Assembly (NCBI GenBank): GCA_947627685.1
Contig: CANQWZ010000001.1
Location: forward strand, 1-52,198
Length of the DNA: 52,198 nt
Source: an uncultured Bacilli bacterium
GTDB taxonomy: Bacteria > Bacillota_I > Bacilli_A > ML615J-28 > CAG-313
Reading direction: 5' to 3'
The notes under the pieces were generated by a model that was not told where the DNA came from, did no database searches, and saw only the letters and a list, made by a program, of their open reading frames with translations. The position numbers were made by a program, and so were the translations under genes. How positions within the stretch are numbered: position 1 is the stretch's first letter; every line of letters starts with the position of its first letter. Shown in pieces: positions 1 through 52,198 of the stretch.

Positions 1-71
1 CTATAGCCAAGCGGTAAGGCAACGGACTTTGACTCCGTCATTCGATAGTTCGAATCTATCTAGCCCTACCA
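1..71 (+). tRNA. tRNA-Gln (anticodon UUG), 5' end cut by the window edge, CCA encoded
   Basis: D-arm GCCAAGCGGTAAGGC. Anticodon stem-loop ACGGA-CTTTGAC-TCCGT (anticodon TTG). T-arm GATAG-TTCGAAT-CTATC. Acceptor 3' strand TAGCCCT plus ACCA ends at 71, followed by a T-run. Confidence 0.85.
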
Positions 72-86
72 TTTTTTATAGAATTA

Positions 87-130
87 GATTGATGAATTCG
101 TGCTTTGTATGAACTTTCAATCTTTTTTTT
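87..130 (+). terminator. intrinsic terminator inside repeat copy 1
   Basis: GATTGA..GAATTCAT / ATGAACTT..TCAATC imperfect hairpin (about 13 bp with one bulge and one mismatch, 7-nt loop GCTTTGT), followed by T8. Confidence 0.6.
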
Positions 131-186
131 ATGCTTTTATAGCATATCAACTGTAAAACTTCAGGTAATAAAAAAAAGAATAGTTG

Positions 187-229
187 GATTGATGAATTCA
201 TGCTTTGTATGAACTTTCAATCTTTTTTT
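187..229 (+). terminator. intrinsic terminator inside repeat copy 2
   Basis: Same hairpin as copy 1 (187-222), followed by T7 (223-229). Confidence 0.6.
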
Positions 230-285
230 ATACTTTTATAGCATATCAACTGTAAAACTTCAGGTAATAAAAAAAAGAATAGTTG

Positions 286-328
286 GATTGATGAATTCAT
301 GCTTTGTATGAACTTTCAATCTTTTTTT
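286..328 (+). terminator. intrinsic terminator inside repeat copy 3
   Basis: Same hairpin (286-321), followed by T7 (322-328). Confidence 0.6.
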
Positions 329-374
329 ATACTTTTATAGCATATCATGTGTAAAACTTAAGATAATAAATAAT

Positions 375-403
375 TTGCTAAAAGAGAATAGTTGTGCTAT
401 AAT
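375..403 (+). promoter_or_regulatory. sigma-A type promoter with extended -10
   Basis: -35 TTGCTA (375-380), 17-nt spacer, TGc-TATAAT (-10 at 398-403). Confidence 0.6.
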
Positions 404-431
404 GATAAGTAATCATAAAGGATGTAATAAT

Positions 432-2351
432 ATGAGTAAAATAGATGATTTTTTATTTGAATTAGAAGATGAACTACGCTTTTTGAAGAAAAAAGATGCT
501 AACGAAATACTTAAATATTATCGTAATCGTATAAATATAGCTACCGACTATGGTGAAAAAGAAGAGCATATAATTGCTACAATGCCAACACCTAAAAAAA
601 TAGCTGATGAAATTTATAAATCTAAAGGTGTAAACTATTTAGAAAAAAGAACTAAACAAATACGTATAAAGCAAATATTTAATGCGATCTTTTCTACTAT
701 TTTATTAATAATGATTGCACTTGCTTTAATAAGTATTTTAGCCATTATGGTAGTTGCTAGTATCAAGCTAATTAATTTAATGATTTTATCATTTAAAATG
801 ATTGCGTTACTCGATACGATATCACTTGTTTTATTTATTATTTGTTATATATGTATTATTCTTATTGCTATGATATATGTATTCGATTTATTTTATATCA
901 TTGGTACGCATTTTTTAGCTAATATTTTAAATACACTTAAAAAGGACAAAAAAGAATATAAATTCATGAATTTTACTTTAAGTGGAAGTATTGGGCATAT
1001 TACTAAGAAAAAAAGGTTTCTTGTTTTTATGTTAGTAGGTTTTGTAGGAGGATTAATTGTTAGTGGTGTATTTAATTTTACAAATAAGGGATATATATAT
1101 CGTTCAATAAATGATGAAGTACAAATTAATAAAACCCTAAATGTTTCAGGTGGTACTAATAAAATAAAGATTTTAGAAAGCAGTGCTTTGATTAAATTTG
1201 TCCAAGATGATAATCTTGGTAATATTGTAATTAGTTATGGAACCGAATTTAATGCAAACCTAAATTATCATTATGAGGGTACAACTTTAATAATTGAACC
1301 AATTAAAACAACGACATATGATTTTTTGGGTTTATTAGATGAACCACTTCCTAGTATGCAAATTGCTATACCATTAAATTATAATCTTGAAGATATCGAA
1401 GTAGCTCTTAATGATGGTATTTTGGATATTGCTAATATCACAAAGCGTTTCAATGTCAAAATTACCGGTACTAGTTCAACTATTGCGTTAACAAAAAATA
1501 ATATTAACACTTTAGAAATAGAAGGATATCGGCTTGATTTTAATAATCAAGAAAACAATATAAATTATGCTAAAATTACCATGGATAGCGGCAACTACTG
1601 GGCTGATCAAGATATATGTAATGAATTAGAAATTGATAATCATACAGGTAGATTTATTTTTCAAAATAGCACTAGTCAAAAAATTACTATGAATGCTAAT
1701 GCCTCACAAAATGCTTTTGATAAAGCTAATATTGGTAGGATATCTTTTGCTTCCCAAAACGCGGAAAGTTATTTTAGAGATGTTGTTTTTGAAAAAGAGG
1801 TTAGCCTATCTTCTAGAGGGGCATCTAAGATTACTATTGAAAGAGTAGTTGTTTTAGAAGATATTAGCTTAAGTGTTGCAAGTGGTACTATCAAAACCGA
1901 ATATATGAAGGCTAAACAGATAAATTTAGATTTAAAGCAAGGCGTAATTACTTTAGATAGCATTGGTAAAGATATTACAACAAGTGGTGAAAATACTTAT
2001 TTTAATAATTATAATGCCTATAATATTGAAAGCAAGCTAAGTATTACATCTAATAAAGGTGATATAGCACTTACTAATATAATAATAAATCAATTAAGTG
2101 GCACCTTAAATGAGGGGCGGTTAGAAATTAGTTATTCTAATATTTTAACAACTAGTTTAGAAGAAAATAATGTTACAATTAGTATTAATGATTTAGATGG
2201 TAGTAATTTTGATTTAAACGTAAATAAAGGTAATATTTATTTTTATAATGATCATATAGATAGTAATATCATAGTAAAAATAACTGGCAATAAGCTTTCA
2301 GCTAATTTATCAATTGATAAAAAGATTAACCAAGTAGAAGATGAGGAATAA
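432..2351 (+). CDS. membrane protein: DUF1700/HAAS-like N-terminal helical domain, multi-pass TM block, C-terminal DUF4097-like beta-repeat ('putative adhesin') domain
   Basis: N-terminus [34 protein letters not shown] is typical of DUF1700. Several long hydrophobic helices follow, then about 400 aa of repetitive N/I/T-rich short strands. ATG 432 with SD AAAGGA (417-422) is preferred over the track start at 375, which lies in the -35 box. Confidence 0.6.
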
Positions 2352-2374
2352 AAAAATGCATAAAGGAGAAGAAA

Positions 2375-3610
2375 ATGTTAAAAGATAAAGATCAAGAAAT
2401 TTATGATGCTATATGTCTTGAAAGCAAAAGGCAAGAAGAACATTTAGAGTTAATAGCTTCGGAAAATTATGTATCTAGTGAGGTTTTAGAAGCGGCAGGA
2501 TCAATTCTTACTAATAAATACGCCGAAGGTTACCCCGGTCACCGATATTATGGGGGATGTCAATATGTTGATATGGTTGAAAGCCTTGCTAAAGAAAGGC
2601 TTAAAAAGCTCTTTGATGCTAAATATGTTAATGTTCAACCTCATTCAGGATCACAAGCTAATATGGCCGCATACCGTAGCTTGCTTGAAGCAGGCGATAC
2701 CGTTTTAGGTCTTGCTTTAGATCATGGTGGACACTTAACTCATGGTCATACACTTAGTTTTTCAGGTCAAGATTATCATTTTATTTCTTATCATTTAAAT
2801 AGTGATGGCTTCATTGATTATGATGAAGTAGAACGCCTTGCGAAAACGTATCATCCTAAATTAATTGTTACGGGGGCTAGTGCCTATCCTAGGGCAATTG
2901 ATTTTAAAAAATTTAGCCAAATTGCTAAAGATAGTGGCGCCTATTTAATGGTGGATATGGCTCATATTGCGGGACTTGTCGCAGCCGGCTTACATGAAAA
3001 TCCGGTTTTATATGCTGATGTTGTAACATCAACAACGCATAAAACTTTAAGAGGTCCAAGGGGCGGTATCATCCTTACTAATAACGAAGAAATTGCTAAA
3101 AAAATTGATCGTAATTTATTTCCTGGCATCCAAGGTGGTCCGCTTATGCATATTATTGCTGCGAAAGCCGTGTGTTTTAAAGAAGCTTTAACTGAAGAAT
3201 TTAAAGATTATCAAAAACAAGTTGTAAAAAACGCCTCAGCGCTTGCTAAAAAATTAATAGACCTTGGTTATAAACTAGTTAGTGGCGGAACTGATAATCA
3301 TTTAATTTTAGTAGATGTCAAAGCATCTGTTGGCCTAACTGGCAAAAAAGCCGAAGTGCTTTTAGGAAGCGTTAATATTACTTGTAATAAAAATACGATA
3401 CCAAATGATTCAGAAAAACCTATGATTACAAGTGGTATTCGGATTGGAACTCCAGCTATTACAACTAGGGGTATGGGTGAAAAAGAAGCTATAAAAATAG
3501 CTATTTTAATGGATAAGGTTTTGCGCAACCCTGATGATGAAATGCTAAAAAGAAGCGTTAAAGCAGATGTTTTAAAGTTAACTAAAGAATTTCCAATTTT
3601 CACAATATAA
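2375..3610 (+). CDS. glyA: serine hydroxymethyltransferase
   Basis: Motifs [22 protein letters not shown] and [14 protein letters not shown] (PLP lysine). 411 aa. SD AAAGGAGAA. Confidence 0.97.
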
Positions 3611-3613
3611 AAA

Positions 3614-3642
3614 TTGACATCAAAAAGTCAGTATGATATAAT
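3614..3642 (+). promoter_or_regulatory. near-consensus promoter upstream of trkA
   Basis: TTGACA (3614-3619), 17-nt spacer, TGa-TATAAT (-10 at 3637-3642). Confidence 0.6.
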
Positions 3643-3655
3643 ATATATAATTAAT

Positions 3656-3680
3656 ACTCTAGTATTACTAGAGTTTTTAT
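3656..3680 (+). terminator. hairpin plus T-run (glyA terminator, or attenuator in the trkA leader)
   Basis: ACTCTAGT (3656-3663) / ACTAGAGT (3667-3674), 3-nt loop, then TTTTTATTATT. Confidence 0.55.
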
Positions 3681-3698
3681 TATTCTGCGAGGTAAAAA

Positions 3699-5054
3699 AT
3701 GAAAATAGTCGTAATCGGTTGTGGCACTATAGGAAAGACTATTGTAGAATATGCTAGCAAAGAAGGACATAGCGTAATCATAATTGATGATAATAAAAAA
3801 AATGTTGAAGAACTCATTGAAAAATTTGATATTATGGGTGTAGTAGGTAATGGCGCAAGTTTAGATATTCAAGAAGAAGCTACCGTCAAAAATGCTGACT
3901 TAGTAATTGCTGTAACACCAAGTGATGAAATTAATATTTTAGCTACTATGGTAGCTAAAAAATTGGGTGCTCCTTCTACTATTGCTAGAGTTAGAAGCCC
4001 CCAATATTTAAAACAAATCGAACTAATGAAAGAAGACTTAGGCCTTTCAATGGTTGTTAATCCTGAAAGGGAAACGGCCGATGAAATTGTTAAAATGATT
4101 AATTTACCATCTTTGTTAAAAAGTGAAAATTTTGCGAAAGGCAAAGTTAATCTATTCGAAATATTAGTAGAAGATGGCAATCCTTTAATTGGTGAAACCC
4201 TCATTTCCATGAGTAAAAAAATCAAAACTAAAGTCTTAATATGCGCTGTTCAAAGATCAGAACAAGTAATCATTCCTAGTGGTAACTTTATGATTGAAAA
4301 AGGAGACAGATTAAATATAACGGCCGATGAAAATAGTGTAAATGACTTTTTAGCTGAACTTGGTCTAATCAAAACGCCGCTTAAAAATATTATGATTATC
4401 GGTGGCGGTATTATTGGATATTATCTAGCTAATGATTTAGCCAATAAAAAATATCGCGTAAAATTAATAGAATCAGATCCTAAACGAGCAGAAGAACTTG
4501 CAGAATTATTACCTAAAGTAACAATTATTTTAGGAGATGGTACCGATCAAGAATTGTTAGTAGAAGAAGGTATTGATAAAGCTGATGCATGTGTTGCACT
4601 TACTAACATTGATGAAGAAAATATAATTGTTTCCATGTATGCTAGACGTTTGAAATTGAAAAAGGTTATTGCTAAAGTCAAAAGGAGTAGTTTTTTAGGT
4701 ATGGTTGATAGCCTTGGTGTTGCAAGTTTAGTATCCCCTAAAGATATTGCCTCAAGTAGAGTTGTAAGTTATATTAGAGCCCTATCTAATACTAAAGGTA
4801 GTAATGTTGTTACATTATATAAACTTGTAAATAATAGCGTTGAAGCCCTTGAATTTTATGCTAAGAAAAAGAAAAGATTTTTTGATAAGCCACTAAAAGA
4901 TTTATCAATTAAAGAAAATTGTTTAATTGCTTGTATTATTAGAGATGGCAGTGTAATAATTCCTAATGGTAATGACTGTATAAAATTAAATGATAGTGTA
5001 ATTGTTGTTACTACTCATCAACAATTCGATGATTTAATGGATGCTTTTAATTAG
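3699..5054 (+). CDS. trkA: Trk/Ktr potassium uptake regulatory subunit TrkA (double RCK)
   Basis: Two Rossmann GxGxxG motifs (VIGCGTIGK, IIGGGIIGY), each followed by an RCK_C-like segment. 451 aa. Directly upstream of trkH. Confidence 0.9.
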   Translation: MKIVVIGCGTIGKTIVEYASKEGHSVIIIDDNKKNVEELIEKFDIMGVVGNGASLDIQEEATVKNADLVIAVTPSDEINILATMVAKKLGAPSTIARVRSPQYLKQIELMKEDLGLSMVVNPERETADEIVKMINLPSLLKSENFAKGKVNLFEILVEDGNPLIGETLISMSKKIKTKVLICAVQRSEQVIIPSGNFMIEKGDRLNITADENSVNDFLAELGLIKTPLKNIMIIGGGIIGYYLANDLANKKYRVKLIESDPKRAEELAELLPKVTIILGDGTDQELLVEEGIDKADACVALTNIDEENIIVSMYARRLKLKKVIAKVKRSSFLGMVDSLGVASLVSPKDIASSRVVSYIRALSNTKGSNVVTLYKLVNNSVEALEFYAKKKKRFFDKPLKDLSIKENCLIACIIRDGSVIIPNGNDCIKLNDSVIVVTTHQQFDDLMDAFN

Positions 5055-5063
5055 GTAAGTTTT

Positions 5064-6590
5064 ATGAATCATAAAGTCATTGGCAAAATTATTGGTAAGA
5101 TCATGATTCTTGAAGGAATTATGATGCTTGCACCACTTCTTGTAGCTATTATATATAAAGAATCTTATTTATATATATTATCATTTGCTATCCCTAGTGC
5201 TTTATTAATAATAGCAGGAGGTCTTTTACAACTATTAAAACCATCTAGGAGTAGTCTTTATCAAAAAGAAGGTTTTGCAATTTGTGCTATTGTTTGGATT
5301 GTTATGACTATTTTTGGGGCATTACCTTTTGTTATTAATCGTGATATTCCCAATTATATTGATGCTGTATTTGAAACCATGTCGGGTTTTACAACCACTG
5401 GTGCTAGTATTGTAAAAGATGTTACCGTTTTGAGTCATAGTAGTTTATTTTGGCGAAGTTTTACACACTGGATAGGTGGCATGGGAATATTAGTATTTAT
5501 TCTTATTTTTATACCTGAAAGTAATGATGGTTCTTCACTCCATTTGTTAAAGGCCGAAAGCCCAGGGCCAAGTGTTGGTAAGCTTGCCACTAAAATGAAA
5601 ATGACAACGCGTATACTTTATTTAATATATTTAGGATTAACCATTCTTGAAGTTGTTTTATTACTGCTTACTCCTAAAAATATTGTTGATGGTAAAGTAT
5701 ATAAAATGAACTTATTTGAAAGTTTGTTAGCATCTTTTGGTAGTGCAGGTACAGGGGGCTTTGGTTTTGTTAGTAATAGCATGGAATTTTATAGTCCCGC
5801 AACACAATATATTATTGCTACCTTTTTGATTATTTTTGGCGTTAATTTTAGTCTTTATTATTTAATATTAATTGGCAAAGTCAAAGAAGTATTTAAAAGT
5901 GAAGAATTTAAAACATATTTGATCATCATTTTTTTAGCTGTTGTGGTTATAACCTTTAACATTGTAGGTAAAATTAATAGTTTTGCGACACTTGAAAAAT
6001 CCTTTAGAGATGCCTATTTCCAAGTCGCCTCCATTATGACAACGACTGGTTATACGACTGTCAATTATGATAAATGGCCTGAACTTTCCAAATTTATTAT
6101 TATATTACTAATGGTTGTTGGTGCGATGGCTGGTTCAACGGGTGGAGGCTTGAAAGTGTCAAGACTCGTAATGGCAGTTAAGGGTTGCTTTATTAAGATT
6201 AAAAAATTAATTAACCCAAGATATGTTGTTAAAAGTAAATTCGAAGGTAAAACTTTAGACGATAATATCACAAGTGATGTTTTTAGCTTTTTTGTAATGT
6301 ATTTTTTAATTGCCTTTATAGTTATTTTAATTTTATCAACTGATCCTGTTAATGGTAAAACGTTTATAATAGACAAAAAAGAAGTAACACATGGTTTTGT
6401 TTCTAATTTTACTGCCACCATCTCTTGCCTTTCTAATATTGGTCCAGGACTTGAGGCTGTAGGGCCATATGGATCATTTGCTGAATACAGTTTATTTTCT
6501 AAAATAATTTTAACTTTTACAATGCTAATTGGTAGACTTGAAATTTTACCCGTATTAATTTTATTTAATATTAGAACATGGAAAAAATAA
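5064..6590 (+). CDS. trkH: Trk/Ktr potassium transporter membrane subunit TrkH
   Basis: Four pore-loop signatures: MSGFTTTGAS, SAGTGGFG, IMTTTGYTT, AGSTGGGLKVSR. Polytopic, 508 aa. Confidence 0.9.
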   Translation: MNHKVIGKIIGKIMILEGIMMLAPLLVAIIYKESYLYILSFAIPSALLIIAGGLLQLLKPSRSSLYQKEGFAICAIVWIVMTIFGALPFVINRDIPNYIDAVFETMSGFTTTGASIVKDVTVLSHSSLFWRSFTHWIGGMGILVFILIFIPESNDGSSLHLLKAESPGPSVGKLATKMKMTTRILYLIYLGLTILEVVLLLLTPKNIVDGKVYKMNLFESLLASFGSAGTGGFGFVSNSMEFYSPATQYIIATFLIIFGVNFSLYYLILIGKVKEVFKSEEFKTYLIIIFLAVVVITFNIVGKINSFATLEKSFRDAYFQVASIMTTTGYTTVNYDKWPELSKFIIILLMVVGAMAGSTGGGLKVSRLVMAVKGCFIKIKKLINPRYVVKSKFEGKTLDDNITSDVFSFFVMYFLIAFIVILILSTDPVNGKTFIIDKKEVTHGFVSNFTATISCLSNIGPGLEAVGPYGSFAEYSLFSKIILTFTMLIGRLEILPVLILFNIRTWKK

Positions 6591-6603
6591 GAGGAAAAAG
6601 AAT

Positions 6604-7638
6604 ATGAATGAAGTTTTAGAATATTTTCAAAAAATTATTACAACGCCTTTTGCTAAAGATATAACAGTTTATGGCTATGAATTTAATTATCAACATCATT
6701 TAATAACTAGTCCCATCTTTTATCTTTTTGATGAATTAAATATTATTGAAAATATTGCGCCACTTAGTAATGAAAATAGAGATGGTAGGATTAGAGAGAA
6801 AAAATATATCGTCATTCATGATACTGGTGATACTACATCATATCGAGATGCTAAATACTGGAGTAATGTTGTTAAAACTGAGGATTATGAAAATAAGCCT
6901 TATAAAGCAAGTTTTCAATATGTTGTTTCTAATAAAGGTATTTATCATAATATCCCTGATGATGAAATTGCATATCATGCTGGTGATAGCACAAAATATG
7001 ACTATGCTTTATATGATACAGGTATTCTTGCAGCACCTAAAATGGATATCGATATAAAAGATGGCTATTACTATATTAATAATCAAAATACTATGATTAA
7101 GGCACCTTCAGCAGATAAAATTCTAACCAAGAAGGATTTTAATGATAATGGTATTTTGGTGGTTATTAAAAATGGTACTTATCATATAGGTGAAACTTAT
7201 TTTAATGAAACATACCAAAAAATTGCTAATCGTGGCGGTAATAATAATGGTATAGGCATTGAAATGTGCATTAATGAGGGTGAAAATATATATCTAAATT
7301 ATCAAATATTAGCTAAGCTTTGTGCCCAATTAATGGATCAAAACCACCTAGAAATTAAAGATATCTTACCACACCATTATTTTAGTGGCAAAGATTGTCC
7401 AATGACCATGCGAAAGAATCAGCTATGGGAACATTTCTTAAAATTAGTAGAAGTAGAATATCAAGTGTTAACTTTAAAAAAAGCCGGATATATCATTACT
7501 TTAGAACCAATAAGTACTAATATTACTAAGCAAGGTTTACTTAAAGATTTAAATAGCGAGATTAGATTCATCATTAAAACTAAAAAAGATAACGTTATAG
7601 ATTCTTATGAATACCATATCAAAAACACATCTTGCTAA
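6604..7638 (+). CDS. N-acetylmuramoyl-L-alanine amidase family protein (Amidase_2/PGRP fold), no signal peptide
   Basis: Motifs IVIHDTGDT, AYHAGD, GIGIEMC, HHYFSGKDCP. About 80 aa N-terminal and about 70 aa C-terminal extensions. Confidence 0.7.
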   Translation: MNEVLEYFQKIITTPFAKDITVYGYEFNYQHHLITSPIFYLFDELNIIENIAPLSNENRDGRIREKKYIVIHDTGDTTSYRDAKYWSNVVKTEDYENKPYKASFQYVVSNKGIYHNIPDDEIAYHAGDSTKYDYALYDTGILAAPKMDIDIKDGYYYINNQNTMIKAPSADKILTKKDFNDNGILVVIKNGTYHIGETYFNETYQKIANRGGNNNGIGIEMCINEGENIYLNYQILAKLCAQLMDQNHLEIKDILPHHYFSGKDCPMTMRKNQLWEHFLKLVEVEYQVLTLKKAGYIITLEPISTNITKQGLLKDLNSEIRFIIKTKKDNVIDSYEYHIKNTSC

Positions 7639-8278
7639 ATATTTAAAAAATAATGGTAATTATACCAAAAGTGAAATTAAAACCTTGATCAAGCAAAAAA
7701 GGGTTCTTGTGAATAATACATATCAACCCTTATCATATATCGTTTCTGATGATGATGAAGTTTTGGTAGATGGTAAGAAAATTACTAAAGTTGATTATGT
7801 TTATTATCTTTATCATAAACCACTAGGAATAATTTGTACTAATAATACGAAAATAGATAACAATATCATTAGCCATCTTAACCTTGATAGAAGAGTGTTT
7901 TGTGTAGGCAGATTAGATAAAAATACGAGTGGTTTAATCCTTCTAACTAATGATGGTCTTTTTGCAAACAACCTAATAAATGCTACTAATCATATTGAAA
8001 AAGAATATGAAGTGGTTTTAAAAAAGCCTATTACAGATGAATTTATTACTAAAATGCAATCACAAATTACTTTGCGTGGTAAAAAAACGCTCCCCGCAAA
8101 ACTTAAAGTAATAAATAACTTTACCATACATGTCACAATAACTGAAGGTAAATATCATCAGATTAGAAGGCTTGTTATATATGCATCTAATTATATTGAA
8201 AGTTTAAAAAGAATTAGAATTGGCACATATCAACTTGATGATTTAAAAATAGATGAAATTAAACAAATAAAATTATAA
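7607..8278 (+). CDS. RsuA/RluB/RluF-family rRNA pseudouridine synthase
   Basis: S4-like N-terminus, catalytic GRLDKNTSGLILLTNDG, C-terminal EGKYHQIRR. Overlaps the amidase gene by 32 nt. Confidence 0.85.
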   Translation: MNTISKTHLAKYLKNNGNYTKSEIKTLIKQKRVLVNNTYQPLSYIVSDDDEVLVDGKKITKVDYVYYLYHKPLGIICTNNTKIDNNIISHLNLDRRVFCVGRLDKNTSGLILLTNDGLFANNLINATNHIEKEYEVVLKKPITDEFITKMQSQITLRGKKTLPAKLKVINNFTIHVTITEGKYHQIRRLVIYASNYIESLKRIRIGTYQLDDLKIDEIKQIKL

Positions 8279-8290
8279 GGAGGAAAAAAA

Positions 8291-8773
8291 GTGAAAAAAT
8301 TTAGAATTGTTTTGTTAATTATGGTTAGTATTTTAATGGTAACTTTTTGCACATCTTGTAAAGATAAAACAAAAGTTTTTGCTAAAGGTGGCATTACAGT
8401 TACGCTTACTGATAAATTCAAAGAGGTTGAAAGTGATGAATTTATCATATATTTAGAAAACAATGGTATATATTTTTCAGGTGAAAGCTTTGATAAAAGT
8501 GATACAAAATTAGAAAGCTTCACCAAAGATATTTTACAAAATAAAGAAGAAGCTACTAAAGTATATACATATACATTAGATAGCGAAACATTCCAATTTG
8601 CATACTATACAGTTAAAAGCGAGAAAAATGAAGATTTACTATATCGCTATATGTTAGTTACTAAAGAAGGTCAAGATAAATACTATGTAATGAATTTTTG
8701 GACCCTTAATAAAGATTTTGGAGAATATGAAGAACAGTTTTTTAACTGGGCTAAAACTATTAAAGTAGCATAA
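8291..8773 (+). CDS. small secreted protein or lipoprotein, function unknown
   Basis: GTG start after SD AAGGAGG. Hydrophobic signal sequence ending ..MVTFCTSCKDK (non-canonical lipobox). 160 aa. Confidence 0.5.
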   Translation: MKKFRIVLLIMVSILMVTFCTSCKDKTKVFAKGGITVTLTDKFKEVESDEFIIYLENNGIYFSGESFDKSDTKLESFTKDILQNKEEATKVYTYTLDSETFQFAYYTVKSEKNEDLLYRYMLVTKEGQDKYYVMNFWTLNKDFGEYEEQFFNWAKTIKVA

Positions 8774-8777
8774 AAAA

Positions 8778-8816
8778 AACGTTGTTAACCACTTATATAG
8801 GTTAGCAACGTTTTTT
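8778..8816. terminator. bidirectional terminator between convergent genes
   Basis: AACGTTGTTAACC / GGTTAGCAACGTT stem (one G-U pair), flanked by an A-run and a T-run. Confidence 0.7.
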
Positions 8817-9623
8817 CTATATTGTAAACATAATAAATTTTAAAGTATCAATAAAATTATTGGTTTTATGACCAGTTTTATCATCATTAATAACATAAGC
8901 ATTAGGATAAAAAGAAGCACGATAAGCATCTTTAGGATGACGATAGTGAATCTCGGTTTCAATAATACGGGGAATGATGATATTTAATTCAGTTTTTTTA
9001 GTTTGTAAAGTATGAATAGCTTTTTTTGTTTTTTCCCCAATCTCATCTAATACAGCATCAGGGTGCCTACTAATAGTTGCTCCATACATACCTTTAAAGG
9101 TTGCAACTGTTTCAATCAAACCATTTTCTTCTTTTACTTTTTTAGTTAGTCCTTCATCACCACTTACCAAAATAACAGGGACATTTTTCGTTTTTGCAAA
9201 ATAGGCATTAAGTAAAAATTCACTGGCTTTTTTATTGTTGATTTTAATATGATTGATACAAGTTGACATCGTATGTGATAAAGGATTTTCAAGACTACGC
9301 GACTCACTATGATAACCAATGAAAATAACACCGTCAAAACTCTCATCTAAACCGGCCATCATATCGCAAACAGAACCTTCCCAACCTCTAATTAGTTTTA
9401 CTTCTTTTGGTAAAAGGTTAGGAATGATATTTCTTGCTTCATCATGTGCATCACGAACATATATATCAGTAATACCACTATCAATTAACGCTTTACAACA
9501 TGTAGCAACTTCACTTGTTAATTCTTTTTGGAAGTAACTATAGTCAGGTTTATGTAAATTAGTTTCATCCCAGTTGCAAATGCCACAAACACCTTCAATA
9601 TCAGCACTAATATAAATTTTCAT
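8817..9623 (-). CDS. dppA: D-aminopeptidase DppA (peptidase M55)
   Basis: MKIYISADIEGVCGI N-terminus and overall M55 pattern. The ATG overlaps the aspA stop (TAATG). Confidence 0.8.
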   Translation of the reverse strand: MKIYISADIEGVCGICNWDETNLHKPDYSYFQKELTSEVATCCKALIDSGITDIYVRDAHDEARNIIPNLLPKEVKLIRGWEGSVCDMMAGLDESFDGVIFIGYHSESRSLENPLSHTMSTCINHIKINNKKASEFLLNAYFAKTKNVPVILVSGDEGLTKKVKEENGLIETVATFKGMYGATISRHPDAVLDEIGEKTKKAIHTLQTKKTELNIIIPRIIETEIHYRHPKDAYRASFYPNAYVINDDKTGHKTNNFIDTLKFIMFTI

Positions 9624-11053
9624 TATTCTTCGCTTTCCCCTTTTCTTTTTTCTTTAAGTAAATCTTCTAAGGCAATGCCAGGTTTAGTTAAGTTTTTCTC
9701 ATCTAAAACTTGATCAATAATTTCTTCTGGTAATAATTTTAAATCAAGAATTACTTGCTTTATCGTTTTTTCACTACTGATAGCTTCATTAACAACTTTA
9801 CATGCTATATCATGACCAAGATGAGGTGATAAAGCGGTAATTAAATAAATACTATTATCAATATGGTAATTATTATTATTAGTTTTAAGACCAGTAATTG
9901 CTAAATTATTAAAGGTTCTAGTAGCTCGTCTTAGGGTAGTTATTTGTTCAAATAAACTCATTAAAATAATAGGTTCAAAAACATTTAATTCAAGTTGACC
10001 GGCTTCAATTGCTTTAGTAATTGTTACATCAAGACCAATAACATAAAAACAAACTTGGTTTACCATTTCCGGTACGACAGGGTTATATTTACCAGGCATA
10101 ATTGATGATCCGGGTTGTACATGAGGTAAAATAATTTCACTACTTCCATTAATAGTAGAACTTGCCATAAGTCTTAAATCACTTGCGGTCTTAGAAAGGT
10201 TAGTAGCAAGAAGTTTTAAAACGCTACTAGCAAAACCAAAACTATCAAGATCCCGGGTGGCATCAATTAAATCTTTAGCCGGACGAACTTCCTCACCAGA
10301 AAACTTATTAAGATAAAAAATTACTTTTTTACGATATTTTTCATTAGCATTAAGACTAGTACCGATAGCAGTAGCACCCATATTAACATCTAGAAGAGCA
10401 TCGATTGCCATATCAATGCGCTTCATGTCACGATTTAAAGCATTAGCATAGGCATTAAATTCTTGTCCTAGTCTAATTGGTAAAGCTTCTTGAAGATGGG
10501 TTTTACCCATTTTTATAACATCACTAAATTCAACAGCTTTTTCGAGATAAGCGTTGTATAATTTTTTTAATTCAACTTGTAACTTTTTAAGTTGTTTGAT
10601 GACAGCAATTTTGCCAGCTGTTTGAATAACATCATTAGTAGATTGGCCAAAGTTAACATGATCATTAGGATGAACAAAATTATATACACCCTTTTTACCA
10701 CCCATTAATTCATTAGCCCGATTGGCAATAACTTCATTAGCATTCATATTGATACTAGTACCAGCACCACCTTGAATTAAATCAGTTACGAATTGTCCAT
10801 GCAAACGGCCATTAAGAATTTCATCACAGGCTAGCATAATGGCTTTCCCTACTTTTTCATCAATATTTTGAGCATCAACATTTGCTTTAGCAGCTGCTTT
10901 TTTAACAATAGCTAAAGCTTTAATCATTTGGCGACATATGCCACGTTTAGTAATTTCAAAATTTTCCTTGCCCCTTAAAGTTTCAATACCATAATATGCC
11001 TCAGCTGGGACTTGGCGTTGTCCTAAAAGGTCTGTTTCTATTCGATATCTCAT
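9623..11053 (-). CDS. aspA: aspartate ammonia-lyase
   Basis: YRIETDLLGQRQVPAEAYYGIETLRGKENF N-terminus and the GSSIMPGKYNPVVPE signature. ATG at 11053 with SD GAGGAG is preferred over the longer track ORF. Confidence 0.9.
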   Translation of the reverse strand: MRYRIETDLLGQRQVPAEAYYGIETLRGKENFEITKRGICRQMIKALAIVKKAAAKANVDAQNIDEKVGKAIMLACDEILNGRLHGQFVTDLIQGGAGTSINMNANEVIANRANELMGGKKGVYNFVHPNDHVNFGQSTNDVIQTAGKIAVIKQLKKLQVELKKLYNAYLEKAVEFSDVIKMGKTHLQEALPIRLGQEFNAYANALNRDMKRIDMAIDALLDVNMGATAIGTSLNANEKYRKKVIFYLNKFSGEEVRPAKDLIDATRDLDSFGFASSVLKLLATNLSKTASDLRLMASSTINGSSEIILPHVQPGSSIMPGKYNPVVPEMVNQVCFYVIGLDVTITKAIEAGQLELNVFEPIILMSLFEQITTLRRATRTFNNLAITGLKTNNNNYHIDNSIYLITALSPHLGHDIACKVVNEAISSEKTIKQVILDLKLLPEEIIDQVLDEKNLTKPGIALEDLLKEKRKGESEE

Positions 11054-11157
11054 ATTTGTTCTCCTCAAATAATATAATACTATCATATCATAAAACGCAA
11101 AAAATTTCAATTATATTTGATTATATTTATAATATTTTCGCATAAATTGTATTAAAG

Positions 11158-12426
11158 GTGATTAAGTTGAAACTAGAAATTACAGGGACTGATAAAATAA
11201 AAGGCACCATTAAAATAAGTGGTTCTAAAAATGCCACCTTACCTTTAATGGTTTGTAGCATGCTTACGAAAGATAAAATCATTTTAGATAATGTCCCCTA
11301 CATTAGTGATGTAATCATGATGGCTAATCTTCTTAAAGATATTGGCATTAAAATAAAGTATAATAAGTTAAAAAAACGTCTTACTTTACAACAACTTTAT
11401 ATAAAACCTTTTTTTGATTTCGAAAAGGTACACAAGATAAGAGCATCTTATTATATAATGGGCGCAATGGTTGCTAAAAAAATGAATTTCGTTAGTAGTT
11501 ATCCTGGAGGATGTAGTTTTTCTAAAAGACCAATTGATTATCATTTAGATTTCTTTAAGGCAGTAGGTTATGAAATAACAACTAGTAATGACCAATTAAT
11601 TTTTAATTATAAAAAAGAAGTAAAAGGTGATCTCTTTTATGAATTACCTCAAAAATCAGTAGGCGCAACAATTAACATTATACTAGTTGGTGCCCTTCGT
11701 GATGATACTACCATCATTATTAATCCATCCCTAGAGCCTGAAGTCGAACAAGTCATCTTAGCACTAAATAAAATGTAAGCTAATATTGAAATTGTAAATG
11801 GGATGATTATTATTAAAAAAGCATTACATCTTGGAGGATGTAAATTTAAAGTGGCAAGTGATCGCATCGAAGCAGGTAGTTATATGATGCTTGCAACAGC
11901 GGTAAATGTTAGTAAAATAAAATTAAAAAGAGTATCTTTTACACAAATAGAGGCCATTACTAGTACTATTAAAAAACTAGGTCTTGATGTTAAAATCAAA
12001 AAAGATACCATTAGGCTTAAAAAAAATAAAACTAACGCCCCTCTTAAACAAATAGTAGCAGATGTTTATCCTCATTTTCCTACTGATTTACAACCCATTT
12101 TAACTGTTTGCCTTCTTAAAAGTAGTGGTGTATCTCATCTAAAAGATAATGTTTATCCTAAAAGAATTTCCCATCTAGAAGAAATAAAAAAAGCCGGTGG
12201 TAAGGTTATATTTGATAAAGAAAAAATCATTATTTACCCATCACATCTATCAAAAAATACCTTTTATGCGCATGACTTAAGGTGTGGCTTTGCATGCATT
12301 GTTCTTGCGACAATTGCTAGTGGTAAAAGCATAATAGATAACTTAGAAGTAGTACTAAGGGGCTATGAAAAGTTAACCAAAAAGCTAAAGAAATTAAAAA
12401 TAAAAGTTAAAAAAATAAATGATTAA
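11158..12426 (+). pseudogene. murA: UDP-N-acetylglucosamine 1-carboxyvinyltransferase (MurA) interrupted by one in-frame TAA (11776-11778)
   Basis: ORFs 11158-11778 and 11803-12426 are in the same frame. Read through, the junction is ..EPEVEQVILALNKM*ANIEIVNGMIII.., matching the MurA ..EPE..L..MGA.I.G.. region. Catalytic-type residues are kept: GSKNA, PGGC, PTDLQP, RGYE. Confidence 0.75.
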
Positions 12427-12548
12427 TATTTGCGATTATTTCCTATATATTTTAATGCCAATTACTGTAATATAGCCCAAGATATGTAAATAAAATTAAA
12501 CATTTTATAAATAATTTTTTAAAAAAAGCATTTAATAGACAAAAACGC

Positions 12549-12577
12549 TTGCAAAAAAAACGGAAATTTGGTAAAAT
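12549..12577 (+). promoter_or_regulatory. promoter of the giant ORF
   Basis: TTGCAA (12549-12554), 17-nt spacer, TGg-TAAAAT (12572-12577). SD AGAGGTGA lies 7 nt before ATG 12617. Confidence 0.55.
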
Positions 12578-12616
12578 AAATAGGTAAAGTCATGAAAAAA
12601 AAGAGGTGAAAAAATA

Positions 12617-15600
12617 ATGGATTTTAATCAAATCTTACTACTAGCAGGATTGGGATTACTTCTAGTAGTAGTATTATTTGCACTTTGGGGCTTTCTTGGT
12701 GGTTTAAAAAGAGAGCTTTGGTGCATAGCCGTTTTCATCGTTTTACTAGTTATAACATGGGCTGTTTTTGGAGATGCAGCGACAATTCTGAATGCTAAAG
12801 CAGGGCAATCAATTGCTCAATTGTTGCAACTTCAAAACAGTAACGCTGTCACAGTTTGGGATGCTGTATTAGAATTTGCGAAAGCAAATATCCCTAATGG
12901 TGAGGCCTTACTAGTAGAAGGAAAGGAAACGTACACTCTTTTCTATGGCATTGCTTCCACTGTTTGCCACGCTGTTGGTCTAATAGTTGGTACTATTGCA
13001 ATTTTAATAATTTGTCCTATCATTCGTTTGATTAGTCATTTTGTTATTTTAATCGTTAAAGCAATTAAGAAAAGCAAAGCTAAGAAAAAACCTGCTGTAG
13101 AAACTACAGATGAAGGTGAAGAGAAAAGAGATATGGTTGTTATCCAAAAGGCTAAACAAACCGAAGAGGGTGTCATCGTTAAAGATGAAAACGAAATTGA
13201 AAAAAAGCCAGCTGGCAAAAGACGCTTATGGGGCGCTCTTGCTGGAGCATTAAAAGGCGTATTCGTTATTATCTTAATTTGTGCTCCACTTTCGGGATTA
13301 GCTTCTATCCTTACAACCTTTACACCTGAAACTAAAGAATTAGTTAAAGATGCTGTAAATGGTGAGGTAAAAGTTAATGTTGCCGAGACGGATGATGATC
13401 CAATTGACATGGTATTTGAATTTGCTGATGCCTATAATGATAGTGCACTTGGCAAATTTGCCAATGGCTCTAGTTTCTTCTTTGGTGAATCATTTAGTGA
13501 AAAATTATTTGATCAACTATTTAAATTAAAAACTAGAAATCAAGTTATTTATTTAAGTGATGAGATTAAAGTTTTTATAGAGGCTGCTAATCAGTTAGAA
13601 GGAAATTTAGATTTTACGAAGGTTACAAGAGAACAATATCGTGCCGTTTTAGAAACCTTAAAAGATTCTAAATTACCTGCTGAATTAATGCCTGTAGTTA
13701 TTGAATATGCTTACGAAATGCAAGAAGTCAAAGACTTACTAGCTGAATCAGGTCAAGAATTGAAATTCTTGAATTTACGTTACAATAATTGGAAAGGTGA
13801 TATCGATTTAGTTTTAGATGCTTTAAAAGAAGCATATGATCTAGGTATTTTCCCTGTTGCTGATTTCAATTATTTAACAATGGATCCAGATGAACTTAAG
13901 GATGTAACTACTGCGCTTGGTAAAACTGAATTCATGCATGATGGTTATCCAATTGCTGTTGCTGTTTTATTACACTTAGAACAAGTAAAAGCACAAATTG
14001 GTGATGTTGAAATTAGTGATTTAGGTCAATTAGATATATCTAAAGAACTAGATACAATTGTTGAAATATATCGAACTTTCCAACAACTTGGTATTGAAAC
14101 TTTTGAAGGTTTTGATTTTGATGCTTTTGTTAAAGAAGTATTAGCAGACGATACCAAACTTGATGTTGTATTCGATATGGTTCATAGTATACTTGATTTA
14201 CAAGTTGCAAGAAAAGTAGCAATCCCAGTTGCTTTTGGTTTTGCAAGAACTAATGAAAAGTTCCAAGAGTTATTGAAAAACGCTAATGTAACCGATGACT
14301 TTATGGCATTAGAAACACAAATTACTCTTGATGATTTATCAGTATATGTTGATGCTGTAAAAGTAGCTTTAGATTTAGTTGATTTTAGTGAGTTCCCAAC
14401 CATTAAATTCGATTTCTTCCATTTAGATCCAGATACACTTGATGGTGTAATCGCTAAAATGTTTGACACTAATGTAACTAATAAAGTTATTCCAATTGCG
14501 TTAAAAATAGTTCTAGCTTTAGATGCTGTTAAAAATCAAGTTGGAGATATTTTCGATGATGTTGATTTAGATAATATCATTTGGCGTAATGAATTTGAAA
14601 CATTAGCCGATATCTATCGTGAATTCTTAAAATTAGGTTTTGAATCAACTGAAGATTTTAAAGTTGATACAATTGATTTAATTCAATCATTAATTGAAGA
14701 TGAAGCTAAATATGATGCTGTATTACAAATCTTAACATTAATTGTTGATACACAATTATATGATAGACTTGCTGTACCTTCAATGCAACATTTCTTAGAT
14801 AAATTTATTACTGATAAAGCATATGATGCATTTAGTAATATTGTTGATTTATCAAGCATTACAAAAGATGAATGGAAAGAAGATTTAGCTACTATTTTAG
14901 ATAGCGTTAAATTAATCAATGAATTAAAAGTTTTAGATAACCTTAATCCATTTGATTATAAAGCTTTAGACATTACATCACATGAAGGTGTTGAAAAAAT
15001 TAAAAAATTAATTTCTAACATTTTCAAACTTAATATTTTAGGTGATGATGAATTAAAAACGGCTTTATTAGTAGCTTCTATTAAACAATTTGGCTGGACT
15101 AGTATTTCTGATGATATTATTAATGGTATCGAATCTTGGAATATTGATTGGAGCAATGAAGAAAATGTATTGTTACAATTAGTAGATGTTTATGAAAATG
15201 TTGTTAACCTTGAAGAATTTGATATCAAGAATCTTGACCAAGTTGATTGGGTAGCATTATTAGATAGTGATGAATTCTTAAATTATGTAGTAGATGCCCT
15301 AGAAACAGTTGTTGAATCTGATATCGTTCTTGAAGTTTTACCAGGTTTACTTGATAAATATTTATTACCAAGACTTGAAGGTATTGAAAGTGTAGATGAT
15401 GAAACATTATTCAAAGATATGTTCAGTCATCTTCAATCTGAAGAATTAGTTAATGAACTTATTAAGTTAATTGATGTAGTAAGAGATGCTGTAGATATGC
15501 ATTTACTTGGTGCTAAATCAGTAAGTGATATTGACTTTAGTAATACTGATGCTTTAAAAGGTATTATTAGTGGTATCTTTGATTCTAAATTAATTCAAGG

Positions 15601-18600
15601 CTTTGAAGGCAGAATTATTCGTATCCTTCTAAAGGTTTCTAAAGTTTTAGATATTGAAAAGGATACACCATTATATCAAGAACTTGTTGAGTTAGATTAT
15701 ACAGGTGAAAAAGAAGCATTACTTGCTTTCGTTGACGCAATCGCACCTGCCTTAAAAGATCCTAACTTCACTATTTTAGATGAAGATGGTAAGTTTAATG
15801 TTAACTTAAAATTCTGGCAAGAAAATAAAAATGCTAAAGCCTTACTTGATGGTTTCAAAGCTTTACTTGGTTCATATCCAGATAATGATGAAGCTTCTTC
15901 TAAATTGATTGAAGCACTACTTCCAAGTATTTATGATAAATATGTAGAAGATAAGAATTTAATCCCTGAAGATTTCATCGCAATCGTTGATGAATTAGAC
16001 ATTGCAAATGCAAGTGGTGCTACTTTAACTGCTGCTATTCGCCGTTTATTATATGTTGCTGATAGAGTTATTGATCTTAACGCTTTAGCACTTATTGATA
16101 ATGGAGATATGGAAATTAGCACAATTAAAGCTGTAAATGCATATAACGATATCCTTGATGCTTTACATGACATCGAATTATTTAGAGGTCATGAAGCTAA
16201 AGTTCTTGCATGGGGCGTAAATTATCTTGCTAAAACATTAAAAGTTGAAATCGATGAAGTAACTGATGAATTTAATAATGTTGAATGGCTTGCTCAAAAA
16301 GAAGTATATAAAGACATTATTAATGATGCTGCAACTTTCTTAAGAAAGAACAATATCTTCACTTATAAAGATTTATTAGCATTTGTTACTGATAAGAAAT
16401 ATAATACTCCAGAATTTATTACTTCTAGTAATGCTAGTGATTTATTAGATATTTTAGATAAATTAGTAGATGTACAAGTAATTGATGCTATCGTTCCGCT
16501 TGCAACAAAATATGGTATTAATTTACTTAATGATAAAGCAACAATTGATTTAAGTTATGTTCTTGATTTCACAAATGCTGAAATTAATCATGATTTCCAT
16601 AAGATAATTGCTACTCTTCATAAATTAGTAGAGGATGCTAATATTGTTGAATACTACAATACTAAATTCGATGGTGAAATGCCACTTCCTGATGAAGAAG
16701 TTGTAAAATCATTAGTTGATGATATTTTCGAATTAAATATTGTTGCTAAAGCTGATGGCAGACTTGCTAAAGTAATTTATGACAAAGTTATGACATTACC
16801 TAATATGGATAAAGAGTTCTTAACTTTTGATGATTTCAAATTCTTTGTTGTTGATTGGAATAGTGAAAAAGAAGTATTAAAAGAATTAATCGGTTTAGTA
16901 TATGATTTCGCTGAAGTTAACAATATCGAAACTATGACAAGTGTTCAAAGATTCTTCAAAGAAAAATGGTATAATGAGCCAGCAATCTTAAGAGATGAAA
17001 CCGGTCATATCGTTGCTAATGCTGTAAGAGTATTAAGTAATTCACAAATTGTTTACAATGTTATTGTTAAATTATATACTAAAGGTATTGATACTTTAAA
17101 TGACAATAAACAATTCAAATTACCATTTGATTTATCTTACTTAAGAAGTATGTCAGCTCCTGATTTAGTATCTGACTTAAATGTTTTAGCTGATATTTTA
17201 GATAAAGTTGTTGATTTCGGTATTATGACATATTTAGCTGAAGGCGATATGCGTGATATGGATCTTAACTTATTAGCTGAAGCTATTGAAAAATTAGCTG
17301 AAACTAAGATCATGCAACAAAATGGCAAGAGATTATTTGGTGATTTATATAACTATGGTTTAACTTATGCCGAAAACGTAACTCATGGTAAATTTGTTTT
17401 ATCTGAAGAACAAATTGATATGATTGATTATCAACATGAAATATACGTACTTGCTGACGTAGTTAGATCATTACAAGGCTTAATCGATGCTAAGAACATT
17501 GATTATCTATCAGATATTTTTGATTTAGTTGATGATTTAAGAATCAATGCAACATACAAAAATAAAGATTTCTATGATGAAGCAACATATGAAGCACTTG
17601 CTGAAGTTGCAAGAGAAGTATCTAATTTACAATTATTAGAAATTGCTGCTCCACAACTTATCAATCATGTTTTAAAATTTGCTGAACAAAATAAAGTAGA
17701 CTTATCATTTATTGATACTGATGAATATACTGGTGTAATGTTTGTTGAAGATATTAGAACCGTTCTTGACATAGCTAAATATGGTTATGACTTTGGCGTA
17801 ATTGATTATATTTTTGATAAGACATTATATAGCCTTGAAGCTGATGTATTATGTGATATGTTAGACTATGTTCCAGAATTAAATCTTGTTAAATTATATT
17901 TCAATAAATTAGTTTATACAGGAGTTAAAGCTGGTCTTGATGCTTTAAAGGTTGATGTTAGTGTTACTGAAGAAATGTTTGCTGATATCGATGCTAGAGC
18001 TGAAGTTAAAGAATTACAAGATGTCGTTATGACATTAAAAGCATTATTAGTAGAAAAAGATGTTATTACTTTAGATAATCTTCTTGACTTTGTAAAAGGT
18101 AACTATCCTGCTAATAATTATAAGAGTGAAGCTTTCTATGATGTAGAAACTGGCACTGCTTTAGAAAATATTTTAACTGAAGTTGTAGATTTAGAAACAG
18201 TAAAAGTATTATTACCATCATTATTAAATTATGGTGTTGATAAAGTTACAAAAGTTGATTTATCATTCTTGAAAGATTCCTTCACTAAAGAACAATTAGC
18301 AAGCGATGTTAAAAACGTGGCTAAATTGATTGTTCCTGCTATTGAAGCTGAACTTGTAGGAGTTATTTTTGGTAAAGATATCAATGAAGTAGAATTACAT
18401 TTTGATACTTATCATGAAATCTTAGATGCTATTAAGAATCTTAATGTTGTTGCTATGAAATATGGTGAATTTATTAGCCTTGGCGTTAACGAAGCATACA
18501 AGAAGTTAAATTCTGCTGAAAGAGTTGATGCTAGTATGTTTAGTGGCGTAGTCCTTGAAGATGAAGTTGCTGCGTTGCATAATGCTTTAAATTCAGCTGA

Positions 18601-21600
18601 AGAATTAGCACAAACCTTAGCTGTTAATAGTGTATATGACGTAAGAAAAGTAGTTACTGATCTTGTTCAAAACAAAGGTTATAAAGATACTAAATACGTT
18701 AACAAAGAAAATGCTCATTTAGCACTTGATGTTGTTGATAGTCTACTTGATTTAGAAACTGTTAAAGTGATTCTTCCTGGTGCAACAAGCCATGGTACAG
18801 AATATTTATATCAAGTAAAGAATATTGATGTTCGTTTCTTAGCTGAAGAACTTACTGGTATTGAATTAGTTGAAGATGTAGATAGTATCGTTTTAACTTT
18901 AAGAGATTTAGTAGATTATGGCATGCTTGAATTTGTTTTACTTGATGAAGCAATTGATTTATCAGATATTACACCTATTAATGATGCTATTGATAGACTT
19001 GCTCATTTAAATATTTTAGATGGACATCATGCAGAAGTTGTTTATAGCGTATTAGATAAACTTGGTATTGATAGAACTGGTATTGATTTATCAGATGTTA
19101 ATTTAGATGATGAAATCGCATCAGTACAAAATATTTTAGATAAAGCTAAAGATGTTTTAGCAAAAGAAGGTTTAAATACTCTTTCTGCTATAAAGAATTT
19201 AAAAGTTGATTATAAGAAATATGTAAAACTTAGTGATGATACATATGATTATATTGACGTATTTGTTCCACTTATTAAAGCTCTTGCAGCTGATCAACTT
19301 GTTGAAAAATTAGTTCTTCCTGTATCTGAAAAATACTTAGCTAAAGTAGATCCTAAATATAATGGCTTAGTAGATATCTATAACATATATGAAGATGGTA
19401 AACAAGTTACAAGTGATCTTGTTGATTTAGCTGATCTTTTAGTAGAATTAAAGAATCTTGATTTTGTTTCATTCGTTTTACATGATGATAACTATCCATA
19501 TGAAAAAACTGAAGTTGTATCACGCATTATTAAATTAGTATTTAATCTAAATTACTTCAACGTAAGCGATACAAGATTAAATGAATTTATCAAAGCTATT
19601 GATCAATTTGTAAGTGCTGATTTAAGTAGTATTGACGCAACCGGTGTAGATTTAAAAGCTGATGCTGATAAATTTGCAAAGATGTATGAATATTTATCAG
19701 TTGTTCTATTGGATGAAAACTTCCCTATCAAAAATAAAAATGACGTTAAACAAGTTAAATTTGAAGCAAAATTATTCAAATCTGGTCTTGTTCAAGAAAA
19801 TTTAGTTGACGCAATGCTTGAGTTTATGGAAACTACAGTATTTGATAAAGTAGGTCCACAACTTGTAATGCTTACATTCCCACTAGTTGAAAAACATGCT
19901 AAAGATTATTATGATGTTTTAGATTTAGCTAACGTTGATGTTGATATGGTAAGCCATGACTTAACATTAGTTCAAGATATTCTAAAGAGATTAGATAATA
20001 TTGACTTAGTTAAATTAGATGAAACAGGCGAATACTTATGTCAAGATACTAATGATTTAATTAATTTAGTAATTGATAAGATGACTGAATCACAAATCTT
20101 AGCTAACCATGGTAATGATTTATTTGATCTTGTTATGAATAAATATGTAAATGGTAAGACAATTGGTAGTGCAGTTATTCCAACTGGTACAATTACTTCA
20201 ACAGGCGTTGATTTTGTTAAAGATAGTAAAGTATACAAACAAATTGTTGATGAAGTATTTGCTTACTTGAATAATGAAAGCATTAATACAATTAAAGAGT
20301 TTAAAGATTTCATAAATGACTTTAAGACAAGTACTGCTACTTTAAAAGAAGTAGTTGTTAATAGAATTCTTGCTGACGAAAAGAATATGGAAACAATTGC
20401 TACTATCATTGATTTAGTTACACAATTAACAATGGTAGAAGTAAATGGTTTATCAGTTATGAATAATATTGTAAATCCATTACTTCCAAGCAACATTGCT
20501 CCAGCCTTTGATTTTGCTCAATATACTGATCAAGAATTCGCTGATGACTTAAAATCAGTTGCTAAGTTATTAAGACAAATGAACGAATTTGGTATTTCAG
20601 CCTTTGTTCGTAATGAAGATATTAATTATGATCAAGCCGATCTTGTTAAAAAAATGATTGATAACGTTGTATCTACTAATTACTTAAGATATAATTTATA
20701 TCAATTCATTGATTTCGTTGACGAACTTAACGTTTTACCAATTAAACTTCAAGACTTAAAAACAAATGAATTCGATTACAAAGGTGATGCTCTAATCATC
20801 GGTGAAGTTTATGAAGAAATGCTTCCATTCTTAACATCAGAAGCTAACCCACTTACTAATAAAGCTGCTATTAAAGATTTAATCGTTAATAAGCATGTTA
20901 ATATTAGTATTAGACAAGCTCTTAAAGAAAACAAAGCTGCAGTACTTAATGCTTATGATGAATTAGTAGAAATGTCTGCTCTTCCTCTATTATTCAATGA
21001 AATGATAGACTTTGGTAGAAGAAGTGTTCCTGAAAGATATCAAAGCGTATTTGATGCTATGAAACTTGACTTATCAATGGCTGAAAAGAAAGCTGATATC
21101 AAAGCTACTTCAACTATTCTTAGAATGGTAGTTGATCTAGAATTATACACACTTGCTACACAAAAAGATTATAACTTCGCAGGCGATGTAATTTCTACTT
21201 TAAATAACAAAGAAACATCAATGAGTAAGATTGATTTAATTAACATGTTAGTTGAAGAAGTATACTCATTAAATGTATTACAAAACCGCGATAAATTCGT
21301 TATAGGTATTTTGAATGCTCTTGATGCTGATACTACAGAAGTTGATTTAAGTGGTGTAGATTGGGATAATGAACTTGACCAATTACAAGTAATTATCAAA
21401 GATACATTACAAGTATTATTACAATATGACCTTGTTTCAGTTCAAGCTGTTAAAGATTATATTTTAGATTTAAGAAACTTAAAGACATATAATGCTATCG
21501 TAGATGAATTAAAAGCGATTTGGCATAAAGTAGAAATCAGTCTAAGTGTTGATGTTTTAGATGCTTTAGATGCATCTGATGTATTTGATCAAATTTTTAA

Positions 21601-24600
21601 ACCTCTTTACAATAAATATATATTCACTAAATTACCTGCTAATTTAGTTGAACTTGGTGATTTAAGTGAATACACCGTTGCTAATTTAAGCGAAGATATG
21701 CATGCTCTTGCAACAAGTGCTCACGCCGTATTAACAATTAGACGTTTACCTGGTGCATTTAAAGATTATGCAGAAACAGATGAATGTGTTATCCCAGCAC
21801 AAACTATAATTAAATCATTATTCGCATTAAATTATGTACAATTAAAGAAACAAGCAATAGTTAATACAATTAATAATTATCGTCCAAGTCTAAAATTAGG
21901 TAGTCTTGATATTACTAATATTGATACTGCTTTAGATGGTGAAATTATTGCTTCAAAGGCAAAAGATATTCTAACAATCTTAGCTCAAACTGATCTTGGC
22001 GAAAATAGAAGCATTAGCCAATTAGGTAATACTCATCTTATGACATCTGTTATTGATTTATATAATGGTTTACTTGAAACACAATTATATGAAGAAGTAT
22101 CAGTATGGGCATTTAGAGCATTTGCTCAACCTGCTATGGAGGGTATTGAATACTTCGATAAACTTGTATTTACTAATGAAAAAATTCATTTAATTGGTAT
22201 CAAATTAGGTGAAACATTAGATGCTATGCTTGATATGGGCTTCTTCAGTAATGATGGTGTTGATTTCACAAATAAATCTAATACCGATCGTTTATTCGTT
22301 CTTGCAACCGATATATTCGAACCTACGGGAAGCTTCCAAAAGATAATAGATAAATTTAAAGCTAATATGGCTGAATTTGGTATTATTCCACTTTCTTATG
22401 CTAATATTGAAACAAGACCTGAATTAAGTGCTATTAAGAATGCAGCTTCAACCATCGTATCATTTGCTAAAACTTATGCTAATAAAGTTCAAGCTAATCG
22501 TTCAGTTCTTGCTGATAGTACATTCCAAGCTGATTTAACTAATTGCTTTGCTAAATTATTTGAATCTAAACTTGCTGTACAACTTGTAATGCCTATCTTT
22601 AGTGGTTCTTTAAGAATCATGACTAAGGATATCGTTGAACTTAACTTATTAGATGAAGTTACTTATGATGAATTCATGAGTCAATTCTTACCAGATGTAT
22701 ATGATTTAATTGCTGCTGTTGATAAATTAGGTCTATTAAATAGTAAGGTTAAACTTAATGATAGTGATGCTATCTTAAAAGTAGCAGATATCTTAATTCA
22801 TGCTGATTCATTCAAAGATTATACTAGTCAACTTGTTAAATTTGCAATGATTTTTGTAGGCGTTGATGCTAAGAATATTGACTTTGATAAAGTTAACTGG
22901 AATAATGAATATGATTACCTTGATGCTACTTTAGCAGTACTTAAGGAACCATTAAAGAAAGTTAACTTCTCTGATCGTAAGACTTACTTAGGTAGTGAAT
23001 TCTTAAATGCTTTAGCTGATGCTATGCCTGAATTTAAAGATTCTGAACTTATTACTTTAGTAGGTCGTCAATTAGCTGAATTTGTCGCAAATAGAATGGG
23101 TGAAGGTCGTTATGACGTATATGTAAATCATCTATTTGACGCAAGTTATACTGATGAAAAATTAAGAGCTGACTATAATGCATTACCTGATATTTTAAGA
23201 AAAGTAGCTGAATTAGACTTCTTCAACAATAAAGACATTACAAATGATAAATTTGCAATTGTTGCTGACTTACTTGAAGCAATGCTTACTCTTAACTATT
23301 CAAAAGGTATGGAAGTAGAGTTATTAGAAACTTGCTTCAAACATACTGATGTTCTTGATAGTTATGAATTAGACTTCAATGATGTAAAAGATTGGTCTAA
23401 AGAAAGCAAAGCTTTCCCTGAAGTATTACGTAAATTAGCCGCATTAGGTACAATCTCTGACTTCGATGTTGAAAAGAAAGATAATCAAATTAAGTTCCTT
23501 GATTTAGTTGATGCTATGAGCGAATCAGAAATTGGTCGCATCTTATTCCCTCAAGTTTATAAGAGTGATATAGCTCCTAAACTTGGTGAAGATTATGAAG
23601 ACTTAATTGATATTGATACTCTTGATCCAACTGAATGGCGTAGTGAATTTGAAAACTTATTCGAAATCTACAACAAAGAAAAAGCTTTCGAAAAGAAATA
23701 TGGTCCACTTGATGAAGTAGATATGAAGCAACGTGATCCTCAAGTAGACTTTGTAGACTTAGTTAAGACAATGGCTAAATCTAAGACAGGTCAAAAATTA
23801 TTCAAAGATATATATGCTAAACATATTGAAAAACCACTTTATGATCAAGTTAATGATCAATTAGGTACTGAATATCAAGATAACGATCTAATTGATTTAA
23901 CTAAAGATCCAAGTGAATGGGCAAATGAATTTAGTACTTTATTTGAAATCTTCAATAGTGCTCAAGAATTAGGTGATTTAACTAACTTAAGCATAAAAGA
24001 TAAAACTACTCAAGAGAAGTTTATTGACTTAGTTAAGACAATGGCTGGTTCTGATAAAGAAGAAGATAAGAAGAATGGTTCTGAAATGGGTCAAAAGTTA
24101 TTCAAAGATATATATGCTAAACATATCAAGGAACAACTTGAAACACAAATTGAAGAACAAGTAGGTAAGAAGCATACTGATTTAATTGAATTAGGTGCTG
24201 ACTCTACTAAGTGGTATACTGAATTCGAAAACTTATTCGATATTTATAATAGTGTAGAAGACTTAGGTGATCTAGCAAATCTTGACATGAAGAATAAAGA
24301 TATGCAAAACAAATTCGTTGCCTTAGTTGATAAGATGTCAAAAACTAAGCTTGGTCAAACATTATTACCAGATATTTATGAAGAAAAGATCGAAGCAAGA
24401 TTAGGTGAAGATTACGATGGTATCATTAATTTCGAAGATAAAGCTTTCACACCAGATATGTGGGCTAATGAATTTAAAAAATTATTTGGTATCTATGATG
24501 TATTAGTAAAAACTGAGTTTGGTAAAGATACTACTATTACAGAAGCAATTGCTATAATGCAAGGCTTATTCGGTAAGAATAAAGCTGATAAAGCAAATGG

Positions 24601-25114
24601 TATCTTTGCTATAACCAAGAATGCTACAAGCTATGAAACTTGGGTTAAGAAGATGCTTGGCAATAATATCGTTGCTTTACCTAGTGGATCTGAAATCGAT
24701 ACTGAATCAGAACGCAACTGGGAAGATGAAGCATATGCATTAATGGGTATTCTTGATGCTATGCAAGTATTTGCAACTGATGGCGGCTTTGATTATTCAA
24801 AAGCTTACGAAACAACTGATAAAGATGCATTCAAGAATGTATTGATGAACATTAATAGTTGTGTTGCAACACGCGCAAGTATGACAGAATTTATCTATAA
24901 TACTATTCATTTAGAAGGAAATGAAACATTAAAGACTTCTTTAGATACTGCTAGTGAAACAAAAGATTTAATGACAACCTTCTATAGTGATTACGAAAAG
25001 TATGAAACAGATAAGACTTATTATAATGCTTCATTCTGGACTGAAGATAATATTGATGCTTTAGCTACTGTTATTACAGGGTATAATTTATCAAAAGCAT
25101 CTCCAAGACCATAA
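12617..25114 (+). CDS. giant (4165 aa) membrane-anchored acidic repeat protein; CvpA-like N-terminal TM domain; no family recognised for the remainder
   Basis: Uninterrupted ORF with its own promoter and terminator. The first ~230 aa contain four hydrophobic segments (LFALWGFLGGLKRELWCIAVFIVLL.. resembles CvpA) and a K/R-rich loop. The rest is D/E/L/V/K-rich with periodic motifs. Confidence 0.9.
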   Translation: MDFNQILLLAGLGLLLVVVLFALWGFLGGLKRELWCIAVFIVLLVITWAVFGDAATILNAKAGQSIAQLLQLQNSNAVTVWDAVLEFAKANIPNGEALLVEGKETYTLFYGIASTVCHAVGLIVGTIAILIICPIIRLISHFVILIVKAIKKSKAKKKPAVETTDEGEEKRDMVVIQKAKQTEEGVIVKDENEIEKKPAGKRRLWGALAGALKGVFVIILICAPLSGLASILTTFTPETKELVKDAVNGEVKVNVAETDDDPIDMVFEFADAYNDSALGKFANGSSFFFGESFSEKLFDQLFKLKTRNQVIYLSDEIKVFIEAANQLEGNLDFTKVTREQYRAVLETLKDSKLPAELMPVVIEYAYEMQEVKDLLAESGQELKFLNLRYNNWKGDIDLVLDALKEAYDLGIFPVADFNYLTMDPDELKDVTTALGKTEFMHDGYPIAVAVLLHLEQVKAQIGDVEISDLGQLDISKELDTIVEIYRTFQQLGIETFEGFDFDAFVKEVLADDTKLDVVFDMVHSILDLQVARKVAIPVAFGFARTNEKFQELLKNANVTDDFMALETQITLDDLSVYVDAVKVALDLVDFSEFPTIKFDFFHLDPDTLDGVIAKMFDTNVTNKVIPIALKIVLALDAVKNQVGDIFDDVDLDNIIWRNEFETLADIYREFLKLGFESTEDFKVDTIDLIQSLIEDEAKYDAVLQILTLIVDTQLYDRLAVPSMQHFLDKFITDKAYDAFSNIVDLSSITKDEWKEDLATILDSVKLINELKVLDNLNPFDYKALDITSHEGVEKIKKLISNIFKLNILGDDELKTALLVASIKQFGWTSISDDIINGIESWNIDWSNEENVLLQLVDVYENVVNLEEFDIKNLDQVDWVALLDSDEFLNYVVDALETVVESDIVLEVLPGLLDKYLLPRLEGIESVDDETLFKDMFSHLQSEELVNELIKLIDVVRDAVDMHLLGAKSVSDIDFSNTDALKGIISGIFDSKLIQGFEGRIIRILLKVSKVLDIEKDTPLYQELVELDYTGEKEALLAFVDAIAPALKDPNFTILDEDGKFNVNLKFWQENKNAKALLDGFKALLGSYPDNDEASSKLIEALLPSIYDKYVEDKNLIPEDFIAIVDELDIANASGATLTAAIRRLLYVADRVIDLNALALIDNGDMEISTIKAVNAYNDILDALHDIELFRGHEAKVLAWGVNYLAKTLKVEIDEVTDEFNNVEWLAQKEVYKDIINDAATFLRKNNIFTYKDLLAFVTDKKYNTPEFITSSNASDLLDILDKLVDVQVIDAIVPLATKYGINLLNDKATIDLSYVLDFTNAEINHDFHKIIATLHKLVEDANIVEYYNTKFDGEMPLPDEEVVKSLVDDIFELNIVAKADGRLAKVIYDKVMTLPNMDKEFLTFDDFKFFVVDWNSEKEVLKELIGLVYDFAEVNNIETMTSVQRFFKEKWYNEPAILRDETGHIVANAVRVLSNSQIVYNVIVKLYTKGIDTLNDNKQFKLPFDLSYLRSMSAPDLVSDLNVLADILDKVVDFGIMTYLAEGDMRDMDLNLLAEAIEKLAETKIMQQNGKRLFGDLYNYGLTYAENVTHGKFVLSEEQIDMIDYQHEIYVLADVVRSLQGLIDAKNIDYLSDIFDLVDDLRINATYKNKDFYDEATYEALAEVAREVSNLQLLEIAAPQLINHVLKFAEQNKVDLSFIDTDEYTGVMFVEDIRTVLDIAKYGYDFGVIDYIFDKTLYSLEADVLCDMLDYVPELNLVKLYFNKLVYTGVKAGLDALKVDVSVTEEMFADIDARAEVKELQDVVMTLKALLVEKDVITLDNLLDFVKGNYPANNYKSEAFYDVETGTALENILTEVVDLETVKVLLPSLLNYGVDKVTKVDLSFLKDSFTKEQLASDVKNVAKLIVPAIEAELVGVIFGKDINEVELHFDTYHEILDAIKNLNVVAMKYGEFISLGVNEAYKKLNSAERVDASMFSGVVLEDEVAALHNALNSAEELAQTLAVNSVYDVRKVVTDLVQNKGYKDTKYVNKENAHLALDVVDSLLDLETVKVILPGATSHGTEYLYQVKNIDVRFLAEELTGIELVEDVDSIVLTLRDLVDYGMLEFVLLDEAIDLSDITPINDAIDRLAHLNILDGHHAEVVYSVLDKLGIDRTGIDLSDVNLDDEIASVQNILDKAKDVLAKEGLNTLSAIKNLKVDYKKYVKLSDDTYDYIDVFVPLIKALAADQLVEKLVLPVSEKYLAKVDPKYNGLVDIYNIYEDGKQVTSDLVDLADLLVELKNLDFVSFVLHDDNYPYEKTEVVSRIIKLVFNLNYFNVSDTRLNEFIKAIDQFVSADLSSIDATGVDLKADADKFAKMYEYLSVVLLDENFPIKNKNDVKQVKFEAKLFKSGLVQENLVDAMLEFMETTVFDKVGPQLVMLTFPLVEKHAKDYYDVLDLANVDVDMVSHDLTLVQDILKRLDNIDLVKLDETGEYLCQDTNDLINLVIDKMTESQILANHGNDLFDLVMNKYVNGKTIGSAVIPTGTITSTGVDFVKDSKVYKQIVDEVFAYLNNESINTIKEFKDFINDFKTSTATLKEVVVNRILADEKNMETIATIIDLVTQLTMVEVNGLSVMNNIVNPLLPSNIAPAFDFAQYTDQEFADDLKSVAKLLRQMNEFGISAFVRNEDINYDQADLVKKMIDNVVSTNYLRYNLYQFIDFVDELNVLPIKLQDLKTNEFDYKGDALIIGEVYEEMLPFLTSEANPLTNKAAIKDLIVNKHVNISIRQALKENKAAVLNAYDELVEMSALPLLFNEMIDFGRRSVPERYQSVFDAMKLDLSMAEKKADIKATSTILRMVVDLELYTLATQKDYNFAGDVISTLNNKETSMSKIDLINMLVEEVYSLNVLQNRDKFVIGILNALDADTTEVDLSGVDWDNELDQLQVIIKDTLQVLLQYDLVSVQAVKDYILDLRNLKTYNAIVDELKAIWHKVEISLSVDVLDALDASDVFDQIFKPLYNKYIFTKLPANLVELGDLSEYTVANLSEDMHALATSAHAVLTIRRLPGAFKDYAETDECVIPAQTIIKSLFALNYVQLKKQAIVNTINNYRPSLKLGSLDITNIDTALDGEIIASKAKDILTILAQTDLGENRSISQLGNTHLMTSVIDLYNGLLETQLYEEVSVWAFRAFAQPAMEGIEYFDKLVFTNEKIHLIGIKLGETLDAMLDMGFFSNDGVDFTNKSNTDRLFVLATDIFEPTGSFQKIIDKFKANMAEFGIIPLSYANIETRPELSAIKNAASTIVSFAKTYANKVQANRSVLADSTFQADLTNCFAKLFESKLAVQLVMPIFSGSLRIMTKDIVELNLLDEVTYDEFMSQFLPDVYDLIAAVDKLGLLNSKVKLNDSDAILKVADILIHADSFKDYTSQLVKFAMIFVGVDAKNIDFDKVNWNNEYDYLDATLAVLKEPLKKVNFSDRKTYLGSEFLNALADAMPEFKDSELITLVGRQLAEFVANRMGEGRYDVYVNHLFDASYTDEKLRADYNALPDILRKVAELDFFNNKDITNDKFAIVADLLEAMLTLNYSKGMEVELLETCFKHTDVLDSYELDFNDVKDWSKESKAFPEVLRKLAALGTISDFDVEKKDNQIKFLDLVDAMSESEIGRILFPQVYKSDIAPKLGEDYEDLIDIDTLDPTEWRSEFENLFEIYNKEKAFEKKYGPLDEVDMKQRDPQVDFVDLVKTMAKSKTGQKLFKDIYAKHIEKPLYDQVNDQLGTEYQDNDLIDLTKDPSEWANEFSTLFEIFNSAQELGDLTNLSIKDKTTQEKFIDLVKTMAGSDKEEDKKNGSEMGQKLFKDIYAKHIKEQLETQIEEQVGKKHTDLIELGADSTKWYTEFENLFDIYNSVEDLGDLANLDMKNKDMQNKFVALVDKMSKTKLGQTLLPDIYEEKIEARLGEDYDGIINFEDKAFTPDMWANEFKKLFGIYDVLVKTEFGKDTTITEAIAIMQGLFGKNKADKANGIFAITKNATSYETWVKKMLGNNIVALPSGSEIDTESERNWEDEAYALMGILDAMQVFATDGGFDYSKAYETTDKDAFKNVLMNINSCVATRASMTEFIYNTIHLEGNETLKTSLDTASETKDLMTTFYSDYEKYETDKTYYNASFWTEDNIDALATVITGYNLSKASPRP
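16286..21926 (+). repeat. degenerate in-frame repeat modules, about 183-195 aa (549-585 nt) period, inside the giant ORF
   Basis: The register marker D-[W/Y/F/L/A/T]-x-x-E/D-x3-L falls at 16286, 16856, 17429, 17993, 18554, 19103, 19652, 20213, 20777, 21362 and 21926. A second helix with a conserved Pro lies about 70-74 aa later in several units (Pro codons at 16496, 17651, 18215, 18776, 19319). Confidence 0.7.
23492..24520 (+). repeat. four tandem 85-98 aa repeats near the C-terminus of the giant ORF
   Basis: Units start with KFLDLVDAM (23492), DFVDLVKTM (23747), KFIDLVKTM (24017) and KFVALVDKM (24311). Each ends with a D-P/S-x-x-W-x-x-E-F-x-x-L-F-x-I-[YF] motif. Units 2 and 3 share identical DNA runs (gacttagttaagacaatggct; ttattcaaagatatatatgctaaacatat). 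Confidence 0.85.
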
Positions 25115-25128
25115 GGCTTAACAATTTA

Positions 25129-25157
25129 GGATAAGAGAAATTCTCTTATCCTTTTTG
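25129..25157 (+). terminator. intrinsic terminator of the giant ORF
   Basis: GGATAAGAG / CTCTTATCC 9-bp stem, 5-nt loop, then TTTTTG. Confidence 0.8.
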
Positions 25158-25170
25158 TATTGTTAATGGT

Positions 25171-25199
25171 TTGACTTTTTATAAATAATTTGTTATAAT
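25171..25199 (+). promoter_or_regulatory. promoter of rpmE
   Basis: TTGACT (25171-25176), 17-nt spacer, TGt-TATAAT (25194-25199). Confidence 0.6.
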
Positions 25200-25261
25200 A
25201 TATTAGGTTAACTTACTATGATTTAATTGTAACCAAATCATGGCGGAAGGAGAGCTTAAAT

Positions 25262-25480
25262 ATGCGTGAAGGAATACATCCAAAATATCAAAAAGTAACA
25301 GTAACTTGTGTATCATGTGGTAATACTTTTGAAACAGGTTCTACAAAAGCAGAAATTCGTGTTGATACTTGTTCAAAATGTCATCCTTTTTATACAGGTG
25401 AACAAAAATTTGTTCAAGCAGCTGGTAGAATTGATAAATTCAATAAGCGTGCAAGTCTTGCTCAAAATAAACAAAAGTAA
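25262..25480 (+). CDS. rpmE: 50S ribosomal protein L31 (type A, zinc-binding)
   Basis: [28 protein letters not shown]...[10 protein letters not shown], with a CxxC...CxxC pattern. 72 aa. Confidence 0.97.
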
Positions 25481-25481
25481 G

Positions 25482-25513
25482 AGTATATATGATAATTCAT
25501 ATATACTTTTTTC
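25482..25513 (+). terminator. intrinsic terminator of rpmE
   Basis: AGTATATATG / CATATATACT stem, 6-nt loop, then T6. Confidence 0.75.
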
Positions 25514-25578
25514 TTATTTTGCAATATCTATTCTTTTTAGTTACAATTATGATATAATAAATAAAAAAGGTGATTATG

Positions 25579-27348
25579 ATGCTTGTAACCCTTAACAATG
25601 TTGATGTTAGATATCTTGATAAAAATATTTTTTCTAATGCTTCATTTACTATTAATGAAAAAGATAAAATTGGTATAGTTGGCCCTAATGGTATTGGTAA
25701 AACAACTTTATTAAAATTAATAGTTGGTATAATTGATCCTTATAAGGGAGAAATCTTTAGAAAAAAAGATTTGAAAATAGCCTATTTATCGCAAGATATT
25801 AATTTAGATGAAAATAAAACCATTTGGGAGGAAATTCTTAGTAAAACCAAAGCAGAAAATACTTTTTCAGTAAAAAGCATTCTTTCAAAACTTGGTTTAA
25901 ATGATTATGATGAAAAAATACAAACCTTATCAGGAGGGAAGAAAAGAAGATTAGCCTTAGCTACTACGCTTCTTAACCAAAGTGATTTGTTAATTTTAGA
26001 TGAACCAACCAATCATTTAGATATTTGGATGATTAACTGGTTAGAACAATTTTTAATTAAATGGCATAAGGCTTTACTACTTGTTACCCATGATCGATAT
26101 TTTTTAGAACGAATTACTAATAAAACTCTTGATATTGAAAATGGTAACCTTTATTTATATAATGTAAATTATACCTCTTACTTACCCCTTAAAGAAGAAC
26201 GTTTTGATGCTATGCTTGCTAGTAGTAGAAAACTGAAGGCGCTTTTTAAGAAAGAAGCTGTTTGGGCTAAGTTAAACCCTCAGGCTCGTTCTACTAAATC
26301 AAAAGAACGTCTAATGCGTTTTAAAACTTTAGAAATAGAGTTATCTAGATTAGATACATCTATTAGCCAAATAAGCCACGAAATGGCCTTTTCTTCGCAT
26401 TTTTCTAGACTTGGTGGGAAAACTATCATCATTGATAAGATATCTTTGGGCTTTGATGATAAAATTTTGTTTAAAGACTTTTCCTATATAATTACAAAGT
26501 ATGATCGTTTAGGAATAGTAGGCGAAAATGGCAGTGGTAAAACCAGCCTTTTTAAGACTATTTTAGGACAAATTTTACCAAATAGTGGTAGTATTACTAT
26601 AGGTGATACCGTTAAAATAGGTTACTTAAAACAAGAAGATAAATTGCTAAATACGAATAAAACCGTCATAAATTATTTAAAAGAATTTGGCGGTCATCTT
26701 GATACTATGAATGGCACGATAGATATAAATAATCTTTTAGAAGATTTTTTCTTTGATAAAACTAAAAAATACATGCCTATATCAACTCTTTCTGGTGGAG
26801 AAAAAAGAAGATTACAACTATTAAGTATTCTAATTGGTAATCCTAATATTTTGTTTTTAGATGAACCTACCAATGATTTAGATATATATACTATTGAACA
26901 ATTAGAAAACTATTTAGAAAACTTTAAAGGTGCTGTAGTAGTTATTTCCCATGATCGATATTTTTTAGATAAAGTCATTAATCATGCTTTTATTTTAGAA
27001 GATAAACACTTCATTGAATATACGGGACTTATTAGTGAATATGTAAAAAATAAAGAGCTTCCTAAAAACAAAGAAGCATCAAAAATAAAAAAGGAAAGCC
27101 CTAGTATTCCTTTCTTTACTTCAAAAGAGAAAAAAGAATTTAATGAACTTGAAACAAACATCATGGCTATGGAAGCAAAGCTTAAAAAACTAAAAGATGA
27201 TACATATCTATGTGGAACTGATTACCAAAAATTAATGGCTTTAGATAAAGAAATCAAAGAGTTTCAAGAATCAATTGATAAGATGTATGAAAGATATGAA
27301 TATTTAAATAATATAAACGATGAAATACAAAAGTATAAAAAATATTAA
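25579..27348 (+). CDS. ABC-F family ATPase (two ABC cassettes, no TM domain, C-terminal coiled coil)
   Basis: Walker A motifs GPNGIGKTT and GENGSGKTS. Signatures LSGGKKRRL and LSGGEKRRL. Walker B motifs LILDEPTNHLD and LFLDEPTNDLD. Start chosen 5 nt after SD AAAGGTGA; alternatives are 25570 and 25576. Confidence 0.9.
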   Translation: MLVTLNNVDVRYLDKNIFSNASFTINEKDKIGIVGPNGIGKTTLLKLIVGIIDPYKGEIFRKKDLKIAYLSQDINLDENKTIWEEILSKTKAENTFSVKSILSKLGLNDYDEKIQTLSGGKKRRLALATTLLNQSDLLILDEPTNHLDIWMINWLEQFLIKWHKALLLVTHDRYFLERITNKTLDIENGNLYLYNVNYTSYLPLKEERFDAMLASSRKLKALFKKEAVWAKLNPQARSTKSKERLMRFKTLEIELSRLDTSISQISHEMAFSSHFSRLGGKTIIIDKISLGFDDKILFKDFSYIITKYDRLGIVGENGSGKTSLFKTILGQILPNSGSITIGDTVKIGYLKQEDKLLNTNKTVINYLKEFGGHLDTMNGTIDINNLLEDFFFDKTKKYMPISTLSGGEKRRLQLLSILIGNPNILFLDEPTNDLDIYTIEQLENYLENFKGAVVVISHDRYFLDKVINHAFILEDKHFIEYTGLISEYVKNKELPKNKEASKIKKESPSIPFFTSKEKKEFNELETNIMAMEAKLKKLKDDTYLCGTDYQKLMALDKEIKEFQESIDKMYERYEYLNNINDEIQKYKKY

Positions 27349-27359
27349 GGAGACATGTT

Positions 27360-28598
27360 ATGGATAATAAAGAAATTATGTTAGAAAAACTAGCTGAAGT
27401 AGCCGTTAGAGTAGGTGCTAATGTTCAAAAGGATCAAATAGTTTTAATTAGCTCACCACTTCATGCTTATCCTTTAGTTAAGTTAATTCAAAAAAAGGCA
27501 TATAGTATAGGTGCTAAAAAAGTCTATGTTGATTGGTATGATGATGAACTAGATAGAAATTATTATACTTTCGCTAAAGAAAAAACTTTAGAAGAGGTTC
27601 CTGATTGGCAAATTGCTAAAAGAAAATATTTTGTTGATAATAATACATGTAGAATATCGATAGATTCTACTAATCCAAACGCAATGCAAGGTATTGATTT
27701 GCGAAAAGTAATGTGTGCAAATAAAGCCATTGGTAAAAAAATGAAATTTTGGCGTGATCATTATAGTGCTAGTAAATCGCAATGGACCATTATTGCCTAT
27801 CCAAGTGATGAATGGAGCCAAAGTGTTTTTAAAGATTTGCAAGCTAGTGATGCATGGGATAAACTTTTTGATGCTATCATGTATACATCAAGAATAACCC
27901 CTGATAACAACCCAATAGAAGATTGGTACAAACACACGAAAAGCCTTGAAAAACGTAGTAAAATAATGAATGAATATCACTTTAAGAGTCTACATTTTCA
28001 AAATAGTTTAGGTACTAATTTAGATATAGAATTAGTAAATAATCATATTTGGGCAGGTGGTGGTGAAATGAGCGCAAACGGAGTGTATTTTGTTCCTAAT
28101 ATACCTACGGAAGAAATATTTACAATGCCTCATAAGGATAAAGTAAATGGTAAAGTAGTAAGCACCAAACCACTTAACTATCAAGGCAGTTTAATTAAAG
28201 ATTTTTATTTAGTATTTAAAGATGGTAAAGTAGTAGATTATAATGCCAAAGAAGGGTTTGATGCCTTAAAAAGTTTAATTGAACTAGATGAGGGCTCTTC
28301 TAGACTTGGTGAAGTTGCATTAATTTCTTATGATTCACCTATTTCTAATTTAAACATTTTATTTAATGATACCTTGTTTGATGAAAATGCCTCTTGCCAC
28401 TTAGCTTTAGGTGATGCCTATCCAATGAATGTATTAAATGGTACTACGATGAAGAAAAAAGAATTATCATCACTTGGTGCTAATAGTTCTATTACACATG
28501 TCGATTTTATGTTTGGTAGTAGTGATATGGAAATTACCGGTACTACTTTAGATAATCAAAAAGTAACAATTTTTAAGAAAGGAAATTTTGTTTTTTAA
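27360..28598 (+). CDS. pepS: aminopeptidase, M29 family (PepS/AmpS type)
   Basis: Length (412 aa) and conserved blocks (LAEVAVRVGANVQKDQ.., EIFTMPH, GEVALI, HLALGDAYP, THVDFMFG) are typical of M29. Confidence 0.8.
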   Translation: MDNKEIMLEKLAEVAVRVGANVQKDQIVLISSPLHAYPLVKLIQKKAYSIGAKKVYVDWYDDELDRNYYTFAKEKTLEEVPDWQIAKRKYFVDNNTCRISIDSTNPNAMQGIDLRKVMCANKAIGKKMKFWRDHYSASKSQWTIIAYPSDEWSQSVFKDLQASDAWDKLFDAIMYTSRITPDNNPIEDWYKHTKSLEKRSKIMNEYHFKSLHFQNSLGTNLDIELVNNHIWAGGGEMSANGVYFVPNIPTEEIFTMPHKDKVNGKVVSTKPLNYQGSLIKDFYLVFKDGKVVDYNAKEGFDALKSLIELDEGSSRLGEVALISYDSPISNLNILFNDTLFDENASCHLALGDAYPMNVLNGTTMKKKELSSLGANSSITHVDFMFGSSDMEITGTTLDNQKVTIFKKGNFVF

Positions 28599-28599
28599 A

Positions 28600-29865
28600 A
28601 TGCAAGAATTAATGGAATTTTTAAATAACTCATATACATGTTTTCATGCCATTAAAAATGTTGAAAATATGTTAGAAGAAGCAGGCTTTATAAAATTAAA
28701 TGAAGATGAAAAATGGCAAATTGAAGAAGGTAAAAATTACTACACCATAAGAAATTCATCAAGCCTTATTGCTTTTAAAATACCTTTTAAACAAAATATA
28801 AAAGGTTTTAACGTGGTTGCCACCCATAGTGATAGTCCTTGTTTTAAAATTAAACCTAACGCCAGTATGATTGATACTAAAAATGATTTTACCACTTTAA
28901 ATGTTGAAGGTTATGGGGGAATGATTAATTATACATGGTTTGATCGGCCTTTAGGTGTTGCGGGGAGAATATTTGTTGAAGATGATCATAAAATAAAAGA
29001 AGTACTTATTGATACAAACGAAACCCTAGTCATACCAAGTCTTGCCATTCATCTTACAAGAGGTGATGATATTAGTTTTAATCATCAAGTTGATTTACAG
29101 CCTTTATTAGGTTCAAGTAATGCATCTTTTGATAGGCTACTTAGTCAATATGTAAATTGTAAAAAAGTTTTAGCAACTGATCTTTTCTTATATAATAAGG
29201 AAAAGGCCACATTAATTGGCGCAAGCAATGAATACTTACTTGCACCAAGACTTGATGATTTAGAATGCGTTTATACATCAATTAAAAGTTTGCTTGAAGC
29301 AAGCCCTAAAAATATTGCGATTGCTAGTATTTTTAATAATGAAGAAGTAGGAAGTACATCAGAAAACGGTGCTAATTCCACTTTCTTAACCGATGTATTA
29401 TGCCGCATTTGTAATGCTTTAGGCCTAGATTATCAGTTAATACAATCATCTTCATTTATTGTATCAGCTGATAATGCTCATGCTACCCATCCTAATCATA
29501 GTGAAAAAAGTGATCCTACTAATCGTGTATATATGAATCAAGGAATTGTTATAAAACATCAAGCCTCATTAAGATATACCACGGATGGTTTAAGTGAAGC
29601 TATTTTCAAACAAATTTGCAAGAAGAATAATGTATTATATCAAGACTATACTAATCGTAGTGATCAAAGAGGTGGTAGTACTTTAGGGGCTATTTCACAA
29701 TCTCATCTAAGCATCCCTTCTATTGATATTGGCTTTCCTCAACTTGCAATGCACTCCGTTTTAGAGGTGGCAGGAACCTATGATATTGATGAAATGAAAA
29801 AAGCCTTAAAGGCATTTTTGCAAATGCAATATACCTATAAAAATCAAAATGTTGTTATAGAATAA
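28600..29865 (+). CDS. M18 family aminopeptidase
   Basis: FLNNSYTCFHA, ATHSDSPCFKIKP, FNNEEVGS, ADNAHATHPN, PQLAMHS blocks. ATG 28600 chosen; a TTG at 28588 is closer to the AAAGGA SD and is an alternative start. Confidence 0.8.
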   Translation: MQELMEFLNNSYTCFHAIKNVENMLEEAGFIKLNEDEKWQIEEGKNYYTIRNSSSLIAFKIPFKQNIKGFNVVATHSDSPCFKIKPNASMIDTKNDFTTLNVEGYGGMINYTWFDRPLGVAGRIFVEDDHKIKEVLIDTNETLVIPSLAIHLTRGDDISFNHQVDLQPLLGSSNASFDRLLSQYVNCKKVLATDLFLYNKEKATLIGASNEYLLAPRLDDLECVYTSIKSLLEASPKNIAIASIFNNEEVGSTSENGANSTFLTDVLCRICNALGLDYQLIQSSSFIVSADNAHATHPNHSEKSDPTNRVYMNQGIVIKHQASLRYTTDGLSEAIFKQICKKNNVLYQDYTNRSDQRGGSTLGAISQSHLSIPSIDIGFPQLAMHSVLEVAGTYDIDEMKKALKAFLQMQYTYKNQNVVIE

Positions 29866-29880
29866 TTTCCTATTGAATAC

Positions 29881-29912
29881 AAAAAAGGACCCCTTATTTT
29901 AGGTCCTTTTTT
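29881..29912. terminator. bidirectional terminator
   Basis: AAAAAAGGACC / GGTCCTTTTTT with a 10-nt loop, between convergent genes. Confidence 0.7.
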
Positions 29913-30375
29913 AATTATTAAGATATAACAATATGGCAAATACACATGCTACAATACTCCATAAAACATAAGGTAACAAAAGTAGTGCATGCTTTTTCGA
30001 AAGAAGAAGCGATTCAATTATTGTTAAAGTAATACTAAGAAAACTTAGTAAAGTTACGATATAGCCAAGAAATAGACTTTGTTTTACAAAAAAGAAATAA
30101 GGAAAAGTAAAACTAATAACATAATTAATTGCTAAAAAAATAAGCACTCTAGTAAAATCTTTTTTATTAAAACTTTTTTTATTTTCCATTATATATAAGA
30201 TGAATATTCCCATCAAGATATATATAATACTCCAAACAATTGGGAAAACTTGACTTGGAAGTTTAGGTCCATTAAGCCTATTATAAAAGTCAAGATCACT
30301 TTTAAATAAAAAAGCGGGCAAAAAGTATAAAAACACCACAAATACAAACAATAAAATTCTTTTAATCCATTTCAT
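29911..30375 (-). CDS. tspO: TspO/MBR family tryptophan-rich sensory protein
   Basis: Five TM helices. The FYNRLNGPKLPSQVFPIVWSIIYILMG motif is typical of TspO. 154 aa. Confidence 0.8.
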   Translation of the reverse strand: MKWIKRILLFVFVVFLYFLPAFLFKSDLDFYNRLNGPKLPSQVFPIVWSIIYILMGIFILYIMENKKSFNKKDFTRVLIFLAINYVISFTFPYFFFVKQSLFLGYIVTLLSFLSITLTIIESLLLSKKHALLLLPYVLWSIVACVFAILLYLNN

Positions 30376-30524
30376 AAAATATATACCTCTTAGTATGATT
30401 ATATGTAAAAAGCTTAAAATTATGATTATAATTTTTAAGAATAAATAAAAAATTAACTAAAACTATTTAAAAAATAAAGAATCTATGATATAATATAACA
30501 AAAAAAATGTGAAAGGAGCATATA

Positions 30525-32843
30525 ATGAAAAAATTAAAAGGGTTAGTTATTATAACAATTTTATTAAGTTTTATCATGCTAGGTTTTACATCTACTATTA
30601 AAGATGTAAAAGCTGAAGAATCTAATCTAGTTGCTATGAAAAAACATAATGGTCAAGATTTTACTTATCGTGGCTCAGATGAAAAAGTATATAGATTAGC
30701 AGAATATAATTATCCTACAAGTCAGTTTAGAGCCGTATGGGTTAGTGCTTTTGTAGGTGATATTAGTTCATACAAAAATGAACAAGCTTTTAAGCAAGAA
30801 TTAAATGGTTTACTTGATAATATGGAAAGCTGGGGAATGAATGCTCTTGTTTTCCATGTAAGGACACACAATAATGCCCTTTATAAATCTGAATTAAACC
30901 CACTTGCTTCGTGGTTTAGTAATGTTGATTTCGATACTTTTGATCCTGTTGCTTGGTTAATAGATGAATGTCATGCTCGTGGCATTGAATTTCATGCATG
31001 GCTTAATCCTTACCGAGTGCCTACACCGTCTTCTGGAATTCCATCATACGCGGCAGAACCATTACCAAAAGATAATATTGCGAATAATACTGAATATATT
31101 TTAACAGGAAATAGCAGTATTTTAAATCCTGGTGAACCGGCTGTACGTAATTTTTTAGTTGATACTTGTATGGAACTAATTGAAAATTATGATGTTGATG
31201 CCATTAACTTTGATGATTATTTCTATGTAAATGGTTTAACAGATAAATCCGATGAAGTAACTAGAAGAAAATACAACTTAAAAAATTTATCAGTAGCTGA
31301 TTTTAGAAGAGAAGCAATTGATTTATTTATTGAAGACTTATCTAAACATATTAGAGAATATAATCAGTTAAATAATAAAGCCGTACAACTTGGTATTGCG
31401 CCATCAGGCATATATCGTAATGGTGGTTATGTAAAAGAACCTACATATGATAATAATGGTAATTTAACTAATCCTATTGCTTCAAACACAGCGGGTATGG
31501 AACATTATGGTGGTTATTTATATGCGGACACATTAAACTGGATTAATCACGAATGGATAGACTATATTATGCCTCAACTTTACTGGGCAACCGAACATGA
31601 TGTGGCAAGTTTTGTTGAACTTACCAAATGGTGGAGTTGGGCTGTTAAAAATAAAAAAGTTAATTTCTATGCAGGACTTGGTATATATATGGCTCTATCT
31701 ACAACAGGTAGTGGTCAGTACTGGCAATATAATGACGATGAAATCCAAAGGCAATTATTAAATGCCGGTCAATATAAAGAATTTGGTGGTGCTTGTTTTT
31801 ATAAATATGCATCATTACTTAATACAAGTAATAAAGTTATTAAAAATGCCATTGATTTGATTTCTAATGATTACTGGTCTAAAAGAGTTCCCGCAGCCGT
31901 AAGTAAATATTATGCACCATTAATTGAAGAAGTTGCACCAACAAATGTAATATATGATAGCACAACTAGTAGTATTAAATTTGATGTAGTTGATAATGCA
32001 AGAGGTTATATGATTTATCAAGTGCCAAAAGGTGAGGCTCTTGATAAAAATAATATTAATCATGTATATGAATACACTACTAAAAATAGTATTAGTATCA
32101 CTAATATTGATGATTATAATTATTATGTCGCATCCGTTAATAAAGCCAATGAAACAAGCGAAGTAGTCTTAGTTAATACAAGTCAAAGTTATCAAGAGGC
32201 TTGTCAAGAAATTGATGATTATGTAGCATCCCTAGATTTTAACACCAAAGAAATGACAAAAATTAAAGCGATGGCTGAAGATGCGAAAGGTTCAATTAGC
32301 GCCATGACAAGCCAAGATGCAATTAATAGTGCTATTAATGATTTTATCAGTGAAGTAGTTAATTATCATGAAGGCTTAGAAAGCGCAAGAAGAGGTGCAC
32401 AAACAGCCTTAGAAAATTTAGTTTTAACTAGTTATTCTGATGCTCAAAAAGAAGTTATTGAAGATATTATTTCAGATACTATGAATCAAATAAAAGCAAG
32501 TGCTGATGAAGATGAAATTAATACTTTAAAAAATACTGGTATAGATAGCATTAATGAATATATTACATCTTTAAATGCTTATATTTTGGATGCTAAAACT
32601 ACTTTAAGTAAAAAAGATGCCTCTACCAAAGAAGCTAAAGATTATCTTGATGAAATTACTAAAAAAATAGAGGCTGCCTCATCTAAAGAAGAAATTGATG
32701 AACTTCTTAGTAGTGTAGATAGTAAACTAGCCGAATTTAGTGATAAAAATACTTGCGCAAGTTGTAACAAGCAGACAATTATATATATGTTTTTACTTAC
32801 CGTTTTTACCCCACTAGTTATCTATTTAATTAGAAAGCATTAA
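30525..32843 (+). CDS. glycoside-hydrolase-like GHL10 (DUF187/YngK-type) surface protein with helical stalk repeats and a C-terminal TM anchor
   Basis: Signal peptide. FRAVWVSAF..NALVFHVRTHNNALYKSELNP..HAWLNPYRV core. Fn3-like segment. DUF1542/FIVAR-like helical repeats (..DAINSAINDFISEV.., ..EINTLKNTGIDSINEYI..). Terminal hydrophobic helix plus RKH. Confidence 0.7.
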   Translation: MKKLKGLVIITILLSFIMLGFTSTIKDVKAEESNLVAMKKHNGQDFTYRGSDEKVYRLAEYNYPTSQFRAVWVSAFVGDISSYKNEQAFKQELNGLLDNMESWGMNALVFHVRTHNNALYKSELNPLASWFSNVDFDTFDPVAWLIDECHARGIEFHAWLNPYRVPTPSSGIPSYAAEPLPKDNIANNTEYILTGNSSILNPGEPAVRNFLVDTCMELIENYDVDAINFDDYFYVNGLTDKSDEVTRRKYNLKNLSVADFRREAIDLFIEDLSKHIREYNQLNNKAVQLGIAPSGIYRNGGYVKEPTYDNNGNLTNPIASNTAGMEHYGGYLYADTLNWINHEWIDYIMPQLYWATEHDVASFVELTKWWSWAVKNKKVNFYAGLGIYMALSTTGSGQYWQYNDDEIQRQLLNAGQYKEFGGACFYKYASLLNTSNKVIKNAIDLISNDYWSKRVPAAVSKYYAPLIEEVAPTNVIYDSTTSSIKFDVVDNARGYMIYQVPKGEALDKNNINHVYEYTTKNSISITNIDDYNYYVASVNKANETSEVVLVNTSQSYQEACQEIDDYVASLDFNTKEMTKIKAMAEDAKGSISAMTSQDAINSAINDFISEVVNYHEGLESARRGAQTALENLVLTSYSDAQKEVIEDIISDTMNQIKASADEDEINTLKNTGIDSINEYITSLNAYILDAKTTLSKKDASTKEAKDYLDEITKKIEAASSKEEIDELLSSVDSKLAEFSDKNTCASCNKQTIIYMFLLTVFTPLVIYLIRKH

Positions 32844-32847
32844 AAAA

Positions 32848-32877
32848 ATACTGCACACATAAATGTGCAGTATTTTC
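32848..32877 (+). terminator. intrinsic terminator
   Basis: ATACTGCACA / TGTGCAGTAT 10-bp stem, 6-nt loop, then TTTT. Confidence 0.75.
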
Positions 32878-32974
32878 ACACTTATTTTGTGCAGCCTTTG
32901 CACATTTATTTTGAGCAGTCTTTTTTAAGTATTTTTAACTACATAATGTTATAATAAAATAAGAGGGTATATAT

Positions 32975-33697
32975 ATGCGATTAGATAAATTTTTAACATC
33001 TTGTTATCTTGGAACACGTAAAGAAGTAAAACAAATACTAAAACAAAAAAGAATAAAGGTAAATGATATAATTGTTACAAGTGAAGATGCTAATATAGTA
33101 ACTAAAAAAGATGTCATAAAACTAGATGATAAAATCTTAAATTACCGAGAAAACTATTATTTTCTTCTAAACAAACCCCAAGGTTATGTAACATCAACCG
33201 TAGATGAGGCATCACCGTCGGTAATGCAACTTTTTAATGATTTAAATCCCCTCTTAAAGAAAGACCTTTTTCCAGTAGGCAGGCTTGATAAGGATACTGA
33301 GGGTATGTTAATCATTACAACAGATGGCAACCTAGCCCATCAACTAACATCTCCTAAAAAGCATGTTAAAAAAGTTTATTATGTGGAATATGAAGGTAAT
33401 CTTTCACCTAGTAAATTAGCAAAGTTAAAAACTGGATTAGTAGATGAAAAAGGAGAACCCTTTTTGCCCGCCTCATTAAAACAAATAGATAGTAATAGTT
33501 GTTATTTAACTATTAGTGAAGGTAAGTACCACCAAGTAAAAAGAATGATTCATCTTTTAGGAGGATGCCTTACCTATTTAAAAAGAGTCCAAATTGGTTC
33601 TTTGATGCTACCTACTAGTTTAGAAAAAGGAAAATATATCGTTTTAACAAACAAAGACATTAATAAAATTTTAGATAATGAGGACCTTTATTTATGA
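32975..33697 (+). CDS. rsuA: 16S rRNA pseudouridine synthase RsuA-like
   Basis: MRLDKFL.. S4 N-terminus, GRLDKDTEGMLIITTDG, EGKYHQVKRM. The TGA stop overlaps the next ATG (ATGA). Confidence 0.85.
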   Translation: MRLDKFLTSCYLGTRKEVKQILKQKRIKVNDIIVTSEDANIVTKKDVIKLDDKILNYRENYYFLLNKPQGYVTSTVDEASPSVMQLFNDLNPLLKKDLFPVGRLDKDTEGMLIITTDGNLAHQLTSPKKHVKKVYYVEYEGNLSPSKLAKLKTGLVDEKGEPFLPASLKQIDSNSCYLTISEGKYHQVKRMIHLLGGCLTYLKRVQIGSLMLPTSLEKGKYIVLTNKDINKILDNEDLYL

Positions 33698-34410
33698 AAA
33701 CTATTTTATTCGATCTTGATGGTACTTTATTACCAATGGATCAAGAAATTTTTACTAATACTTATTTTAAACTGCTTAGTGCCAAAATGCAAAATTATGG
33801 CTACGAACCAAGTCAGTTAATTAAAGCTGTTTGGCAGGGGACTTTTGCAATGGTTACTAATGATGGTAAAAAAACTAATGAAGAAGTTTTTTGGGATGTT
33901 TTTTCTAGCATCTTTGGTAATAAAGTTTACCGTGATAAAGAACTTATTGATAGTTTTTATAGCCAAGAATTTAATCAAATCCAAAAAGTATGTGGTTATA
34001 GTGAAAAAACAAGATGGCTTATTGATGAGATTAAAAAATTAAATGCCCCTATTGTCCTTGCTACAAATCCTATTTTTCCACGTCTTGCGCAAGAAAATAG
34101 AATCAAATGGGCAGGTCTTGACCCTTGTGACTTTATTTATTATACATCTTATGAAAATATGCATTACTCTAAACCTAATTTAAAATATTATCAAGAAATC
34201 TTAACAAAGTTATCACTAAATGCAAGTGATGTTATTATGGTTGGTAACGATGTAGATGAAGATATGGTCGCAAAAGAACTCGGCATTGAGGTTTTTTTAC
34301 TAACTCCTTGTTTAATTAATAAAAGCCACCAAGATATAAATAATTATCCACATGGTGACTTTGATGATTTATTTTTATTTATTAAGGGGAAACTCCTTGA
34401 TAAAAATTGA
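33694..34410 (+). CDS. HAD-superfamily hydrolase
   Basis: Motif I FDLDGTL. Later ATNP, KPN and GNDVDED motifs. Confidence 0.8.
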   Translation: MKTILFDLDGTLLPMDQEIFTNTYFKLLSAKMQNYGYEPSQLIKAVWQGTFAMVTNDGKKTNEEVFWDVFSSIFGNKVYRDKELIDSFYSQEFNQIQKVCGYSEKTRWLIDEIKKLNAPIVLATNPIFPRLAQENRIKWAGLDPCDFIYYTSYENMHYSKPNLKYYQEILTKLSLNASDVIMVGNDVDEDMVAKELGIEVFLLTPCLINKSHQDINNYPHGDFDDLFLFIKGKLLDKN

Positions 34411-34893
34411 TGGATGAAGATGTAAATTGGAAAAAATATACATCAGTAAATATTTTTTAAAAGGTTTGTAGAGAACTTTAATTTTATGCTTTTTACTCAA
34501 AAATAAAGCTCTTTCTAACATATTAAAAAATAGTTCATCATTTTCTTTTGAAAAGTTATTATCCTTAAAAGCTTTTTCCCATATATATATTAAAAGCTCA
34601 TCAATATCAAGATTTACTACATCAGCATCAATTGTTTTGGCTTGTTCTTGATAAGGTTTTTTGAGCTTTTTTTCTTTTTTAGAAAGGGGTACAGGATCAT
34701 ATATTTTATGACTTAAGGGGTTGCATCTTAAAATACGATAGCCGGTTAAAAAAGAGGCCTTAATAAAATTAAATTTTTGATAACATTCAAGCCCATAATT
34801 AGAACAACTAGGAATATGTCTACAGCGGTGCGGACGATCCTCTTTTTGATAGGCTTTGATTAATTTGATAGCAAGTTTATTTATGAAAAACAT
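34375..34893 (-). CDS. yidD: membrane protein insertion efficiency factor YidD with a ~100-aa C-terminal extension
   Basis: YQKEDRPHRCRHIPSCSNYGLECYQKFNFIKASFLTGYRILRCNP is the YidD core. SD AGGTGA. The 3' end overlaps the convergent HAD gene by 36 nt. Confidence 0.75.
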   Translation of the reverse strand: MFFINKLAIKLIKAYQKEDRPHRCRHIPSCSNYGLECYQKFNFIKASFLTGYRILRCNPLSHKIYDPVPLSKKEKKLKKPYQEQAKTIDADVVNLDIDELLIYIWEKAFKDNNFSKENDELFFNMLERALFLSKKHKIKVLYKPFKKYLLMYIFSNLHLHPSIFIKEFPLNK

Positions 34894-34981
34894 TTTATCA
34901 CCTAAAATAATTATAACAAATTTTTTAATCTTTTTTTAAAACATTGCGTATAAACTTATAAAAAATAAAAAAAATAATAAT

Positions 34982-35554
34982 ATGTTAAAATACTTTATTA
35001 TTTTTCTAACTATTCTTCTTATCATAAATTTAATTTTATTTATTAATATTGAGGCAAGAATTATCAAAAAAAATAATGAACCCTTACTATTAATAATAAG
35101 AGTCTTTAATAAAACTATTTATAAAATGCATCTTGTTAAAAAACAACACTCCTCTACCTTCAAATTTAAACTATCATATTTATTTGAAAGTGATTTGAAT
35201 ATCGTTTTAAAAGATTTAAAAGAAGAAAATTTTTTGGTATATTTAATTTTAGAATATGGTAATATTAAAAAAGTAACCCTTATTCCTACTTTTAATAGTT
35301 CTAACCCTTTAATAATGCCACATCTTGCTTTTTTAGACTGGATGATTGTATCGGTTGTCAAAAAGTATCTTGACGCAAGTTTTAAGTATGTAAATGATGA
35401 TTATTATCAAATAATGTTACTAAAAGATGATAAGCAAGAAATTAATTTGGAAATATATATAACAGTTAGTCTATTTTGGTTAGTTGTTGCCATAGTTAAA
35501 AAATTTAAAGTATTTTTAAAATTATTCAAAAAACAAGGAGAAACAAATGAATAA
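34982..35554 (+). CDS. YtfI-like (DUF2953) membrane protein
   Basis: N-terminal TM helix, about 190 aa. Sits immediately upstream of and overlapping ytfJ, as in the Bacillus ytfI-ytfJ pair. The call rests mostly on context. Confidence 0.45.
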   Translation: MLKYFIIFLTILLIINLILFINIEARIIKKNNEPLLLIIRVFNKTIYKMHLVKKQHSSTFKFKLSYLFESDLNIVLKDLKEENFLVYLILEYGNIKKVTLIPTFNSSNPLIMPHLAFLDWMIVSVVKKYLDASFKYVNDDYYQIMLLKDDKQEINLEIYITVSLFWLVVAIVKKFKVFLKLFKKQGETNE

Positions 35555-35909
35555 TATAATTGATTTATTAGATAGTTCCGTTAATAAAATTAAGTCAATG
35601 GTTGATGTTAATGTTGTAATGGGTAAAATGGTAACTTTCAATAATGTTTCGGTAATTCCCATATCAAAAGTTAAATGTGGTTTTGTTAGTGGGGGAATTG
35701 ACCAAAAAGAAACCTTAGATACTAAGAAAAATCCTTTTGGTGGCGCAAGCGGTGGTACAATGAGTCTTAGTCCTATTGCCTTTTTGGTTATTTTAGAAAA
35801 TGATGCGAAAATACTCCATTTAGATGAAAGCTCACATATTTTAGAAAATTTAATTGATTTAATTCCTGATACCATTAATAAATTAACATCTTTAATTAAG
35901 AAAAATTAA
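35547..35909 (+). CDS. ytfJ: GerW/YtfJ family sporulation-associated protein
   Basis: VSVIPISKVKCGFVSGG...GGASGGTMSLSPIAFLVI pattern. 120 aa. Confidence 0.8.
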   Translation: MNNIIDLLDSSVNKIKSMVDVNVVMGKMVTFNNVSVIPISKVKCGFVSGGIDQKETLDTKKNPFGGASGGTMSLSPIAFLVILENDAKILHLDESSHILENLIDLIPDTINKLTSLIKKN

Positions 35910-35998
35910 TAAAAAGTAAAAATAAAAAGAAACAAGATAAATTCTTTTTATTTTCTTTTTTTATATGGTATAATATCTAAAAAGCATAAGAGGTGTTT

Positions 35999-37203
35999 AT
36001 GAAAAAAGTAGCAATTATTGGTGCAGGACCAGCCGGTATTATGGCTTCTATTAAACTTAAAGAACTTACCAAAGGAAAACTAGAGGTAATACTAATTGAA
36101 AAAACAAGTCGGATTGGTAAAAAATTTTAATAAGTGGTAATGGCAAATGCAATTTAAGCAATTTAGATATGACTAATAATATTTTTTATAATAATAACTT
36201 TGCGAAAAACATTTTTAATAATTATGGGCCTCAAGATTTACAAAATGATCTTTTAAAAATGGGCATCTTTACACAAGCAGATAGTGCAGGTCGCATTTAT
36301 CCTTTGACTTTTACTGCGACAACAATTTTAGACATGTTACTTATGCAACTTCAAAAAAACAATGTCAAAATTTATGTAGATACCAAAGTCGAAGATGTAA
36401 AGGTTATAAATGAGCAAATTTATATATATACCAATAAAGAATCATTTATCGTAAGTGATGTAATTTTTGCGACCGGTGGGCTTGCATATTCTATGCTAGG
36501 ATCAAATACTGATGGATATAGCCTTTTATCTAATTTAGGTGTTAAAATAACTAAATTAAAACCAGGACTAGTTGGTCTAAAAACTAGTATTGATGATGTT
36601 AAGGGTTTAGAAGGAATTAGACAAAAAGCAAATGTTTCTTTACTTAAAAAGGGCAAGGTTGTTTTTTCAGAAGTTGGTGAAATACAATTTAAAAAAGATG
36701 GTATTAGTGGTATCGTAGTTATGAATGCTTCTAGTATTATGGCAAGGCAAAATGATGATTTGCAATTAAGGGTTGATTTTTTATCCTCTTTTAAGAGTGA
36801 TGAGATAATAGAAAAATTAACATATATCAAAAAACTAAATCCAAGTATATCTTTTGAGGACCTTTCACATGGCATATTGCCAAAAGCCTTAGCTACTAAA
36901 CTTTGTCATAAACTTAAAGATAATTTGACAATTGCATCTTTTGTGCGCCTTGCGAAAAACTATGAAATAAAAGTTATATCAGATTATGGTTTTGCAAACG
37001 CCCAAGTTACCGTAGGAGGCGTTATGATTGATGAAGTAGATGAACATTTTGCTTTAAAAAAGAACAATCATATATATGTAATAGGTGAACTACTTGATGT
37101 TGATGGCCTTTGTGGTGGATACAATATGCACTTTGCCATGGCATCAGGGGTAAATGTTGCTATGTTTTTAGCACGAAAGTTAGGTGAAGAAAGTTATGAG
37201 TAA
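35999..37203 (+). pseudogene. HI0933/YhiN (BaiN)-type NAD(P)/FAD flavoprotein, frameshifted in an A6 tract (36119-36124)
   Basis: Frame 1 reads MKKVAIIGAGPAGIMAS...IEKTSRIGKKF* (stop 36128-36130). The -1 shifted frame continues (K)ILISGNGKCNLSN... to 37203. One extra A would give GKKILISGNGKCN, the family motif. Confidence 0.75.
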
Positions 37204-38248
37204 AAAAAAGCCTTTAATTAGTAAAGACCTAAATACCAAAAATGATATGATTAATAGAATGGTTGATTTATTTGATGAGGCTATTATGAGTTGTTATTAT
37301 GGTATGATTGATGAAAACAAAGAAAATACCGACGTTACAAACTATGATAAAGAAAAAGGCAGACTCAATTATTATGAGTGTTATATATATATCATAAAAT
37401 ATTTTTTAGAAAAAGAGCCTTTAAAAGTAGATGATGCTACTAAACAAAAAATTGATGATTGTTTAGATGCCTTTTTAATTGATGTTGAAGAAAATGGTAT
37501 TAATACCGAAGAAATCAGAAGAGCTTTATTACTTTTAGATATTAAGGCTTTTAAAAGTATGAACTTTGCTTTAGATATGATTACACCTGATGCGACTAGT
37601 ATTATCATGGCAAGTTTAGTTGATAGCCTTACACCTAATAAAAAAATAATTGAAATGATGGACTTTAATATTGGAGTTGGTAACTTAGTTTATACTATTA
37701 TTAATCATAGTCAAAAAGACTTTAAGTTAATAGGTATTGATAATCATATGCTTTTAGCATCAGTTGCTACTTGTAAAGCCAATATGTTAATGCAAGATGC
37801 TAATATTTATTATGAAGATGCTTTAGCGTATTTACCAAGTAATCTTGATATTATTGTAAGTGACCTTGCTAGTTATGATTATGAAAACGAATATTACCAT
37901 TCTTTTTTATATGATAAAGGTATAAAATATTTTCCCTATCTTGCAATCGAACATTATTTAAAAATACCTAAAAAACTATATGCCATATATTTAATTGAAA
38001 ATACTTTTTTTAGTCAAAAAGGCAGTCAAACATTTTATGAAATGTTAAAAAAAGCAGGTCATATCAAAGCTCTTATAAGCTTACCTGTTAGCTTTTTCCA
38101 AAGTGAAAAAGATGCTAAATCGCTAGTTATTATATCTAACCAGCCTAAAGTAAACGTATCAACCAATATTTTTGTTTTACCACCTCTTGCAAGACAAGAA
38201 GAATTCTTAAAAAAATTAGAAGAAATTACTAACTTTTTAAAAGCGTAA
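37196..38248 (+). CDS. class I SAM-dependent methyltransferase, YtxK-like (N6-adenine MTase-like fold)
   Basis: Motif I-like MDFNIGVGNL and motif IV-like IIVSDLASYDY. The ATG at 37196 overlaps the upstream stop. Confidence 0.6.
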   Translation: MSKKKPLISKDLNTKNDMINRMVDLFDEAIMSCYYGMIDENKENTDVTNYDKEKGRLNYYECYIYIIKYFLEKEPLKVDDATKQKIDDCLDAFLIDVEENGINTEEIRRALLLLDIKAFKSMNFALDMITPDATSIIMASLVDSLTPNKKIIEMMDFNIGVGNLVYTIINHSQKDFKLIGIDNHMLLASVATCKANMLMQDANIYYEDALAYLPSNLDIIVSDLASYDYENEYYHSFLYDKGIKYFPYLAIEHYLKIPKKLYAIYLIENTFFSQKGSQTFYEMLKKAGHIKALISLPVSFFQSEKDAKSLVIISNQPKVNVSTNIFVLPPLARQEEFLKKLEEITNFLKA

Positions 38249-38257
38249 AGGTTTATT

Positions 38258-39424
38258 ATGGAAACACAAAAAATAATTCTTAAAAAAGATGAAGAAAAAA
38301 GAATCATCGAAGGTCATCCTTGGATTTTTTCTAATGAAATTTTAAAATTTGAAGGTAAAATTACTTCTGGTGATCTTTGTTTGGTATATAGTTATGATAA
38401 TAAATTTATTGGTTGTGGCTTTCTTAATACCGCAAGTAAAATTATGGTACGAATGCTTAGTCAAGGCTTAATTAATATCGATGAAGATTTTTTCTATAAT
38501 CGCATCAAAAAAGCTAATGATTTTAGATTGCTTGCAGGATTTAACGATAATTATCGAGTGGTCTTTTCGGAAGCCGATTTATTGCCAGGTTTAATTGTTG
38601 ATAAATATGGTAAGTATTTATCAATTCAAATTTTATCGCTTGGAATGGATAAAAACAAAGATCTCATCGTTAAGGCATTAGTTAAACTATTTAATCCTCA
38701 AGGTATCATGGAACGAAGTGATAGTGATATACGCTTAAAAGAAGGCTTGCTACCTTTTAAAGGCATGATTTATAAACATTTTGATCCCATTGTTACGATT
38801 AAAGAAAACGATATTTTATTAAAAGTTGATTTGGAAAATGGTCAAAAAACGGGTTATTTTTTAGATCAAAAATATAATAGAGCCAATCTAAAAAATTACG
38901 TTAAAGATAAAGTTGTTTTAGACTGCTTTTCCCATACCGGTGGTTTTGCAATGCATGCTTTAAAATATCATGCTAAAAAAGTGGTTGCAATCGACATTAG
39001 CAAAAAAGCATGCAATGATATTTTAGAAAATGCTAAACTTAATAATTTTGATAATATTGAAGTAGTTTGTGATGATGTTTTTAATTACTTAAGAGAAAAT
39101 CAAGATAAACATTTTGATGTCATCATTTTAGATCCGCCAGCTTTTACTAAAAATACTAAGACCATAAAGAAGGCATATAAAGGTTATAAAGAAATTAATT
39201 TAAGTGCTCTTAAAATGTTAAATAGTGGAGGAATTTTATTTACCTTTTCTTGTTCAATGCATATGAAGCCTCTTTTATTTTTAGATATGTTAAAAGAAGC
39301 AAGTATCGATGCTAAAAAAAGCGTACAGTTAATTGACTTTAGAATTCAATCACCAGATCACCCTACTATGATTACGGATGAAGAATCGCTTTATTTAAAA
39401 TGTGCCGTCTTAAGAGTTTTATAA
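38258..39424 (+). CDS. rlmI: PUA-domain rRNA (cytosine-C5) methyltransferase, RlmI-like
   Basis: GHPWIFSNEI (PUA/EEHEE N-terminus), GYFLDQK, LDCFSHTGGFA, ILDPPAF, and a C-terminal catalytic-Cys region. Confidence 0.8.
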   Translation: METQKIILKKDEEKRIIEGHPWIFSNEILKFEGKITSGDLCLVYSYDNKFIGCGFLNTASKIMVRMLSQGLINIDEDFFYNRIKKANDFRLLAGFNDNYRVVFSEADLLPGLIVDKYGKYLSIQILSLGMDKNKDLIVKALVKLFNPQGIMERSDSDIRLKEGLLPFKGMIYKHFDPIVTIKENDILLKVDLENGQKTGYFLDQKYNRANLKNYVKDKVVLDCFSHTGGFAMHALKYHAKKVVAIDISKKACNDILENAKLNNFDNIEVVCDDVFNYLRENQDKHFDVIILDPPAFTKNTKTIKKAYKGYKEINLSALKMLNSGGILFTFSCSMHMKPLLFLDMLKEASIDAKKSVQLIDFRIQSPDHPTMITDEESLYLKCAVLRVL

Positions 39425-39507
39425 AGTAATAAATTATCATTTATAACATATATTACTACTAGATATACCTTTCTTGGTTAAATCAATATCTTTAGGAGCA
39501 TAAAAAG

Positions 39508-40896
39508 ATGAAAATCTTACCAAAAATACATGATTTTCTTTGGGGCGCACCATTAATTGTTTTTATATTGTTTGTAGGAATAGTTCTTAGTATCAAATTA
39601 AAAGGCCTTCAGATAAGAAAATTACCTAAGGCCTTTTCTTTTATGTTACAAAAAGAAACACCCGATGCTAAAAGAGTTAGTAGTTTTGAGGCTTTATGTA
39701 TATCACTTTCAGCCACCCTTGGTACTGGTAATATAACTGGGGTTGCAACGGCCATTACCCTTGGTGGGGTAGGAGCTCTTTTGTGGATGGAAATAGGGGC
39801 TATTTTAGGTATGGTAGTAAAATACGCTGAAAGTTTTTTAGCAATAAAATACCGTTATATTAAAGATGATCTAATCATTGGTGGCCCTTTTATTTATATT
39901 GAAAAAGGGCTTAAGAGAAATGGAAAAAAGTTAGCTATTTCATTTGCTACATTCGGAATGCTTGCTTCCATTCTTGGTATGGGAACTTTCATCCAAATAA
40001 ATGGTATAAGTGATGCCTTTAGAAATATCTTTACGATAGACTTTACGATTAATCTACCATATTTAAATCTTGAAATATCCATATTTCAGTTAATAATAGG
40101 AGCTGTTTTTGCTACGTTATGTGGCTTTGTTTTAATTGGTGGTATTAAAAAAATAAGTAAATTATGTGAGATTCTAGTTCCTTTTATGGCTTTTTTATAT
40201 ATAACTCTTTGTTTAATTATAATAGTATGTAAACTAAATAAAATACCTTATTTTTTGAATGTTTTGATAAGCATGGCTAAAAGTAAAAAGGCCATGATTG
40301 GTGGTATTATAGCATCCTTTAACACTCTTGCAATTAAACAAGGCATAAGTAAGGGTTTATTTTCCAATGAAGCTGGCATGGGAAGTAGTCCTATCGCCGT
40401 AGCAAATGTTAAAGGCCATGATCCCATAAAAGAAGGACTCCTTGGCATGATGTCAACTTTTTTGGGGACAATCGTCATTTGTACTTTAACAGGCCTTGTT
40501 ATTATTTTAACATCTGCTTATCAACAAAAGTTAGAGGGGATATATATTACAGAATACGCTTTTACAAAAGGACTTCCCTTTCCTAGCATTATAACCATGT
40601 TACTTCTTTTGGTTTGTATTACTTGTTTTGCTTTTACAACCATGATAGGATGGCATTTATATGGCATTAAATGTTTAAATTATTTAACTAATAATAACCA
40701 AAGAGTGGCTAAAATATATAATGTTATATATATCATAATGATTTTTATAGGTGCTTTTTTAAAAATTACTTTTATTTGGGACCTAACTGAAATCTTATGT
40801 GCTCTAATGAGTATACCTAATCTTATTGCTATATTATCACTAAGTGATGTTATTAAAGAAGAAACTAATCAATATTTTTTAAAACAAAAAGACTAA
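39508..40896 (+). CDS. alanine/glycine:cation symporter (AGCS family)
   Basis: GTGNITGVATAITLGGVGALLWMEI and SNEAGMGSSPIA motifs. Polytopic, 462 aa. Confidence 0.85.
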   Translation: MKILPKIHDFLWGAPLIVFILFVGIVLSIKLKGLQIRKLPKAFSFMLQKETPDAKRVSSFEALCISLSATLGTGNITGVATAITLGGVGALLWMEIGAILGMVVKYAESFLAIKYRYIKDDLIIGGPFIYIEKGLKRNGKKLAISFATFGMLASILGMGTFIQINGISDAFRNIFTIDFTINLPYLNLEISIFQLIIGAVFATLCGFVLIGGIKKISKLCEILVPFMAFLYITLCLIIIVCKLNKIPYFLNVLISMAKSKKAMIGGIIASFNTLAIKQGISKGLFSNEAGMGSSPIAVANVKGHDPIKEGLLGMMSTFLGTIVICTLTGLVIILTSAYQQKLEGIYITEYAFTKGLPFPSIITMLLLLVCITCFAFTTMIGWHLYGIKCLNYLTNNNQRVAKIYNVIYIIMIFIGAFLKITFIWDLTEILCALMSIPNLIAILSLSDVIKEETNQYFLKQKD

Positions 40897-40925
40897 CCTA
40901 TCTTTTGATAGATTAGTCTTTTTCA
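40886..40925. terminator. bidirectional terminator whose arms contain both convergent stop codons
   Basis: A5-GACTAACCTATC-TTTT-GATAGATTAGTC-T5 (11 of 12 bp). TAA 40894-40896 (+) and TAA 40913-40915 (-) both lie in the stem. Confidence 0.7.
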
Positions 40926-41407
40926 TTTTTACTTTTACTAAGTGATTTATCAAATAAGAAATAAATCAATCTAATGCTCATAATACTAATACTTATCCCA
41001 AAACAACTACCGGTAATGATTCTTCTTATATTAGTACTTTCAATATTAAACAAATACTCAAGTCCACCATCTAATATCATCGGTAAACTTAACAATAAAA
41101 TAACGATGATTAAATAGATAATTTTGTTTTTGTTTATAAAAGCTTTAATTTTTTTAATATTAAAAATAAGAAAACTTAATGAATAAGAAATTAAAATACT
41201 AAAGCAACGCCAACAAAGGGGGAAAACAAAATTACCAATTATAGGGGCACGATCTTTTTGCCTATTACAAAGGGGCACTTTGCCAATTAGGGAAAAAGAA
41301 AATTTTAAATCATTAGGTAAAGTTATTTGTAAAACGATTAAACTAATAATAAAAAGGATATAAAGTATAAATGAACATATAAAAAAGTATTTAGTAAATT
41401 TGTTCAA
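40913..41407 (-). CDS. DUF2085 family membrane protein
   Basis: CNRQKDRAPIIGNFVFPLCWRCFSI motif, four TM helices. TTG start after tAGGTaa. Confidence 0.65.
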   Translation of the reverse strand: MNKFTKYFFICSFILYILFIISLIVLQITLPNDLKFSFSLIGKVPLCNRQKDRAPIIGNFVFPLCWRCFSILISYSLSFLIFNIKKIKAFINKNKIIYLIIVILLLSLPMILDGGLEYLFNIESTNIRRIITGSCFGISISIMSIRLIYFLFDKSLSKSKNEKD

Positions 41408-41420
41408 TTCTTATTACCTA

Positions 41421-41810
41421 CTATTGCATTTGACCTACTAATAAAGAATAATAGAATACCATGCAAATAACAGAACTTACAATGTTAATAAGGAATGATA
41501 CAAGAGCAGGTATACCACAAGATTTAGCTTTCTTAGGGAATTCTTTTCGCCATACAAAGAAAAGAATAAAACCTACGATAGGGAATAAGAATGATAATAT
41601 ACCAAAACCCCAACTTCCAGCGTCTTCTTTTTTTGCTTCAGCGTTAGCATTCATGTTTTGTTGCATAGCTGATTGATCATAGTAAGCATAAGAATCATTA
41701 GTTTGAGTATTGCTAGTAAATTGAACATCGTCTTCTAATTTACTACCACATTCAGGACAATAAGTAACACTATCGTCAAATGTTTTGTTGCAATAAGTAC
41801 ATTTTTTCAT
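41421..41810 (-). CDS. zinc-ribbon protein with C-terminal 2-TM module
   Basis: MKKCTYCNKTF..YCPECGSKL zinc ribbon, a Q/N-rich linker, then GFGILSFLFPIVGFILFFVWRKEFPKKAKSCG. SD GAGGTGA and TGcTATAAT promoter. Confidence 0.7.
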   Translation of the reverse strand: MKKCTYCNKTFDDSVTYCPECGSKLEDDVQFTSNTQTNDSYAYYDQSAMQQNMNANAEAKKEDAGSWGFGILSFLFPIVGFILFFVWRKEFPKKAKSCGIPALVSFLINIVSSVICMVFYYSLLVGQMQ

Positions 41811-41861
41811 AAAAAATCACCTCACAATTCATATTATAGCACATAAATTTCCAAAAAGCAA

Positions 41862-41903
41862 TAAAAAAATAAAAAGCTATTAAAACAAGTTTGTTTTAAT
41901 AGC
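41862..41903 (-). terminator. intrinsic terminator (minus strand)
   Basis: GCTATTAAAAC / GTTTTAATAGC stem (41876-41903), followed on the minus strand by a T-rich run. Confidence 0.7.
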
Positions 41904-41909
41904 CAATAA

Positions 41910-42173
41910 TTATTTTAAACCTGGTTTAAGAACTAAGATGAGAATAAATGCTAAAACGATATAAAATAAACAACTAGCAAGTGCACACCATCCACATACT
42001 TTAGATGCTTTAGGTTTTTTAACTTTCCATACTAGATATAGTACATAACCTAGTGGTGGTAAAATAAAACTTAAAATACCAAAAATAATATCAAAAGCCG
42101 TATTGTTAGTAGTTTTAGTATTATCTAAATTATTATTATTTTCCTCTCTTACTATTTCTTTATTTTCTTCCAT
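41910..42173 (-). CDS. small 2-TM membrane protein, paralogous to the C-terminus of the neighbouring zinc-ribbon protein
   Basis: FGILSFILPPLGYVLYLVWKVKKPKASKVCG aligns with the neighbour's TM module. ATG 42173 lies 6 nt after SD GAGGTG. Confidence 0.6.
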   Translation of the reverse strand: MEENKEIVREENNNNLDNTKTTNNTAFDIIFGILSFILPPLGYVLYLVWKVKKPKASKVCGWCALASCLFYIVLAFILILVLKPGLK

Positions 42174-42314
42174 AATGAACACCTCAATTAAATTATATCA
42201 TATTTTTTAAAAAATGCAAACTATATGAAAAAAGGAATTATAAAATATAAAACATTTGCGCTTTTAAACATTCTAAGGTATAATAGAAATATCTTTAATA
42301 AAGGAATAAAAAAT

Positions 42315-43355
42315 ATGATAAATTTACAAAACGATTATTGTGGCATTGCTCATCCTAAAGTATTAGAAAAACTATTAGCTAATCAAAATGAAACCTATAT
42401 AGGTTATGGGAAAGATGAAAAAACAGCCGAGGCTATTAAACTAATTAAAAATAAATTTAATGCTAAGTCATCTTATATTACTTTTTTGGCGGGTGGTACT
42501 ATTACTAATAAAATAGCTATAGCCCATTTTTTAAAGCCATATGAAGCAGTTATTTGCGCAACAACAGGCCATATAAATGTTCATGAAACAGGAGCCATCG
42601 AAGAGACTGGTCATAAAATTTTAACTATTAATAGTTATGATGGTAAGATTAAAAAAGATGAGATAGTTAAAATATATAATATGCATACCGATGAACACAT
42701 GGTAAAACCTAAGATGGTATATATATCTAATCCTACTGAATATGGGACACTTTATACGCTTTTAGAATTAAAAGGTATATATGAAGTTTGTCAAAAATTA
42801 GGCCTATATTTGTACCTTGATGGTGCAAGGCTTGGCGTTAGTCTAACAGCAGATACTAACGATATATCACCAAGTGATTATGTTTTGTATACGGATGCTT
42901 TTTATATTGGTGGTGTTAAAAACGGTTTGTTAATGGGTGAGGCCCTTGTTATAAATAATAAGGCTTTACAAAAAGATATTCGTTATGCTATTAAACAAAA
43001 TGGGGCTCTTAGTGCGAAAGGTTTTGTTAATGGCCTTCAATTTTGTGCCCTTTTTGAAGATGATTTATTTTTTGAAATTGCAAGGTATATAAATGTGATG
43101 GCATCTTTATTAGTTGAAGGATTAAAAAAATTAAAAGTGTCTTTTTTCATACCTCCACAAACTAATCAAATCTTTATTAATTTGCCCCATAATGTAGTAG
43201 AAAGCCTAAAGACTAAAATCAAGTTTACTATTTGGGAAGAAAACCCTACTTTTTCTATTGTAAGACTAGTTACCCACTATTTACTAAATGAAGATCTTAT
43301 TAATGAGGCATTATTAATGATTGAAGAGGCATTAAAAAATAATGAAAATAGGTAA
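42315..43355 (+). CDS. low-specificity threonine aldolase / beta-eliminating lyase family (PLP)
   Basis: NDYCGIAHPKVL.., GGTITN, YISNPTEYG, YLDGARLG, GGVKNG (PLP lysine). ATG 42315 with SD AAAGGA and an upstream TATAAT is preferred over the track start at 42225. Confidence 0.75.
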   Translation: MINLQNDYCGIAHPKVLEKLLANQNETYIGYGKDEKTAEAIKLIKNKFNAKSSYITFLAGGTITNKIAIAHFLKPYEAVICATTGHINVHETGAIEETGHKILTINSYDGKIKKDEIVKIYNMHTDEHMVKPKMVYISNPTEYGTLYTLLELKGIYEVCQKLGLYLYLDGARLGVSLTADTNDISPSDYVLYTDAFYIGGVKNGLLMGEALVINNKALQKDIRYAIKQNGALSAKGFVNGLQFCALFEDDLFFEIARYINVMASLLVEGLKKLKVSFFIPPQTNQIFINLPHNVVESLKTKIKFTIWEENPTFSIVRLVTHYLLNEDLINEALLMIEEALKNNENR

Positions 43356-44298
43356 TGTAGAGTTAAAAAATAATATTATTTTAGCTCCTATGGCAGGTGT
43401 TTCAACTTCGGCATTTCGCAGTATTTGCTTAGAGTATGGGGCAGGACTTGTCTATAGTGAAATGATTAGTGATAAGGGTTTAGGCTATGACAATCAAAAG
43501 ACTTTAAAAATGATTGAAATAAAAGAAGATGAACATCCCATCGCCATGCAACTTTTTGGCAGTGATTATAAATCAATTACTGAGGCAGCTAAAAAACTTA
43601 TATCATTTAGTAAGATTGATATACTCGATGTTAATATGGGTTGCCCCGTAAATAAAGTAGTTAAAAGTGGGGCTGGTGCAGCTTTATTAAAAGATCCCCT
43701 TAAAATATATGATATCATCAAAGCTCTTAAAGATAATATTAATATTCCTGTAACGATTAAAATTAGAGCAGGTTGGGATCATCAAAGCATAAATTGTGAT
43801 AAAGTAGCTTTACTAGCAAGTAAGGCTGGCGTTGATGCTATTACAATTCATGGTAGAACAAGGTCAGATTTATATAATGGTAAAGTTAGTTTAGATTATA
43901 TTAAGCTAGTAAAAGAAGCATCAAGTGTTCCTGTTATTGGTAATGGTGACATTAAAGATTATGAAAGTGCCACCAAAATGTTTTCCGAGGGCGTTGATGG
44001 CATTATGATTGGTAGAGCTGCTATGGGCAACCCCTTTATTTTTAAAGAGTTAAATGCCCTTTTAAATGGTAAAAATTATCTTTTGCCAACTAAAGAAGAA
44101 GTAATCACAACTTTACTTGATCATGCTAAAAGATTAATGCAAGATAAAGGTGAACATATTGCCATGGTTGAAATGCGTTCGCATGCAGGATGGTATTTAC
44201 GTTTGATTCCCCAAACTAAAGTTTACAAAAAAGCAATTGTTAGTATTAAAACATATCAAGAATTAGAAGCTATATGTATGGCTATTTTAAATAATTAA
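43342..44298 (+). CDS. dusB: tRNA-dihydrouridine synthase
   Basis: LAPMAGVSTSAFR, DVNMGCPV, IHGRTR, GNGDI, MIGRAAMGNPFIF. Confidence 0.92.
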   Translation: MKIGNVELKNNIILAPMAGVSTSAFRSICLEYGAGLVYSEMISDKGLGYDNQKTLKMIEIKEDEHPIAMQLFGSDYKSITEAAKKLISFSKIDILDVNMGCPVNKVVKSGAGAALLKDPLKIYDIIKALKDNINIPVTIKIRAGWDHQSINCDKVALLASKAGVDAITIHGRTRSDLYNGKVSLDYIKLVKEASSVPVIGNGDIKDYESATKMFSEGVDGIMIGRAAMGNPFIFKELNALLNGKNYLLPTKEEVITTLLDHAKRLMQDKGEHIAMVEMRSHAGWYLRLIPQTKVYKKAIVSIKTYQELEAICMAILNN

Positions 44299-44345
44299 GA
44301 CTTAAGTTCGTATCTTAAAGACGAATTTAAGTCTTTTTATTTTTA
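44297..44345 (+). terminator. intrinsic terminator of dusB
   Basis: AAGACTTAAGTTCGT / ACGAATTTAAGTCTT stem (one G-U pair), then TTTTATTTTT. Confidence 0.75.
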
Positions 44346-44417
44346 AAAGGCAAAAACTGACAAAATATATAAAAAATAAATGATACAATAGAAAAGAAAA
44401 AACGAAAGGCGAAGAAA

Positions 44418-44915
44418 ATGAAAAGAACACCCAAGCTATTAATCATATCATATATATCCATCATTACCATTATTTTAGGAATATTAATGTGGTATATAGG
44501 TTATTTAAAAAAAGATGTAACAACTAAAAACATTCTTTTACAAGATGACAAAGTAGTTAGTGAGCATCTAGCCATAAAATTAAATAAAATGGTTCCTGGT
44601 GCTAATAAAAATTATACCATTATCTTAAAGGCACCAACTACTAGTAGTTATGAAGTTAATTTAGCTTTTACTAGTATTAATAATTCTATTTTAAGTAAAT
44701 ACATTAATGTTGAAATCAGTTATCAAGATAGTTTAAAAAAGTATCGTTTATGTGATTTAATAGATGACCTAGAACAAATAAACTACTTGTTAAAACTTAA
44801 GAAAGGGGAAAAAGCCAAAATCACAATTAAATATAATTTACCATATGAAGTAGGTAATGAAATTCAAGGTATGTCAATTGATTTTAATGTTAATTTTAAG
44901 GTTAAAAGGTTATAA
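44418..44915 (+). CDS. N-terminally TM-anchored TasA/camelysin-fold-like protein lacking the SipW-type cleavage motif
   Basis: One TM helix (LLIISYISIITIILGILMWYIGY). ..KMVPGANKNYTIILKA.. and C-terminal EVGNEIQGMSIDFNVNFKV resemble the strand motifs of the two downstream TasA-like proteins. Confidence 0.5.
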   Translation: MKRTPKLLIISYISIITIILGILMWYIGYLKKDVTTKNILLQDDKVVSEHLAIKLNKMVPGANKNYTIILKAPTTSSYEVNLAFTSINNSILSKYINVEISYQDSLKKYRLCDLIDDLEQINYLLKLKKGEKAKITIKYNLPYEVGNEIQGMSIDFNVNFKVKRL

Positions 44916-44917
44916 AA

Positions 44918-45634
44918 ATGAAAAAGATTGTTAACATAGTTTTCAGTGTTATAACTTATCTTTTTTTATTAGTAGCAATCGTTTTGTTAATCTTTTCGAT
45001 AATTGCTAAAAAAGAAAGTGATGATGCTATCAATATTTTTAATCATCAAATCAGAGTAGTTGTTTCAAATTCAATGGCTAAAAGTAATAGTGTTGATGTT
45101 AGCGATTATAAGATTAAAGATATTAAAGTAAAAAGTATGGTTTTAATCGAAACGGTACCTAAAGATCTAGCAAAAAAAAGGGAGTGGTATAGTAATTTAA
45201 AAATAGGTGATGTTTTAACTTTTAAATATGTATATGTAAGGCAAGAAACCATAACACATAGAATAGTTAATATTGAAAATAAAGATGATGGTTACCTCAT
45301 TACTTTAGAAGGTGATAATAAAACAGATAATACTACAACTAGCAAACAAATTATTGATACAACTGATGATGATAGTCCCAATTATATAATTGGTAAAGTT
45401 ATTTATAAAAATTATTTAATGGGCATTATATTATATATTTTAAAACAACCCATTGGTCTTGCTTTAATTATTATTGTTCCGTGCCTCATTATTATTATTT
45501 GGCAAATGATTAAAATTATTAGTACCATATATGGTGCTAAGAAAACAAAGCAAGAAGAAAAAATTGCTTCTTTAGAAGAAAAACTTAAGTTATTAGAGGA
45601 AAAACAAAAAGGAAAGGAGGATAAAAATGCCTAA
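44918..45634 (+). CDS. sipW: signal peptidase I, SipW/archaeal (Ser-His) type
   Basis: N-terminal TM, VVVSNSMAKS (catalytic Ser box), ITHRIVNIE (His box), a second TM, and a charged coiled C-tail. Confidence 0.75.
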   Translation: MKKIVNIVFSVITYLFLLVAIVLLIFSIIAKKESDDAINIFNHQIRVVVSNSMAKSNSVDVSDYKIKDIKVKSMVLIETVPKDLAKKREWYSNLKIGDVLTFKYVYVRQETITHRIVNIENKDDGYLITLEGDNKTDNTTTSKQIIDTTDDDSPNYIIGKVIYKNYLMGIILYILKQPIGLALIIIVPCLIIIIWQMIKIISTIYGAKKTKQEEKIASLEEKLKLLEEKQKGKEDKNA

Positions 45635-46244
45635 AAGAAGACAGATAATTTTATTATCATGTATGACAATTATTGTAAGTTTATTATTAATTGTAGCATC
45701 AACCATGGCCCTATTTACTGATGAAGTAAATGTTACTAATCATTTACAAGCAGGAACTTTAAAAATTACTTTAATTAGAGAAAAATTAGTGGCTAAAGTT
45801 CTTGATGATGGCTTATTAATTGACAAAGAAAATCCCGTCGCAAAAGATTTTACCAATAATACGATAGATAATATTTTTGATATAGAAGCAAGTGATAAAC
45901 TAGTCCCCGGTAGCAAATATGAAGCTTTTATGCGCCTAGAAAATAATAGCGATGTAGCTTATGAATACTATTTAGCAATTATCGTAAAAACAACTGATAC
46001 TAATATTGCAAAAGAGCTCAAAGTAACAATCACCAAAGAAGATGATAGCCCTAAGGTTGCATACTTAAATGGAGGCATTACAATTGGTAGTAAAAGTGAA
46101 CCAATTGGTAGAATTACTAAAGGCGGAAAGCAAAAATTTAGTATTGCGGTAGAATTTGCCGCTTTAGCAGATGATGTAAATAATCTTGCGCAAGCAGAAG
46201 ATATTACTTTTGATGTAGTTGTCTATGCTACACAAGCGATATAA
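45627..46244 (+). CDS. TasA/CalY (camelysin, M73-like) family secreted protein with SipW-dependent signal peptide
   Basis: ..LIVASTMALFTDEVNVTNHLQAGTLKITL.. matches the A-x-F-T-D ... G-T-L pattern. VPGSKYEAFMRLEN. C-terminal NNLAQAEDITFDVVVYATQ. Confidence 0.75.
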   Translation: MPKRRQIILLSCMTIIVSLLLIVASTMALFTDEVNVTNHLQAGTLKITLIREKLVAKVLDDGLLIDKENPVAKDFTNNTIDNIFDIEASDKLVPGSKYEAFMRLENNSDVAYEYYLAIIVKTTDTNIAKELKVTITKEDDSPKVAYLNGGITIGSKSEPIGRITKGGKQKFSIAVEFAALADDVNNLAQAEDITFDVVVYATQAI

Positions 46245-46265
46245 AAAAATTAAAAGGAGAGAAAA

Positions 46266-49200
46266 ATGAAAACAACTAAAAAAATTTTATTGGGTTCAAT
46301 TCTAACAATCTTACTTTGTACAAGTATGATTGTAGGAGCAACATATGCCCTATTTACTAGTGAATCAAAAAATAATGTGGCTATTACTTCTGGTAAAGTT
46401 GAAGTAGTCGCAAATGTTGTAAAAGATTCATTAAAATTATATTCAGGTTCTTTTAATGAAGATCTAAATGATTATGAATATGTTGAACAAAGTGGTCATT
46501 TTGTTAATGGTGGCAGTGCATCTTTTAGTGAAGATGAAAAATTACAACTAAATAATATTGCCCCTTTAGATAAAGTAAGTTTTGATATTGCTTTAACTAA
46601 CAATTCAACTATTGCCATTAAATATCAAGTACAATTATTAATTGAAAATGATACCAAATTATTTGGTGCCTTAAAGGTAACACTAGAAGGTTTAAAACTA
46701 GTTAATAATGGTAAAACTAATATTTCTAAGTGGTCAGATTCTGTTATGGCTGGTCAAAAAATTGATAATTTAAAAGTTACTATCGAACTACCTGAGGGTA
46801 TAAAGAATGATTATCAAAATGAAGCATGTGATATTGCGATTGTAGTTTACGCTGTACAAAGTAATGCTCATACAACCAATCCTGTTGAAACAGATTTAGA
46901 AACTGCTAAGGAAGTATATATATATAACGAAGATGAACTAATAGCTTTTAGAGATCAAGTTAATAGTGGTGATAACTTCAAAAATAAAACCGTTTATTTA
47001 ATGAACGATTTAAATTTAGTAAATGTTGCTAATTGGGAACCTATTGCTAAATCAGGTGCGGAATTTAATGGTACTTTTGATGGTAAAGATTTTACCATTT
47101 ATAATTTAACTGTTAATAAAGAAAACGAAGACTGTGCCGGTTTATTTGGCTTTACGACAAGTGCAAAATTCCAAAATATCCGTTTTAGTAATGTTGATTT
47201 AACCTCAAGATATTACGCAGGAGCACTTGGTGGTAATTTATATACTTCTAGTATTGAAAATGTACATGTTGAAAACATTAAAATTCACACTTCACACTGG
47301 CTTGGTGGTATCGTTGGTAGTATGTATGGTAATATCACCAATTGTACAGTTAAAGCCTTAGAAGGCGTATGTTTACCTAATAAACCAGATGGCGCAAGTT
47401 ATGATAATGGTGATAAAGCCGGTGGTATTATCGGTCAATTACAAGATAGTGGTAGATATAAAATTGAAAACTGTAAAGTAGAAGATTCAACTATTAGTGC
47501 ATATCGTGATTTAGGTGGTTTAGTAGGATGTGGAACAGGTAGTGCTAAAACTTATAAAAATAATGTTATCAAAAACGTCACTTTAACTATTGATCGCACT
47601 AACGATTATGGTAATAAAGAATTTAATGTAGGTGCTGTAGTAGGACGTAATGATAGTAGTTATAATCAAGATGATGTTTTCGAAAAAAATGAAGAAGAAA
47701 ATGTAACTATTAACTATGTAAATTGTGACTTTGCGAAAAACCATGATGAATGGATTGTATCAAGTGCTAAAACACTTAAGACTTTTGCTAGTTTAGTTAA
47801 TAGTGGTACTACTTTTGATAGAGAAAAAGTAAACCTTGCAACAAACATCGATTTAGAAAATGAAGTTTTTGTACCAATTGGTAATTCAGAGCATCCTTTT
47901 AAAGGTAGTTTTGATGGTAAAATGCATACCATTTATAATTTGGTAATATCAGGAAGTTACGCGGAAAACGGCTGGACTACTAAAGAAAACTATGGTCTAT
48001 TTGGTGCTACAAATGGTGCTACAATTAGTAATTTGACGGTTGAAAATGCTAATTTAAGTGCTCTTTCAGACAGTTCAAGTGTAGGAGTTGTAGTAGGTGG
48101 AGCCCATGTTAGTAAACTTGATAACGTTAATATTAAAGGTCATGTTTTAGTAAGTGGTACAAGTTATGTAGGTGGTATTGTTGGAAAAGCATATTGCAAT
48201 ATGGAAAGTTGCCATGCGGACGTTGATGAGACAAGTTTAGTAACAGTTAATTATCAATATGGTGGCGGTATCATTGGTTTTAATGGTGAAGGTAGTTATA
48301 CAATTAGCAATTGTTCTAGTAATATGAATCTTTTAGCAACACCTCTTGGTTATTCGGGTATTGGTGGTATCATCGGTTGTGTTCAATATGGTACAGTAGT
48401 TGATAGTTGTACAGTATTTGATATAACAATCACGATTTCACGCATCTTTAATGAAGAAAAAGATAATGAAGATAATAGTGGTGTTGGTAGTATTGCGGGA
48501 AGATATACGCATAAAGATGGTGACCCCGTTAAAGTAACAATTCAAAATTGTACCGGAAAAGCCACCATTGATAGTAATTGTGTATATCATCATAATGGCT
48601 TAGTTGGTGTCCAAAAAGGCTATAAAGAAGGCACCATTAATGAACCAGGTAATTTAGTCTTAAAAAATAATACTGTAATAGGTGTTTGGAATAAAGTTAG
48701 ATATGATGAAAACGGTAAATTTTATGTTGATGATAGCACATCTTTAGTTGCTTTTAGTGAAGCTACTAATAAAGGCTATTTCAAAAAAGGTGAAGGAAGA
48801 GCCTTAAATGTTTTCATAACAAAAGATATCAATATGCAAAGTGTTGAATCATTTATGCCAATAAGTGCCCAATGGGTTAATTTAGATGGTCAAAATCATA
48901 CCATTTCTAATTTAACTTGTGGCATGGAAACAACTGGCAAAAGTGGCCTTTTTGGGTATGGCGGCGCTGCTGTTATTAAAGATTTAACACTAGAAAATGT
49001 TACTTGCAAGGGTTCACAAGCAGGAGCTTTTATGGGTCATAGTGCCGATGGTGGTGTTTTAGAAAACTGTGCTTTAAAAGGTAGCATCAATATTATTTAT
49101 GAACAAACTAGTGAAACTTATGGTGGTGTGGGAGCCTTTGTTGGTGTAAGTAGTACTGGTAATGATTATCCAAAACCAAGCTTTACGGATCTTAAAATTT

Positions 49201-49361
49201 TAGAAGGTTGCACAGTTAAACTAGTTACAACCGGCCTTGAAAGCTTATGTATGGGTACATCAAAAGAAGGTCTTCTTGGAAATATCGTAGATAACACAGC
49301 TCAACCTGCTGATGAAAATATTACTACTTATGAAGGTTTTAAAGCAGAACTTGTAGCATAA
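46266..49361 (+). CDS. large secreted protein: SipW-type signal plus TasA-like N-domain fused to three GLUG-motif beta-helix modules
   Basis: ..IVGATYALFTSESKNNVAITSGKVEV.. and NDYQNEACDIAIVVYAVQ form the TasA-like domain (aa ~1-200). Three modules each start ..F.G.FDG..HTI.NL and carry repeated GLFG/GG(I/L)VG motifs. Confidence 0.75.
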   Translation: MKTTKKILLGSILTILLCTSMIVGATYALFTSESKNNVAITSGKVEVVANVVKDSLKLYSGSFNEDLNDYEYVEQSGHFVNGGSASFSEDEKLQLNNIAPLDKVSFDIALTNNSTIAIKYQVQLLIENDTKLFGALKVTLEGLKLVNNGKTNISKWSDSVMAGQKIDNLKVTIELPEGIKNDYQNEACDIAIVVYAVQSNAHTTNPVETDLETAKEVYIYNEDELIAFRDQVNSGDNFKNKTVYLMNDLNLVNVANWEPIAKSGAEFNGTFDGKDFTIYNLTVNKENEDCAGLFGFTTSAKFQNIRFSNVDLTSRYYAGALGGNLYTSSIENVHVENIKIHTSHWLGGIVGSMYGNITNCTVKALEGVCLPNKPDGASYDNGDKAGGIIGQLQDSGRYKIENCKVEDSTISAYRDLGGLVGCGTGSAKTYKNNVIKNVTLTIDRTNDYGNKEFNVGAVVGRNDSSYNQDDVFEKNEEENVTINYVNCDFAKNHDEWIVSSAKTLKTFASLVNSGTTFDREKVNLATNIDLENEVFVPIGNSEHPFKGSFDGKMHTIYNLVISGSYAENGWTTKENYGLFGATNGATISNLTVENANLSALSDSSSVGVVVGGAHVSKLDNVNIKGHVLVSGTSYVGGIVGKAYCNMESCHADVDETSLVTVNYQYGGGIIGFNGEGSYTISNCSSNMNLLATPLGYSGIGGIIGCVQYGTVVDSCTVFDITITISRIFNEEKDNEDNSGVGSIAGRYTHKDGDPVKVTIQNCTGKATIDSNCVYHHNGLVGVQKGYKEGTINEPGNLVLKNNTVIGVWNKVRYDENGKFYVDDSTSLVAFSEATNKGYFKKGEGRALNVFITKDINMQSVESFMPISAQWVNLDGQNHTISNLTCGMETTGKSGLFGYGGAAVIKDLTLENVTCKGSQAGAFMGHSADGGVLENCALKGSINIIYEQTSETYGGVGAFVGVSSTGNDYPKPSFTDLKILEGCTVKLVTTGLESLCMGTSKEGLLGNIVDNTAQPADENITTYEGFKAELVA

Positions 49362-49368
49362 AAATAAA

Positions 49369-49402
49369 AATAATAACTCTTAAAAACTTTTAAGAGTTAT
49401 TA
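49369..49402. terminator. bidirectional terminator
   Basis: TAATAACTCTTAAAA / TTTTAAGAGTTATTA long AT-rich hairpin between convergent genes. Confidence 0.65.
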
Positions 49403-51304
49403 TTTTTTAGTAGATTCTAGTTTATTTTGATCATTATTTAGAATGGCATCTACTAAAACATTTAATATTTTATTAGCCGGGATATCTTTATAATTATCAA
49501 TGTGAAGACCATATTTTTTTATTATTTTATCTAAATGACTAGTATTTTCTTTTCTTACTATTTTCTTAAGCTTGTTAGTGGGGTTTTTAGCATAACTATT
49601 AATAAAGCCAGCTTGATGGGAATCAAAATCATAATTTGCTACGATAAATAAGCAATTAATTAAATAAATTTTACGATCTTTATTATCTAAAAAAAAGGGC
49701 TTTTGAAAAATCATATTAAAGAAATTTTGAATACTTTGATGAGCATGATTAAAGTTTTTTAAATAAACTAAACTCATAGGATATTTTATCAAATGTTCTG
49801 ATAATATACCACCTTGTTCAAAACCAACATAACCTTTAGAAGAACCTATTAAATTATTTAACATAGTCATATCATGATAATTTGCCAAATCAATTTCTAA
49901 ATACATCTCATGTTTAAAACCAAAAACCTTAGTTAAATCTGCCATTAAATCATTACTATTAAAGTCATTTTCGACTAAAATTAAGCCCATATTATTAAGA
50001 GTGGGGTTTAATTCATAACGCTTTATAAAAGTTAGATAGTTAGCCTTTAGCATAGGATAATTAAGCTTTAAAGCCTTCAAATTTTTGAGCGATATCTTTT
50101 TAATACCAGTAGTATCTTCAATAACTTCATCAATTAATTTATCAACGCTTTTATGACAAGTTTTATGCCTTGCGCCAACCTCATCTAAAATATCAATGGC
50201 TTTATCGGGGAAATTTTTATTAACTAAGTAGAATTTAGCATCTTGAATTATTTTCTTTAAATTATTTTTACTATATTTAATTTGATGATACTCTTCATAA
50301 CTTGCTTTAATACCTTCTAAGATTTTATATGTTTCATATTCATTAGGTTCATCAATATAAACATTTTGAAATCTTCTAGTTAAGGCTTTATCTTTTTCAA
50401 TAAAACGATAATACTCATCTAAAGTAGTAGAACCAATTAGTTTAATATCGGATCTTGAAAGGTAAGGTTTTAAAATATTAGCAATATCTAAAGAGCCATC
50501 ATTGGATCCTGCCCCAACAATATTATGAATTTCATCAATAAAAATAATGGCCTTTTCTTTTTTTACATATTCCATAGCTTTAGTAATTTTTTCTTCAAGT
50601 TCACCTCGATATTTAGTACCTGATACGATACTACCTAAATCAAGTTGATAAATGGTTTCATCTTTTAATATTTCTGATAAGCCTTCAATAATGGCGGTTT
50701 TTCCTACCCCCGCATTTCCTACTAGTAAGGGATTATTCTTTTGTTTTTTAGATAAAATATAGATAATTTTTTCAATATAATTACTACGTTTAATGAAAGG
50801 ATGAACTTTTTTTGCTTTAGATAAGTTAGTTAGAAAAGGATAAGGCACAGTGGTAGTGTTTTCTTTATCTTCAAAAAAATTAAAGATTTCTTCAATATCA
50901 ATCATTAAATCTTCTTTATCTAAACCTAATTTTTCAATAATGATGCTTGCTACACTATCTTCCTCTTTTAACATGACATAAAAGATATGTTCATCATAGA
51001 CGTATTTACTGCCTAAATCTTTAGCTAAAGTTTCTGAAAATAAAATAATTTCTTGAAATTTCATACTATAAGTAAGATTTTTATTATCACTTTTGCGAAA
51101 AATAACTAGATTATTAATAATATTTAAAATATCATCATAAGTAATATTTTTTTCTTCAAGTAAAAAATGACAAATAGTATCTTTCTTTTTATACATTGCA
51201 AGTAACAAATGCTCGCTGCCAACAAGTTTTTTATTCAAGCTTTTAGCAATTTGTAAAGCTTCATCAATGATTTCAAGTGCATTTGTACTGAAAGTTTCAA
51301 ACAT
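49400..51304 (-). CDS. ClpC/ClpB-like Hsp100 protein: Clp_N repeats, intact AAA+ D1, degenerate D2
   Basis: Clp_N (LVGSEHLLLAM). D1 Walker A GNAGVGKT, Walker B IIFIDEIH, RRFQ. D2-like region keeps GYVGFEQGG but has ENDFNSND in place of GPTGVGKT and YLKNFN in place of LLDEIE. ATG 51304 lies 5 nt after SD GAGGAGG. Confidence 0.8.
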   Translation of the reverse strand: MFETFSTNALEIIDEALQIAKSLNKKLVGSEHLLLAMYKKKDTICHFLLEEKNITYDDILNIINNLVIFRKSDNKNLTYSMKFQEIILFSETLAKDLGSKYVYDEHIFYVMLKEEDSVASIIIEKLGLDKEDLMIDIEEIFNFFEDKENTTTVPYPFLTNLSKAKKVHPFIKRSNYIEKIIYILSKKQKNNPLLVGNAGVGKTAIIEGLSEILKDETIYQLDLGSIVSGTKYRGELEEKITKAMEYVKKEKAIIFIDEIHNIVGAGSNDGSLDIANILKPYLSRSDIKLIGSTTLDEYYRFIEKDKALTRRFQNVYIDEPNEYETYKILEGIKASYEEYHQIKYSKNNLKKIIQDAKFYLVNKNFPDKAIDILDEVGARHKTCHKSVDKLIDEVIEDTTGIKKISLKNLKALKLNYPMLKANYLTFIKRYELNPTLNNMGLILVENDFNSNDLMADLTKVFGFKHEMYLEIDLANYHDMTMLNNLIGSSKGYVGFEQGGILSEHLIKYPMSLVYLKNFNHAHQSIQNFFNMIFQKPFFLDNKDRKIYLINCLFIVANYDFDSHQAGFINSYAKNPTNKLKKIVRKENTSHLDKIIKKYGLHIDNYKDIPANKILNVLVDAILNNDQNKLESTKK

Positions 51305-51481
51305 GTATTCCTCCTCATAATTCAATTACGTACACGCTATTATATGCAAAGATTTAAAAAGATAGACGATTTATCAATTAGTTTAGATGTTGTTATTATG
51401 ATGATTTTTGGCAAATAATTAATTAGGTTTTATCAAAACATTTTAGAAAAAAAATAACTTTAAGTAAGAATATCAAACAAA

Positions 51482-51510
51482 TTGACAATCGTTAATTATT
51501 TTGATATTCT
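51482..51510 (+). promoter_or_regulatory. candidate promoter of hflX
   Basis: TTGACA (51482-51487), 17-nt spacer, TGa-TATTCT. Confidence 0.4.
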
Positions 51511-51536
51511 ATATATATATTCTTGAGGTGATGCTT

Positions 51537-52198
51537 ATGCAAGAAGAAACACAAAAAGTTAAGGCTATCATTGTAGGTATTAATGATACCACTGATGAAC
51601 TTTTTAATTATGAATTGCAAGAGTTAGTAGCTTTATGTGAGGCCTGTAATATTGAGGTTATTGATGAATTTTATCAAAAATTAACGAGCTTTAATAGTGC
51701 TACTTATCTTGGCAAAGGTAAATTACAAGAATTAAAGCAATTAAAAGATACATATAAAATTGAATTAATCGTTTTTTTAGATGAACTAACGCCAGTGCAA
51801 TTACGTAATATTAGTGACGTCTTAGAAGTTGAAATAATTGATAGAACAATGTTAATTTTAGAAATCTTTCAAAAACGCGCGAAGACTAAAGAAGCCATTT
51901 TACAAGTGGAAATTGCTAACCTTAAATATATGTTACCAAGATTAGTTGGTTCATATACCCATCTATCTAGAATAGGCGGGGGCGGCGGTGGAAGTGGCGG
52001 CGCAAGAAGAGGAAGCGGTGAAACTAAACTAGAAGAAGATCGTAGACATATTGAAAGACGCATTAATAAATTATCAGACGAATTAGAAAAAATCGTTGTA
52101 AGCCGTAAAAATGCCCGTAAATTGCGAAATCAAAACGAAATTAAAACCGTTGCCTTTGTTGGATATACTAATGCGGGAAAATCATCAACGATTAATAC
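51537..52198 (+). CDS. hflX: GTPase HflX, 3'-truncated by the window end
   Basis: Open frame to the window edge. DRTMLILEIFQKRAKTKEAILQVEIANLKYMLPRL, GSGETKLEEDRR, and the start of the G1 motif VGYTNAGKSST. SD GAGGTG. Confidence 0.9.
   Translation, partial: MQEETQKVKAIIVGINDTTDELFNYELQELVALCEACNIEVIDEFYQKLTSFNSATYLGKGKLQELKQLKDTYKIELIVFLDELTPVQLRNISDVLEVEIIDRTMLILEIFQKRAKTKEAILQVEIANLKYMLPRLVGSYTHLSRIGGGGGGSGGARRGSGETKLEEDRRHIERRINKLSDELEKIVVSRKNARKLRNQNEIKTVAFVGYTNAGKSSTIN

Follow-up and report, generated by a model that had tools for sequence, protein, structure and literature searches.

A giant gene in the window (the whole stretch of 52,198 nucleotides from an uncultured Bacilli bacterium that was analysed) probably encodes a surface protein with a polytopic membrane anchor, in which an acidic fibre resembling those of Ebh and Embp is put together from unrelated parts; we place the probability of this reading at roughly 0.6. 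The gene is real and under selection, being intact in at least 24 species, and it belongs to a family with conserved synteny, a clade-restricted distribution and small paralogues, features that the original prediction for this DNA could not see. Of that prediction nothing was refuted, and the greater part was strengthened.

The giant gene and its signals

The frame and the signals around it are the following:

12549..12577, + strand: promoter-like site, TTGCAA-17-TG-TAAAAT, 9/12 match plus TG extension
12603..12608, + strand: Shine-Dalgarno sequence GAGGTG, 8 nt 5' of the ATG, read from the sequence
12617..25114, + strand: giant ORF, 4165 codons in one open frame, ATG start, TAA stop
25128..25162, + strand: intrinsic-terminator-like hairpin (25128-25152; 11-bp stem, 3-nt loop) plus T-run

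The uninterrupted 4165-codon frame originally described is intact from ATG to TAA, the Shine-Dalgarno sequence claimed for it is present, and the terminator assigned to it is found as a hairpin with a T-run, one such structure occurring downstream of the ORF against 0.1 expected. At the proposed promoter a site does exist, but the number of comparable sites in this AT-rich region is no higher than chance would give (4 vs. 2.1 expected). A scan of 12300-12700, which takes in the final ~130 nt of murA together with the entire intergenic gap, found no terminator-like hairpin. With a good terminator on one side of the balance, and on the other a weak promoter match and no hairpin in the scanned interval, transcription of the giant gene as a monocistronic unit, as first proposed, appears plausible from these signals.

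Architecture of the protein

The protein consists of a membrane anchor, an acidic juxtamembrane segment, a long repeat array and a tip:

12617..13324, + strand, aa 1-236: N-terminal membrane anchor, from hydropathy, AlphaFold, Lys/Arg bias, sub-threshold Colicin_V matches and hhalign
~aa 3-27: TM1 (hydropathy and AlphaFold), then a short basic loop, KRE
~aa 32-51: TM2 (hydropathy and AlphaFold), then a predicted outer loop of ~55 aa
~aa 104-156: TM3, a single long helix in AlphaFold; hydrophobic stretch of ~41 aa by hydropathy
aa 149-205: Lys/Arg-rich disordered loop with 16 Lys/Arg
~aa 202-232: TM4 (hydropathy and AlphaFold), carrying G-x3-G-x3-G
13325..13468, + strand, aa 237-284: conserved acidic juxtamembrane segment (aa 233-292 hold 4 K/R vs. 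13 D/E)
13469..21913, + strand, aa 285-3099: uninterrupted run of fifteen long units, 182-195 aa each (~188), from the iterated unit HMM
21914..23410, + strand, aa 3100-3598: degenerate or shortened units, spacing ~158-162 aa where detectable
23411..24517, + strand, aa 3599-3967: four half-length repeats, period 94-103 aa, ~40% mutual identity
24518..25111, + strand, aa 3968-4165: C-terminal tip, the least conserved part, with no Pfam match

Hydropathy analysis of the whole protein finds four strong hydrophobic segments, every one of them inside aa 1-236, in agreement with the four originally noticed in the first ~230 residues; no segment as strong as these follows aa 236 or lies at the C-terminus. 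The AlphaFold model of the anchor (mf41001fae58c) is of low confidence, with a pLDDT of 62. A signal peptidase site after TM4 was considered and rejected: the −1 residue is not kept small in orthologues, so cleavage at this position is not supported.

The repeat register that had been read by eye from a marker motif withstands quantitative examination. Self-BLAST of tiles gave 34 off-diagonal HSPs at E<=1e-3 and none in each of five shuffles, 68% of the offsets falling no more than 15 aa from a multiple of 188 compared to 16% by chance, and the unit HMM sets the period at 182-195 aa. All 11 nucleotide positions listed for the marker coincide with unit starts, where the long units carry [IVF]-[DEVN]-[WYFLA/T]-x-x-[EDQ], mostly [IV]-D-[WY]-x-x-E with unit 1 excepted, and the second conserved, Pro-containing helix is found ~75 aa into the unit in 12 of the 15. 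The marker at nt 21926 opens a unit that the HMM left unscored. The shortening of the period toward the C-terminus was likewise recovered with the unit HMM as spacings of 158-162 aa and then 94-103 aa; within the degenerate stretch the HMM matches aa 3275-3377 and 3422-3561, and the half-length repeats, which match one another down to E = 1e-32, align solely to HMM positions 2-95, which make up the N-terminal half of a long unit. Pairwise identity among the long units is 13-29%, and no tandem repeats were detected at the DNA level, which makes repeat collapse unlikely.

In the AlphaFold model of units 8-9, which rests on a 7-row alignment (pLDDT 74.5, pTM 0.68), the structure is all-alpha with ~8-10 helices per unit. 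Counting fifteen long units, some degenerate ones and four half units, the array would thus comprise roughly 20 helical modules, as had been estimated. The acidic nature ascribed to the tail is borne out by composition: the whole protein has 728 D+E and 407 K+R, the net charge of the tail is −8.3 per 100 aa, or about −325 in total, and its Asp content is 10.7% vs. 6.3% in neighbouring proteins.

A conserved, clade-restricted family

An exhaustive profile search with the unit profile over 1.84 billion proteins matched 107 clusters. The full-length relatives (n = 23) measure 3857-6731 aa and contain 10-26 long units, and all 23 share the anchor at the N-terminus. Small paralogues of ~815-836 aa stand directly upstream of the giant gene in most related loci, and the lengths of family members run by grades from 700 aa to 6700 aa. 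In 23/23 other species (GC 27-33%) the orthologous ORF runs without interruption as far as the fetched locus extends, and assemblies made independently repeat the same lengths: 3908 aa turns up five times, 3989 aa four times and 5201 aa on 7 contigs. Over a colinear alignment of 3790 codons with the relative L003, dN/dS is 0.20-0.52, below 1 throughout; for the tail it is ~1.5-2 times that of neighbouring genes. We dropped AspA as a control for this comparison, as its pairwise amino-acid identity came to 9% vs. 85% by tblastn, presumably because the slices compared were unmatched or out of frame.

Conservation follows a gradient along the protein, the membrane-proximal part being conserved and the distal part variable. 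Tiles over aa 181-420 match 23/23 full-length relatives with the top scores, and the C-terminal tip is matched by only 1-6 of the 23. The tips form three clusters, which follow clade and are not shuffled.

Searches for known domains and folds

Walker A, HExxH, LPxTG, YSIRK and CxxC are all absent from the whole protein, consistent with the initial impression that it has no catalytic or sorting motif, and its full length yielded no adhesin, lectin, wall-binding or enzymatic domain. The repeat unit has no match in Pfam, NCBIfam, PHROGs or PADLOC, and sequence searches of the PDB with the unit profile and with the whole protein gave no match. Foldseek returned nothing under E=0.8 when the two-unit model was compared with the PDB and BFVD and the anchor model with the PDB; for the two-unit model against the PDB the best E was 0.8, with TM <=0.19, and we regard the talin rod, PACSIN, proteasome-lid and tape-measure entries in the output as noise. 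We judged HEPN (E=0.0016, unit 8 alone) to be a chance match, below cut-off and absent from the other units. PoNi_N, RepB_C, DUF3861, Tetraspanin and Wzy_C gave weak Pfam matches, which we likewise judged to be chance because each was below cut-off, confined to a single place and not repeated across units. A cluster look-up and a search with the most CvpA-like small relative gave a single name, 'hypothetical protein', and precomputed Pfam domains were absent. The original placement of the repeat outside characterised families therefore holds across the sequence, profile and structure libraries searched, and both the family of the helical module and its modelled fold appear to be new.

Relation of the anchor to CvpA

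The likeness to CvpA noted at the outset is real, colinear and recurrent in relatives, but it is weak and stays under the Pfam cut-off. The Pfam Colicin_V profile (PF02674) scores 16.3 bits (E=0.0097) against aa 1-260 of the window protein, and the relatives score 21.7 bits at best and otherwise 11-20 bits, all below the gathering cut-off of 29.3 bits. Matches occur in 8 of the 15 family sequences scanned (the window protein and seven relatives), all colinear with profile positions 1-125 of 144. An hhalign comparison of 15 family N-termini with E. coli CvpA aligned AGKRRLWGALAGALKG to SGTDRVLGVCFGALRG (24 columns, P=0.005, probability 7%); the match is limited to the 24-residue G-x3-G-x3-G stretch at TM4, in which the glycines are retained, and the Asp of the E. 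coli CvpA TDR motif stands opposite Arg/Lys in the giant family. CvpA itself has a conserved GxxxG glycine motif, a near-invariant Asp before TM4 and a length-variable C-terminus predicted to be periplasmic (bioRxiv 10.1101/2020.09.25.314492).

CvpA and, by prediction, the giant protein have four TM helices, a short and basic loop of the form G-x-[KR]-[KR] following TM1 and a length-variable C-terminal extension predicted to be extracytoplasmic; the G-x3-G-x3-G stretch entering TM4 may be a further correspondence. Unlike CvpA, however, the giant protein has two insertions, a predicted outer loop of ~55 aa and a basic, predicted cytoplasmic loop of ~55 aa, and it carries 3900 residues more than the 162 aa of E. 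coli CvpA.

Topology of the tail

The distribution of charge predicts that the tail lies outside the cell. In 24 members, loops 1 and 3 together carry on average 15.9 Lys/Arg, compared to 4.0 in the N-terminus plus loop 2; loop 1 has 2-3 Lys/Arg in 24/24 members, and the 60 residues after TM4 contain a mean of 4.1 K/R vs. 11.1 D/E. The earlier suggestion of an outside tail is thus backed, as a prediction, by the Lys/Arg bias of 24 members, the single-helix model of TM3 and the predicted location of the CvpA C-terminus, and as between a surface coat and a membrane skeleton the evidence leans to the surface. Cys makes up 0.15% of the tail vs. 0.99% of cytoplasmic neighbours; an argument for export from this figure is weak, since Cys is not scarce in two further proteins of the window that bear signal peptides and are presumably exported.

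Alternative explanations

An assembly artefact or a decaying pseudogene might be suspected from the source, a metagenome-type contig, from one related assembly in which the giant gene is split into 655 + 3616 aa, and from the in-frame stop (TAA at 11776-11778) in the adjoining murA. The lack of DNA-level repeats able to collapse or expand, with units so divergent, the open frame in 23 other species, the equal lengths recurring among independent assemblies and the colinearity with L003 under dN/dS <1 effectively refute this reading; the original prediction had itself named an assembly artefact as a concern. We also consider very improbable a role as polymorphic toxin or contact-dependent effector, in which a filament would deliver a variable C-terminal toxin domain. 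Polymorphic toxins are typically giant and repetitive, and the C-terminal ~200 aa are the least conserved part here, but neither the window protein (Pfam, PADLOC) nor two further full-length members (Pfam) have a toxin, pre-toxin or immunity domain, the tips cluster by clade and are not shuffled, and the gene 3' of the giant ORF is rpmE, beyond the terminator, with no immunity gene there.

A membrane-tethered cytoplasmic skeleton, with the tail inside as a submembrane scaffold comparable to the giant helical cytoskeletal proteins of wall-less Mollicutes, seems to us unlikely, though it is the most probable of the alternatives. An all-alpha, acidic, Leu-rich repeat tail without a cleavable signal peptide would suit it, related lineages include predicted peptidoglycan-deficient members, and the ~41-aa hydrophobic TM3 region could in principle be a hairpin, flipping the tail inside. 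A hairpin of this kind, however, would expose the 14-18 Lys/Arg of loop 3 on the outer face, contrary to the bias of 24/24 members, and TM3 is one continuous helix in the low-confidence AlphaFold model. CvpA-type anchors, moreover, are predicted to have the C-terminus outside, a variable distal end and a fast-evolving tail are atypical of internal scaffolds, and murA and an Amidase_2 gene are kept beside the giant gene in related loci, which suggests walled cells. Alternatively, an exported tail might be a proteinaceous stand-in for lipoteichoic acid, a polyanion acting as cation buffer or envelope organiser rather than as an adhesin in cells that have lost teichoic acids and sortases. The net charge, the Asp excess and the conserved membrane-proximal modules are consistent with this, and E. 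coli CvpA has been linked to envelope stress and bile resistance. The related Bacilli orders RFN20 and ML615J-28 have no sortases, and standard teichoic-acid synthesis (WTA/LTA) is predicted to be absent in novel families of RFN20, RF39 and ML615J-28 (PMC10868615). The case is purely circumstantial, however, and a folded 188-aa module would be a costly charge carrier, so that we think it quite improbable. We are equally doubtful of a replacement surface layer, in which a membrane-rooted polyanionic fibre of ~100 nm, built of a helical module not seen before and unit-amplified from a CvpA-type envelope protein, would take the roles that lipoteichoic acid and wall-anchored proteins have in ordinary Gram-positive bacteria (cation buffering, spacing, attachment); the gut Bacilli concerned may be devoid of sortases and standard teichoic-acid pathways through loss.

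Comparison with known giant surface proteins

The preferred reading, a polytopic-anchored surface fibre, has its closest parallel in Ebh of Staphylococcus aureus and Embp of S. epidermidis, each of which strings together dozens of all-alpha bundle modules (125-170 aa) in tandem and, by prediction or by experiment, forms a rigid rod (estimated at ~320 nm for Ebh); both are held by a membrane-spanning segment and not by sortase (PMC7587433). These are megadalton-class Bacilli proteins, and the giant protein similarly combines a membrane anchor with ~20 predicted helical modules. The parts, however, are different. FIVAR, GA and DUF1542 are absent here (Pfam and NCBIfam, E<=1) as well as from two other full-length members, and there is no sequence or fold relationship, as judged from the lack of a PDB match by sequence or Foldseek; Ebh and Embp entries are not among the 50 Foldseek matches listed for the two-unit model against the PDB. 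The N-terminal YSIRK signal and the C-terminal TM segment of Ebh and Embp are both absent, the anchor being instead an N-terminal four-helix CvpA-like domain. In place of a unit of two connected three-helix bundles (PDB 2DGJ, 6GV8), the unit has ~188 aa and, in the model, ~8-10 helices, within a strongly acidic tail, and the hosts are uncultured gut Bacilli.

Sortase-anchored LPXTG fibrillar adhesins of Gram-positive bacteria, such as SasG, are comparable in having a long tandem-repeat stalk that would project a distal region from the cell. In contrast to these, the giant protein lacks a signal peptide as well as beta-rich modules of the Ig-like or G5-E kind; LPxT[GASN] is absent anywhere in the protein, as is a C-terminal hydrophobic segment, and anchoring would be in the membrane, not in the wall. 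Related lineages are reported to be without sortases (PMC10868615), a context that, with the predicted absence of standard teichoic-acid synthesis in novel families, also favours the surface-fibre reading.

A model of the proposed surface fibre

We envisage that aa 1 to ~236 insert as four TM helices; the N-terminus would lie outside, and loops 1 and 3, which are basic, in the cytoplasm. TM4, which follows KKPAGKRR, would then be oriented like an uncleaved signal-anchor, from which we infer that the Sec machinery threads the ~3900-residue, strongly acidic tail to the outside. There the tail might fold into ~20 tandem all-alpha modules (15 full, a few degenerate and four half units), forming an elongated fibre, a shape extrapolated from the two-unit model. 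If its modules are packed like the Embp F-repeat, in which 170 aa span ~7 nm, the fibre would be ~100-150 nm long, tethered to the membrane and projecting through and past a thin or reduced wall. The conserved membrane-proximal modules perhaps serve envelope attachment or scaffolding, and the faster-diverging distal modules and tip might face the gut environment; adhesion, spacing or shielding, and cation binding are candidate roles.

Human and animal guts commonly harbour uncultured Bacilli with reduced genomes, whose cell surface is almost uncharacterised. These are the MAGs that go under the labels Bacilli, Mollicutes, Acholeplasmatales or 'Staphylococcus sp. CAG:324'. A gene that occupies ~12.5 kb of a small genome, is intact in at least 24 species, reaches 6731 aa and is without annotation in every library is therefore likely to encode a major determinant in the encounters of the cells with the host, phages and their neighbours. 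If the surface-fibre reading is true, the combination of a CvpA-type polytopic anchor with a new ~188-aa helical module would amount to a novel design for the construction and anchoring of giant surface fibres. The grading of members from 700 aa to 6700 aa offers a clean case of a small envelope protein growing giant by unit amplification.

The giant gene and its signals

As the original prediction held, the giant gene at 12617-25114 (+) runs uninterrupted for 4165 codons to a TAA stop. The window, at ~29% G+C, uses the standard code, with TAA closing 26 of its 30 long ORFs and TGG read as Trp. The signals flanking the gene are:

8 nt 5' of the ATG, +: GAGGTG, an SD sequence
12549-12577, +: promoter-like site with TG extension
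25128-25152, +: terminator-like hairpin, 11-bp stem and T-run

The SD and the terminator had both been claimed and are present, the hairpin being one seen where 0.1 was expected. The claimed promoter fares less well; the site and its TG extension are there, but in the AT-rich DNA of this region, matches of this kind turn up at least as often as chance predicts. The four strong hydrophobic segments expected near the N-terminus all lie within aa 1-236 and nowhere else in the protein. The tail is acidic (D+E = 728 versus K+R = 407; net charge -8.3 per 100 aa) and contains 0.15% Cys, compared with 0.99% in cytoplasmic neighbours. A motif scan of the giant protein agreed with the prediction in finding no Walker A, HExxH or LPxTG motif, and found no YSIRK or CxxC motif either.

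An array of diverged units, predicted to be helical

The ~188-aa periodicity of the tail is real. In the self-comparison (tile-against-whole BLAST), 34 off-diagonal matches at E<=1e-3 were obtained, against 0 in five shuffles, and 68% of match offsets lay no more than 15 aa away from a multiple of 188, where chance would give 16%. A unit HMM, iterated starting from one unit, delineated the following:

aa 285-3099, +: 15 consecutive long units, starts 182-195 aa apart
aa 3599-3967 (window 23411-24517), +: four short repeats toward the C-terminus, with a 94-103-aa period

After aa 3099 the matches are spaced 158-162 aa, which together with the short repeats reproduces the predicted shortening of the period toward the C-terminus. 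All eleven nucleotide positions at which a marker motif had been noticed coincide with unit starts, and the Pro-containing helix described for several units was found in 12 of the 15. The four short repeats align with HMM positions 2-95 only and are N-terminal half-units of the 188-aa unit, so the array ends in shortened units and not in a different repeat. Because the units are only 13-29% identical to one another and the DNA of the gene is free of tandem repeats, collapse or expansion of repeats during assembly, a caveat attached to the original prediction, is of no concern.

Units 8-9, modelled with AlphaFold from a 7-row alignment of non-overlapping unit pairs, gave an all-alpha structure with ~8-10 helices per unit (pLDDT 74.5, pTM 0.68). 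Foldseek searches of this model against PDB and BFVD returned nothing below E=0.8, with TM-scores <=0.21. For the repeat, searches in Pfam, NCBIfam, PHROGs, PADLOC and PDB sequences gave no match, those with two other full-length members were likewise empty, and the sole label found for any family member is 'hypothetical protein'. That the repeat could not be placed in any characterised family, as first noted, holds across all these collections.

A conserved family in gut bacteria

An exhaustive search of 1.84 billion representative proteins with a profile of the 15 units found only 107 proteins at E<=1e-3. Twenty-three are full-length (3857-6731 aa, 10-26 long units each), every one starting with the same MDFNxILL anchor. 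Another 25 are shorter (683-2923 aa; some may be fragments). These too open with an anchor, of three or four helices, and in many of them G-[FL]-x-[RK]-G, a CvpA-typical motif, is present. Orthologous units are 40-67% identical between species, far above adjacent units within one protein, which indicates that each unit is old and has been maintained separately. Conservation peaks at aa 1-420 and 840-1080 (matched by 23/23 members) and is lowest in the C-terminal 200 aa (matched by 1-6 of 23); the C-terminal tips form three clade-like clusters, with two singletons left over.

A genome scan in which each GTDB species was represented by one genome turned up 23 loci, all in metagenome-assembled genomes from the gut that carry the labels Bacilli, Mollicutes, Acholeplasmatales, 'Staphylococcus sp. 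CAG:324', Staphylococcaceae or Erysipelotrichaceae. The best locus shows 73% identity over the first 469 aa, and in all 23 no stop interrupts the frame before the fetched DNA ends (2783-3984 codons, 27-33% G+C). Exact-sequence look-ups showed that independent assemblies hold full-length proteins of identical length. The giant gene is colinear with that of its closest relative, L003, across 3790 codons at 60% identity; dN/dS in this comparison is 0.20 for the anchor region, 0.25-0.52 for the tail and 0.21-0.23 for three neighbouring genes, ratios that are rough because dS is ~0.8, near saturation. The giant gene is real and under selection.

Two related loci deserve separate mention. In L001, an ENA assembly, the giant orthologue is annotated as two separate products, one of 655 aa (4680-6647) and one of 3616 aa (6655-16647), which indicates that a stop or frameshift, 8 nt in width, breaks the gene there. 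L008 (JAMPDF010000003.1), a contig of 32% G+C from a 'Prevotella sp.' MAG, has the gene order of the Anaeroplasma MAG locus L007 at near-identical coordinates; the Prevotella name probably stems from misbinning or mislabelling.

The membrane anchor and the predicted side of the tail

The original prediction likened the anchor to CvpA. Colicin_V is indeed the recurrent best Pfam match of the family anchors, but always under its cut-off: E=0.0097 (16.3 bits) for aa 1-260 of the window protein, 2e-4 to 0.4 for three of seven orthologue N-termini, and 7e-4 to 9e-3 for three relatives of 1085-1700 aa (profile positions 1-125 of 144). In a profile-sequence comparison with E. coli CvpA, the family N-termini aligned over only 24 residues. 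These cover the G-x3-G-x3-G stretch that leads into TM4, with Arg facing the Asp of the CvpA TDR motif. We consider the anchor CvpA-like and probably a remote relative.

Across 24 members, loops 1 and 3 together carry a mean of 15.9 Lys/Arg, against 4.0 for the N-terminus plus loop 2, and the 60 residues past TM4 are acidic (4.1 K/R versus 11.1 D/E). In a low-confidence AlphaFold model of the anchor (8-row alignment, pLDDT 62), TM3 is a single unbroken helix (aa 104-156) and loop 3 is disordered. The topology predicted from the charge bias and this model has four spans with both termini outside, which places the tail where the positive-inside argument of the original prediction had put it. TM4 with its basic N-flank would be oriented like a signal-anchor, and would so drive Sec-dependent export of the tail. 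In one relative, the 5201-aa P0008, the TM3-TM4 cytoplasmic loop (aa 147-266) is 121 aa long, about twice the others, and T/E/Q/P-rich, indicating that the length of this loop is free to vary.

Proposed role and alternatives

We propose, with a probability of roughly 0.6, that the giant protein is exported, stays rooted in the membrane and forms an acidic fibre of ~20 tandem helical modules; the anchor, the periodicity and the all-alpha model support the tethered array first suggested. By analogy with the Embp F-repeat, of which 170 aa span ~7 nm (PMC7587433), the fibre would measure on the order of 100-150 nm. Its membrane-proximal modules are conserved and its distal ones more variable. The main rival, in which the tail stays inside as a cytoplasmic membrane skeleton, appears unlikely; it would require a hairpin at TM3 and an outside position for loop 3, which is highly basic. 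That the protein is a polymorphic toxin, or the ORF an artefact, are poorly supported readings. A possible functional variant of the exported fibre, in which the protein would serve as a polyanion in place of lipoteichoic acid and sortase-anchored proteins, is suggested by a report on related uncultured orders: RFN20 and ML615J-28 are reported to be without sortases, and the novel families studied are predicted to lack standard teichoic-acid synthesis (PMC10868615).

The giant protein works most like the staphylococcal matrix-binding proteins Ebh/Embp, yet is no member of that family; it lacks their FIVAR, GA and DUF1542 domains, their YSIRK signal and their C-terminal transmembrane segment, and is without a fold match. 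Giant repetitive surface fibres are a known kind and as such no surprise; the novelty here lies in the module, in its fusion to this anchor and in the lineage, in a family that is conserved, unannotated, very large and carried by abundant, uncultured gut bacteria.

Genomic neighbourhood

The window, a complete NCBI contig of 52198 bp, is ordinary chromosome, with genes for TrkA/TrkH, Amidase_2, pseudouridine synthases, M55, M29 and M18 peptidases, aspartase/fumarase, murA, rpmE, an ABC-F protein, TspO and others. Most related loci preserve the succession of aspartase/fumarase (opposite strand), murA and the giant gene. The features adjoining the giant gene, here and in the related loci L001 and L002, are:

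11158-12426: murA (EPSP_synthase family), split into two ORFs by an in-frame TAA at 11776-11778
25262-25480: rpmE (ribosomal protein L31, 72 aa), next gene after the giant-gene terminator
L001 435-2882 and L002 4967-7477: small paralogues upstream of the giant gene

The gap between murA and the giant gene holds one or two ~815-836-aa genes in 19 of the 23 genome-scan loci and in L001 and L002. These are paralogues with the same anchor type and about three of the same units; the anchor of the L001 product gives a sub-threshold Colicin_V match, E=0.0033 (profile positions 1-118), and the L002 product matches the unit HMM at E=1.7e-11. At that position the window and L003 have none. The murA gene is uninterrupted in 19 related loci; its stop in the window is either a strain-specific pseudogene mutation or a sequencing error. 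rpmE has a strong promoter-like site of its own, a near-consensus TG-extended TTGACT-17-TATAAT (11/12; region 25171-25480), and a 95-aa ORF in another frame (25308-25595) looks spurious. Elsewhere in the window, a 1031-aa protein (46266-49361) has GLUG motifs and an N-terminus that resembles a signal, and it matches M26 IgA1-specific metallopeptidases in their N-terminal region; it is a further candidate for a surface or secreted protein that faces the host. At the contig start (375-2351) lies the gene for a protein of 658 aa, in which HAAS and DUF4097 (toastrack) domains occur.

Follow-up and report, generated by a model that had tools for sequence, protein, structure and literature searches.

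We propose that four adjacent genes of an uncultured gut Bacilli bacterium, here called h, S, T and F, probably encode a TasA-type surface fibre exported by a Sec/SipW-dependent route, in which T would form the shaft, F would be an adhesin-like subunit and h would be the anchor. The genes lie on the + strand of a window of 52,198 nt (CAG-313, assembly GCA_947627685.1, contig CANQWZ010000001.1, forward strand), the whole stretch of DNA that was analysed, and follow one another in the order h (44418-44915, 165 aa), S (44918-45634, 238 aa), T (45627-46244, 205 aa) and F (46266-49361, 1031 aa). The four tight or overlapping reading frames of the preliminary description are thus present: the h/S gap is 2 nt, S and T overlap by 8 nt, the T/F gap is 21 nt, and ribosome-binding sites of AAAGG/GGAGG type lie upstream of the operon genes.

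A strong hairpin stands on either side of this closely packed group. The terminator described behind the dus gene was recovered as a hairpin with a T-run (TTTTTATTTTT) at 44297-44335 on the + strand (-16.8 kcal/mol, z -4.62; none of 200 shuffles reaches this stability), and it is likely the terminator of that upstream gene and the 5' border of the operon. At the other end, a perfect A/U-rich hairpin between A- and T-runs at 49366-49407, assigned to neither strand (-17.9 kcal/mol, z -6.52), is likely a bidirectional terminator common to F and the convergent clpC-like gene. Neither hairpin was picked up by the consensus scanner. The promoter read from TGaTACAAT exists as a sequence, an extended -10-like element (TGATACAAT, 44381-44389, + strand), but as a consensus match only; the closest -35-like hexamer, CTGACA at 44357-44362, is 21 nt away from TACAAT, and the consensus scan lists only a weaker pair, CTGACA with AATGAT.

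What relates these proteins to TasA? T and the N-terminal domain of F (aa 1-~200, 46266-46865, + strand), which comprises a signal peptide, the ALFTSESKNNVAITSGKV segment and a TasA-like beta-sandwich, are paralogues by sequence, matching over their whole length (hhalign 99.3%). The SipW-dependent signal pattern and the common C-terminal strand motif of the preliminary description are present in both: the signal peptide of T ends ..STMA|LFTD, and ..ALFTDE.. of T, ..ALFTSE.. of F and the motif N-x-x-Q...A-x-Q align mutually and also with QNKYQGNSIKLQFSFEATQWN of TasA, GATYALFTSE of F being collinear with GGTWAAFND of TasA. Against full-length B. subtilis TasA, hhalign gives 94.8% for T and 95.6% for the F N-domain, and the top two PDB matches of the F N-domain profile are the TasA chains 8aur (E 5.6e-5) and 5of1 (E 3.4e-4), which run through two separate strand motifs. 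The individual family profiles divide between the two proteins. T passes TIGR04088 (SipW-dependent signal) with 26.4 bits, but F, with 13.4 bits, stays under the cut-off of 19; conversely, the F N-domain alone reaches 24.8 bits against Pfam Peptidase_M73 (PF12389, IPR022121; gathering threshold 22.5) over residues 5-50 only, but T scores 15.8 bits and falls short. Peptidase_M73 is unlisted in the Pfam scan of full-length F, and the precomputed PF12389 annotation is present on many F homologues. The M73 and hhalign matches to TasA lie largely in the signal peptide, the donor region and the two strand motifs.

AlphaFold2 models the F N-domain as a beta-sandwich (pLDDT 87) with residues ~31-46 unstructured and at low confidence. 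A Foldseek search of the PDB with this model returned nothing at E<=1e-3, its top matches being the CLIPPER adhesin domain, the PapG pilin domain (E 3.5e-2) and CBM2, and TasA was absent from the top 50. The identification of the N-domain with the TasA fold rests on sequence profiles because Foldseek retrieved no TasA. The gene anatomy given in the preliminary description therefore stands, as does the TasA likeness of T and F at the level of profiles, but the structural search did not confirm the fold itself.

The segment that the models leave unstructured with low pLDDT is the best-conserved stretch of both proteins. In F, aa 24-46 score 0.79 against 0.48 in the domain; in T, aa 24-48 score 0.64 against 0.49 in the folded domain. 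We regard NHLQAGTL of T and ALFTSESKNNVAITSGKV of F as candidate donor strands. The BsaA donor strand of Clostridium perfringens is similarly disordered in monomer models (PMC11580942). Within the donor-like segment of F, Asn37 is conserved at >=80%; the mark of a BsaA-type "exchange-and-lock" subunit is an intermolecular N-E-K isopeptide triad.

The remainder of F bears out the described fusion of a TasA-like domain to three GLUG modules, all on the + strand: module 1 (aa ~216-492, 46911-47741), a cap helix and then a GLUG-type right-handed beta-helix, module 2 (aa ~495-814, 47748-48707), a cap helix and then a GLUG-type beta-helix, and module 3 (aa ~819-990, 48720-49235), a shorter and divergent copy. 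Whole F scores 65.3 bits against GLUG (PF07581, gathering threshold 20.5), with module 1 at 44.6 bits, module 2 at 34.2 and only module 3, at 12.6, under the cut-off. The modules are paralogues by BLASTP (modules 1 and 2, E 9e-17; 1 and 3, E 2e-11; 2 and 3, E 2e-6), and their cap helices fall at aa 222-233, 501-512 and 824-835 (46.93, 47.77 and 48.74 kb). AlphaFold2 predicts the beta-helix part with a pLDDT of 85, module 1 being mostly above 90 and the tail (aa 996-1025) of low confidence. This model matches, in Foldseek, BACOVA_03286 (3N6Z; E 2.5e-5, TMt 0.56) and the N-terminal GLUG beta-helix domains of the M26 IgA1 proteases of S. pneumoniae (6XJA; E 6e-4) and G. haemolysans (7UVK; E 1.2e-3), proteins that also share the Glug match; a PDB sequence search with aa 201-1031 gave no match. 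The C-terminal end of the Peptidase_M26_N profile likewise matches F, through its final ~70 positions only, with 25.2 bits for module 1 (under the cut-off of 27.7). However, an M26 protease domain is absent from F, as is any HExxH motif, and we reject the assignment of F as an M26 IgA1-specific metalloprotease. F further differs from these proteases in having three tandem modules with one cap helix each, and a TasA-like N-terminus where they have an LPXTG or G5 region.

By its sequence, S is a divergent signal peptidase I of the SipW-like, ER/archaeal type, with one N-terminal and one C-terminal membrane helix. It matches NF046067 at full length with 51.8 bits (E 7e-14), against a cut-off of 190, and TIGR02228 with 40.3 bits (E 2.7e-10), against a cut-off of 51.85; since it lies below both NCBIfam cut-offs, we call it SipW-like and not a SipW equivalog. 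The Ser-His peptidase of the preliminary description is nonetheless recognisable in the SxSM, THR and GDN motifs that S keeps. Its candidate catalytic residues are Ser52 (VVSNSM), His114 (ITHRI) and Asp133 (GDN), whose roles we presume from published work on SipW and Sec11. Three S orthologues all keep S50/S52, H114, D133 and the two hydrophobic segments unchanged, and SEC11A aligns weakly with S at the His region.

In the product of the first gene, h, a membrane helix near the N-terminus (about aa 7-27) precedes a core of the TasA superfamily (aa ~51-162). The h family matches the F N-domain at 97.1% and the T family at 97.8% in hhalign, over only the C-terminal ~100 residues of h; by sequence, h is paralogous to T and F and carries only the core of the domain. 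It had been described as a TM-anchored TasA-like protein, of which the membrane helix and the kinship with T and F hold, but the direct comparison of h with TasA is not significant (hhalign 33.6%), Pfam Peptidase_M73 does not match h, and h reaches TasA only by way of T and F. The N-terminus of h is conserved among orthologues, a hydrophobic N-terminus occurs in 39 of 41 h-family members, and the ALFT motif occurs in none of the 41. We propose that the helix stays uncleaved and that h anchors the fibre in the membrane or terminates it.

The cassette recurs well beyond this genome. The order h-S-T-F, with 1-5 copies of F, was found in 36 of 80 related loci, all of them gut MAGs, and S-T-F in 6 further loci, so that F stands directly 3' of T in 42 of the 80. 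The arrangement far exceeds what chance would give; dozens of independent genomes show this gene order. Simple cassettes have one h, one T and a variable number of F genes. Orphan F genes, with no h, S or T in the 8 kb upstream, also exist; in MAG CAZRBI, a single cassette (L039) is accompanied by two orphan F genes (L012, L080). T relatives (n=1748) are nearly all 200-240 aa long. The carriers of the cassette are dozens of uncultured gut Firmicutes.

Does F belong to the fibre at all? The orphan F genes, far from any h/S/T cassette, would also suit a reading in which each F protein is secreted or displayed at the surface on its own, with an N-domain that is a non-polymerising stalk or export module, while matrix fibres consist of T only and h is a membrane protein with an unrelated accessory or regulatory role. 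The N-domain of F and T do form separate clades by profile scores (A2 and A1, respectively), and the Foldseek matches of the N-domain are generic beta-sandwiches. We nevertheless consider this reading unlikely, since the donor-like segment is best conserved in F yet lies outside the fold of F itself, F has no other anchoring device (no LPxTG, no second membrane helix), it directly follows T in the 42 loci counted above, and h is a clear paralogue of both. Rather less probable is that F carries in its beta-helix an enzyme rather than an adhesin, borne on or released from the fibre, which might be a lyase of polysaccharides, a hydrolase or a depolymerase like those of tailspikes. After the IgA1 proteases, the Foldseek matches do include fucoidan lyase, polygalacturonases, alginate epimerases and phage tailspikes, and the charged motifs YDNGDKxGGIxG and YRDxGGxVG are conserved in module 1. 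But these structural matches are weak (E >1e-3, TM at most 0.3, probability 0.1-0.6). Those that reach significance are GLUG beta-helix domains, which lie outside the catalytic part of IgA1 proteases, the columns with almost no variation hold Gly or hydrophobic residues, as is typical of beta-helix rungs, and the Pfam scans of F list no catalytic family.

The role of h invites a third question, as h occupies the position of tapA, first in the operon and directly before sipW, and the membrane-associated TapA starts TasA filaments with its own N-terminus as the donor (PMC10151520). An h that donated its post-helix segment to the first T or F, and so acted as an initiator instead of a strand-accepting terminator, seems to us quite improbable: the post-helix segment is the least conserved part of h (0.28) but the donor segments of T and F are their best conserved, the h-family profile matches neither TapA nor any other PDB chain, and h retains the strand motifs of an acceptor core. 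With no TapA match, a poorly conserved post-helix segment and no cleavage motif, h does not fit the type of a TapA-like initiator, a secreted Ig-fold protein whose N-terminal donor is conserved.

How does the proposed T/F/h fibre compare with known systems? In gene order, h-S-T parallels the accessory-peptidase-major subunit succession of B. subtilis tapA-sipW-tasA, whose fibres form by donor-strand exchange (8AUR, 5OF1; PMC10151520). Shared features include the SipW-type peptidase with the signal/donor region T-[WY]-A-x-F...SG-x-[LV]-[DE]-[LV], as well as a PGDK...NN strand and a C-terminal N-x-YQ...A-x-Q-x-N strand, although all scores in this comparison are near or under curated cut-offs. 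In contrast, the central helical region of TasA has no counterpart here and the F N-domain has an insertion of its own (aa ~52-87); h is a membrane-anchored subunit paralogue, whereas TapA is an Ig protein with a conserved N-terminal donor; and one subunit is fused to a ~830-aa beta-helix. The sipW-bsaA-bsaB-bsaC operon of C. perfringens likewise combines SipW with TasA-like paralogues and a large putative binding protein (PMC11580942). There, however, the binding-type BsaC, with its VWA domain, is a polypeptide of its own, whereas in the present operon the binding-type domain and a TasA-like domain are covalently joined in one chain, and the operon has in addition a truncated paralogue anchored in the membrane. 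As a functional analogy only, chaperone-usher pili (PapG, PapA, PapH) would resemble the proposed fibre in combining an adhesin that bears a polymerisation domain with one shaft subunit and with a subunit that, unable to donate a strand, anchors or terminates the fibre; the present locus has no usher or chaperone, has a different evolutionary origin and belongs to a host with a Gram-positive-type envelope.

Finally, we propose the following mechanism. T and F would be exported through their SipW-dependent signal peptides, and S would cut at ..A|LFT.., freeing a highly conserved N-terminal segment that lies outside the subunit's own fold. As in TasA and C. perfringens BsaA, the freed segment would then serve as the donor strand in the beta-sandwich of a neighbour. 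T, always a single gene, would be the major fibre subunit and make up the shaft. F, a polymerisation domain joined to ~830 residues of non-catalytic GLUG beta-helix, would be the displayed, binding subunit; at 115 kDa, it might be too bulky for every position in the fibre. We infer that h, an acceptor core with neither a cleavage motif nor a conserved donor segment, would stay in the membrane, hold the fibre and possibly terminate it at the cell; growth from the base at the membrane has been proposed for BsaA/TasA fibres (PMC11580942). Heteropolymers of several TasA/BsaA paralogues from one operon have likewise been proposed already (PMC11580942), and relatives have one to five alternative F genes per cassette, with orphan copies elsewhere.

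The operon region of the window holds four co-directional open reading frames on the forward strand: h, for a membrane-anchored paralogue (44418-44915, 165 aa); S, for a SipW-like peptidase (44918-45634, 238 aa); T, for a stand-alone TasA-like subunit (45627-46244, 205 aa); and F, for a beta-helix fusion (46266-49361, 1031 aa). A 2-nt gap separates h from S and a 21-nt gap T from F, S and T overlap by 8 nt, and ribosome-binding sites of the AAAGG/GGAGG type lie ahead of the operon genes. Upstream is dus (Pfam Dus, 286 bits), whose 3' end carries a 15-bp hairpin with a T-run (-16.8 kcal/mol, z -4.6), and a perfect A/U-rich hairpin (-17.9 kcal/mol, z -6.5) lies between F and a convergent clpC-like gene. 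Our consensus terminator/promoter scanner found no terminators and missed both of these strong hairpins because its G+C and loop rules are ill-suited to a genome of about 29% G+C; the promoter-like TGATACAAT at 44381-44389 is a consensus match only. The four-gene operon seen in the preliminary description is confirmed.

Several neighboring features deserve mention. In the public annotation, h is called as a product of 142 aa (P0274) that begins at Met24, which removes the membrane helix; the longer, 165-aa start is supported by the conservation of the hydrophobic N-terminus in orthologues. The convergent Clp_N/AAA/AAA_lid_9/AAA_2 protein (49400-51325, reverse strand) has only 641 aa, where typical ClpC proteins have about 810. 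Elsewhere on the forward strand lie an ORF of 4165 aa to which Pfam assigns no family at E<=1e-5 (12617-25114), a 772-aa GHL10 (glycosyl-hydrolase-like 10) protein (30525-32843), and a 658-aa HAAS/toastrack (DUF4097) protein (375-2351).

Do the products of T, F, and h belong with TasA? T passed TIGR04088, the SipW-dependent signal model, with 26.4 bits against a cut-off of 19, as had been anticipated. The expected match to Pfam M73 was found for one protein and not the other: residues 1-215 of F scanned alone passed with 24.8 bits, but over residues 5-50 only, and T scored 15.8 bits, below the cut-off of 22.5. When a 35-sequence profile of the F N-domain (its first ~200 residues) was searched against the PDB, the best matches were the TasA entries 8aur (E 5.6e-5) and 5of1 (E 3.4e-4), the similarity being carried by a PGDK...NN strand and the C-terminal N-x-YQ...A-x-Q-x-N strand. 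Full-length TasA (its residues 28-261 verified as identical to the 8aur chain) was aligned by hhalign with the F N-domain, at 95.6%, and with a T profile built from 51 sequences, at 94.8%. T and the F N-domain are whole-length paralogues (hhalign 99.3%, E 1.8e-20), and the h family aligns with F (97.1%) and T (97.8%) over the C-terminal ~100 residues of h. Compared directly with TasA, h reached a non-significant 33.6% in hhalign, and the h-family profile had no significant match in the PDB. Neither the 4-sequence nor the 51-sequence T-family profile found TasA in the PDB, since the PDB chains lack the signal peptide, to which much of the similarity is due. AlphaFold2 confidently modelled the F N-domain as a beta-sandwich (pLDDT 87.1), for which Foldseek returned nothing from the PDB at E<=1e-3; TasA was absent from the top 50, and the best matches were the CLIPPER adhesin domain, the PapG pilin domain, and CBM2. 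Membership in the TasA superfamily is supported by sequence profiles; Foldseek returned no TasA to give the fold independent confirmation. The initial description of T and F as TasA-like thus stands at the level of profiles.

S matched the NCBIfam SipW model NF046067 over nearly its full length (E 7e-14) and also TIGR02228, the model for archaeal-type signal peptidase I (E 2.7e-10), each with a score below the curated cut-off. The VVSNSM, ITHRI, and GDN motifs and both hydrophobic helices are invariant across three orthologues, and human SEC11A gives a weak alignment in the His region. Although its scores fall below the cut-offs, the NF046067 match and the conserved Ser/His motifs agree with the SipW-type peptidase first suggested; judged by its sequence, S is a divergent SipW-like, ER-type signal peptidase and not a SipW equivalog.

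How might these products assemble? Conservation in the F N-domain peaks at residues 24-46 (..GATYALFTSESKNNVAITSGKV; 0.79 versus 0.48), a candidate donor strand following the signal peptide, and despite this conservation residues ~31-46 are unstructured, with low pLDDT, in the AlphaFold2 model. The donor-like segment of T behaves likewise, conserved (0.64 versus 0.49) yet unstructured. In hhalign the F segment is collinear with the TasA N-terminal strand, which is donated to the next subunit (PMC9674648, PMC10151520), and the BsaA donor strand is likewise unstructured in monomer models (PMC11580942). The h protein has a membrane helix in place of a cleavable signal, the ALFT motif occurs in none of 41 h family members, and the post-helix segment is the least conserved part of h (0.28). 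The most economical account is a three-role model in which S would set free the donor segments in both T and F, T would build the shaft, F would contribute a large non-catalytic beta-helix head, and h, able to take a strand but not to donate one, would tie the fibre to the membrane. The three-role model agrees with the base-growth model proposed for BsaA (PMC11580942).

The head itself agrees with the triple GLUG beta-helix proposed at the outset. Pfam Glug matches whole F with 65 bits, and there is a further match to Peptidase_M26_N through its last ~70 positions. Modules 1 and 2, scanned alone, each pass Glug and module 3 alone does not; the three copies are paralogous to one another (E 9e-17, 2e-11, and 2e-6). 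In the AlphaFold2 model of full-length F (pLDDT 85.2, pTM 0.73), each module comprises a strand and a cap helix (aa 222-233, 501-512, and 824-835 for modules 1, 2, and 3), followed by stacked short strands.

There were 977 homologues in the F search, and among the matches listed 97 of 120 share the N-domain at full length; for many homologues PF12389 is precomputed alongside Glug, M26_N, Beta_helix, or LRR_5. Because word-indexed searches yielded only four proteins for T (and two for h), T relatives required an exhaustive profile search, which found 1748 (313 at E<=1e-30), nearly all of 200-240 aa. A genome scan with one genome per species found 241 loci, and the 78 kept are all from metagenome-assembled genomes (MAGs) of gut Firmicutes (Clostridia, Christensenellaceae, Oscillospiraceae, Lachnospiraceae, Candidatus Scatosoma, and uncultured Bacilli). 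The nearest relative, a rabbit-gut 'uncultured Bacilli' MAG, shows 73% identity in F and full dus-h-S-T-F-clpC synteny. When all ORFs of the related loci were classified with profiles of h, S, T, and the F N-domain, 36 loci had h-S-T-F with one to five copies of F, 6 had S-T-F, 28 had F alone, and several were rearranged. Simple cassettes have a single h, a single T, and a variable number of F genes, a composition that fits the three-role model. Clustering linked the C-terminal regions of 69 of 96 F proteins to the window's modules by similarity, and the heads of the others are pectate-lyase-like, PMP-repeat, BspA-LRR, or without a Pfam match; a crude GLUG regular expression under-counts on related F proteins, missing both motifs in 66 of 109.

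Many related cassettes, many of those from Clostridia among them, contain an extra membrane-protein gene between S and T (6530-7243 in L016, 6042-6758 in L068, 4710-5417 in L043, 3735-4400 in L081, 6695-7273 in L033, and 4313-4864 in L008), which is absent from the window and its two nearest relatives. Its product starts with a membrane helix, continues with a conserved domain of ~150 aa, and ends in a basic tail; it occurs in two subtypes, one with a ribosomal-uL15-like C-terminal motif. Cassettes of this Firmicutes type, or F genes, also appear in MAGs labelled Bacteroidaceae (L011, L057, L071), Parasutterella (L024, L072), Acidiphilium (L030, L040), and Staphylococcaceae (L013, L014, L034); the Gram-negative or otherwise unlikely labels are likely binning or labelling errors and not the true distribution.

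Other readings of the parts must be weighed. F proteins could be independent secreted proteins whose N-domain is merely a stalk, which we consider unlikely; in favour of this reading, orphan F genes do occur, with F at ~8001 and no h, S, or T in the 8 kb upstream (L012, L013, L034, L049, L058, L080), and the MAG CAZRBI has one cassette (L039) as well as at least two such orphan loci (L012, L080). It seems rather improbable that the F beta-helix is an enzyme instead of a binder. Foldseek matched it to BACOVA_03286 (3n6z; E 2.5e-5, TMt 0.56) and the IgA1 proteases 6xja and 7uvk, and more weakly to generic right-handed beta-helices such as lyases and tailspikes. A PDB sequence search with aa 201-1031 gave no match, so the relation to IgA1 proteases is at the level of fold only, and a scan of F for HExxH, LPxTG, and a second membrane helix found none of them. 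M26 protease function was rejected, as F has neither HExxH nor the catalytic domain. That h is a TapA-like strand donor is very improbable; it shares its C-terminal region with T and F, and the TapA-like reading was set aside on the non-significant comparisons of the h family with the PDB and of h with TasA.

We tentatively propose, as a possibility that extends the three-role model, that the h-S-T-F cassette encodes a distinct Gram-positive pilus, grown from the base by TasA-type donor-strand exchange, terminated by h, and fitted with interchangeable adhesin-fused subunits. Such a pilus would need neither sortase nor usher. Adhesin-fused subunits, encoded by F genes of the cassette and by orphans and differing in their heads (beta-helix or other), would go in first and be displayed, T would form the shaft, and the uncleavable, membrane-anchored h would accept the last strand, providing termination and anchoring by a PapH-like logic. 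The TasA/BsaA family and SipW-linked operons with several paralogues are already known, the heteropolymer idea has been proposed (PMC11580942), and the M73+GLUG domain combination is in databases, unnamed. Our literature search (GLUG; SipW-dependent/camelysin fusions) found no description of a TasA-like module fused to beta-helix heads, of a membrane-anchored truncated paralogue of the h type, or of a conserved h-S-T-F(n) cassette with orphan F genes.

Until now, TasA-type fibres have mainly been known for scaffolding the biofilm matrix, in Bacillus and more recently in Clostridium perfringens. Here, in a cassette shared by many uncultured gut Firmicutes, the putative polymerisation module of the TasA type is linked covalently to bulky beta-helix heads and accompanied by a truncated paralogue anchored in the membrane. 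Should the model hold, SipW/TasA systems would serve modular adhesin display as well as matrix building, as a functional counterpart of sortase and chaperone-usher pili, and the variable heads of the F family would amount to a collection of candidate binding specificities. The proposed pilus, if real, would be a major adhesion apparatus that has so far gone unrecognised in uncultured gut Clostridia and Bacilli, and the model, if right, would offer a concrete way to approach the attachment of uncultured gut anaerobes to hosts, to food particles, or to one another.
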